A stretch of 46,071 nucleotides of DNA from Elainellaceae cyanobacterium (GCA_051117555.1 JBNPEG010000083.1:1-46071), one strand, 5' to 3'; positions 1 to 46,071 are shown, counted from the stretch's first letter. Made by a program: numbers and translations. Notes: a model not told the origin generated them from the letters alone.

Positions 1-1
1 A

Positions 2-121
2 GTGCTAGAAGCCGCTTTGGCAGATGTTTTAGTGACACTGTTGTTAGCCGATATCGAACGAAAACGTTCCTTGTTGCAACAGCAGGGAATTGAAGTTCAA
101 ATTACCAGGTGCAAGATATGA
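2..121 (+). CDS. 3' end of an unidentified protein (partial, runs off the window start)
   Basis: Open frame from position 2 (VLEAALADVLVTLLLADIERKRSLLQQQGIEVQITRCKI) ending at TGA 119-121; family not recognised. Confidence 0.5.
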   Translation: MLEAALADVLVTLLLADIERKRSLLQQQGIEVQITRCKI

Positions 122-295
122 GTATATGAATATTCTTACGAATATGTCTAGTGAATGATATCTGTGAATAGGTCTAGGATGAATCTAGACCGCATCGTTT
201 GTGAATTGCCGAACTTTTGCACACTCGCGAATTATTTCTTCCTGGATATTTAGGTATAACAATCCCAGCTTTTGTGTTTGCCATCGTTTAGGCTG

Positions 296-1990
296 ATGAA
301 TCAATCGAATCAATCATTGAAACCAGGTAGATGCAACACGCCGATTGAGACGGCAAATGTGATCATTGCTCGACTTCATGAGCAGCGTGATCGATGGGTT
401 GAAACTGACATTCAAGAGCGTCTTCTGACATTGCGGCAATGTCTGACCAACGTGCATCGCGTGGCTGATACTTGGGTCAAGGTGGTGGGTCACACTAAGG
501 GCATTCCAGCCGGGGCGGCACTCGAAGGAGAGGTGTGGATGACCGGACCGTCTGCCGTCCTCCGAAATTTACGGCTCTTGATTCATGCGCTAGAAGCGGG
601 GGGGCAGCCACAACCCAAGCGGATTCAGACTCGTTCAGACGGGCGAGCGATCGCCCATGTCTTTCCTGATACCTGGATTGATCGCGTGTCGTTGCTAGGA
701 TACACCGCTGAAATTTGGATCGAGCCGGGGCGATCGCCCTCTCAAGGTGCGTCGTATCGTCATCCGCCTGAACGGGGTCGGGTGGGGCTTGTGTTAGGGG
801 CAGGCAATATTTCTTCGATTGGCCCCATGGATGCGCTCTACAAACTATTTGCGGAGCATCAGGTGGTGATTCTCAAAATGCATCCCCTCCTCAATGCCCT
901 GGGCGCTGTGATTGAAACTGCCTTTCAGCCGCTGATTGAGAGGTCTGTTTTGGTGGTGGTCTATGGAGGTGGGGAGTTGGGGCAGTATCTCTGCCATCAT
1001 CCACAGGTGGATGCGATTCACATTACGGGATCGCATCATACGCACGATTGCATCGTTTGGGGAAGTTCGTCGACAGACCAGCGCGATCGCCGTTCTCGTC
1101 AGGCTCCTGCCTTGACCAAACCGATTACCTCGGAGTTGGGATGTGTAACCCCTATTCTGGTTGTTCCGGGAGAATGGACGCCATCCGATCTAGAGTTTCA
1201 AGCGCAGCATGTCGCCAATATGCTGGTTCACAATGCCAGCTTCAACTGCGTTGCCGGTAAAGTGGTGGTGATGGCCCAAGGATGGGCTCAGCGTGCCGAC
1301 TTTTTAGATTGCCTGCATCGGGCGATCGCCCATATGCCACCTCGTCCGAGTTACTATCCAGGTGCATTTCAGCGCTATCAAGCATTTCTAGATTGCTATC
1401 CCCAGGCAATTCTGCTTGGATCTGCCGCAGACGGCTGCATTCCGTGGACAGTGATCCCAGACGTGATGCCTAAAAAAGAGGAGTATGCTCTCTCCCATGA
1501 AGCATTTTGCGGAGTTTTGGCAGAGGTGACACTGGATGTCGATCATCCGGCTGATTTTCTTGAACGCGCGGTCACGTTTGTGAATCAGACTGTCTGGGGA
1601 AATCTTTCGTGCTCACTGTTGATTGATCCCAAAACAGCCACTCGATATACGGACGAACTAGAGGAGGCGATCGCCGAGTTACGCTACGGCACGATTGCCC
1701 TCAATACCTGGCCCGGGCTTGCCTATTCTCTGGGAGTGCTCCCGTGGGGCGCATTTCCAGGCAATCCGTTAGATGACATTGAATCGGGGCAAGGGGGCGT
1801 ACACAACGCGTATCTGTTTGACCATCCTCAAAAATCTGTCTTACGAGCCCCATTTCGGGTGTTGAGCACGCCCTTTTGGTTTACTAACCACCGCAATCTC
1901 CGGCAGGTGGGTCAACGCCTGACGGCTCTAGAAGCGAAGCAAAACTGGGCAAACTTCATCAAATTGGCGATCGCTGCAATTCCTGGCTAA
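296..1990 (+). CDS. Aldehyde dehydrogenase family protein (divergent)
   Basis: ITGS nucleotide-binding motif, catalytic Glu in TSELG, catalytic Cys in ASFNC, HEAFCG motif; ATG at 296 preferred over TTG at 272. Confidence 0.85.
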   Translation: MNQSNQSLKPGRCNTPIETANVIIARLHEQRDRWVETDIQERLLTLRQCLTNVHRVADTWVKVVGHTKGIPAGAALEGEVWMTGPSAVLRNLRLLIHALEAGGQPQPKRIQTRSDGRAIAHVFPDTWIDRVSLLGYTAEIWIEPGRSPSQGASYRHPPERGRVGLVLGAGNISSIGPMDALYKLFAEHQVVILKMHPLLNALGAVIETAFQPLIERSVLVVVYGGGELGQYLCHHPQVDAIHITGSHHTHDCIVWGSSSTDQRDRRSRQAPALTKPITSELGCVTPILVVPGEWTPSDLEFQAQHVANMLVHNASFNCVAGKVVVMAQGWAQRADFLDCLHRAIAHMPPRPSYYPGAFQRYQAFLDCYPQAILLGSAADGCIPWTVIPDVMPKKEEYALSHEAFCGVLAEVTLDVDHPADFLERAVTFVNQTVWGNLSCSLLIDPKTATRYTDELEEAIAELRYGTIALNTWPGLAYSLGVLPWGAFPGNPLDDIESGQGGVHNAYLFDHPQKSVLRAPFRVLSTPFWFTNHRNLRQVGQRLTALEAKQNWANFIKLAIAAIPG

Positions 1991-1998
1991 GTCTCGTC

Positions 1999-3271
1999 TT
2001 AGCGCGTTTCACTCCCCATCGCTTTCCCTGCTAGCCATCCAGTTGTCCAAGCACTCTGGAAATTAAATCCTCCAGTCACTCCGTCGATATCCAAAATTTC
2101 TCCTGCGACATAAAGCCCAGGGCAGCAGCGACTTGCCATCGTCTTAAAATTAACCTCGTTGAGTCGAATCCCGCCGCAGGTGACAAATTCTTCCTTAAAT
2201 ACGCCTTTACCAACCACAGGATATTGACTTCGAACTAGTTCTTGAACAAGCTGATGGGCTGATTTTTTTGATAGATTGGCCCAGCGCTGCTCCTCACTAC
2301 CCACCTGTGGTAAAACGCTCGCTCGCCTGTAATAAGTATTGCCAGAGTCGCCGTGGGAGAGGCAATGGACAGTGTGAGGCGATCGCCCGACGAGACATCT
2401 CTGTTCGGGCATTTGAAATCATCTGCTGCACCCGTTCAGTCGAGTGCTGAGGGAGCCAGTTAATCTCGAAGGTGGCACGATAGCGCTGCTGATGCAGGAG
2501 GCGAGCTCCCCACGCCGACAGTTTCAGTGCCACGGGGCCGCTAAATCCCCAATGGGTAATTAACAAGGCGCCCGTTTGCTCCACAGGTTTATGGCCTGAA
2601 ATCACTAATCGGCCGCGAACCGGATTAATCGATACACCTGCCCGCGCATGCAGGTCGGCATCCGCCACTTTAAGCGTGAACAAGGATGGGACGGGAGCCT
2701 CAATCGAGTGCCCCAATGATTGAGCAAGTCGGTATCCTGTAGGGCTACTGCCCGTTGCCAACAACAGGCGATCGCAGCATACCTGTTCTCCCGATTTCAA
2801 GATGATCCGAAAGCCATTATCTGCTCGATCAGCGGAACGAACAGGAGCATCGAGGCGGATATTGACCCCAGCTTGATGAGCCGCCTGCATCAAGCAATCA
2901 GCAATCGTGGCAGAATCATCGGTCACCGGAAACATGCGTCCGTCAGCCTCGGTTTTAAGCGCCACGCCTCGCTGATTAAACCAATTCACCGTGTCGCGAG
3001 GCTGAAAGCGGCTAAATGCTCCTCTGAGTGCTTTTCCGCCTCGCGGATAGTGACTCACCAACAGTCCAGAATCAAAACAGGCATGCGTGACGTTGCATCG
3101 CCCTCCGCCCGAAATGCGCACCTTGGTGAGCGCTTGACGGCTCGCCTCTAGCAGCGTGACCTGTGCCTGAGGATTGGCTTCAGCACAGGCGATCGCGCCG
3201 AAGAATCCTGCCGCCCCGCCGCCAATAATCACAAATTGAAGCTGTTTGGTGAATACCCCTACTTTTGTCAA
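1999..3271 (-). pseudogene. HI0933/BaiN/YhiN-family NAD(P)/FAD-dependent oxidoreductase split by a +1 frameshift near 2326-2327
   Basis: N-terminal part (IIGGGAAG, KVRISGGGRCNVT, LLATG, LITHWGFSGP) in ORF 2297-3271; C-terminal part (EEFVTCGG, GLYVAGEILDIDGVTGGFNFQSAW) in ORF 1999-2412. Removing one base rejoins them. Could be a sequencing error. Confidence 0.85.
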
Positions 3272-3530
3272 CGTCGTCTACCTTCGTAACCCACTTACTC
3301 AAACCCGTCTCACTCCACACAGCGATCCAATCCGCTTCGATGTCTGATTGGATTTTTCAGTCAGTCCATCGGATTCCATCTCAGTTCATCGGAATTTTAC
3401 AAAAGCTTCATCAAAATTGAACAAAAAGTGCAACCCCGTAAAGTTCCTGGGGCATACTATAGCTAAGCAAGAATACGTAGTCTTCCACGTCCCATTCTTT
3501 CACGCCTTATTCAGTCAACATTTAGTCAAC

Positions 3531-3560
3531 GCGATTAAATGCGATTAAACGCGATTAAAC
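3531..3560 (+). repeat. 10-bp tandem repeat (GCGATTAAAY x3) upstream of ebsA
   Basis: gcgattaaat gcgattaaac gcgattaaac read directly. Confidence 0.8.
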
Positions 3561-3586
3561 GCTCAGTTTCTCAGGAACGGTTCAGC

Positions 3587-3961
3587 ATGGCTCTCGACAA
3601 ACTACACCCTGCAAACCCTCGTGACGTCAATGTGTATACGCCTTACTACCAAGGCAGAAAGAGAAACGCACTGCCTTTTGCAATTAGCTTATATCAGCGT
3701 GGCAATTTAGAAGGAAACCGTAATATTGAAGGCGGAGAGAGTATTCCATTTGTTGCAACGTGGAATGTGTCTTCGCTACCAGCCGATTTAACGCGCTGTC
3801 GCATCCAGTTTGATGGTAATGCAGAGTTGAGCTACGAAATGACGCTGGCAAATTTTGAATTTATCGATTTTCTGATTGATGTCATTTTTAACGTCAAGGC
3901 GAGCCGAATCACAGATTTTTCTCAGCCATTTTACCGAAAACTTCTCCGATTGGATGATTAA
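3587..3961 (+). CDS. ebsA: Type IV pilus biogenesis / biofilm suppression protein EbsA
   Basis: VNVYxPYY..KR..LP.AISLY..G.LEG.R.IEGGESIPF.ATW...LP.DLTRCR.QFDG.AELSYE pattern of cyanobacterial EbsA; ATG at 3587. Confidence 0.85.
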   Translation: MALDKLHPANPRDVNVYTPYYQGRKRNALPFAISLYQRGNLEGNRNIEGGESIPFVATWNVSSLPADLTRCRIQFDGNAELSYEMTLANFEFIDFLIDVIFNVKASRITDFSQPFYRKLLRLDD

Positions 3962-4152
3962 CCCAGCGACCTCTGCAAAACTAAGTTGCAAAATCCTTAA
4001 AATTGGTGCAATAAATTTACTGGAAGCAGCATTGGTTAAATCTGGATTTGAGGCGAGTCGTTTGCGTCTCCCTTACAATGGTGACCAAACAATCATGACC
4101 AGTAAGGTTAGACTGGTTAGACTGTAAGACTATTTTCTGAGGAGTTGGGGGC

Positions 4153-5244
4153 GTGCCACAGTCCGCGAAGCATTTAGTTATCGGTTCAACAGAGGCTTAC
4201 AGCGGTAAGTCAGCGACAATTCTAGGAATTGGGAATCATTTAAAAGCTAGCGGACTCGATATTGCGTATGGAAAGCCTTTGGGGACCTGCCTAAGCGAGT
4301 CTGATGCTGATGATATCGACGAAGATGTGCGGTTTGTCGCTCGCACGCTAAAGCTGCCTGAGAATCACTTACTTCCCACTATTCTCTCGTTAGATGGCGA
4401 AAGCATCGCTCGCCGCATCGCAGGCAATGATTCAGTCGACTATCAGCACTCACTTGAGCACTATCTAAATCTTCAGGGAAATGATCTTGCTCTCTTAGAA
4501 GGCCCTGGTACGTTGGACGAGGGAACGTTATTCGACTTGTCATTGGGCCACATTGCGAAAACTCTGGATGCTCCTGTGCTTCTTGTCGCTCGATTTCATT
4601 CGGTGCTCACTGTCGATGCTTTGTTATGCGCCAAGCAGCGTTTGGGACACCATTTGATTGGTGCCGTGATTAATGACATTCCTCCCGATCGGTGGGACGA
4701 TGCCCATGCCATCATGCGTCCGTTTCTAGAACAGCAGGATATTCCGATTTTTAGCCTGCTTCCTCGAAGTGATCTATTGCGGAGCGTCAGCGTTGGAGAA
4801 TTGGTGAACCAACTCGAGGCAGAGGTGATCTGCTGCTCTAACCGCCTGGATTTATTAGTTGAAAGTTTGAAGATTGGTGCGATGAATGTTAATTCTGCAC
4901 TGAAGTATTTTCGTAAGGCTCGCAATATGGCCGTCGTCACGGGGGGCGATCGCACAGACATTCAATTGGCTGCACTCGAAACCTCGACTCACTGCTTAAT
5001 TTTAACCGGTCATATCGGTCCATCCACCACCGTGTTGAACCGCGCTGAAGATTTAGAGATTCCGATTCTTTCGGTCGATTTAGATACGCTAACAACAGTG
5101 GAGATTGTCGATCGCACGTTTGGTCAAGTTAGGCTACATGAACCGATGAAACTTGAATGCATCTACGAAATGATGAGCGAGCATTTTAACTTTGATCGGC
5201 TCATGAATCTGCTAAAGCTTGAGTTGCCGGTTGCAGCGCCCTAG
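4153..5244 (+). CDS. BioD-like N-terminal / DRTGG-domain phosphotransacetylase-family protein
   Basis: STEAYSGKS P-loop-like motif, YGKP, LLEGPG, VVTGGDRTD (DRTGG); no PTA catalytic domain; GGAG upstream of GTG. Confidence 0.85.
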   Translation: MPQSAKHLVIGSTEAYSGKSATILGIGNHLKASGLDIAYGKPLGTCLSESDADDIDEDVRFVARTLKLPENHLLPTILSLDGESIARRIAGNDSVDYQHSLEHYLNLQGNDLALLEGPGTLDEGTLFDLSLGHIAKTLDAPVLLVARFHSVLTVDALLCAKQRLGHHLIGAVINDIPPDRWDDAHAIMRPFLEQQDIPIFSLLPRSDLLRSVSVGELVNQLEAEVICCSNRLDLLVESLKIGAMNVNSALKYFRKARNMAVVTGGDRTDIQLAALETSTHCLILTGHIGPSTTVLNRAEDLEIPILSVDLDTLTTVEIVDRTFGQVRLHEPMKLECIYEMMSEHFNFDRLMNLLKLELPVAAP

Positions 5245-5359
5245 CATTTCAAATCTTGGGACAGCGCCCAGGCAAGTTTCCTAATCAGTAGGGACAGTCG
5301 CGGATTATTTGCCTCCTGTGATTTGCCTCCTGTTTATTTGACTCAAACTCGCCTGCCTG

Positions 5360-6445
5360 TTAAAAATCAATATCTTGATTGGAATCCTGATCCCCTGCAT
5401 CTTCATTGCCATTTGAATCAGCCGATCGGGCAATCGGCAATCCACCCAACTCTAGCTTTTCCCGAACCTGGCGATCGATATCTTTCGCAAATTCTGGATT
5501 GTCCTTCAAATATTTGATGGCATTATCTCGGCCTTGAGAAATGTTGTCGCCATTGTAGCTGTACCACGCACCTCGACGAGTAATGACGCCTGTTTCTTCT
5601 GCTAAGTCGACGATGCAGCCCATTGAAGAAATCCCTTCGCCGAAGATGACATCAAATTCTGCAATGCGAAAGGGGGGCGCGACCTTGTTTTTCGCAACTT
5701 TCACTTTTGCACGAATGCCGTATTCTTCCGTTCCTTTCTTCAGCGTCTGAATTCGGCGGATATCCAATCGAACTGAGGCGTAGAATTTTAATGCGTTACC
5801 GCCTGTCGTCGTTTCTGGATTACCGTAAGAAATGCCGATCTTTTGGCGGAGTTGGTTGAGAAACACGACGCTACAGCCTGTTTTGCCGATATTCCCAGTA
5901 ATTTTGCGGAGAGCTTGACTCATAAGGCGGGCTTGCAAGCCCACGTGAGTATCTCCCATTTCACCCTCGATCTCAGCACGTGGCACTAACGCTGCCACTG
6001 AATCGACCACGACCACGTCAATCGCAGTCGATCGAATGAGCTGATCGACGATTTCCAGTGCAGCTTCTCCGGTATCCGGTTGAGACACTAGCAGATTTTC
6101 GACATCGACGCCTAGAGCAGCAGCATAGGTTGGATCGAGAGCGTGTTCAGCATCAACGAAGGCAGCAATGCCGCCCATTTTTTGAACTTCGGCGATCGCA
6201 TGGAGTGCAACCGTCGTTTTCCCTGAGCTTTCTGGACCATAGATTTCGATTACCCTGCCTTTAGGCAAACCGCCACCTAGCGCTAGGTCGAGAGTCAGAG
6301 CCCCCGTTGGGATTGTTTCTACCCTCATACGGGTCGCATCACCCAACCGCATAATAGTTCCTTTGCCAAAGGTGCGATCGATTTGGGTAAGTACCAAATT
6401 CAGAGCTTTTGTCTTTTCAGACGTTTCATTGGTCGCTTTAGCCAT
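5360..6445 (-). CDS. recA: Recombinase A
   Basis: GPESSGKTT Walker [35 protein letters not shown]. Confidence 0.99.
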
Positions 6446-6818
6446 CAGTGCCTCAAGATGAGATTAGTAAACAGCCGGATTCAGAGAGTCGAAAACCAAC
6501 GAATAGAAACATTAACGCATTTTCAGACAATATTGCCCGTTGAGATTACGTAAATTTGACGTCACCTCGTTCGAGGTTGGTGTCTTCCATCGTGTCGATT
6601 GGTGTTAGAAGGACCACAGGTGCCAGACGAGCAATTTGACATAATGCAATTAAGCTTACTGTCTCATAGGCATACGTATGATTAATCTGGAGAGAGCCAA
6701 TCAATCCCAATCCCGATGAGTGGCCCGTTAAAGCAGCCAGTTAAAGCAACTCGTTATCGATGTATTGGGCTTTAGGCGTATCGGGGTCATAGATTTAGAA
6801 TTGATTTGGGATCTCTGT

Positions 6819-6838
6819 ATTATACAAACAAATGTACT
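6819..6838 (-). promoter_or_regulatory. Putative recA promoter: LexA-box-like AGTACATTTGTTTG abutting extended -10 TG-TATAAT
   Basis: Minus strand reads AGTACATTTGTTTGTATAAT; resembles the cyanobacterial LexA consensus RGTACNNNDGTWCB with one mismatch. Confidence 0.55.
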
Positions 6839-6965
6839 ATCTAATTTAGAAAACCGCTAGACTGAATAACAAATGATTTTTTTAATGATTGTCTCCGACC
6901 TGATGCTTTTTAAGATACTTTTCAACAGGGGATGTCGTCTCAGTAATTTTGACTAATTTGACTCC

Positions 6966-8246
6966 ATGTCATCTAATCTCCAGTCATCTGCAAATCAGTT
7001 TGTTAGTCCGGAGGCGACCCTGTCTGTGGCAGGGTTGACGCTGTATATTCAAGGATTGTTGGAGGACGATCCGCAATTGCAGCAAGTCTGGGTCACTGGA
7101 GAAGTATCGAGCGCCAGCCGATATCGGAGCGGTTTGTTTTTTACACTACAAGATCCTGACCAAAAAGCGGCGATTAGCTGCGTGATCTGGAATAACCAAA
7201 TCGGCAGGCTAGCGACCGTCCCGGTTCCGGGAGAACAGTTCATCATTTTAGGCCGGGTTCATGTTCACCGGAAGCGAGGAACCTATCAGCTTATCGTTTG
7301 GCAAGCATTGCCCGCCGGGGAAGGGCTTCGAGCCATTCGCTATCGACAGTTACGAAAGCGGCTCGAAGCAGAAGGGCTCTTTGCATCCGAGCGAAAGCGC
7401 CCTCTCCCTCTCTATCCACGAACAATCGCTGTGGTCACATCCCCTCAGGCAGCCGCTTGGGGAGATATTCAGCGAACGCTGAGACGGCGATATCCGGGTC
7501 TACATGTGCTGTTTTCGCCCGCTTTGGTACAGGGTGATCAGGCTCCAATGTCAATTTCGCGGGCGGTTGCTCGTGTGGTTAGAGATCAACGGGCAGAGAT
7601 GTTGATTTTGTCACGCGGGGGGGGAGCCACTGAAGATATGGATTGTTTTAATGATGAACGGGTAGTCAGGGCGATCGCCCTCTGCCCGATTCCAGTGGTT
7701 GCAGGGATTGGGCACCAGCGAGATGAATCGCTTGCAGATTTAGTAGCTGATGTCTGCGCTCATACGCCGACTGCGGCGGCTGAGCAGTCGATTCCGCGAT
7801 TAGCAGATTTGTATAGCGAACATCAAGATCGGGCCAGGGCCTTGCGTCATGCGCTCCAACATCAGCTCAATACGGCCTATGATGTCCATGCTCGAATTCG
7901 TGAGCGGCTGCGGCGACTCCAGCTCGACCAACATATTCGACAAGAGACTCAATCAGTAGATTGGTTGCGTCAGCGCTTGATTCAAACGATCACTCGTGAA
8001 ATGCGCCAAGCGACTCAGCAGTGCCAGTTGCTTCACCAAAAACTAGATACCTTAAATCCGGACGCTGTCCTGCGTCGTGGATATGCGTTGGTGCGACAGA
8101 CCGACAATGGCGCGATCGCGCGATCGGCGTCTGACTTGACTCCAGGCCAAGAGCTACATATCCAGCTTGCTCAAGGACAGCTTAACGTAACGGTCTCCAG
8201 AATCCTTGATACATCCCCAGATCCTAGTTCTTCTCCTAATCTATGA
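6966..8246 (+). CDS. xseA: Exodeoxyribonuclease VII large subunit
   Basis: VWVTGEVS OB-fold, AVVTSPQAAAWGD, LSRGGGATED, GIGHQRD, TPTAAAE, LRRGYA. Confidence 0.97.
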   Translation: MSSNLQSSANQFVSPEATLSVAGLTLYIQGLLEDDPQLQQVWVTGEVSSASRYRSGLFFTLQDPDQKAAISCVIWNNQIGRLATVPVPGEQFIILGRVHVHRKRGTYQLIVWQALPAGEGLRAIRYRQLRKRLEAEGLFASERKRPLPLYPRTIAVVTSPQAAAWGDIQRTLRRRYPGLHVLFSPALVQGDQAPMSISRAVARVVRDQRAEMLILSRGGGATEDMDCFNDERVVRAIALCPIPVVAGIGHQRDESLADLVADVCAHTPTAAAEQSIPRLADLYSEHQDRARALRHALQHQLNTAYDVHARIRERLRRLQLDQHIRQETQSVDWLRQRLIQTITREMRQATQQCQLLHQKLDTLNPDAVLRRGYALVRQTDNGAIARSASDLTPGQELHIQLAQGQLNVTVSRILDTSPDPSSSPNL

Positions 8247-8590
8247 ATGATTTTCCTGTCCCGCCTGATTCAGCGTTCTCGCCTGACCCAGCTTCCGTGA
8301 GTGAGAGATCTACTGAGAGATCTACTGAGAGATCTGGTGAGAATCAGGCGATCGCATCTAATTCGTCTAAGCTGGATTTGCCCCATGATTGGCATTATGA
8401 GGCGACGATTGCCAAAATTGAAGCCATCATCACTCGCATCGAACTCGGGGAGCTTGAACTCAGCGAGGTCTTCGAGCAATTTGAAATTGCTGTTTCGCAA
8501 TTGAGAGAATGCGAGGAATTTTTGGGTCATCATCAGCAACGGATGGATTTATTAATCGAAACGTTGACAGACGATGTGGAAGGATTTTGA
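8243..8590 (+). CDS. xseB: Exodeoxyribonuclease VII small subunit with repeat-extended N-terminus
   Basis: YEATIAKIEAII.RIE.GELEL..VFEQF motif; ATGA overlap with xseA; 12-bp repeat x3 (8302-8337) encodes ERST repeats. Confidence 0.9.
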   Translation: MNDFPVPPDSAFSPDPASVSERSTERSTERSGENQAIASNSSKLDLPHDWHYEATIAKIEAIITRIELGELELSEVFEQFEIAVSQLRECEEFLGHHQQRMDLLIETLTDDVEGF

Positions 8591-8604
8591 GCAATATTGG
8601 GGGG

Positions 8605-9804
8605 CTAGGCAATACTGCCGCGTTTGCGGGCTTCTTTATAGGATGTTCCGATATTTTTGAGCCCGGAGCGGACCATCTGCTGTTCGAGGAGGGCAAAAAA
8701 TCGAGCGCGATCGCCCCCCCTGACAACCGCTTGATTATGAGCCTCTGCTAGCGCAACGGGATAACCGTAGCCTTTTTGAACCTGAGCGATTGTTAGCGTC
8801 AAGGCAGTGTCTAGCAGTGCAGCATCTTTTGCAACCCATTCTGGAAATTCTACCCGCGCAATTTCTGCACCCACATGAACATAGCAAAAGTAAATTCGAT
8901 GCTCGCCGTATTCATCCAAAATACTGGCAGAGCTTTGCCAGAGCGCGCTTCGTCGTCCCGGTTCGAGCAGTAACGACCAGAGCGCCGTATCTCTCAAGGG
9001 CGCGAACACTTGACAGGGAGCCGTTTCGGTATATCCGGGACAGTGGGTTGCGCAGTCAGGAGCGTCATACGGGCAGGTATGCAATCGTAAAAAGTTGAGA
9101 GCTTCGCCGCTGCGAGAGGCGCTGAGATAGCCGACTACGGGAATTCGGGCATTTTTGAGACTAGTCCATGCCTCTAGAATAGGGGGCAGCAGGCGATCGC
9201 ACGCATCAGCAGGCAGTGATTCGAGAAACCAGTAGATCAGTGATCCATCGACCATGGCCAGAGTGGGAGGAGATGCTGTGAAGGATGTAGACGATTGGGG
9301 ATGCAACGATTCGACCAACTCAGCTAATACCACCGCTTCGGATACCGTGCGCCGATAGCCCATCCATTCTTCTGTGCGGATGCCCCACTGACGAGAGATA
9401 TAAAGGTCTTCGGGACGATAAATAATTTCGGGCAAGCTATCGAGCAAGGGGTGGCGGTTTTGCCCGTAGTGCAAAGCCACTCGACCGACATTAATCAGAT
9501 AGCAATACGCAATTTCATGATGGTTAGGGGCAATCTGAGACCCATCTGTGGCAATGACTGTATGCCTGGCGGGCGCCGCCGCAATAGGAATTTGAGTTGT
9601 AAGGGGTTCCATCGGTTCGGCAGCCGTAAAGCCGAGGCGATCGCGCCATTCCTGCTGGCGGTGAATTAAGTCTGCCTGTCGCGGCTGAGCGGATTCGATG
9701 AGCGATCGCGCGATTTCGAGTCGCTTTCGGGCAGCGTCTGCTTCTTGCGTCAGATGGTTGCCAATTCCGCTAATCTGCCGAGCCAGTTTGGTCAGATCGA
9801 GCAT
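8605..9804 (-). CDS. nurA: NurA-domain nuclease
   Basis: ATDGSQI, MVDGSL and GYPVALAEAH motifs of the NurA family; start at MLDLTKL (9804). Confidence 0.88.
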   Translation of the reverse strand: MLDLTKLARQISGIGNHLTQEADAARKRLEIARSLIESAQPRQADLIHRQQEWRDRLGFTAAEPMEPLTTQIPIAAAPARHTVIATDGSQIAPNHHEIAYCYLINVGRVALHYGQNRHPLLDSLPEIIYRPEDLYISRQWGIRTEEWMGYRRTVSEAVVLAELVESLHPQSSTSFTASPPTLAMVDGSLIYWFLESLPADACDRLLPPILEAWTSLKNARIPVVGYLSASRSGEALNFLRLHTCPYDAPDCATHCPGYTETAPCQVFAPLRDTALWSLLLEPGRRSALWQSSASILDEYGEHRIYFCYVHVGAEIARVEFPEWVAKDAALLDTALTLTIAQVQKGYGYPVALAEAHNQAVVRGGDRARFFALLEQQMVRSGLKNIGTSYKEARKRGSIA

Positions 9805-9976
9805 GGTTAATCTCCAGATATGCCGCCACTGGACAGCATCGTAGCGCAATTTAATACATACGTTCTGTTTTATTCGATAACCGTCATCGCCGCAACCCGA
9901 TCGTCCAAACCCGATGATGATTCCGCTTCCCCCTTACAATTGACGAGAAGACCTATCGTGGATTGGACGACCACCT

Positions 9977-11314
9977 GTGGCATTTAAGATTGGCTTATTA
10001 GGATTAGGAACCGTTGGCAGCGGTACGGCTCAGATTTTGCTTGATCCGGCTCAGCGACATCCGCTCGTTGAGGAGTTGGAAATTTATAAGATTGGCGTGC
10101 GATCGCCCGATAAGCCCCGCTCTATCGATGTCCCGCCCCACTGCCTGACTGCTGATTTAGAATCCATTGTCACAGATCCAACGGTGGATATTGTGGTAGA
10201 AGTCATTGGCGGAATCGAACCCGCGCGATCGCTCGTGCTTTCGGCCATTGCCCATCACAAACACGTCGTCACAGCGAACAAAGCCCTGATTGCCCGTCAT
10301 GGTGCCGAAATTTTCACCGCTGCAGAAGAGGCGGGAGTGTATGTACTTCTAGAAGCCGCAGTCGGTGGCGGTATTCCGGTCGTCGAACCGCTCAAACAAT
10401 CGCTGTGTGCCAATCGCATCCGGGTGATTATGGGAATTGTGAACGGCACGACAAACTATATCCTGACTCGAATGCAGCAGGAAGGCGGAGACTTTAGCAC
10501 CATTCTTAAAGATGCTCAGCAGCTTGGCTATGCTGAAGCCGACCCTACTGCCGATGTGGAGGGGCTAGACGCAGCTGATAAAATCGCAATTTTGGCATCT
10601 CTGGCATTCGGCGGGCGGATTAAGCTCTCAGATGTTTACTGTGAAGGGATTCGGCAGATCACCTCAACCGACATTATCTATGCAGATCGGCTAGGATTTG
10701 TGATCAAACTGTTGGCGATCGCCTGTCGAGACTCTCCGCCAGACGCGGGGGCACACAAAGAACCCGAGCAGCTTCAAGTCCGAGTGCATCCTACCCTGGT
10801 GCCTCGCGATCATCCGCTTGCCAATGTCAACGATGTCTATAACGCTATTTTGATTGAGGGTGATCCGATTGGGCAGGTGATGTTCTTTGGCCCGGGAGCG
10901 GGAGCAGGCCCCACGGCTAGTGCAGTTGTGTCCGATATTTTGAATATTGCAGCGATTCTCAAGGTCGAGCGCGGCACCGTTCGACAGCCCGATAACATCC
11001 CAATGCTTGATCCACTGCTGGCGTGTCATCATCAGCACTATTGCAACATTGCTCCGATGAGCGAATTATCGACTCGCTTTTATGCCAGGCTCCTCGCCCA
11101 AGATAGCCCCGGAGTGATTGGCAAACTCGGAACCTGTTTTGGTCATTATGACGTCAGCCTAGAGTCAATTGTGCAAATTGGCAAACGAGGTGAGGTTGCC
11201 GAAATCGTGGTCGTCACGCACCATGTGCGCGAAGGGAATATGCGAAACGCATTGGCAAGTATCCGAGAATTTGACGTCGTTAGAGAAATTCCGAGCCTGT
11301 TGAGAGTGCTATGA
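9977..11314 (+). CDS. hom: Homoserine dehydrogenase with C-terminal ACT domain
   Basis: GLLGLGTVG, VVTANK, EAAVGGGIP, GIVNGTTNYIL, GYAEADP, GPGAG..PTASAV; ACT-like DSPGVIG. Confidence 0.97.
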   Translation: MAFKIGLLGLGTVGSGTAQILLDPAQRHPLVEELEIYKIGVRSPDKPRSIDVPPHCLTADLESIVTDPTVDIVVEVIGGIEPARSLVLSAIAHHKHVVTANKALIARHGAEIFTAAEEAGVYVLLEAAVGGGIPVVEPLKQSLCANRIRVIMGIVNGTTNYILTRMQQEGGDFSTILKDAQQLGYAEADPTADVEGLDAADKIAILASLAFGGRIKLSDVYCEGIRQITSTDIIYADRLGFVIKLLAIACRDSPPDAGAHKEPEQLQVRVHPTLVPRDHPLANVNDVYNAILIEGDPIGQVMFFGPGAGAGPTASAVVSDILNIAAILKVERGTVRQPDNIPMLDPLLACHHQHYCNIAPMSELSTRFYARLLAQDSPGVIGKLGTCFGHYDVSLESIVQIGKRGEVAEIVVVTHHVREGNMRNALASIREFDVVREIPSLLRVL

Positions 11315-11335
11315 GCTAAGCATTTGAAATGATAA

Positions 11336-11454
11336 GGGGCTGTAAAGAAACAATTTCACGGTTTAATTGAGCCGTAGGGTGCTGTATAGCCTTTCAGGCA
11401 TGGCTACGCTAAAGCGTCAGCGCAACGCACCACCATGAGGTTTTTAACAAGCCC
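11336..11454. mobile_element. Putative MITE with imperfect 14-bp TIRs, TAA flanks and an internal GTAG-REP-like sequence
   Basis: GGGGCTGTAAAGAA ... TTTTTAACAAGCCC (10/14 inverted match) flanked by TAA on both sides; interior GTAGGGTGC...GCAACGCACC. Confidence 0.5.
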
Positions 11455-11487
11455 TAAATGCTCCCAATAGGTACGACATCACCGCTA

Positions 11488-12045
11488 TTAGGAACCCGCA
11501 GGCAGCGCCGTTTGAGGCTGAAAAAGTTGTTCTAAATTGAGTAGAAATGCAGGCGGGTTTCCATTATCCCCCTTAATCAACGCACTGATGCAGCGAATTT
11601 TGCCATCACTCAGATAGGTGGGTGGAATCGGAGCAAACGCAGACTTAGGAACTCGCCGGAGTGTCGGCTGCGAATCAATGGGCAAGCCAATCAGTTCACG
11701 ATTTTGAATATTTTGAACGATCAGCAAATATTTCTCAGACGACGACTGATCTGCATTCGATGCAGATGAAGAGGGAGAATCACCTATTAATAGTCTGGAT
11801 TGAGACGAGTTAACGAAAATCCTTTGCTTCAGATCAATCACTGGAATATCATGTCCGAGATAGTGGGTGAGCCCGGTTCCAACTCCTTGCGATGATCCGT
11901 AAACATCGCCTAGTGGAATGACCTTTTGGGCGGCCACAATGGGCAACGCGAACCATTCTCCTTGCAAGGAAAACAGAATGAGCTGTTGCTTTGCATCTGC
12001 TTTAGCGTGGGCAGCGCGAGCTGCTAATCGTGAAAGAGTTGCCAT
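11488..12045 (-). CDS. cheW: CheW-domain protein (second CheW of the taxis operon)
   Basis: LILFSLQGEWFALPI, IPVIDL, IGLPIDSQP; directly downstream of cheA. Confidence 0.88.
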   Translation of the reverse strand: MATLSRLAARAAHAKADAKQQLILFSLQGEWFALPIVAAQKVIPLGDVYGSSQGVGTGLTHYLGHDIPVIDLKQRIFVNSSQSRLLIGDSPSSSASNADQSSSEKYLLIVQNIQNRELIGLPIDSQPTLRRVPKSAFAPIPPTYLSDGKIRCISALIKGDNGNPPAFLLNLEQLFQPQTALPAGS

Positions 12046-12181
12046 TATGAGTTACACCAATTACCGATTTTGGATTTATAGCCCCGAGGGCATGGCTCTG
12101 CTCCGCTAGCGATTGGATTGGTAGGTGCTCTGCATGATAGTAAGTAGGACGATCCTTGTCGAGGCGACTCGACGCAGGGTC

Positions 12182-15100
12182 TTATCGAATCGATTCAACT
12201 TCACGGGTCGATGTCACCATTTCTTCAAGGGAGCGGAGTAAATTTTGTTCGTTGTAGGGTTTAGAGAAATACGCGGATGCTCCCAGGCTGATTGCGAGTT
12301 GGCGATGCTTTTCTCCACTTCGAGAGGTCAGCATAGCAACCGGGATATGTTGATAGTCTGCATTTGATTTAATTCGGGCTAAGAATCCATAGCCGTCTAG
12401 CCGAGGCATTTCGATGTCGCAAATCACTGCGTGTATATCTAAGCCGCCAAATAGTTTATCGATGGCATCTTGTCCGTCTTTAGCTTGTTCGACTCGGTAT
12501 CCTGCTTTTTCCAGCGTCAATGCTAGGAAACGGCGAACGTTCACCGAGTCATCCACGATTAGGATGGTGGGTTCTTGATTGATGGGAACAGCGGGAGGAA
12601 GCTCTGGTAACGCGGGCTCAAAGGTCGATGGAGGATACGAATCTGGCAGCATCGGCATCAGGGAGTCGGCCTGACGAGCGTCTATACTGCGCGATCGCTC
12701 GTCACTCGCAATCCAATGCAGTAATTCTGGAATATTGACGAGGGGAACCACTCGACCGTCACCCAAAATCGTGCAGCTACTGAAGCCATCGGGTAGAGGA
12801 AGATTACCTTCAACTTTACGAATTGCCACTTCTTGCTCACCCCAGCAGCGCTCAACCTCAACGCCCATTAGCTGATTGCCATGGCTGACAACGAGCAAGG
12901 TAGGCGTGCTGATAGACGGCAATGCTTCCATTTTGTCGAGCGATCGCGGGCAGTTGAATTTGAGAAATTTCTTCAGGCGAACCACTTGCACCATCTGGTC
13001 TTGCCAGCTAAGCACCTCAGTGCCTGCTGTTTCGATGATGTATTCTGGCTGGAGCACAATCATCTCTTCGATGACATCCGTCGGGAATGCCAGCAACATC
13101 GAATCTGTTTCTGCCAGGAGGATGCGAGCTACTGAGAGAGTAAACGGCACCGAGAGCGTAAATGTGGTGCCAACTCCAGTTTGGGTATCGACTTTGATAT
13201 CGCCTCGGATTTGCTTGAGGCGATCGCGCACGACATCCATGCCGACGCCTCGACCCGATAGATCGGTCACATTACTCGTGGTGCTAAATCCGGGTTCAAA
13301 AATTAGCGAGATCAGCTCTTCGTCACTCGCGGCGGCAAGGAGCATTTCATCGAGCCCCATCTGCCGAGCGCGTGACCGAATTTTGTCAAGCGGAATCCCC
13401 CCTCCATCATCTCGAATCGTAATCAGCGTCCGATTATTGCGATGGGTAGCGCGAATTTCAATCAGCCCTTGTTCGGATTTACCGTGACGAAGCCGCGTGT
13501 TTTGATCTTCAATGCCGTGATCGAAGGCATTACGAACCAGATGCATCATCGGATCATTGATGGCTTCTAAAATATTGCGATCGATGAGGGTATTAGCGCC
13601 ATAAATTTTGAGATCAACGGGCTTATTATGCTTTAGAGATAGCTCACGAAGTGCTCGAGGAAATCGATCGACCACATCAGAGAGGGGCCGCATTCGCACT
13701 TGCGTGAGACGAGTCTGAAGCTGTTTTGCGGTTTTATTGAGCCCTCGGAAGGTTTGTTCTGTATCTTCTAAATTAAGGTCAAAATCACTCGTCACCTCTT
13801 GAATTTGAACAATAGTTTCCATCATTTCTTGAGACAGCAGATGGAGATCGTCGTATCGATCAAATTCGAGGGAATCAAACCCATTGCTGTGATGATCATC
13901 GGGGCGATCGCCCGGCGGTGGCGACCTAAAATCTGACGAATAGGGTGGAGACGATGACGTGCTTGATGAGTTCGCATGAGACGCAAACGCTAACTTAGGC
14001 CCAGAAACGTGATCATAGGTAGTCCGCAACCGAATATTTGACTGTTCGAGGGTTTGGACACGATATTTCAAGGTTGTTAACAATTCTCGCATCCGCTTGA
14101 TATGCAAATCCAATCCGTTTCGCTCAATCGTCAGCTCACCGAACAAGTCGTTAAGCTGATTGAGTCGCTGGACGGGCACGCGAACCGTCGTTTCTTGGGT
14201 TTCGCTGTCGTCATGTCGAGGCCCCGAATCAGGTTTAACTTCCACAACTTTGTGGGGATTAGCCTGGAAGTCGGGCGTAGGCGCATGAGCCGCAACTGGA
14301 TACGCATCGGAGTGAACAGAGCTAGAAATCGACGTTTCCGATGTCGAGAGCTCGGCTAAATGCCAGTCCTCATCAGCGGCAGTAACCGCTGGTTCGGACT
14401 CTGAGACATCTGAATAATCGTCAGGTTCAGATTCATCTGACGAGGTAACTTCATCATCTGATGAGAAATAGTGATCCGCTGACGAGATATAGTCATCAAA
14501 TGTTTCGGGGGCGTCAGGTTGAGCAAATTGAATGACATTTTCTAACGGGATGTCATCTATGTCTACGCCATCTTCTACGCCACCTTCTACGCCACTGAGA
14601 CGGGTCGGCAACTCGGCAATGTTACCGGTCAAGACGAGCGCCTGTGATTGCCTCCACGACCGAAGCGCCGACTGAGCCAGATCTTCAATATCGTCGGGCA
14701 TAGTTTGCAACTGGTGTGTAACAGAATCACACAGTTGGCTAAATGCATTCAACTGAAGCATTTCACCCAATCCGCCCAGTTCTTGCGCCAAGATTTCAAG
14801 TTCTTCCCGAAGACAGGGATCTTGATTTTCCAAGACGGATTCAAGGCGTTGCAGACAGCCTTCGACTTCAGTCTGGAAAAATAGCGGAATCACATCTTGA
14901 CCGTCTTCTGGGGACAAGATGGATGCGGCATCTTCTGCTTGGGGTTCTCCCAATCGTTCATGCAGTTGATTAAATACGTCTCGCGTCTGACGGTCTAGCC
15001 AATCAGCATCCGGAGATGTTCCTTGGCGATCGCACTCGATAATCGTTTCTAGACAATCCACGCCAGTCAACAACAGATGCTCCAGCGTGGAGTCCACATT

Positions 15101-15352
15101 AATAGCATTTTTCTGCGTCTTGAGAACCTTGAATGAATCTTCTAATCGATGAGCCAGGCTACTTAAGATTTGATACCCCATCATACCCGCCCCTCCTTTG
15201 ATGGAGTGAGCGGCTCGCAACGCAGCATTAATCGCTTGAATGTCAACTCCTCGACTTGATAATCCGAGCAAGGCTGCTTCTATTGTGCTGAGATACTCCC
15301 GTGCTTCATCTAGAAATTGGAGCCGGATTTCAAGTTCCTTATCATTCGACAT
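12182..15352 (-). CDS. cheA: Hybrid CheA histidine kinase/receiver (PixL/PilL-like)
   Basis: Hpt RAAHSIKGGA, HLVRNAFDHGIE, DDGGGI, GFST..SGRGVGMDVV, CheW domain, C-terminal receiver (IVDDS, CDIEMP, SKP); start MSNDKE at 15352. Confidence 0.96.
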   Translation of the reverse strand: MSNDKELEIRLQFLDEAREYLSTIEAALLGLSSRGVDIQAINAALRAAHSIKGGAGMMGYQILSSLAHRLEDSFKVLKTQKNAINVDSTLEHLLLTGVDCLETIIECDRQGTSPDADWLDRQTRDVFNQLHERLGEPQAEDAASILSPEDGQDVIPLFFQTEVEGCLQRLESVLENQDPCLREELEILAQELGGLGEMLQLNAFSQLCDSVTHQLQTMPDDIEDLAQSALRSWRQSQALVLTGNIAELPTRLSGVEGGVEDGVDIDDIPLENVIQFAQPDAPETFDDYISSADHYFSSDDEVTSSDESEPDDYSDVSESEPAVTAADEDWHLAELSTSETSISSSVHSDAYPVAAHAPTPDFQANPHKVVEVKPDSGPRHDDSETQETTVRVPVQRLNQLNDLFGELTIERNGLDLHIKRMRELLTTLKYRVQTLEQSNIRLRTTYDHVSGPKLAFASHANSSSTSSSPPYSSDFRSPPPGDRPDDHHSNGFDSLEFDRYDDLHLLSQEMMETIVQIQEVTSDFDLNLEDTEQTFRGLNKTAKQLQTRLTQVRMRPLSDVVDRFPRALRELSLKHNKPVDLKIYGANTLIDRNILEAINDPMMHLVRNAFDHGIEDQNTRLRHGKSEQGLIEIRATHRNNRTLITIRDDGGGIPLDKIRSRARQMGLDEMLLAAASDEELISLIFEPGFSTTSNVTDLSGRGVGMDVVRDRLKQIRGDIKVDTQTGVGTTFTLSVPFTLSVARILLAETDSMLLAFPTDVIEEMIVLQPEYIIETAGTEVLSWQDQMVQVVRLKKFLKFNCPRSLDKMEALPSISTPTLLVVSHGNQLMGVEVERCWGEQEVAIRKVEGNLPLPDGFSSCTILGDGRVVPLVNIPELLHWIASDERSRSIDARQADSLMPMLPDSYPPSTFEPALPELPPAVPINQEPTILIVDDSVNVRRFLALTLEKAGYRVEQAKDGQDAIDKLFGGLDIHAVICDIEMPRLDGYGFLARIKSNADYQHIPVAMLTSRSGEKHRQLAISLGASAYFSKPYNEQNLLRSLEEMVTSTREVESIR

Positions 15353-15692
15353 GGGTTTATACCACTCCGTTATTGGGTCGCCGCAAACAGCCTGAGCAAA
15401 GGCTAGTATTAGAGGTTGTCCCAGGCATCCTGCCCCTTGCCCTATATCTGAGGGATTTCGATGCCCATGACAATATCCCTGGAGTCTTCGTGGCTGCATC
15501 CTGCTTTTCTGGTTCTAGAAGGAAGTGAAGATCTGCACCTCCGCCAACTAGACGCACATAAAAATGCCAAAGATGTAGATGGATAGATCGGGCCAGAGTC
15601 ATCGTAGTGTTTGGAAATGTTGGGCATGGGATCGCCATGCCCATTAACTGCAGAAATCAGGATGATGCAACACAACTACTCAATCTCACGCA

Positions 15693-18600
15693 TTAGGTCT
15701 GTGCATCAGGTCCGACTTTGAATGTTTCAACAGATGCCTGCAATTCTTGGGCAACTTTGACTGTATTGTTCAAAGAACCTGACATAATTCGAGATGACGT
15801 AGAGGTCTGCTCGGAAATTTGGGCGATGTCTTTCATCAGTCGAGACACAACCTCAGACGTTTCCACCTGAGACACGGTTGCATCCGAGATAGACTGCACC
15901 AGCTGATCGATTTGTCGAGACACATTAACGATTTGATTCAAGCTTTGTTTGACATCATCGACGAGTCGCGTTCCTTCGACCACTTGTGAGGTGCTTTGTT
16001 CCATCGCAGATACGACTTCGCTTGTCTCTAGCTGAATATTGGCAACGATTTTCTCAATTTCTTGAGTCGCATTTGCAGAGCGTGCTGCGAGTTCGCCCAC
16101 CTCTTCTGCAACGACAGCAAATCCTTGCCCTTCCTCTCCAGCGCGGGCGGCTTCAATTCCGGCATTGATCGCTAGTAGATTGGTCTGGAGAGCAATTTGG
16201 TTAATCAGCGAGACAACCTTTGAAATCTGCTGAGACGATTCACCCAAGCGTTTTACTTTTTTAGCAGTTTCAGCAACCGTTTCTCTGAGGCCGAGAATAT
16301 TTTGCACCGTCAAATCCATGACCGCTCCACCCGTTGTCGCAGTATCCGAGGCTTGGTGAGCCACGAGAGCTGCTTGTCGAGCGCTATTAGCAACTGCCTG
16401 GATAGAGGTTGTCATTTTTTCAACGGAGGCAAGCGTGCGGGTCGTGTCTTCGGCTTGCTTCAGTGCTGATTCGGCAAGATTGCGAATTTCACCTTCGTTT
16501 TCGCCTAACGACACGTTCACCTGTCCAGCGGCTTGTTTAACCTGGACTACAATTTGCCGCAAACTTTCTACGATGGAGTTGAAGAAATCTGCAACAATTC
16601 CAATTTCGTCGGCAGTGACTTCAGCACGAACCGTCAAATCACCTCTAGCAGCATCCTCGACATCTCCAAGCAGATTGATTAACTGTTTCTGGAGGGCTTC
16701 TTTTTGCTGCTGCCGTTCTTCGGAGAGCGCCTCAGCTTCTAGGCGGGCTTTTTCTCGTTGTTTGAACAAATTGGATTGTTCGACAGCAAACCCAATCTGA
16801 ACAGCCATCTGTCGGAAGAAGGTGATCTCCACGTCTTTCCACTGCCGAGGCTCTGAGCACTGATGCCCAACAAACAGACCCATCAAATTGTCAGCGACTA
16901 GAATGGGCGCAACTACACTTGCTTTGACATCAAAGGGTTCGAGCTGGCCTCGATAGCACAGGTCGATTTTTGACTCGTTTATATTTTCGATAGTCTGGAC
17001 ACGCCCTTGCTTGTACTTCTCGACGTAGTTTTCTGCAAAACACGGGTCGTTGATATTGGCGCCGAGAGCGGCTGGGAATTTCTTGTCAACCGATTCCGCG
17101 GCAACAGTACCTTGCCATTTTTCGTCGAACAGATAGATGATGGCTCGATCAAGGGCGATCGCCTCTCGTACACCCTTCAACGCTACATCATAGATTTTCT
17201 CCTGGTCTAGCGTTTGTCGCATGCGAGACGTGATTTCGTTAAGCTGTCGTTCAAACCGAGCTTGCAATTGCTGACGGTTAAACAATTCAGATTGTTCGAG
17301 CGTAAATCCGAGCTGAGTTGAAATTTGGCGGAAAAAGCTTATTTCTGACTCTTGCCACTCACGCGGCGCTGAACACTGATGCGCCACGAGTAAACCCAGT
17401 AGATTTTTGGCAACTACGATGGGAGCTACGATATTGGCCTTCACCTTGAAGGGCTCAAGCTGCCCTCGATAACACGAATCAATCTCTGCGGTTTGAATAT
17501 TATTGATGGTCTGGACACGCCCTTGCCTATACTTCTCGACATAATCTTCTGCAAAACAGGGGTCATAAATGTTAGCGCCAAGGGCTGCCGGAAACTCCCT
17601 GCTCACTGACTCCGCTTTGATAGATCCTTTCCAGTTTTCGTCAAACAGGTATACTACGGCCCGATCAACGGCGATCGCCTCTCGCACACCTTTCAGAACC
17701 ACATCGAAAATCTGCTCCCGATCGAGAGACTGGCGCATCCGGTAGGTGATTTCATTCAGTCGACGTTCAAACTCACCTTGAATGCGCTGCCGCTGGATCA
17801 ACACCGCCTGGTTTAATGCACTCCCCACCTGCGTGGCTAACTGGCGCATCGTATTGATTTCAGATTCTTTCCAAATACGCGGACCACTACAGTGATGAGC
17901 ACACAACAAGCCAATGAGCTCACCCGCAATTACCAGCGGGGCAACAATATTTGCCCTGACCTGCAACCGCTCTAAGATGGCGCAATGACAGTCCGTGAGA
18001 TCGGCTCTAGAGACATTATCAATGCTTGATACTCGACCTGTCCTATAGCGCTCAATAGCCCCAGGAACGAGGGGATCTTCAATACGTTGTCCGATCGCTG
18101 AGGGCCAGCCTTGTTCGACCGATTCGGCGGCAATAACGCCACTTTCATATCCAGGATTAAATCGATACAGCAACACGCGATTCGTCTGGAGAACCTTCCG
18201 GACTCCATCCACAGAGCGCTGCAAAATCTCGTCATAGTCAAGGGTTTGGCGTAAGCTATTGCTGACGTCTGCCAGCATTTGGGCGAGTCTTGCTTCAAAT
18301 TCTTTCTCTTGAGACGAGATGATTCCTGAGAGTGCCAGTCCGGTCTGATCGGCAAGCTGCTTGAGATAATCAATTTCTAATGGCTTCCAAATCCGCGTCC
18401 GAGAACATTGGTGGGCAACAAGAATACCCACTAGGGTATTGCCTGCCACGATGGGCACTACTAGATTAGCTTTAACGCCCAGCCCAGCCAGCAAGGCTTT
18501 GTGTTCGGGAGAATAGGTTGAGGACTGCACGTCACTGGTGGGCACAACCCGACCTCGACGATACTCATCCAACAACTGTCTTGGAATACATGCATCTGAA

Positions 18601-20333
18601 ATGTTTACTTCCAAGGCAAGGGGCAAGCCGGGGTCAGCCGCTTCTGCGACCACACTACCCCCCGATACGCGGTCGAAGCGATAGACCACGACGCGATCGG
18701 CGAGAAGCTGCTTTTTGGCAACTTGAACCACTTGGTCAAATACATACTGAGTATCGCCTCGGTTTGCAGCATTGGCCAAGCCTGTATAAAACTGAGATTG
18801 CTCTAGGGCTGAGGCTTGAGCTGCAAGGGATGCTCTCACCCGATTGACCAAAGAATTGAAGCTACTTGCAAGAGTTTGAACTTCGGTGTTGCCTTTAACA
18901 TCTGCATAGATATCAAGATTTCCTACAGCCGCTTGGTCAGCAATGCTAGCAAGTTGAGTCAGCGGTTTGGATATATGTCGGGCTGATCGCATCATGACCA
19001 ACGCCGATACAGCGCCCACTACCACAAACGCTAAGGCAAACAGCGTTGCTACATTTCGTCCGGCGGCTGCGATTTCGCTTTGATCCGCGGATGCAACCGC
19101 AATCCAATTGGTGCCTGGGATGCTTGCAAAAGTATACTCTCGCCCACCCTCTTTCAACGTGCTCACTAAGGCGGGTTGCCCAGTCTCGGCTTGCGCGTCA
19201 GAGGCAACCGTGGTCACAGGAAACTGGGCATTGCTAGCCGCTGCTTCTAGTCCGTCGGGCTGATTGGTTAGCAGATTGGCGATCGCAGCTGCCCGTTCAC
19301 GAACGACGTCTCCGCCCACGATTTCTTGGTTCTGAGCAACCCCTTCGCCGCTCAACGTTGTGACCGGAATGGCTCGGTTCTCACTATCAAATGCGATGAT
19401 TTGAATTTGTTCAGAGGTTAGCTTGCCTCCATCTTCGATGAACGTCAGGACTTTGTTAAAAAATTCGGTCGGCACCACTGCCTTGACCGCTCCCAAAAAT
19501 TGCCCTGAAGCTGGATCAATAATAGGCTTAGCAATTTCAAAGCCAATGGTGTTAGACGACTCATCAAAGACAGGCTCTAGGATTTGCTGTTCCCCATTTT
19601 GGGCTCGTTGCCACCATTCTTCATCACGCTGGACAAAGTCTGACGTGGAATTGCTATAGGCCAAATTAAAGCCGTTTTTATCTGTAAAAAATAGTTCGGC
19701 AACCCCGCCAATTTCAGCAGACTGTCTGAGATAGTCGTTCAGCCGTTGATTAGGACGCAGCAAACGACTCTGAGCAAACCGCTGCTCAGCTTCTTCAACC
19801 GACAGTTGTTCAAGCCCTTGATAGCGAGAAAATTCGATGGCGCTGCGGCTTTCTTCAATAACTGCCGGATTAGCAGCAACTAATGCCGGAATTTGTTCTG
19901 CTTCGTCGATCAGTCCTTGAGTGGCTTCACCAATTCCTTGGGCTTGTCGTTGTAAGAGTTGGCGACTCTCTTGCGACGATTGGTGGGACGTGATGAGATA
20001 TCCGAGCGCACCTGCGGCCGCGACTGGGACTAGCACCCCCGGCACAACTCGTGTGACAAGCTGACGACGAAGTGACGCCTGGCTTTGCTGCTTCTCCCGG
20101 AGTTCTTTAAACGGATCGGCGATCGCGCCGTTGTCGGATGCTTGCACCGAGGAATTTAGAGGGGTTTGAAGAGAGTTAAGATGTCCATTTTGGGATGCAT
20201 CCAATTTGGTCTCCTGAGTGTAGAGGGAGTGATTCATACTGCTTTGACGGGGTGACTGAGTCGGAGGCAAAGAATTTGACCGATGGTCGTCGCTCTCGTT
20301 TGAGTTGTTGATGGCATCAAGTCGGTTCACCAT
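15693..20333 (-). CDS. pixJ: Cyanobacteriochrome methyl-accepting phototaxis receptor: TM-dCache-TM-HAMP, 4 GAF, MCP signal domain
   Basis: Two hydrophobic segments, dCache-like DEEWWQ, four GAFs (DACIP/PEH; DPLV/CH; DPCF/CY x2), MCP hairpin [30 protein letters not shown]. Confidence 0.93.
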
Positions 20334-20390
20334 GGGTTAAATCTCATATCGATAAGGGACGGTCGGGGCATGAGTGATAGCTCAAAACCC

Positions 20391-20888
20391 TTAATACTGC
20401 TGCAGGATAGGCGATTGAACAATAGCTTCCGCATCGAGAACCAGCACAATTTCCTGCGGTTGTAAGACACACCCTCGAAGATATGGGACGAGTGCCGGAG
20501 TCACTTGTCCGAGTGGAGACTGAATCACATCTTTTTGTATCCATCGAATGCCTTCGATGCGCTGTACTGCTAGTCCAAGCGGCACAGAACCGACCTGAAT
20601 CATGACTAGGCTGTACTGCTGTACGGATGGATTGAGGCGAGAAATACCCAGCATTAATGCTAAGTCAACAACCCAGACGACGCGGCTGCGCCGATTCATC
20701 AACCCCAATAAGCATGTCGACATATTAGGAATTGGAGTCAATCGATGAGCCGGTAAAACAATCGCTTCCTGGACGTGATCCATCGAAAAGCAAGCGGGCA
20801 CTTTCTGTCCGAGTTGAAATTTTAGATGAGCATCTCCAGTCGCCTTCTGTGATTGGCTTTTGGTAAATGCGAGTGCAGTATGTTCCAT
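20391..20888 (-). CDS. cheW: CheW (PixI-like)
   Basis: TPIPNM..CLLGLMN.RSRV.WVVDL, LGLAV, LVLDAEAIV; ATG at 20888. Confidence 0.92.
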   Translation of the reverse strand: MEHTALAFTKSQSQKATGDAHLKFQLGQKVPACFSMDHVQEAIVLPAHRLTPIPNMSTCLLGLMNRRSRVVWVVDLALMLGISRLNPSVQQYSLVMIQVGSVPLGLAVQRIEGIRWIQKDVIQSPLGQVTPALVPYLRGCVLQPQEIVLVLDAEAIVQSPILQQY

Positions 20889-20892
20889 AGCG

Positions 20893-21270
20893 TTAGCCTG
20901 CAACTAATTTCACAGCACGAATAAGTTGCTCACGGGTAAATGGCTTGGTGACGTAGGCATCAGCACCTTGCTTCATCCCCCATAGGCGATCGATTTCTTG
21001 ATTTTTAGACGTACAAATTACAATGGGTACTTTTTCGGTTACGGGATGCTTTTTGAGACTGCGGCACAATTCAAACCCGCTCATGCCTGGCATGACTACA
21101 TCGGTCACAATCACATCAGGTCGTTGTTCAATAGCAATATTTAAAGCTTCTTTAGCACTGACTGCACTAATGACGTTATACCCACTCTCACGCAAATAAT
21201 GGCTCATCAGTTCCATCTCAGAGAGGGTATCTTCAACAACTAGGATTGTGCCCATCAATGTTACGCTCAT
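20893..21270 (-). CDS. pixH: CheY-like single-domain response regulator (PixH/PilH-like)
   Basis: ILVVED, TDVVMP, CTSK, DRLWGMKQGADAYVTKPF. Confidence 0.92.
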   Translation of the reverse strand: MSVTLMGTILVVEDTLSEMELMSHYLRESGYNVISAVSAKEALNIAIEQRPDVIVTDVVMPGMSGFELCRSLKKHPVTEKVPIVICTSKNQEIDRLWGMKQGADAYVTKPFTREQLIRAVKLVAG

Positions 21271-21502
21271 CACTGAATAATCCTTAGAATCAACACACAG
21301 AAATGCTTGCAAAAAAGTAGATGCAAAGGGTTCAGATTTGCATCGTTGAAATAAAGAAACGGATTGATAGTGCCTTTACATGATTTACGTCTCAACCTGA
21401 ATAAAAATCCTAAACAGTTATGCTCTAACGCTAAAATCCGTTTCAAGCTGAAACAAAGATCATTTCAAACCTGGAATGGATGATTAGCTGTCTCTAACGT
21501 AA

Positions 21503-21612
21503 CTAGTACAAGATGGCGGACGTTTCATACCCGTAGTGTGAGCGAGTCGCTCACGTCGCGGGCAAGATGCCCGCACTTAAATGTTTGGCTTATTTTTGCC
21601 ACACAGTACTAG
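21503..21612. mobile_element. Putative MITE with CTAGTAC...GTACTAG termini carrying two REP-like hairpins, between pixG and pixH
   Basis: Inverted termini CTAGTACaaGaTGGC versus reverse complement CTAGTACtgtgTGGC; interior GTGAGCGAgTCGCTCAC and GCGGGCAagaTGCCCGC. Confidence 0.6.
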
Positions 21613-21620
21613 GGCGATCG

Positions 21621-22721
21621 CTACGTTAAGTGCTTGAATACCATCTTGAGTAAATCTGACTGGGTGAACGGCTTTGTCAGATAGCCCGATGCTCTCACCA
21701 GCTTTGCCTTAGCTCGATCGATAAAGCCTGTATTTCCAGTCACCATGATGATAGGCGTATTTTTAAATGATGGATGTCGTCTCAAAAGAGAACACAACTC
21801 ATATCCATCCAAGTTCGGCATTTCAACATCCAAAAGAATCAGATCTGGCTTGTTTCGAACAATTTGCATGAGCGCCTTGACCGGATTATTAATCATCAAC
21901 ACCGAGAAGCTCTTGTCTTCCAAAAAAGAATTGATGGCGTTTAGAACCGTGGGACTATCGTCAATACAGGCAATTTTGTAAACTGTTTTCGCTGCCCCCG
22001 CAGCATTTTCTTGAGCTGGATAGCCAGGGATAGGGCTATTCATCGGTTCAGCCACCCTATTTTGAACAGGGTTGACTGGAGTTGGACTAGGGGCGGGGGC
22101 AGGATTGACGGCCGGAGACTTAAAGTTGCTGGGTTGAACGAGTGGATTAACCGGTCGAGTCGGAGTTTGGATGATTTGACGAGACGATTTGCGCTGCCGC
22201 AATTGCGCCTGACAATATTCGACAAGTGGACGAATATCCAGTTGACACAGTTGGGGCATTTCCACAAACTGACCGGGTTCGATCAGCTCATAGGCTCCTT
22301 CTCGGACCAGAAGAAACGACTCGATCACCTCTTTGGCAAGGTTCTCAATGAGCAGAGTTGCCTGAGCAGAATCAAGATACTGCTGATTTACCAACCAACA
22401 AATCGCCTGATAGTCCGGTACGTAAGTAGAGTCCACATCAACCGAGCGCTCAAACAGCAACCGAACTTGCACCCGAACTGCACTAACTAGGCTAGGCACC
22501 TGGTTGTTGAGTCGGCGCAAATATTGATCAAGTCGTCCAAAGGGGTCAACCGAATTGGTCGCATAGGTAAGCTTTCCCTGCTCTAAATAAAACGTCCAAG
22601 ACGCTGCATCATTAAATACCTGTAAACAACCGCTAGCCTGTCGACTCGTTAACTGTGCAAGTAAGCTCAGCGGATGCAATCTTTGAAACGATCTGTGGCT
22701 AACCATAGCGGCAGTATTCAT
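21621..22721 (-). CDS. pixG: PatA-family response regulator (PixG-like; PATAN domain plus receiver)
   Basis: N-terminal PATAN-like domain (SGCLQV, GKLTYA, DYQAICWLV), Pro-rich linker, receiver (CIDDS, LDVEMP, GYLTKPF). Confidence 0.9.
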   Translation of the reverse strand: MNTAAMVSHRSFQRLHPLSLLAQLTSRQASGCLQVFNDAASWTFYLEQGKLTYATNSVDPFGRLDQYLRRLNNQVPSLVSAVRVQVRLLFERSVDVDSTYVPDYQAICWLVNQQYLDSAQATLLIENLAKEVIESFLLVREGAYELIEPGQFVEMPQLCQLDIRPLVEYCQAQLRQRKSSRQIIQTPTRPVNPLVQPSNFKSPAVNPAPAPSPTPVNPVQNRVAEPMNSPIPGYPAQENAAGAAKTVYKIACIDDSPTVLNAINSFLEDKSFSVLMINNPVKALMQIVRNKPDLILLDVEMPNLDGYELCSLLRRHPSFKNTPIIMVTGNTGFIDRAKAKLVRASGYLTKPFTQSDLLKMVFKHLT

Positions 22722-24108
22722 TGGTCTCTACTCCGGCTTCAGTTCATCAACTCCGATATACGCTCAGGACTTGGTAACGAGTTGGGACTCATAATAGCCC
22801 CACACAGTCGTTGGGAACACAAATCCATACAAGATTGAGCTGGGTAGGTACACCGATGATCAACACCCAAATCGATGTGCAAAACCGTTTAGGTGGCTAA
22901 AAATATTCAGGCGAGTAAACTTGGCATTTACTGAGCACGCACGTCTGGCAAACTCACATCCAATCATTTATATGTGCAGTGAGGTAACGCGAGATCCGGA
23001 ACAAATAATCCATTCGGCATCTAATTAACGCCCATGAACTGATACTTCCAAATCAAGGCAATGCATGCTAATCGACTGAAATATTGGCTTGATAGATACT
23101 CTAAACGAATGCTCTTTAGTAACAGATGAATGGCTATTTGCTGACTGTAGCCAAATGATAGATGGTGCTACCCCTGATCCATCTCCAAGTTTTCGCTTAC
23201 AAGCTGGTCAAAATCTCGCAAGCCTTGGTGCAATCCTCAAAAACTTGAGCAGGTCAGTTGGTATGAGCTAGCAATTTCCCAGTTGATATTGAGACTAACA
23301 GATTGATTTAACAAAGTGGGTGAAGGGGACATGAAGAATATATAAAAATCGAAACAAGCTGCATTCGTGAGTTCTCAAGGGTTTCAGGTTAGAAATGAAT
23401 CTCAAACGGGTGGATAAATACGGCAGGTGCGATCGCGTAGCGTGCAACACACATGACTGATGATTTAACTCAGGGCGAATGGCCGAAACGTGCCGCAAAT
23501 TGGGGTTTGAAGAGATTAGATCATGGCTGAACGATCGTAAGACACGTATTACGGTGATAACACACTATTTTCTGAAGCCCCGTTTAAATGAAGTCACGAA
23601 ACGCTAAATTTATGCGAGCTTCAAGTTTGAATGAAGAAAGAATTAAGCTGCGTCGGTTTTGTGACAAAATCCAACATTTTGGGGCGATCGCCTGTAGAAC
23701 TAGGGGTCAGGACGGCTAAAATCGCTCTAACTGTGAATGGATTTGATATAGATTCTGATGCAGAGAGAATCGCCGCCCATCATCCAATCAGTCAATGCCG
23801 GAGTTGATAGAAAGATTGAATCGTTCATTTAGGTCGTTTTCTAACGTATGTTTAAAAAGTCGATTGCGTGTTTGATAAAGGCGCGCCGAATGAATACATG
23901 CGCAAAACATACCCAAGCTGGCTCAATCTTATGGGCCTAGATTTGGCGAGCGTGTTAGCAGCAGTTTAACTTACAGCAGTATGCCATCAGATGTAATACA
24001 ATACGTCATCAAATATTGCTCGACTCAGAATTCTTTACTGTAAGTTTGATATCGTTGTGATTATTTTATAGACGCTAATATTCACTAAAGGATTAACCTC
24101 TTAAGACG

Positions 24109-27100
24109 ATGACTAGCAAAGTCATGACCTTCCGGTTCCCACAACGGCTAGCTGAGACTATTGTTTCATTGGCAGAAGAGACAGGCAAAGGCAAGACCGC
24201 AATTGTAGTAGACGCTTTGAATCGGGCTCTTGAGATTCCGCCTGAGCCAGCCGACCCCGTGATAGAACCGCTCAAGCGGCAAATTTCTCAACTGGCTCAG
24301 CAGGTCGAAACTCTCTCTGATCAACTGGGTGACATTCAACAGCAGACGTTAGACGAACCAGATTTACCAGATTTACATCGATTCAACTCACTAGAGCATG
24401 CGGTTGATTCCTGTCGAGAGGGTGATGATATGCAGGTTGGCGCTGATGCTCTACCTATCATGTCACAGACACGTGATGCCAGTATAAGAGGCGGTGAGAG
24501 TGGCAGCGTGAGTTTGCAGGGTAATCGAGCCGAGACGCCGATCGAGCTTGATACCTCAGCGAATTCTTCAGAGTCTTCAGACGGCGAGAACCGTGAACTT
24601 CTTGACCGCATCGCGTATCAGTCAGCAGTTCTCGATCAAATTCTCTCGGCATCGCCAGATTTATTCTTTGTGCACGATCGATTTGGTCGATATACCTATG
24701 TGAACCCCGCTGGAGCCAGAGCACTCGGTTTTGAGCGAAGCTATTTTTTAGGGCGAACGATTCGAAATTTAGAGGTGGCTGCCGACTTCCTGGAACCGTT
24801 TGCGCTTCAATATGAAGCGGTATTGACAACAGGGCAGCCTGCCAGCGGTGAAATCAGCATTCCAACCATCAATGGAGCTCGAAATTATGATTATATTTTG
24901 AGCCCAGTCCAGGGAACGAATAATACAATTAACTCCGTTGTTTGTATTGCGCGTGATATCACTGAGCGGAAACAGGCAGAAGCATTTCTGCGAGACTCAG
25001 AGGTCAAATATCGTAATTTGTTTGAATCTGCGAATGATTCGATCTTTATCGTCGATGCAATTACCCATCGATTCCTAAACGTCAATTGGAATGCAGCACG
25101 GCGATTAGGATATACCCGACAAGAACTGCTAAAGCTTTCAATTTGGGATATTGATCAATCGGCTTCAGATGCTCGAAATAAATCCCTGGTGCGATCGCTG
25201 CTGGCGGGAGGACACCTCATTCTAGAAACAACGTTTCAGTGTCGAGACGGCACTGAACTGCCTGTCGAGGTTAGTAGCTGGGTAATTGAGTACGGCGATC
25301 GCCTCGCGTTTCAGAGTTTTGCCCGTGATATCAGCGATCGCAAGCGAGCAGAAGCAGAAATTCGGGCACTCAACGCTGACCTAGAGCAACGGGTGAATGA
25401 TCGCACCGCCCAGCTCCAGCAAACGAATATTGAGTTGGCCAACGAAGTTGCAGAGCGGCAACAGGCAGAAATCGCGCTCAAGCAGGCAGAAGCCAAGTAT
25501 CGCGGTATTGTCGAGAATGCCGTCATCGGGATTTTCCAAACCACGCCCCAAGGTCGATATCTAAGCGTCAACCCGACGATGGCGCGCATCTACGGATATG
25601 ATTCTCCAGACGAGCTGATGAGCCAGTTAGTCGACATTGAGCATCAGCTCTATGTCGACCCCAATCGCCGGATTGAATTCATGCGATTGATGCAAGAACA
25701 TAATACTGTTCAAAACTTTGAATCGCTGGTGCGGCGCAGAGATGGCAGCACTATCTGGATTTCTGAAAATGTCCGAGCGGTTCGTGATGAAGACGGGCAG
25801 GTTTTATTCTACGAAGGCACAACCCTTGATAATACTGACCGCAAACGCAATGAGGAGGAGCTGCAGCGACGCTGGGAACGAGAGCAGATTACTCGGGCGA
25901 TCGCCCAACGCATCCATCAATCCCTCGACTTAGAGCAGATTTTAAATACCAGCGTCACAGAGGTACGGCAGTTCTTGCAGGTCGATCGGGTCCTCGTTTA
26001 TCGGTTTGAATCAGAATATATTGGGCGTGTCAGCGTTGAATCTATCAGTAACGAATGCTTCTCAATTTTAGGATCTCAGGTCGAAGATTCATGCTTTGGC
26101 AACGACTTGATTGAACGCTATCAGCAGGGATATGTTTCAGTCATTCAAGATGTCCGCGCTGAAGAGTTGCATCCGTGTTATGCCAATCTCCTAAACTCAT
26201 TTCACGTCAGAGCAAATCTAGTGGTTCCGATCGTGCAAGGGGATGGCTTCTGGGGGTTGCTGATTGCCCATCATTGCACTGCGCCTCGGTCATGGGCTCT
26301 TCACGAAATTGAACTTCTCAAACAACTATCAACCCAATTAGGAATTGCGACTCAGCAAGCCGAGCTTTATCAACAGGTCAGTACCGAGCTTCATGAACGC
26401 AAATTAGTAGAATCATCGCTCCGGGACAGTGAAGATCGCTATCGCTCTCTGATTACCGCCATGGCAGAGGGCGTCATTTTGCATCAGGCTGATGGTCAAA
26501 TTATTGCCTGCAACGCCAGCGCAGAACGTATTCTAGGACTCTCCGAGGATCAGCTGATGGGGCGGACTTCGATTGACCCTCGCTGGCAAACCATTCGTGA
26601 GGATGGTACGCCATTTCCTGGGCAAGAACACCCCGCTATGGTGACGCTCAACACGGGAGAGCCTCAAGCCAATGTGGTCTTTGGAGTTCATAAACCCACG
26701 GGAGAACTAACCTGGATTCAAGTCAACTCGCAACCTGTGTTTAACGAAGGAGAACCACAACCTATTGCAGCAGTCATCTCGTTTTCAGATATTACAGAAC
26801 AGAAACAGATTGAAACTGAGAAACGACAGGCTGAAGAGGCGATCGCCAAGCGAGAACAATATCTGGCTGACCTGGTTGAGGTTCAGCGGCGTTTACTTGC
26901 CCTAAAAGTAGATTGCCAAGCGCCTTACGATGAAGTACTAGAAATTTTGGGAAACGTGTCGGGGGCGAGCCGAGTCTATGTCTTTGAAAACCAGCTCTGC
27001 GATGATGGACATGTGATCACCAGTCAGGTAGCAGAATGGTGTGCAGACGGCATTCAACCCGAAATTCATAATCCCGACTTACAACAATTGGCGCTTGACG

Positions 27101-27762
27101 ACTGTTTGCCTCGATGGGTGACTACATTAAAAGCAGGCCACATCATTGCAGGAATTGTCGACGACTTTCCAGCGTCAGAAAGCCTCCTTCTTAAACCTCA
27201 AGGGATTTTATCGATTCTAATTTTGCCGCTGATGGTCAACGATGAATTCTTCGGCTTCATTGGCTTTGACAATTGCGTGGATGCTCGAGAGTGGGAATCG
27301 TCTGAAATTGATTTGCTAAGGGCTGCAGCAACTGCAATTGCGTTATGGCAAGAGCGGATACAAATTGAAATTGATCTGCATAACAGTGAAGAAAGATATG
27401 CTCTTGCTGCCAGTATTAGCAAAACAGGCGTTTGGGATTGGAATCTGGAAACTGACGAAATGTACTTATCATCTGATTTGAAAGCCATGCTGGGCTTTAC
27501 CGATCAAGAAATCCCCAATCATATTGATGCCTGGCTCCAGCACGTGCATCCTGATGATCGGGACCACGTGATGGCTGAGGCAACGGCCCACCTAGAAGGA
27601 CGCAAACCCTACTACGAAGTTGAGCGTCGTATGGTGCATAAAGACGGAAGCATCCGCTGGTTTTTGGTTCGCGGTGTAGCCGCCCGCGATGAAACGGGGA
27701 AACCCTACTGCATGATGGGCTCAGATACAGATATTACCCACTTAAAAGAAACGCCATTATAA
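24109..27762 (+). CDS. RHH-like N-terminus + PAS x3 + DXCF cyanobacteriochrome GAF + PAS + GAF + PAS; no C-terminal kinase or cyclase domain
   Basis: N-terminus KVMTFRFPQRLAETIVSLAEETGKGKTAIVVDALNRAL; PAC ends DITERK/DISDRK/DNTDRK/DITEQK/DITHLK; GAF with DSCF and CY; ends TAA TAG. Confidence 0.85.
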   Translation: MTSKVMTFRFPQRLAETIVSLAEETGKGKTAIVVDALNRALEIPPEPADPVIEPLKRQISQLAQQVETLSDQLGDIQQQTLDEPDLPDLHRFNSLEHAVDSCREGDDMQVGADALPIMSQTRDASIRGGESGSVSLQGNRAETPIELDTSANSSESSDGENRELLDRIAYQSAVLDQILSASPDLFFVHDRFGRYTYVNPAGARALGFERSYFLGRTIRNLEVAADFLEPFALQYEAVLTTGQPASGEISIPTINGARNYDYILSPVQGTNNTINSVVCIARDITERKQAEAFLRDSEVKYRNLFESANDSIFIVDAITHRFLNVNWNAARRLGYTRQELLKLSIWDIDQSASDARNKSLVRSLLAGGHLILETTFQCRDGTELPVEVSSWVIEYGDRLAFQSFARDISDRKRAEAEIRALNADLEQRVNDRTAQLQQTNIELANEVAERQQAEIALKQAEAKYRGIVENAVIGIFQTTPQGRYLSVNPTMARIYGYDSPDELMSQLVDIEHQLYVDPNRRIEFMRLMQEHNTVQNFESLVRRRDGSTIWISENVRAVRDEDGQVLFYEGTTLDNTDRKRNEEELQRRWEREQITRAIAQRIHQSLDLEQILNTSVTEVRQFLQVDRVLVYRFESEYIGRVSVESISNECFSILGSQVEDSCFGNDLIERYQQGYVSVIQDVRAEELHPCYANLLNSFHVRANLVVPIVQGDGFWGLLIAHHCTAPRSWALHEIELLKQLSTQLGIATQQAELYQQVSTELHERKLVESSLRDSEDRYRSLITAMAEGVILHQADGQIIACNASAERILGLSEDQLMGRTSIDPRWQTIREDGTPFPGQEHPAMVTLNTGEPQANVVFGVHKPTGELTWIQVNSQPVFNEGEPQPIAAVISFSDITEQKQIETEKRQAEEAIAKREQYLADLVEVQRRLLALKVDCQAPYDEVLEILGNVSGASRVYVFENQLCDDGHVITSQVAEWCADGIQPEIHNPDLQQLALDDCLPRWVTTLKAGHIIAGIVDDFPASESLLLKPQGILSILILPLMVNDEFFGFIGFDNCVDAREWESSEIDLLRAAATAIALWQERIQIEIDLHNSEERYALAASISKTGVWDWNLETDEMYLSSDLKAMLGFTDQEIPNHIDAWLQHVHPDDRDHVMAEATAHLEGRKPYYEVERRMVHKDGSIRWFLVRGVAARDETGKPYCMMGSDTDITHLKETPL

Positions 27763-28171
27763 TAGCTGCGCGATCGCTCAGTTTTGACCGAGGTTATGAC
27801 TAGCTTCATAATTTGATCCCGTTTCATAACGACTGCTTAACCAATGACACCTGATAGGAGCGTTATAATCAAAGCAATATAAGCTGTAGTGTTTGCTACG
27901 GTTTGTGTTTTTTTGTCTGACTAGTCTGCATGGTAGGTGCGTTGCTGATGAATAGCCAATCTTATACATCTCGTCGTCTTCATTCGTCTGAAGTGTCACC
28001 CTTCCCTTCTGACGAGAACTTTGACTTTTCCCTGTGGTCACGGTTGGTGAAAGAGCAAATGGTGTCGACTCTACAAAAACGCCAAAAAAATCGCTAAATT
28101 TTTGATTTCTTTCATTTATAGCAATGCGCGCTTGGGTTAAGTTGACGACTCCAAGACAGCCGGGTTTAGTG

Positions 28172-28213
28172 AACAGCCGCAGCATATTAAATTCTGCGGC
28201 TGTTTGTTTTTTT
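28172..28213 (+). terminator. Rho-independent terminator
   Basis: 11-bp stem AACAGCCGCAG/CTGCGGCTGTT followed by TGTTTTTTT. Confidence 0.75.
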
Positions 28214-28224
28214 GGTATTGCCTG

Positions 28225-28304
28225 ACGCTCTCATGTTAGGACAGAACGTGTGGTGAGCCCGCGTGCCGCGCTGGCTCACCACACAAATCTGAGCCCGTAG
28301 GGCT
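28225..28304. repeat. Dispersed palindromic repeat, copy 1 (long form), just downstream of bcsA
   Basis: 12-bp stem GTGTGGTGAGCC/GGCTCACCACAC plus AGCCCgtaGGGCT; similar to 43994-44039 on the opposite strand. Confidence 0.7.
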
Positions 28305-28324
28305 ATAAAGGGGAAATCGGCTGG

Positions 28325-30940
28325 TTAATTCAGCGATCGCAAGAGTTGCCGAATTTTGCTGCGCTGCTGGCGATCAAGCGATTCAGGAAACGTCATCTCA
28401 AATGCAACGCGGTATGTTGGCACCGATTGCTTTAGCGTTGATAAGCCGGGTAGCATCTCCACTGTTTGCACTTCAGCCAGCAGGCTTTGAGGGGCTGCAC
28501 TATTCTCATCTTCAAGCAATAGGCTAATCGTGGGCTGGGTATTTTCGAGCGCTTCTAAGTTAAGCCCGGCATCATAATCAAGTTCGAGGCGCAAATCTCG
28601 CGTTCCCATTTCTGTGACAGCCGCTGCGTAGGTGCCTCCCGTCCATCCATCCCAATACATTTGAGCCTTTGCTCTTACCTGTTTACGTACTTTTACGCCA
28701 ATTTCTGGGCGTAGTTCTTGAAATGCCCGCTTAAAACTAGATGCAATAAATCTCAACGATGTCAGTGGATTATCAATTTCTTGACGACTCTGGGAATACC
28801 ATTGTTTCACATCGGAATACAGTACAACTGCTAAATCATCGAGCTGGACTCGACTGGGGTCGATAAAGTCAACGGCCAATATAGTTTGTAATCGATCGGT
28901 GGCGATCGCCCTGACGATTCGCGCATCGAGCAGCACCCGTGCTCCATAATCTCCCACTAATTCAACCCGAATCTCATCAGGGATATTAGGCCATACATCG
29001 AGCAAAATTTGCGCTCCGGTTTCGCTCACATTGGTGGTGATACCCGTCCAGCTTCCCGCTTCAGTATGGATCATGGCGGTCAAGGTCCGGGGAAGCCGAT
29101 GAGCGCGGCGGAGTTGGGGTTGTTCAAAGGCTACCAAACACGCGGCTAGCACCAACAATAGGTTAAACCCACACCACAACGCATTGATGAGCACTGCTTG
29201 CGTATCAATGGGGCTGAGTATTAGCCAAAATGGAACTGTAATCAGAGCAGCGGCAGTAATCGTGCCTAACACAACCAGATATCGCACGCTTTCTAAATCA
29301 AAGCTGCGCTTGTTAACAACTAACCCTTTACTGGTTACGTTGAATGAGCCTAACCGAGGATTAACTAGCGCCAAAATCGTCACAATGCCCGCCTGAAATG
29401 ACAGGGCAAATTCATAAATCTCATTCCAAAACGAGAAGCGCACATGCTTGTAGGGAATGTGGTTGGTCTGCATCGACAAGATAATGTGAGGCAGCGCATA
29501 GCATAGCGTTTCTAACCCCAAACCTTTCACCGAGCTAATGCCAAACAGCAGAAATAAGTTGGGAGCGATCGCATACATGAGCCGAGGAAAGCCGAAGAAA
29601 AAGTGAGATGTGGCGCTGAAATAACAGAGCCGCTGCGCCAAGCGTAAATCGAGCTTGCGATTAAACATAGGGTTCTCGATTCGCAAAATTTGCGCCATGC
29701 CTCGCGCCCAGCGCACCTGCTGCCCGACATACGACGAAAATTTTTCAGGCGCTAATCCCGCTACCATGATTTTGTCGTAGTACACCGTCTCATATCCCAT
29801 CGAATGCAGCCGGAGTGACGTATGACAATCTTCGGTGACCGTCTCGGTGGCAATGCCGCCCACATCCAGCAATGCTTCTCTCCGCACGACGGCTGCCGAT
29901 CCGCAGAAGAAGGCCGCATTCCAAAAATCGTTACCCTTCTGTAAAACTTTGTAAAACAGCTCATTGCCAACCGGAATTCGCCCGCCGGTCAGCAGATTGC
30001 GCTCAAACGGGTCAGGATTATAAAACCAGTGGGGAGTTTGCACGAGGGCAACATTGGCATCAAAGAAAAATCCGACAGTTTCTTCTAAAAAACATCGAGA
30101 CGGAATATGATCGCAGTCTAAAATCAACACCAAATCGCCCTGGGTTCGATTCAGTGCCGTGTTGATATTGCCTGCTTTAGCATGTTCGTTGGTGTCGCGG
30201 GTGAGAAGAGTGCAGCCAATCTCCTCACACATTTCGCGAACGTGTTCGCGCCGTTCTGGATACTTGCGCCCGTCATCGAGAATATAAACTTGTTTTTCAG
30301 CGGGGTACCGGGTTGCCAGCGCTCCCAAGGCAGTTTTGCGAACAATTTCAACGTCTTCGTTATAGGTCGGAATATAAATATCAACTTTGGGCAATTCGTG
30401 GGGTAGAACAGCGCTTAGATCAACGGGGCGACGGTTGCGAATTTTAAGCGTCTGAAAGTATGCCAAAAATAGGGTGGCGATCGCATACAGCTCTGCTAGC
30501 AGTAGAAGAGAGCAAAAAATACTATTAATCCACGTATTAAAATTCAGCGTATAGTTGACGCGATAGTAGAGGTAGCGCAGCGTCGTGATTCCACTTAGCA
30601 CAATTAGAAACAGGTGCAAATATTCGCTGGTACGGCTGCTGGTTTGATCTTCTTCCATCTGCATGACCAGCCGCCCCACCAGAATAAGGACGATGGCAAT
30701 CATGCCCTGTTGCGCCACCCCCGGACGAATCGTAATCAGCGGCGTAAAAAATAGCCACAGCGATAAACACAGCAGCATCAACTGTCGACGACTCAGCCAT
30801 TGAAATAACCAATCCACTTTGTGAGGCAACTTTTCTGCAAGCCAGGCTGTCAGTTTTCGACGGACTCGGTGCTTTGAGTGCTTCATACGCCGGGGACTAG
30901 GCGGCTGTTGAGACTGCAAATTGGGTAATGGACTGACCAT
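28325..30940 (-). CDS. bcsA: Cellulose synthase catalytic subunit (GT2 + PilZ)
   Basis: IPTYNE, ILDDG, HAKAGN, DCD, QTPH, FFCGS, TED, QQVRW; PilZ motifs RRAHR and NVSETG. Confidence 0.95.
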   Translation of the reverse strand: MVSPLPNLQSQQPPSPRRMKHSKHRVRRKLTAWLAEKLPHKVDWLFQWLSRRQLMLLCLSLWLFFTPLITIRPGVAQQGMIAIVLILVGRLVMQMEEDQTSSRTSEYLHLFLIVLSGITTLRYLYYRVNYTLNFNTWINSIFCSLLLLAELYAIATLFLAYFQTLKIRNRRPVDLSAVLPHELPKVDIYIPTYNEDVEIVRKTALGALATRYPAEKQVYILDDGRKYPERREHVREMCEEIGCTLLTRDTNEHAKAGNINTALNRTQGDLVLILDCDHIPSRCFLEETVGFFFDANVALVQTPHWFYNPDPFERNLLTGGRIPVGNELFYKVLQKGNDFWNAAFFCGSAAVVRREALLDVGGIATETVTEDCHTSLRLHSMGYETVYYDKIMVAGLAPEKFSSYVGQQVRWARGMAQILRIENPMFNRKLDLRLAQRLCYFSATSHFFFGFPRLMYAIAPNLFLLFGISSVKGLGLETLCYALPHIILSMQTNHIPYKHVRFSFWNEIYEFALSFQAGIVTILALVNPRLGSFNVTSKGLVVNKRSFDLESVRYLVVLGTITAAALITVPFWLILSPIDTQAVLINALWCGFNLLLVLAACLVAFEQPQLRRAHRLPRTLTAMIHTEAGSWTGITTNVSETGAQILLDVWPNIPDEIRVELVGDYGARVLLDARIVRAIATDRLQTILAVDFIDPSRVQLDDLAVVLYSDVKQWYSQSRQEIDNPLTSLRFIASSFKRAFQELRPEIGVKVRKQVRAKAQMYWDGWTGGTYAAAVTEMGTRDLRLELDYDAGLNLEALENTQPTISLLLEDENSAAPQSLLAEVQTVEMLPGLSTLKQSVPTYRVAFEMTFPESLDRQQRSKIRQLLRSLN

Positions 30941-31005
30941 GCGATCGCTCCTCTGGCTTTTTTAAACGCGAACCCGTGCTAACCTGTCACTTCTCGTCAA
31001 TTTGA

Positions 31006-33429
31006 TTAGTTCTGCCGATAATTTGGGATGACTCGCTTTAGATAAAGCTGGACTACGCCATAGAGAATCAATGCTGCCGCCACAATGCCGCCTCCCAACA
31101 CAATCCAATTACCCCGAACAAAGCGCTTCAACTGGCTCGAAAAATCTTTAGACGCAATCTCTTCTCGAACCGGAGCCTGCTCCAGAAATTCCAGATTATA
31201 GGCATCGGTTTCGTAGGGAGAGGGGTCTTCTTCGTTAGTGCTAATGAGTACCGTGTCGCCATCGAGTTGATGAAACAACGAGTCAACGCTCAATAGATCC
31301 TGAACTTGCGATAGCCCTTCGTCAGTTTGACTGCTGAAAGCCAGCAACACTCGCTCTTGATTCCAGGGGGAAATGATTTGCTTGATCAAGCCTTCCGTAT
31401 CGGGCAGCGTCTGGATTGTGCTTTGCTGCCATTGACGAGTGAATAGGTCTTGGAGCCGAAACCCGTCCGTTTCAAATGCCTCTACAAACGGGAATCGAGC
31501 TTGCGTGCCGATCCCCACAAGATGTCGGCTATCGCGGATTTCATCGGATAATTCGCTGTTTGGATAAACGTCTAATTTCAACGAATCCGCTTCACTGAGC
31601 CGTCCAAGCCGTTCTGCAAACGCAAGCAGAGTGTCAATATCGGCATTGGAGGGCTGATCGGGAACCACAATCGCCGTCGATGATAAATCTTGGGGAGCCG
31701 CAAACGGATATCCGGTTCGCAGCAGGTTGAGATCAGGCAGTCTGACCACGTTTTCTCGGTTGAGGTCGAAGCTCGTATCAGAATGAATGGTGCCCCAAAG
31801 CTGCTGGTCAGTGGGGCGGCTACACGATCGCCTTTCCCGGGGATCGAGCCTGAAGTTGACTTGAATTTGCGATTGGGGCGTGATTTGGTCAGCAGGAAGT
31901 TCGACTCGCAGGGTTTCGCGATCGCCCCCATCCACCGAACTCAAGCGCCTTCCCCCCACCGATACGCCATCGAGCTGAATTTCAACGAGTGAGGTAAGAG
32001 GATTGACCTGCGGGCCATAGCTATAGCGCAGCGTCATGAAATTGCCTGCTAAAAACTGATCGTCAGGCAGGGCATGAAAGTCAAATATTAAGGCAGGCGA
32101 ATGGGAACCGCGCACGGTCACATCGTCGTAGGATTGTTCGTTGAAATTCTTTAAATCTTGAAGCTGAAAGGAGTCTTCTACAGGCAGGTAATCAGGCCAT
32201 ACTCGCGGGTCAGGCGACACGACCGGGGTTACTTCGTTGATGAAAATGGCATTCCCGGTTGCAATCTGGCGATCGCCCGGTTGTGCCAAAAACTGGATGG
32301 CTTTAGCAACCCCATCGGCACTATTGCCCGTCGCTACCAACACAGGTACCTGGTTGTTCTGGGCCGCCGCGAGCATTAAGATACCGGTATCGTTGGCGAT
32401 CGCCTGCCCCTCGCCGTCTAAAAACTGATTGTTTTCAAGGGCGATCGGCAGATCGAGCCCAGCCAGGGCAGGTTGCGCATCGGGTGTTCCAACGATGATC
32501 AGCCGTTCATCGTCATTAAGCTCATCGAGGGTTGACACCAATCGGGTGTCTAAGACTCGATACTCTGCAATTCGACCGAGTGAGGCTTGCAGTCGGCTAG
32601 CACTCGTCAACCAAGCCTGATCAAGGTCACTCGGCAATAGATAAGCAATCTGATTGGGTTCGAGCTTTAGCTCATCGTAGATGGGATACGGATATCGGCT
32701 GAAATCGAGCGAAATCGGCTGGGGCTGGTAGTTAAATACCAATTTTGAGTCGGGCATCACTTCAGTCCACAGGGATGGATCGAGCGCATCCTGCGTACAG
32801 GTTGGAGAGTTGTTTTGTAACGCTGCAACGATCAGTTCGTTGTAGTCTTCAATTAAATAAGCTGGAATATCAAATACCGTTTCGCCCAATTCACCTTGGG
32901 GCTGATTGAGCGGCACGCTGCCAACGCTGGTGCCATTGACCAGCACCGTCAGATTGGAGCGGGTCGCATAGAGCGCTGCTGAGTGGCGATAGCGAAGTAG
33001 AACTTTGACTGTTTGAGGCTCCCAGTTGCGCGGTCGGGTAAACTGGAGTCGCGCTTCGTCATAGATACCCGTGAGACGGAGCCGATTGCCCACCACCGGA
33101 CTTCGATTAAACTCCAATACATACTGCTGCCCGTCGTCTTCCTGATTTTCATCTGTGTCTTCGGCGGTGTCTCCATCTACCGGAGTCACCGTAGGTACTG
33201 CAATCGGCAGTTCGGGAATTGTGATCTGGGCTTGACTCTCAATGGCTGCCTCATCATCAGGTGGAGACGCTTCTTGCGCGTGCACCAGTGGCGAGATCGA
33301 TCCGATAATCAGCGCTATGCTCATCGCGGATGTGCCAATGAGCCAATAGAGGGTGCGGCGATTAAACGTCAGAAGGACAGTTCTCCAATAGGAGCGAGGA
33401 CGGGATGACAGATGAGAATGGCGGTTCAT
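31006..33429 (-). CDS. bcsB: Cellulose synthase periplasmic co-polymerase subunit BcsB-like
   Basis: Signal/TM N-terminus, duplicated jelly-roll-like halves (SNLTVLVNG; SLVEIQLDG), LPDL..L..GYPF, C-terminal TM; immediately upstream of bcsA. Confidence 0.85.
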   Translation of the reverse strand: MNRHSHLSSRPRSYWRTVLLTFNRRTLYWLIGTSAMSIALIIGSISPLVHAQEASPPDDEAAIESQAQITIPELPIAVPTVTPVDGDTAEDTDENQEDDGQQYVLEFNRSPVVGNRLRLTGIYDEARLQFTRPRNWEPQTVKVLLRYRHSAALYATRSNLTVLVNGTSVGSVPLNQPQGELGETVFDIPAYLIEDYNELIVAALQNNSPTCTQDALDPSLWTEVMPDSKLVFNYQPQPISLDFSRYPYPIYDELKLEPNQIAYLLPSDLDQAWLTSASRLQASLGRIAEYRVLDTRLVSTLDELNDDERLIIVGTPDAQPALAGLDLPIALENNQFLDGEGQAIANDTGILMLAAAQNNQVPVLVATGNSADGVAKAIQFLAQPGDRQIATGNAIFINEVTPVVSPDPRVWPDYLPVEDSFQLQDLKNFNEQSYDDVTVRGSHSPALIFDFHALPDDQFLAGNFMTLRYSYGPQVNPLTSLVEIQLDGVSVGGRRLSSVDGGDRETLRVELPADQITPQSQIQVNFRLDPRERRSCSRPTDQQLWGTIHSDTSFDLNRENVVRLPDLNLLRTGYPFAAPQDLSSTAIVVPDQPSNADIDTLLAFAERLGRLSEADSLKLDVYPNSELSDEIRDSRHLVGIGTQARFPFVEAFETDGFRLQDLFTRQWQQSTIQTLPDTEGLIKQIISPWNQERVLLAFSSQTDEGLSQVQDLLSVDSLFHQLDGDTVLISTNEEDPSPYETDAYNLEFLEQAPVREEIASKDFSSQLKRFVRGNWIVLGGGIVAAALILYGVVQLYLKRVIPNYRQN

Positions 33430-33498
33430 AGTCAGACTGGCAGTTAAACAAGGACAGTGAGCAAGGCACAGGCGATCGCAGAGATAGCGCGGGCGCAA

Positions 33499-34800
33499 TT
33501 AGTCGCGGCTAATCAAAGCAGGAGGCATCTCTGGCAGCAAGCCAAACCACGCCAAATTTTGGGTGTAATACGCCGAGTCGTTATCCCAAAATCCTTGGCG
33601 ATACGTCGGCATGAGTTTTTGCTGATAGAGCTGGTCGGCCATGTCTGGGTTGATCAGGCGCAAAGCCGGATAGAGCATGGCATATTGAGCTGTTGATTCG
33701 TAGTCGACGAGCGATCGCCCCTGAAGGTCAATTCGGGCAGGAATTTTTTCTTGAGCACGCCACAGACCTTGGAGATACATCGAGCGAGTCGCTAGATATA
33801 GCTTGGCTCGCAGGTCGTCATACCATGCAGCATCGAGGGAGAGCCGCCACCAAACCCGAAACGCATCAAAGCCGTATTGGCTCGTAAGCGATCGCCCCTC
33901 TGGAATTGGGCTGAATGCTCCGGTTTGGGGGTTGAGAGCAATCCAGTCGCTAGGCAACCCCACCCGCGAGGTGTTTGACGAGGCATATAGAGCGCGATAG
34001 CCGCTGTCGATCAAACTGAGCCAATCGCGGTCTGACTCTGGTTCGACGTCAGCAAAGAGGCGATAGGCATAGGGCGAAAAGTAAGACGGATTGAGAATCA
34101 GCAGGTCAGGCTCCGGCCAAAATGCCTCCCTTGGCCCCGGCAGCAGGTGGCGATCGCCATTCGCTAGCTCAACCACGCTCAGCTTCCACAAGTCGTCGAG
34201 CTTCAGCCGCGCTAACCTCAGATATTCAGGGCAGTTCCACCGACGCGCCGCTAAAATCAGCGCTGTAATCGCATCAATGTCGGCATCGCTCGCAAAATTG
34301 GCATCGAGCAACTGCACCGTGCCATCCTCTCCTTCACCCCATCGCCATCCCCAAAGGCGATCGGTGAGATTTCCATCCTCATCTGTGCGAGCGAGATGGG
34401 TTTCTGCCCAGTTCAGCGTGCGAATAAACGTGTTTGGATCATCAATCAATACGGCTCGCAACATCGCATAGGCTTGCCCTTCAGAGGTGGAGTGCTGATC
34501 GGCTCGCTCCCAGTCGACAACCCGCCCATCCTCCTGAATGAAGCGATCGCGATAGGCAATCCAGCTTTCAGTCAGCACGGTTGGAACCGTGGTTGAATCA
34601 TAGGGCAATGACAACGCCTCAACCGATGCCGGACTGCTCACCTCCGCTCGCCGCAAACACGCTGGAACTGACATGGCGATCGAGGGAGCACTCCATACAC
34701 TTGCCGAAGCAACAGACATAGATAACGTTCCGAGAAGAAGATAGTGAAGACGTTTCATGGCATTCGTTTTGGGTGGGGTGGAGGCAAATGAATGATTCAC
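33499..34800 (-). CDS. bcsZ: Glycoside hydrolase family 8 endoglucanase (BcsZ-like)
   Basis: TSEGQAYAM (catalytic Glu), NFASDAD, LNPSY, GLPSDW, FDAFRV, YYTQNL; signal peptide; alternative start ATG at 34758. Confidence 0.9.
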   Translation of the reverse strand: MNHSFASTPPKTNAMKRLHYLLLGTLSMSVASASVWSAPSIAMSVPACLRRAEVSSPASVEALSLPYDSTTVPTVLTESWIAYRDRFIQEDGRVVDWERADQHSTSEGQAYAMLRAVLIDDPNTFIRTLNWAETHLARTDEDGNLTDRLWGWRWGEGEDGTVQLLDANFASDADIDAITALILAARRWNCPEYLRLARLKLDDLWKLSVVELANGDRHLLPGPREAFWPEPDLLILNPSYFSPYAYRLFADVEPESDRDWLSLIDSGYRALYASSNTSRVGLPSDWIALNPQTGAFSPIPEGRSLTSQYGFDAFRVWWRLSLDAAWYDDLRAKLYLATRSMYLQGLWRAQEKIPARIDLQGRSLVDYESTAQYAMLYPALRLINPDMADQLYQQKLMPTYRQGFWDNDSAYYTQNLAWFGLLPEMPPALISRD

Positions 34801-34935
34801 CTCATCGAAGTCGTGTATACGCTGTAGGTAGAACAGAATTCTGTAGCCCTTCTTTGAAGAATTGGTATTAGCCGCGCCCTCAAATAACGCAATCCGGCAT
34901 TCCCAAACGGTCGAGTATTCAAGAACATAGTCCCC

Positions 34936-37275
34936 TTAATACCTCTCCCAATACGGCTGAAAGCCCCGCCGTCGAAGAAAATCAACCTGAAGCCGGTCGA
35001 TACGATCGTCTAAAACAGGGTCAGAGATCCCCTGAGCATCGTGTTCGTCCTGTAACTCCTCCAGTCGTCGCAGGGCGGTTAAGGGTTCGCCTTGGGCAGC
35101 ACTCAGTTCTGCAAGAATGCGACGGGTTTCTAAATCATTGGGCTGGAGGGTCAGCACTCGTTCATATAAGCGTTCGGCTTCAGCATAGTTACGCTGCTGG
35201 AAGCGAACGCCACCCAAAGCAGCAAGCGCGTCCGGATTGTCCGGCTCTTGGTTGAGAATGACTTGATAGGCATCCGCAGCTTGGTCAAGGTCATCGAGCT
35301 GCTGTGCCAGTTCACCCTGCACAAAGTAGACAGTGATGTCATCAGGATTTTCGCTAATCAGCTGATCGACTCGGGCTTGAGCCTGAGCGGGGTCACGACT
35401 AGCGATTAATTGAATTTGGCGCAGATTAATGGCAAGGCTATCCGGGTTAGCATCAAGCAACCGTTGATACAGTGATTCACGCTCAGGGCTAGGCGGCAGC
35501 GCGCCGACCAAGCTATACAGTTCGGGAGGAAGAGCCGTCGGGGGCTGGGTGGCAAGCCAGTTGTCTAATATTGCTTCGGCGTCGGATTCGGAAATTTGCC
35601 CCATGCGATAGACGATGCTAGCCCGACCGAGCTGAAACGCCAGATTATCGGGATTGCGCACTATGAGGTCGTCGTAGATTTCGAGGGCAGTGCCAAGCCG
35701 CCCCTGAGCCACTCGAATCCCCGCTAACCCACGCAGCGCATCATTCAAAATAGGAGCAGGCGGATTGCTGCCAATCAGCGTTTCATATTGGCGAGCGCTG
35801 GCATCGAGGTTGCCCGATCGCCGTTCGATTTCGGCTTGCAGCAGCCTCGCCGAGAAATTGGGCTGCTCATAGGCTGCGGCTTCATACTCAGCAAGGGCGT
35901 CCCGGGCTGCGTTGTAGTCGCCCTGCTGGAGATACATTTGAGCCATTCGGTAATAGAGAAACGGCACGTCGCTGTCCGCCGCCACCCGTTCACTCACCAG
36001 TTGTTGATACAGGGGCAACAGGGCCGGATCCGGTGAATCAAACGGCACTAGAGCCAGGGCGATCGCCCGCAATTCTGATGAGTTTTCTGGAAGCGATCGC
36101 CCGATATCTTGCAGCTCATTAACCAGCGCGGTGCGGGAGAGTTCGCCGAGCTGATATTCCAATAGCAGCCGTTTGACTAGCAGGCTAGTGTCATCAGGCT
36201 GCCGTTCCAAAAGTTGGCGATATATTTGCAGGGCATCTGCCTGGGTCGATGGCGACTCGCTCAATACATCGGCTGCCTCGCGCAACAGACCAATTGACGG
36301 TGTTTCAGTCTGGCTTAAAATTTCTCGATAGAGGTCAATTGCTTCGTCATAGAGGTCTTGATCGCCGGTTTGGCGGGCAATTTCGCTGAGCGATCGCGCC
36401 AATGATAGTCTCGAATCGCCTCGGCTGCGTAAGGGGGCTAGGGTGGCGATCGCCTCATCTGGCTGTCGATTAGCTGCATAGGCAACGGCCAGGGCAGAGC
36501 GAATTTCTAAAGTCGTCGCATCAACCTGCTGACGGTCTCGCAGTCGCGTGCTGAGAATCTCGACGGCTTCATCCGCACGTCCGGTTTCGCGCAGCGCCAG
36601 GGCATAGGCAACGATCGCGCGATCGGGAATTCGAGCGATATCCTGATATTGCTCGAATAAAGCGAGTCCACGCTCGTAGGCTCCGCTAAAGACATAGCTT
36701 TGAGCCGCTTCGAGAATGATATCCGGAGCGGCATTCTCAGCCAGCAAGATCTCATAGTCTGCAATTGATTCGGCAAATTGCCCCTGGTAGCGCAGCAGTA
36801 GCGCTCGCCGGGCTCGTGCCTCCGCATTATCGGGGTCAAGGCTGAGCAGCGTCGTCAGTGCCTCAATGCCCTGGGCTTGCCACTCAGGGCGATATCCGCC
36901 CAGCAAACCGATGGCAGTGAGGGCTTGGCGATTGGTTGAATCTTGCGCCAACACCTGTTGATAGGCTGCCCAGGCATTGGCGTCTTGTCCAGCTCGCTGA
37001 TAGGCGATCGCCAGTCCTAGCTTTGCATCTAGAGAGTTAGGATACCGACGCACCGCCTCTCGAAACGCGGCGATCGCATCATCAACCCAGCCTCGATTTA
37101 ACAAGTCATAGCCTCGACTGACCGCCGCAGGCATCGACTGCGCGTACGCTGGATGCAGGCGTAGGCTAACTGGAGCCGCCAACACTCCCAGCGACAGGCT
37201 AAGCGAACCTAGCCCGATTAGAATAATTCGCATCCAGTCTTTATTACGGTTTACGTGCGTCCACTGATTCATCAA
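34936..37275 (-). CDS. Secreted/periplasmic TPR protein (resembles the BcsC N-terminal region, no beta-barrel)
   Basis: Signal peptide ending AYA; many TPR-like helical repeats; ATGA overlap with the upstream porin gene. Confidence 0.8.
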   Translation of the reverse strand: MMNQWTHVNRNKDWMRIILIGLGSLSLSLGVLAAPVSLRLHPAYAQSMPAAVSRGYDLLNRGWVDDAIAAFREAVRRYPNSLDAKLGLAIAYQRAGQDANAWAAYQQVLAQDSTNRQALTAIGLLGGYRPEWQAQGIEALTTLLSLDPDNAEARARRALLLRYQGQFAESIADYEILLAENAAPDIILEAAQSYVFSGAYERGLALFEQYQDIARIPDRAIVAYALALRETGRADEAVEILSTRLRDRQQVDATTLEIRSALAVAYAANRQPDEAIATLAPLRSRGDSRLSLARSLSEIARQTGDQDLYDEAIDLYREILSQTETPSIGLLREAADVLSESPSTQADALQIYRQLLERQPDDTSLLVKRLLLEYQLGELSRTALVNELQDIGRSLPENSSELRAIALALVPFDSPDPALLPLYQQLVSERVAADSDVPFLYYRMAQMYLQQGDYNAARDALAEYEAAAYEQPNFSARLLQAEIERRSGNLDASARQYETLIGSNPPAPILNDALRGLAGIRVAQGRLGTALEIYDDLIVRNPDNLAFQLGRASIVYRMGQISESDAEAILDNWLATQPPTALPPELYSLVGALPPSPERESLYQRLLDANPDSLAINLRQIQLIASRDPAQAQARVDQLISENPDDITVYFVQGELAQQLDDLDQAADAYQVILNQEPDNPDALAALGGVRFQQRNYAEAERLYERVLTLQPNDLETRRILAELSAAQGEPLTALRRLEELQDEHDAQGISDPVLDDRIDRLQVDFLRRRGFQPYWERY

Positions 37276-39365
37276 AACAACCTCCGAATATCATTGCCAT
37301 CAAAATCCACCCGAATCCGGAACCCAGCGACCGTTTCTGAAAATCCATCCCGCTGCTGGAGCGTGACGCCTGCTCGGAGGTTGCGCGTGATCGGGGCGTC
37401 GTAGAACAACTCCAACACGTCTGGGAGATTGTCGCCGCGATCGCGCCGCGCATCTGTGTTAGATAACAGACGACCGTATCCCAACCCAAGGCGATCGCCC
37501 GTGATGAACAGGTCGAGCAGATTCATTCCTAGGCTGAAGGTTTGCCCCCCTTCGCCCAAATCCAAATTCTCGTACCAGCCGACGCGACCGAATAAGCCTA
37601 GGTTGAGGTCAGGGATAAACACTTCGCCATTCAAGCCAAATGCCTCTTCGCGATCGCCCGGACGCAGCCCAAAAATGTTGTCTCCCCGATCAAAGTCAAA
37701 GATTTCGCGGAAGCCGTCGTTTTCTCCTTCGTCTTCCGCGTTCACATAGGTCGCTCTGAGAATGGCAGTACCCAGCCGAAGGCCGATTTCTCCAGCAAAG
37801 CCATCTAGCTCGAAATCGCCCAAGTCACGGGTTGACGAAAACGTGGCAGCCTTGAGAATGAGATTGTCAGTGACATCAAAGTTCACCAGCAACACTGGAC
37901 GACTGGCAATGCTGGCGGCACTGAGTGCAGGGTTCGTTTGGAAAACAGGATTGAAAAAGTGGGTCGCGCCATCTTTAGCAAAGCTGTTGCGGTCGAAGTA
38001 GGAGGTCAGATCGAGCAAGCCTACTACAAATCGCAGATTCGACACCCCTGGAGGAGATGCCGATACGTAGAGTTCGTTGAGGTTGAGCCCTTCTTCACGA
38101 GAATCAGCAAAGGCGTCACCCGTCGTTAAATCGACCGTCCCGCCCACTAAAACATGAGGATTGAACGCATACACTGAGGTTACTCGTCCTCGTGCCGATG
38201 ATTCATCACCTTGCAAGAGATAGATTCCTTGAACCTGGATCTCAGGCGAACCCAATACATCACTTCCGTCTCGCAAGGCGGAATCTAACTCGTCCGATGT
38301 TTCAGAAGACTCCGATTGAGCTTGAGCCAAGTCCGATTCAGCAGTAGTCTCCACGCGGTGCGATTCGGCGCGATCGCGCAGCAGCGAGGTATATGCCTGT
38401 GAATATTCAGCGACGTATGCATCATATTCGTCTAGATACGAATAGTTGTCTGCATTTAAGTAGTCATCCGCATTTGAATACTCATCCGCCTCTAAATAGA
38501 AATCTTCTATATCGGCATTCTCATACTCATATTCATAATCGACTGCACGAGTATATTCAGCGACGTATGCATCATACTCGGCAAGGTATGAATAGTCATC
38601 GGATTCTACTTGATTTGCATGTATTTCACTTACATCTATTTCACTTACATCTATTTCACTTACATCTACTTCATCGACGTCTGCTTCATCCGCACGAGTA
38701 TATTCAGCGATGTATGCATCATATTCAGCAAGGTATGAATAGTCGTCGGCCTCTGCATAGTTGTCAGATTCTATAGAGTCCTCGGTATTGGCATAATCCT
38801 CGGTATTGGCAAAGTCTTCGGTATTTGCATAATCCTCGGATTCTACAGAGTCCTCGGATATGGAATCCTCAACGTCAGCACTAGATTCAGCATCTGACGC
38901 CTGCTCAACAATAGGAAATGCAGAAATAGCACCAGATTCGGCTGATATCCGTAAGGTGTCTTCTCCAAATAACGCATTTAAAGACATCCAATCCTCAGAT
39001 TCCTCAAGCCCTATAGACTGAGCCAACCGAGGCGTAGGTGATGTATTCGACGACTTTACACTCGACTCTTCATGAGGAGTCGTGTGGGATGTGTCTCGTG
39101 AATGATTAGACGGATGAAACGGGGTAAGCGTACTGGAGTCGTGAATAGATGCCGATGACGTCGATGATGTCGACAGGTCGGCAAATGAATCCTTTGCATC
39201 GCTGATGGGTTCTGCTAAAACAGGGTTTGCGCTGAGTGCATTGCTGATGCCTAAAAACATCAGCCCTGTTGCAGATGTTTGACCCACTCGGCGAGCCGTT
39301 TGAATTAGATAGGTATGACGTAAAGCCGTAGACTTTAACGCATACGGAATGCCAATACTACGCAT
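37272..39365 (-). CDS. Outer-membrane beta-barrel (carbohydrate porin/OprB-like C-terminus) with a long acidic, Tyr-rich repeat N-terminal region
   Basis: C-terminal ~330 aa of amphipathic strands (LNLNELY, LDLTSYFDRNSFAKD, ELFYD, GFRIRVDF); first gene of the bcs operon. Confidence 0.7.
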   Translation of the reverse strand: MRSIGIPYALKSTALRHTYLIQTARRVGQTSATGLMFLGISNALSANPVLAEPISDAKDSFADLSTSSTSSASIHDSSTLTPFHPSNHSRDTSHTTPHEESSVKSSNTSPTPRLAQSIGLEESEDWMSLNALFGEDTLRISAESGAISAFPIVEQASDAESSADVEDSISEDSVESEDYANTEDFANTEDYANTEDSIESDNYAEADDYSYLAEYDAYIAEYTRADEADVDEVDVSEIDVSEIDVSEIHANQVESDDYSYLAEYDAYVAEYTRAVDYEYEYENADIEDFYLEADEYSNADDYLNADNYSYLDEYDAYVAEYSQAYTSLLRDRAESHRVETTAESDLAQAQSESSETSDELDSALRDGSDVLGSPEIQVQGIYLLQGDESSARGRVTSVYAFNPHVLVGGTVDLTTGDAFADSREEGLNLNELYVSASPPGVSNLRFVVGLLDLTSYFDRNSFAKDGATHFFNPVFQTNPALSAASIASRPVLLVNFDVTDNLILKAATFSSTRDLGDFELDGFAGEIGLRLGTAILRATYVNAEDEGENDGFREIFDFDRGDNIFGLRPGDREEAFGLNGEVFIPDLNLGLFGRVGWYENLDLGEGGQTFSLGMNLLDLFITGDRLGLGYGRLLSNTDARRDRGDNLPDVLELFYDAPITRNLRAGVTLQQRDGFSETVAGFRIRVDFDGNDIRRLF
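38400..38870. repeat. Nested intragenic repeats in the porin gene: ~50-60-bp unit x3, 15-bp unit x3+, 18-bp unit x3+
   Basis: DDYSYLAEYDAY(I/V)AEY-like x3; TATTTCACTTACATC x3 (38622-38666); TCCTCGGTATTGGCA-type units (~38780-38860). Confidence 0.85.
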
Positions 39366-39990
39366 GATTCTTGCTCTAGGGGCTCTAGGGATTAGGATGC
39401 GAGAGTTGCTTTAGCATTGTTGACACAACACAGAAACACTCGAATTGACACCTGATTTGATTTACGAAATGACTATCACGTCGACTTTCTATTAGATAGA
39501 CGTGAGTCAGTGACCCGCGATCGCCACTGACATATTGGATTACGGAGATATCAAGACTCAGAAATTACTAATAAGGAATCGGTGGAGAATCTATCTGGTC
39601 AGCATCAAGATAGATTCCTGATTCTTGCTATTCTTAGGCGATCGCCCAAGAATCTCAGCATTAGACGACCCGCTTAGCTATCCGAAAAGAGGATTGACAA
39701 ATTCTGGGATAGGTTGTTTTGGAAGATGGTTCAACCCTGCTCATCGACTCGATGAAGTGACCTGCTTCTACCCCTTTCTCATGTCTAGACCTGCGCTTTT
39801 CCATCGGGGAAAACTTCAGATTTTAAGCTAGATATGATTCGGTGAATCGATGAGATTGACCTGATTGACTTACGTTTATTTATATCTTATGAGACGACAC
39901 GGAATATCTAAAAGTAGTAAAGCTCAAGTAAAGGCATACAAAATTTCTGTCAAGAACTATCTTTATAGCAATCCTAAGTCGCTTATGAAT

Positions 39991-40119
39991 CTATAGCAAT
40001 CCTAAATCATTCATGAAATGGGAGTGCGGGCATCTTGCCCGCGTTGGCAATGCCTCTCCATCAGAAGAAGCGAGACGCTCGCACTGGAAATTCTTACAAA
40101 TCATTTGGGATTGCTATAG
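39991..40119. mobile_element. MITE with CTATAGCAATCC-type TIRs and an inverted REP-like pair inside; extra orphan left end at 39964-39990
   Basis: CTATAGCAATCCTAAATCATT ... AATCATTTGGGATTGCTATAG; interior AGTGCGGGCATCTTGC and GCGAGACGCTCGCACT are imperfect inverted copies. Confidence 0.8.
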
Positions 40120-40545
40120 GATTACTATAGTATTCTCAAAATCGATGGTTATAAAATTCCGAAAAACTATTAATGAACAAAATTTAGATAAGATTCGAAT
40201 TCTAAAAATTATACTATTTGAATGAAATAAATCCGGATCTTTCAGTGATTTTCAGAAAAACTAACATTGAGATTTAAACCTCAATTTGAGCAAGAAAAAT
40301 ATTTCGTGAAAATGTAGCTTAAAGCAAATCTGTGAGCTATGCTAGGTCAAGACAAAAATAGAGAAGTAATCGATTCTAATTAAATACTAAATTGACTATT
40401 TTTCGAATTATCGGCGACCTGGTTTGTTGATACTGAGATGCTGACGTCATTCATTTGAAATAGTGAGTCTGCACGTCGTCACTAGTGCGATCGCCCGTCA
40501 AAGCGTGTCCACATCCAAGCCTATACTTCTCGTTTAGAAATACTC

Positions 40546-40637
40546 TATAGCGATCCTAAATCGCTTGTAATTTGTGTGTAAGTGGTAGGGCGGGCGCCGC
40601 CCACTCCGCCACTCACAACTCATCTGGGATTGCTATA
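40546..40637. mobile_element. Second MITE of the same TIR family with a different interior
   Basis: TATAGCGATCCTAAATCGCTTGT ... ACAACTCATCTGGGATTGCTATA; interior GTAGGGCGGgcgCCGCCC hairpin. Confidence 0.75.
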
Positions 40638-40700
40638 AATTTTGAACTCGACACGGCTTATAGCTGTTGATTTCTATTAATGCGACTATTTGTAGTCTCT

Positions 40701-41453
40701 ATGCATAAATTTGTTCTCTCATTGACTGGGCTTATTTGCGTTGGCAGTCTGATGCTGTCATCCAGCGGATGCTCTCGCGTACGCTTCCTGCTGCCGGGTC
40801 AGCAGTTTTCTGATGTCTCGATTGGCATCCAAGTCGAACCCCTGCAAGCTGGACGCTATCGTCTCTATGGCACTGCTGACTTACCCAACCAGACTGACTT
40901 AGCCGTGGCTGCCGTCCGCTATCTGCGCCCTTCATCGACGTCTCACGCAGATTCCCGTCCGTCTGAGGGCGAATTGACCTATTCCATCCTCGATTATCAG
41001 GAAATTGATGTCAGCCAGAACGGGTGGGAGGTGACTCTCAATCTTTGGGAGGTTGCACCGGATGGACGCTATCAAGAAGACTGGCAAATACAACAAGAGG
41101 AGCTAGGGCTGGAATTTATTCCAGAAGATGATGTGATGTTTGTTGCCATGCCTGCACCCATCACTGCATTACCCCTCCTTGAACGACAGCTCGGACGAGA
41201 GCGATCGCGCTTTGCCAATGAACTCGTGCGATTTACGCCTGACGGTGAACGCTATATCCAAGTCAGTTTGGCAGAAGCCGTTGACCTACCCACCGGACAA
41301 ACCACTCCGCCCGTCTTAGAGCCTCAAGATATCAATGGCGGCTGGGGCGATCGCTATGTTCTGTACCCCGAACCTCAAACCGATGTTGAGTTAGAAATGC
41401 CTGACCAACGACGAACCAACGCACCGCCTTCTCCCGAAGAATTTTTGCGCTAG
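40701..41453 (+). CDS. Hypothetical lipoprotein
   Basis: From ATG 40701 (alternative 40680): basic residue, hydrophobic stretch, then lipobox-like SSGC; 250-aa ORF. Confidence 0.7.
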   Translation: MHKFVLSLTGLICVGSLMLSSSGCSRVRFLLPGQQFSDVSIGIQVEPLQAGRYRLYGTADLPNQTDLAVAAVRYLRPSSTSHADSRPSEGELTYSILDYQEIDVSQNGWEVTLNLWEVAPDGRYQEDWQIQQEELGLEFIPEDDVMFVAMPAPITALPLLERQLGRERSRFANELVRFTPDGERYIQVSLAEAVDLPTGQTTPPVLEPQDINGGWGDRYVLYPEPQTDVELEMPDQRRTNAPPSPEEFLR

Positions 41454-41454
41454 C

Positions 41455-42546
41455 TTAACCCGATGGTGTTTCATCGACCGCAAACATTTCATCTGTCATC
41501 ATCTCTGTGCCGTCAACCTCGTCATTCATCAAGATAGTTCCTGTGATATCGGCTCCCTGTAGTTCTACGCCGGTTAAATCAGCATCCGTTAGCTCAGCAT
41601 TGACTAGCACGGCTTCAGTGAGGTCGGCTCTCGCTAAGTTTGCACCCACTAAATTTGCAAACGCCAAATTGGCACCACTCAAATCAGCATCACTGAGATT
41701 TGCGCCCCAAAGGTCGGTATTGCTCAAATTCGCTCCAGACAGATTAGCGCCGCTCAAGTCCGCGCCCGCGAGATTAAGCCCTTCGAGGTAGGCTCCCCAC
41801 AGCGATGCGCCTGGAGACAACAAATAAATGCCTGCGGAAGCGGGGTCAATATCCTCTGGAAATTGCGTCGCGTCATCGCAGATTGCCGCCCGAAAATTAG
41901 TTCCGTCACAGGTTGCAAACCGAAGATCGGCACCAATCAAGTTGACGCACTGAAGATTGGCGTTGGTGAGGTCGGCATGCTGTAGGTTGACTCCGCTCAG
42001 ATTGGCCTGGCTTAGATCGGTTTCAGCGAGGTTGGCATAACTCAAATCTGCGCTGTCTAACTGAACCCGTCTGAGGGTTGCACCAAAGCATAGAGCTTGC
42101 CGTAAATTTGCTCCCTTTAAATCTGCATCGCTTAGATCGGCTCCTGCCAGATCAATATTTTCTAAACCGGCATTGTGCAACTGGGCACCGGGTGCAATTC
42201 GGTACGCACCGTGATGACGTGGGTCAAAGTCGTCAGGAAACTGAGTTAGATCGTCATACAGCGCATCTTTCAAATTTGCTCCCATGAGCAGGGCACGACT
42301 CAACTGGGTATTTCGCAAATCTGCCTGTTGTAAATTGGCGATGCTGAGATTTGCCTCGGTGAAGTTTGCATCTCGCAAATTGGCGTTTTGAAGCACAGAA
42401 CGGCTCAGGTCTGCCCCACTCAGGTCAGCATTCCAGAGATCAACATCGAGTAGATTAACGCCACTTAAGTCAGCGTTGACGAGACTAATCCCGTAAAAAT
42501 ATCTCTCTCCATTAAAGTAATGCTGTAGAAATTCAGCAGCGTCCAT
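41455..42546 (-). CDS. Pentapeptide repeat protein
   Basis: Extensive A(D/N)LXX repeats in three blocks separated by two A..DD.TQFP.D.DP linkers; start MDAAEFL. Confidence 0.92.
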   Translation of the reverse strand: MDAAEFLQHYFNGERYFYGISLVNADLSGVNLLDVDLWNADLSGADLSRSVLQNANLRDANFTEANLSIANLQQADLRNTQLSRALLMGANLKDALYDDLTQFPDDFDPRHHGAYRIAPGAQLHNAGLENIDLAGADLSDADLKGANLRQALCFGATLRRVQLDSADLSYANLAETDLSQANLSGVNLQHADLTNANLQCVNLIGADLRFATCDGTNFRAAICDDATQFPEDIDPASAGIYLLSPGASLWGAYLEGLNLAGADLSGANLSGANLSNTDLWGANLSDADLSGANLAFANLVGANLARADLTEAVLVNAELTDADLTGVELQGADITGTILMNDEVDGTEMMTDEMFAVDETPSG

Positions 42547-42628
42547 GGCGATCGCCCTTGATGTAATCAGCAAATCTTTCATTCAGCCCTCGATGTTGAT
42601 AAACGGTTGGTGGGTGCACGCTCATCAA

Positions 42629-43561
42629 TCAAGACCTCGGCTCCAAAACCGCTTCTAATTCGCGTACCCAAACGGCATATCCCTGATTAATTTGAGTCAA
42701 GATAGCAGTTTTACCCTGTTTTTCTAAATGGCTAACAATCTTTGATGCGCGTTCTTTAACCGATTGAACTCTAAATAAGCGGTAATAGTGACCGTCAATA
42801 TTGAGAGCAAATAGGCACTGAGCCAACGATGGAATCGTCACTCGGCATGTCTGGTAGGCGTTATAGGACTGAATCGCTGGTATTGCGACCGTGTTGCCAT
42901 TTTGCCTCACGGGCAAAGCCGAACCATTTTCAGCCGAACCATTTTTAGTCGAACCATTTTTACGGAGGGCGATCGCACGATTTGTCAATGGAGCATCGTC
43001 ACGTAATACAGACGATTCGTTAAAGTCCCGTGTCCGATTGTGAGGCATGGGGTGCGACATCCCATTGGACAGTGATTCTGTCGGAGGCGAAACTGTCTCA
43101 GGCAAGACCTCGGTTGAAGAGAAGGTGACTCTAGACTCGGTCGAAACCTCTCCCTCAATCTCCGACGAATTGAGTGGCATTTCATCCAAATCGTCGGTAT
43201 CGATCCCTAAAATCTTTGCGGCAGCTAATTTTGCTTGATGCTCTTCCAGCTTCTTTTGCAAGTCGGAGAGTTGTTCTTGAGTCTCGGCTAATTCACTCGT
43301 CGAGTGCCATTTCCGCAACATTTCAGCCGTGATCAGCCCAGCCGCAACGCTGATGACGATGGTCACCCCAAGATATCGGATGGCGAATTCTTTTCGATCA
43401 GGGCTGAAAACCGGCTCAATTTCTCCACTAAATAGGGGAGGCATTTCGATGACGATGGGCTTTGATCCGGATAGAACAAACGGGAGAGTGAGTGCCGAAA
43501 AAATGCTGGCAGACACTAAAACGCCAGGTAACAGAATCTTTGAAAGGGGAAAGTTTGCCAT
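42629..43561 (-). CDS. Hypothetical membrane protein (2 TM, coiled coil, low-complexity linker, globular C-terminal domain)
   Basis: GGAG RBS before ATG 43561; two hydrophobic segments; 15-bp repeat x3 at 42921-42965 (KNGSTKNGSAENGS). Confidence 0.75.
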   Translation of the reverse strand: MANFPLSKILLPGVLVSASIFSALTLPFVLSGSKPIVIEMPPLFSGEIEPVFSPDRKEFAIRYLGVTIVISVAAGLITAEMLRKWHSTSELAETQEQLSDLQKKLEEHQAKLAAAKILGIDTDDLDEMPLNSSEIEGEVSTESRVTFSSTEVLPETVSPPTESLSNGMSHPMPHNRTRDFNESSVLRDDAPLTNRAIALRKNGSTKNGSAENGSALPVRQNGNTVAIPAIQSYNAYQTCRVTIPSLAQCLFALNIDGHYYRLFRVQSVKERASKIVSHLEKQGKTAILTQINQGYAVWVRELEAVLEPRS

Positions 43562-43993
43562 AGAAACCGCTCCAATAAAATCTTTGCAGACTATTGTGAA
43601 TACGTCAGAGCGGTAGCACACCCAACTGGATCTGAATTATAAATTTCAAATTTCATTACATTTTCCCACATTATAGAGTCGGTTAATAAAAACTCTATGA
43701 ATACTAGTGTTCTCATTGAATGGTTTGTTTACTTTATGAAAGTCTGACTACACACGTCTAAATCTCGTCCCATTAGAGTTGAAATAGGTGATGTTGGTAG
43801 ATGATTTAGACAGTTTGGAAACCCTTGGGCGATCGCCAACGTTTGATTTTAGACACGCCCAGGTTGCTAGCCTATTTCATAGAAAGGGGACGCCAATCCG
43901 GATCATTTTTAGATCGTCGTGATTGAAATAACCAATCCAGATGTATGACGTCGCGATGAACTGTATGACAAACGTTGAGCGATCTAGAGATAG

Positions 43994-44039
43994 AGCCCTA
44001 CGGGCTCACCACACGTTCAACGTCCTAACGCGAGAGCGT
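43994..44039. repeat. Dispersed palindromic repeat, copy 2 (short form)
   Basis: Reverse complement ACGCTCTCgcGTTAGGACgttGAACGTGTGGTGAGCCCGTAGGGCT matches 28225-28304 without its internal hairpin. Confidence 0.7.
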
Positions 44040-44061
44040 ACGCCTATAACTATTGATACCA

Positions 44062-44089
44062 ATTTTGGATTTTCAATTTTGGATTTTGG
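44062..44089. repeat. Heptamer short tandem repeat (STRR-like) ATTTTGG x4
   Basis: attttgg attttca attttgg attttgg. Confidence 0.75.
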
Positions 44090-44196
44090 AATGGCGACTC
44101 TCATCAAAGCTTTATGCTGGCAATCCGGACTGATTCTCGGAGATAGGAATAAAGCCCATAAAGCTGATCAATAGAGGGCACCAGTGAGTCTTAATA

Positions 44197-44946
44197 ATGA
44201 CACCTCGATTACTAATTGTTTTAGCCATTCTGTCAGCGACTCTGCCAACGTTAATCACGCTATATATCAATTCTCAATCGGTTAGCAGCCCAGAGTATGG
44301 TTTTGATGCGACTCCTTCTGAACCGCAGGCGATTGAATCATCTCAAGAGACGCCTGCAACGTCCCAAGGATCGGTCGAACAGGCTCAACGTTCAAAGACG
44401 TGCATTAACTGTGATTTAGTCAGCGCAGATTTGAGTGGGCTCGACCTGAGTCGCGCTGATTTTAGAGACTCTGATTTAACCCGTGCAACCTTAATTGGAA
44501 CCCAGTTAATCAATGCTGTTTTAAGTCGCGCGACCCTCAACGATGCACAACTTTCCCGAGGGAATCTGCGAGGGGCTGATTTGAATGAGGCTCAACTTCA
44601 GCGAGCTGATTTGAACAATGCTCAAATGTTAAGTGTTAGCCTTGCCAATGCTGATTTGAGGGATGCAGTATTATCGCAGGCTGAATTGCGAGATGCTGAT
44701 TTGAGCTTTGTCACCCTTCAATCGGCTAATCTGCAAAACGCAAGTTTATATGGCGCAATTTTGCGAGGAGCCGATTTATCAAACGCAGATTTAAGCAACA
44801 CTGATTTGCGCTATGCCGATTTGTCAAATGCAAATTTGAGTGGAGCCAACCTTGCCGGAGCACGACTTGATTTTGCAACCATGCCCGATGGTCGCCCTTA
44901 CCCCAATACGGGAATTGGGTTGACTGGCGAATCAGGCACGCCATAA
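44197..44946 (+). CDS. Pentapeptide repeat protein with N-terminal signal/TM
   Basis: Hydrophobic N-terminus, CINCDL motif, A(D/N)LXX repeats, TMPDG C-terminal cap. Confidence 0.92.
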   Translation: MTPRLLIVLAILSATLPTLITLYINSQSVSSPEYGFDATPSEPQAIESSQETPATSQGSVEQAQRSKTCINCDLVSADLSGLDLSRADFRDSDLTRATLIGTQLINAVLSRATLNDAQLSRGNLRGADLNEAQLQRADLNNAQMLSVSLANADLRDAVLSQAELRDADLSFVTLQSANLQNASLYGAILRGADLSNADLSNTDLRYADLSNANLSGANLAGARLDFATMPDGRPYPNTGIGLTGESGTP

Positions 44947-44961
44947 CTCTCACGCTTTGCG

Positions 44962-45226
44962 AATGGTGTCTTATTTGTGTCTCTATGCCGTCCGATTAAA
45001 ATCGGCGGCTATACGAACTATGTCCGCTGTCGCAAACAATCTTCCCAACCTGCGCAGGCGGGTTTCGCTTGTGTAGGCAATTTCAATTGCCGATTGAATG
45101 ATTTGTCGTAAAGATTGTCTCCATGCCGTCCGATTAAAATCGGCGGCTATACGAACTATGTCCACCGTCGCAGACAATTTCTCAACCCGCGCAGGCGGGT
45201 TTCGTTCGTGTGCAATTTCAATTGCC
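44962..45226. repeat. Left tandem array: leader plus 2 units (138-bp period, second unit truncated) of a four-hairpin REP-like repeat
   Basis: Units start at ATGCCGTCCGATTAAAATCGGCGGCT, positions 44985 and 45123. Confidence 0.93.
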
Positions 45227-45249
45227 TCTGAGGTGAGAGTGATACGCCA

Positions 45250-45678
45250 TCACATTAAACTCATTGCTTTATCGGGAAGCTCCCAACATTTCTGGAGCGA
45301 TCGCGCGGTGTGATGCTGTTCTTGATTGCGAATATAGGCAGCCACGACATCAAGCCCAGATTGACTCACCGAAAATGCACTATATGAGCTTTGCCATTTG
45401 AAAAACTGATCAGGCCGAATCTGATAATTCATCAGATGCGATGAGCTGCCCTTCACCTGTTTCATCAAGGCAGAAACGCTGATAGTCGGTAAATATCCTG
45501 CGAGTAAGTGGACATGATCATCAATACCACCAATGGCAATTGGGGTGCATTTCAAAGTCTGACACTCTTTGGCGATCGCCCCATAAACAATCTCACGAAT
45601 GTCGGGGGTTAATAATGGCAAACGATTCCAGGTTGACCAAACGCAATGCACATAGAGTTGGGTGTAGGACGATCGCAT
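45250..45678 (-). CDS. tnpA: IS200/IS605-superfamily Y1 (HUH) transposase-like protein, REP-associated; no tnpB seen
   Basis: LYVHCVWST, DHVHLL (HUH), KGSSS, FKWQSSYSAFSVS, YIRNQ (catalytic Tyr); GAGG RBS before ATG 45678. Confidence 0.92.
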   Translation of the reverse strand: MRSSYTQLYVHCVWSTWNRLPLLTPDIREIVYGAIAKECQTLKCTPIAIGGIDDHVHLLAGYLPTISVSALMKQVKGSSSHLMNYQIRPDQFFKWQSSYSAFSVSQSGLDVVAAYIRNQEQHHTARSLQKCWELPDKAMSLM

Positions 45679-45745
45679 AAGAGCCTCTATGTAAGCGCAA
45701 CGTTCGCCTAGAATACCCAGATGTAGATGCTTCCCAACCCACAAT

Positions 45746-46071
45746 AATGGTGTCTTATTTGTGTCTCCATGCCGTCCGATTAAAATCGGCGGCTATACGA
45801 ACTTTGTCTGCCGTCGCGGACATTCTTCCCAACCCGCGCAGGCGGGTTTCGCTTGTGTAGGTGCAATTTCAATTGCCGATTGAATGATTTGTCGTAAAGG
45901 TTGTCTCTATGCCGTCCGATTAAAATCGGCGGCTACACGGACTATGTCTGCCGTCGCGGACATTCTTCCCAACCCGCGCAGGCGGGTTTCGCTTGTGTAG
46001 GTGCAATTTCAATTGCCGATTGAATGATTTGTCGTAAAGGTTGTCTCTATGCCGTCCGATTAAAATCGGCG
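45746..46071. repeat. Right tandem array: same leader plus at least 3 units (140-bp period), running off the window end
   Basis: Units start at 45769, 45909 and 46049; leader AATGGTGTCTTATTTGTGTCTC is identical to 44962-44983. Confidence 0.95.

Follow-up and report, generated by a model that had tools for sequence, protein, structure and literature searches.

Gene and domain organization

The window, a 46,071-nt stretch of DNA from an Elainellaceae cyanobacterium, carries on its plus strand an intact 1217-codon reading frame that starts with ATG and ends with a TAA stop (27760-27762), followed immediately by a TAG (27763-27765). The public sequencing runs listed for this stretch are soil-metagenome DNA. 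The gene, the predicted parts of its product and the neighbouring features discussed below are as follows.

24109..27762, plus strand: whole gene, 1217 aa, stop included (ORF listing, translation)
24109..24240, plus strand: predicted ribbon-helix-helix (RHH) domain, aa 1-44 (profiles, AlphaFold2 model, fold searches, conservation)
24262..24354, plus strand: leucine-zipper-like helix, aa 52-82 (heptad in the translation, model)
24367..24603, plus strand: short helix, aa 87-106, then a Ser/Asp/Glu-rich linker up to aa 165 (conservation, model)
24643..24975, plus strand: PAS1, aa about 179-289 (Pfam)
24991..25359, plus strand: PAS2, aa 295-417 (NCBIfam, comparison with orthologue and short paralogues)
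25360..25488, plus strand: PAS2-PAS3 connector, aa 418-460 (helical character judged from sequence alone)
25495..25863, plus strand: PAS3, aa 463-585 (Pfam)
25927..26349, plus strand: GAF1, cyanobacteriochrome-type, aa 607-747 (Pfam, solved-structure matches)
26437..26814, plus strand: PAS4, aa 777-902 (Pfam, orthologue alignment)
26926..27342, plus strand: GAF2, aa about 940-1078 (alignment with cyanobacteriochromes, orthologues)
27460..27720, plus strand: PAS5, aa 1118-1204 (Pfam, orthologue alignment)
12182..22721, minus strand: divergent chemotaxis-like operon (family matches of its genes)
15693-20333, minus strand: Cache-HAMP-4xGAF-MCP gene with a TePixJ-like DXCF GAF (family match, GAF motif)
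21621-22721, minus strand: PATAN-REC gene (DUF4388+REC)
22722..24108, no strand: 1387-bp spacer shared with the divergent pixG-like operon, candidate regulatory target (synteny)
23273..23360, no strand: spacer block of about 90 nt with conservation in two genera

Pfam places PAS_9 in five stretches and GAF in two stretches of the 1217-aa protein, and NCBIfam TIGR00229 likewise matches five stretches. These matches and the modelled helix agree with an initial annotation of the same DNA, which had read a coiled coil, five PAS domains and two GAF domains after the N-terminus. No HisKA, HATPase_c, GGDEF, EAL or MCPsignal domain was found in the protein by Pfam at E<=1, REC and Hpt are likewise absent (Pfam, NCBIfam), and NCBIfam adds no enzymatic output. 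The C-terminal end lies 13 residues beyond PAS5, and the Pfam results and stop positions confirm the earlier observation of a double stop after the last PAC motif without HisKA, GGDEF or EAL. A sensor histidine kinase or a GGDEF-EAL photoreceptor was therefore rejected, as no such C-terminal domain is present (E<=1) and the downstream genes lie on the other strand. A type II RHH antitoxin was also rejected; the protein has 1217 residues, no co-directional small ORF lies downstream, and a 135-aa ORF on the opposite strand has no family match.

The ribbon-helix-helix domain and its connection to the sensors

Residues 1-44 are assigned to an RHH domain on the basis of family profiles, an AlphaFold2 model and fold searches. 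In the model of the N-terminus (pLDDT 86.7), residues 1-11 are extended, and helices span residues 12-25 and 29-41 with the turn G26-K-G-K-T30 between them; in this monomer model the strand is unpaired. A PDB search with the single sequence of residues 1-110 gave only chance-level matches (DDX47, E 0.023, and designed helical repeats), and a family profile was therefore required. With a profile of 46 related N-termini, the top solved structures were the CopG-family protein 6xrw (E 8.9e-4), Mnt (0.025) and the CopG-family protein 7ak7 (0.09). Pfam RHH_1 is matched by 28 of these 46 N-termini at E<=0.1, the other matched families are nearly all of RHH type, and the RHH_1 cutoff of 20.5 bits is exceeded by the paralogue in the same genome (23.4) and by P0041 (26.3). 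The window's own N-terminus does not reach any Pfam RHH threshold; PSK_trans_fac comes closest, at about 17 bits versus a cutoff of 28.3.

Fold comparison points in the same direction. The top Foldseek match was CopG 2cpg (probability 0.97, rmsd 1.0 A over 41 columns, TM 0.76/0.82), and the matches listed are almost all RHH proteins, every one with an E-value of at least 0.2. VIA-align against 48,161 chains likewise returned RHH-type proteins in nearly all of the 50 entries listed, with Z from 6.2 to 3.9, the best value lying below the caution line of Z = 8. The modest Foldseek E-values and VIA-align scores are attributed to the shortness of the domain (49 residues). Across the 46 N-termini, R9 and P11 never vary and F8, G26, T30 and L37 hardly do; R9 (46/46) aligns with the Arg of the Mnt FRMP motif, and G26...T30, the turn that opens helix 2, aligns with G-R-S of Mnt. 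The RHH pattern that the initial annotation had noticed in residues 1 to about 42 is thus borne out by the model and by its conservation.

The domain is identical in a same-genus orthologue and 82% identical in an orthologue from another genus. Compared with the same-genus copy, its 44 codons show seven synonymous and no non-synonymous differences, and dN/dS is about 0.05 against the other-genus orthologue. As judged from these codon comparisons, the RHH is under purifying selection.

A Pro-rich hinge (aa 42-51) joins the RHH to residues 52-82, modelled as a single helix in which the heptad L55/I59/L62/V66/L69/L73/I76 is seen in the translation. Between this zipper-like helix and PAS1 lies a linker of about 85-120 residues that is modelled with low confidence and poorly conserved, with 27-37% identity to the same two orthologues. 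GAF1 is more than 540 residues away from the RHH with no evident structural path between them, and the route of a signal to the RHH is obscured by the long, poorly conserved linker.

Bilin-binding motifs of the sensor array

GAF1 carries the DXCF motif as DSCF (D660-S-C662-F663, 26086-26097) and the canonical cysteine followed by tyrosine (CY, residues 690-691, 26176-26181). Its matches to solved structures include the cyanobacteriochrome 6oap (E 8.3e-57), the NpR3784-derived miRFP670nano (1.9e-39) and TePixJ 3vv4 (8.6e-28). C690 falls opposite the ECH Cys of 6oap and the ECY Cys of miRFP670nano; the DXCF place is occupied by DQYF or DRYF in the nearest solved relatives, and the register of DSCF with DPCF of TePixJ was judged by eye. 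None of the orthologues (P0002, P0003 and P0047) has lost D-x-C-F or the canonical Cys. The earlier reading that the first GAF retains both bilin-binding motifs is upheld by this register with solved cyanobacteriochromes, and GAF1 is classified from its motifs as a two-cysteine (DXCF) cyanobacteriochrome domain. Where His usually follows the canonical Cys, GAF1 has Tyr691. Tyr occupies the same place in miRFP670nano and in the neighbouring PixJ-type GAF, so Tyr691 need not prevent bilin binding; GAF1 is predicted to bind a bilin and photoconvert.

In GAF2, a Ser aligns with the canonical Cys of TePixJ ECH, and the orthologues also have no Cys there; the Cys of its DDCL motif is not conserved in the orthologues. 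By alignment, GAF2 is a degenerate, distant relative of the cyanobacteriochromes without the canonical Cys.

Orthologues and the wider family

The orthologues P0002, P0003 and P0047 share the C-terminal end, contain only PAS and GAF families and retain the RHH. A truncated kinase or cyclase was rejected on this ground, and with it fails the objection foreseen in the initial annotation, that orthologues might all carry a C-terminal kinase or cyclase. Among the sensor domains, PAS2 is conserved best (85% against the orthologue from the other genus), and it is common to the short paralogues. Compared with P0002, P0003 and P0047, the window copy lacks one internal PAS of roughly 110 aa between PAS4 and GAF2, with the junction at about 26815. 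A copy that has lost a PAS might be decaying on its way to a pseudogene, its architecture without current function, but the deletion preserves the reading frame and is precise to the domain, so that two PAC-end motifs are joined, the 1217-codon frame is uninterrupted, and the N-terminal codons have changed only synonymously relative to the same-genus copy; decay is hardly credible in the light of these observations.

The RHH N-terminus is common to 41 related clusters, the 20 longest of which, together with one 200-aa fragment, have PAS domains and no other output. These proteins form a small RHH-zipper-PAS family in which the protein described here represents the only GAF-bearing branch found. 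Of 52 genomes from one cyanobacterial family, 44 were found to contain such proteins, and both members looked up in public records are named there only as "PAS domain S-box protein", with the RHH unnamed. A gene-fusion artefact caused by a frameshift was rejected, since the same in-frame arrangement recurs, both in the 41 clusters and in genomes from two families of cyanobacteria. By a hand count, 111 of the 120 best relatives listed for the sensor half carry HisKA/HATPase_c, GGDEF or MCPsignal.

Genomic neighbourhood and candidate regulatory targets

The divergent operon encodes a PATAN-type response regulator (DUF4388+REC), CheY, CheW, the Cache-HAMP-4xGAF-MCP, CheA-REC and CheW. Downstream and convergent lie genes for BcsA with PilZ, BcsB, a GH8 enzyme and a TPR protein. 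Both gene sets are therefore where the initial annotation had placed them, as a divergent phototaxis operon and a convergent cellulose operon. Four further ORFs, 27778-28185 and 37272-39365 (minus strand), 40680-41453 (plus) and 42629-43621 (minus), have no Pfam match at the thresholds used and no NCBIfam match.

Orthologues are divergent from the pixG-like operon in three genomes of two genera, and the paralogues in the window's own genome and in genome G002 lie divergently to a second MCP gene, of the HAMP-3xGAF-MCP type. A 110-aa ORF beside the paralogue has no Pfam match (E<=1e-5) and no NCBIfam match. The functional link to phototaxis suggested earlier is strengthened by synteny in two genera and by paralogues beside a second GAF-MCP gene; the cellulose side recurs in one same-genus genome only. 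Just 4 MCP genes occur in the 6.06-Mb genome of the window. At 6 of 20 loci sampled in the other cyanobacterial family, a GAF-MCP gene is the immediate neighbour, and 14 of the 20 have no MCP within 10 kb. RHH-zipper-PAS genes thus recurrently adjoin GAF-bearing MCP (PixJ-type) genes. Where present in the other family, the MCP gene is convergent and is therefore no pointer to a shared promoter.

This convergent arrangement agrees better with a functional partnership than with control of a promoter. The main signalling might accordingly run through contacts of the PAS/GAF part with other proteins (e.g. the Pix array, PATAN response regulators or c-di-GMP enzymes), with the RHH only autoregulating or tethering the protein to the nucleoid. 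P0066, a PAS/GAF array without RHH and without an enzyme domain, is in keeping with such a role, and the long flexible linker speaks against tight allosteric control of the RHH. However, the RHH is among the best-conserved parts and is the sole feature common to all 41 clusters, which is unexpected for an accessory, and no partner came to light here. Overall, signalling mainly by protein contact appears unlikely.

Spacers of 1.5-1.7 kb occur at the same place in two other genomes. The conserved 90-nt block is unique in the genome, with no second copy; it has no Rfam match above chance and no RNA-fold signal on either strand (z +0.89 and +2.62). The spacer contains no direct repeats, one 12-nt inverted pair with a separation of 902 nt, one promoter-like site versus 3.5 expected, and no terminators. 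The spacers of orthologues and paralogues share no common word of at least 10 nt.

Operator-like repeats were likewise looked for in the spacer without success. Together with the sub-threshold Pfam scores of the window's own N-terminus, this would suit an RHH-like fold that serves as a dimerization module only and has no DNA-binding role. Against this stand the invariance of R9, the counterpart of the Arg in Mnt FRMP, and the retention of the G26...T30 turn; moreover, the adjacent zipper already dimerizes, so that a second pure dimerizer would be redundant. A purely dimerizing role for residues 1-44 is consequently regarded as quite improbable.

Proposed function

The reading that we favour, and hold to be somewhat probable, is a cytoplasmic one-component regulator with an RHH-zipper output and a PAS/GAF input that includes the bilin-type GAF1. 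As predicted, the 1217-aa protein joins sensor domains and a DNA-binding-type domain in one chain without phosphotransfer domains and so qualifies as a one-component system, as that term is defined in the review PMC5812497. The N-terminal RHH with its leucine-zipper-like helix would be the only candidate output and in all likelihood would bind DNA as a dimer or a dimer of dimers, while the C-terminal array PAS1-PAS2-PAS3-GAF1-PAS4-GAF2-PAS5 would form the input, in which GAF1 would bind a bilin and photoconvert. The signal would then change the oligomeric state, or mask and unmask the RHH-zipper. This route is proposed because a long, poorly conserved linker parts the RHH-zipper from the sensors; a rigid helical relay would not be expected. 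The likeliest targets would be the gene's own promoter and, across the 1.4-kb spacer, the divergent PixJ-type phototaxis operon. Lacking any enzyme domain, the protein may act as a transcription factor under the direct control of light colour. From these features we infer DNA binding, bilin binding, light gating, mechanism and target for the 1217-aa protein.

A bolder version of this proposal is somewhat doubtful at present. It would make the protein the first natural bilin photoreceptor that itself binds DNA, with the DXCF colour state altering oligomerization or exposure of the RHH-zipper and so setting transcription of the PixJ-type operon, and it would make the RHH-zipper-PAS family a dedicated class of regulators for cyanobacterial photoreceptor-MCP genes. 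A full-text literature search found no paper combining cyanobacteriochrome with ribbon-helix-helix or with CopG, and among papers on ribbon-helix-helix and PAS none, judged by title, concerned such fusions. The protein is best described as a new combination of known domains, of which the anatomy is well supported and the role as a light-gated regulator plausible.

One-component photosystems are described in PMC5812497, with reference to Savakis 2012 and Enomoto 2014, as coupling a photoreceptor to second-messenger enzymes. A cyanobacteriochrome wired to a DNA-binding domain would, if true, provide a shorter path from light to gene. Such an RHH-cyanobacteriochrome protein could also find use in optogenetics, as a compact switch that is tunable by colour and consists of a single protein, and RHH-zipper-PAS genes beside photoreceptor-MCP genes suggest an unstudied regulatory layer of cyanobacterial phototaxis.

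Comparison with known systems

The best structural and profile matches of the N-terminus are the CopG/Arc/Mnt repressors, with which it shares a strand-helix-turn-helix of about 45 residues at the extreme N-terminus. Mnt in particular has the strand Arg in the F-R-x-P motif and a Gly-containing turn ahead of helix 2, and it continues into a C-terminal coiled coil. These repressors have 45-90 residues and no sensor array, whereas here more than 1100 residues of PAS/GAF sequence follow. NikR and PutA, both among the fold matches, offer the precedent of an N-terminal RHH as the output of a larger signal-sensing protein. Their sensor parts are a nickel-binding domain in NikR and proline dehydrogenase domains in PutA, and, unlike the present protein, neither is known to have a PAS, GAF or photoreceptor domain, or a zipper combined with a long linker.

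On the sensor side, GAF1 aligns over its full length with the DXCF group (TePixJ, NpR3784/6oap), with D-x-C-F and the canonical Cys kept. Unlike 111 of the 120 best relatives listed for its sensor half, this protein has no kinase, GGDEF or MCP domain; it carries an RHH at the opposite end and has Tyr for His after the Cys. PpsR/CrtJ also combines several PAS domains with a DNA-binding domain, and a partial match to NCBIfam TIGR02040 (E 4e-17) lies over PAS2; however, this match reaches 62 bits versus a cutoff of 275 bits, and PpsR has a C-terminal HTH and no GAF. EL222 (LOV-HTH) and the aureochromes (bZIP-LOV) are light-gated one-component DNA binders with flavin LOV sensors. They resemble the present protein in placing a photoreceptor and a DNA-binding domain in one polypeptide, in the aureochromes also with the DNA-binding part at the N-terminus, but pair a flavin LOV domain with HTH or bZIP where this protein pairs a bilin-type GAF with an RHH.

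Domain architecture and absence of an enzymatic output

The open reading frame (ORF) at 24109-27762 (+) is intact in the window, starting with ATG and running for 1217 codons to a TAA stop that is immediately followed by TAG. Pfam places five PAS and two GAF stretches on the encoded protein, and the NCBIfam model TIGR00229 matches it five times. No HisKA, HATPase_c, GGDEF, EAL or MCPsignal domain was detected by Pfam, even at E<=1, while NCBIfam kinase and cyclase models gave only partial matches over the PAS and GAF parts, far under their cutoffs. Both databases therefore agree with the initial annotation, which had proposed a regulator without kinase or cyclase output; its bilin-binding motifs also fall in place in the translation, DSCF at residues 660-663 and CY at residues 690-691.

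The segments between the N-terminal domain and the sensors are as follows:

Residues 52-82: helix reached via a Pro-rich hinge, with L55, I59, L62, V66, L69, L73 and I76 forming a clean a/d heptad
Residues 87-106: shorter helix
After this helix, up to residue ~165: linker rich in Ser, Asp and Glu

Probable ribbon-helix-helix N-terminus

Taken alone, the first 110 residues of the window protein gave nothing convincing in Pfam (PSK_trans_fac, a family of the ribbon-helix-helix (RHH) clan, at E 0.12) and only chance matches in a PDB search. In an alignment of 46 N-termini, R9 and P11 are invariant and F8, G26, T30 and L37 nearly so. A profile of these 46 sequences, compared with solved structures, returned CopG-family 6xrw (E 8.9e-4), Mnt (0.025) and CopG-family 7ak7 (0.09) as its top three matches, the F-R-x-P of the family being aligned with F-R-M-P of Mnt. 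Further, RHH_1 was matched by 28 of the 46 N-termini (Pfam, E<=0.1), and with few exceptions the other Pfam families hit by the members are of RHH type (Arc, CopG_antitoxin, RHH_5, NikA-like, TraY, FitA-like and TacA1). The curated 20.5-bit cutoff was exceeded by a same-genome paralogue (23.4 bits) and by the family member P0041 (26.3 bits).

AlphaFold2, run on the alignment, gave a model (pLDDT 86.7) with residues 1-11 extended, a helix at 12-25, a three-residue turn and a helix at 29-41. Foldseek ranked CopG (2cpg) first, with a probability of 0.97 and an rmsd of 1.0 A across 41 columns, followed by ParD, TacA, NikA, Arc, PutA, NikR and AmrZ. Similarly, nearly all of the 50 matches listed by VIA-align against 48,161 chains are RHH-type (Z 6.2-3.9). 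The fold-search scores are modest (Foldseek E>=0.2, VIA-align Z<8) because the query has only 49 residues. Since three independent lines agree, residues 1-44 very probably adopt the RHH fold, as modelled for the monomer; the dimer is the defining feature of this fold. The N-terminus first read as an RHH from its residue pattern also models as one.

Orthologues and the truncated-kinase alternative

Identity to the window protein is 93% for the orthologue P0002 and 66% for P0003. These two and a third orthologue, P0047, all start with MTSKVMTFRFP, have C-termini that lie at most a few residues from that of the window protein, and are listed with PAS and GAF families only. A fifth copy, with a frame of 1327 aa, is present in the same-genus genome G002. 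A kinase or cyclase at the C-terminus of the orthologues would have marked the window copy as truncated; their shared end, lacking enzyme domains in all three, rules out a truncated kinase.

The window copy does differ internally. All three aligned orthologues have an extra PAS between PAS4 and GAF2, and in the window this domain (roughly 110 aa) has been lost in frame and with domain precision, at a junction near 26812-26817 (aa 902/903) that fuses two PAC-end motifs, DITEQK.. and ..TEKRQ. The loss looks as if it arose by recombination between repeated motif-coding DNA.

When the 120 best relatives of the sensor half (586-1217) were counted by hand, HisKA/HATPase_c, GGDEF or MCPsignal was present in 111, REC alone in one and none of these in eight, four of the eight being the RHH orthologue group. 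Thus, the sensor array is of a kind that normally drives enzymes, and in this lineage it is joined to an RHH domain instead. One relative of the sensor half, P0066 (1162 aa), has PAS domains and two DXCF-like or cyanobacteriochrome-like GAFs with neither an output domain nor an RHH; output-less cyanobacteriochrome arrays therefore exist outside the RHH family too.

Identity to the other-genus orthologue is 85% in PAS2 and 82% in the RHH, vs 37% and 27% in two linker segments. Over 44 RHH codons, the same-genus copy shows no non-synonymous and seven synonymous differences, and dN/dS of the RHH against the other genus is ~0.05, with dS saturated. The identity and codon differences indicate that the RHH is strongly constrained and the poorly conserved tether is not.

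GAF and PAS sensors

GAF1 is a cyanobacteriochrome domain by its similarity to solved structures (6oap, E 8.3e-57; NpR3784-derived miRFP670nano, 1.9e-39; TePixJ, 8.6e-28), whose chromophore Cys is aligned with C690. At the position of D660-x-C662-F663 the nearest solved relatives carry DQYF or DRYF; the D-x-C-F is in register, by eye, with DPCF of TePixJ. Both Cys motifs are present in every orthologue. The canonical Cys is followed by Tyr, vs the usual His, as also in miRFP670nano and the neighbouring PixJ-type GAF. GAF1 is predicted, with good confidence, to bind a bilin. GAF2 is a distant relative of TePixJ (E 2.2e-7) with Ser at the canonical Cys position, and the Cys of its DDCL is not conserved among the orthologues; a covalent bilin on GAF2 appears unlikely. 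Reading of the translation revealed no obvious LOV-type Cys motif in any PAS.

A wider RHH-zipper-PAS family

A HMMER search with residues 1-110 against 1.84 billion representatives returned 44 proteins at E<=0.001. Two matches were spurious, one to a TPR protein and one to a protein with a coiled coil; 41 others besides the query have the same N-terminus. Twenty of these 41 clusters are proteins of 283-801 aa with the RHH N-terminus and PAS as the sole other domains, one is a 200-aa fragment terminating in a partial PAS, and 20 are pieces of 83-197 aa without a PAS match. A GAF or enzyme domain is absent from all 41.

The genome of the window encodes a pair of short paralogues, of 398 and 391 aa, both RHH-zipper-PAS-PAS:

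Contig C135 (locus L033, 3420-10238): short paralogue
Contig C146 (locus L003, 242-1417): short paralogue

Both lie at contig ends and their G002 counterparts are in tandem, which makes it probable that the two are neighbours in the window's genome as well. Of 301 genomes sampled across the phylum, only four had fused forms; they come from two families. The domain is present in all four genomes of the window's order. In a second cyanobacterial family it occurs in 44 of the 52 genomes, from 22 of the 24 genera (the tally includes G307, a genome flagged unpublished), and every time the frame is open and 406-820 aa long. Among the genomes searched, the GAF-bearing form is confined to the window's own family. 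Public records call two family members just 'PAS domain S-box protein'.

Gene neighbourhood

The neighbours are as the initial annotation described them, chemotaxis-like and cellulose genes on either side:

Upstream, divergent: PATAN-type response regulator, CheY, CheW, Cache-HAMP-4xGAF-MCP, CheA-REC, CheW
Downstream, convergent: BcsA with a PilZ domain, BcsB, GH8 glucanase, TPR protein

In the MCP gene (15693-20333 (-)), a GAF within 17244-18776 carries DPCF and is TePixJ-like (3vv4, E 7.4e-40), which, as far as sequence goes, makes 'PixJ-type phototaxis operon' a fair name. This GAF has Cys-Tyr in place of Cys-His, the same variant as GAF1. The operon matches the description of the tax1 cluster in PMC5812497.

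The divergent arrangement holds across genera: in G002 and the other-genus genome G001, a spacer of 1.5-1.7 kb separates the orthologue from a divergent operon with PATAN-REC, CheY, CheW and MCP genes. BcsB and BcsA also lie downstream in G002; the G001 contig stops short of that point. The C135 paralogue points away from a HAMP-3xGAF-MCP gene and a 110-aa ORF without a family assignment, and the two tandem paralogues of G002 show the same divergent layout. At 20 second-family loci, picked on contig and frame size and blind to neighbours, a GAF-bearing MCP gene is directly adjacent and convergent at six (five genera), and no MCP lies within 10 kb at the other 14. Beyond this sample, a locus in genome G005 has a GAF-MCP neighbour and one in G098 does not. 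The window's genome has four MCP genes in 6.06 Mb, so that a random 20-kb stretch would include one an estimated ~1-2% of the time. The association of the family with MCP genes is partial and drawn from related, non-independent genomes, yet well above chance.

Several ORFs were also noted. Those at 37272-39365 (-), 40680-41453 (+) and 42629-43621 (-), of 697, 257 and 330 aa, have no Pfam or NCBIfam match; the 697-aa ORF opens the cellulose-synthase operon. The 135-aa ORF at 27778-28185 (-), between the window gene and bcsA, matched no family and may not be a real gene, since G002 has no ORF of at least 120 aa at that place. In two second-family genomes, a conserved 368-369-aa ORF without a Pfam match (L030 5047-6156 (+), L031 5195-6301 (+)) directly follows the RHH-PAS gene in convergent orientation.

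Intergenic spacer

Alignment of three spacers revealed a block of ~90 nt (23273-23360) that has hardly changed between two genera, in contrast to the diverged remainder of the spacer. It is single-copy in the genome, has no Rfam family and gives no RNA-fold signal. The block is a candidate DNA-level regulatory site; no tie to the RHH was found. By eye, it holds two words containing TTGAT, ~20 nt apart. Repeats typical of RHH operators were not found in the spacer, nor were words of at least 10 nt shared between orthologue and paralogue spacers. The 40 nt directly before the start codon (24066-24105, TTTATAGACGCTAATATTCACTAAAGGATTAACCTCTTAA) are tandemly duplicated upstream of the orthologue in G002 (L018).

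Proposed function and comparison with known systems

Both parts of the window protein are of known kinds. Full-text searches of the openly accessible literature found no paper bringing a cyanobacteriochrome together with ribbon-helix-helix or CopG, and those on ribbon-helix-helix and PAS gave no title on such fusions. Papers that combine cyanobacteriochromes with one-component DNA binding were, judged by title, mostly reviews and optogenetics work. The RHH-cyanobacteriochrome combination and the RHH-zipper-PAS family thus appear to be undescribed.

In Thermosynechococcus, a chain from SesA through c-di-GMP to a PilZ-cellulose synthase is described in PMC5812497, which makes the pix/cellulose gene order suggestive, no more. 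A role in a motility-versus-aggregation switch is speculation.

The anatomy, conservation and neighbourhood of the window protein are shown here; that it acts as a sensor-gated transcription factor is slightly more likely than not. Tentatively, its target could be the pix operon or its own promoter. The RHH-zipper would bind DNA as a dimer or dimer of dimers, GAF1 would take up a bilin and photoconvert through a two-Cys cycle, and the PAS array would supply further inputs. A rigid helical relay is unlikely, given the length and poor conservation of the tether; we favour a signal that would act via an altered oligomeric state or masking of the RHH-zipper. Such control would be comparable to that of EL222, which releases its HTH, and of Mnt, whose binding as a tetramer depends on its coiled coil.
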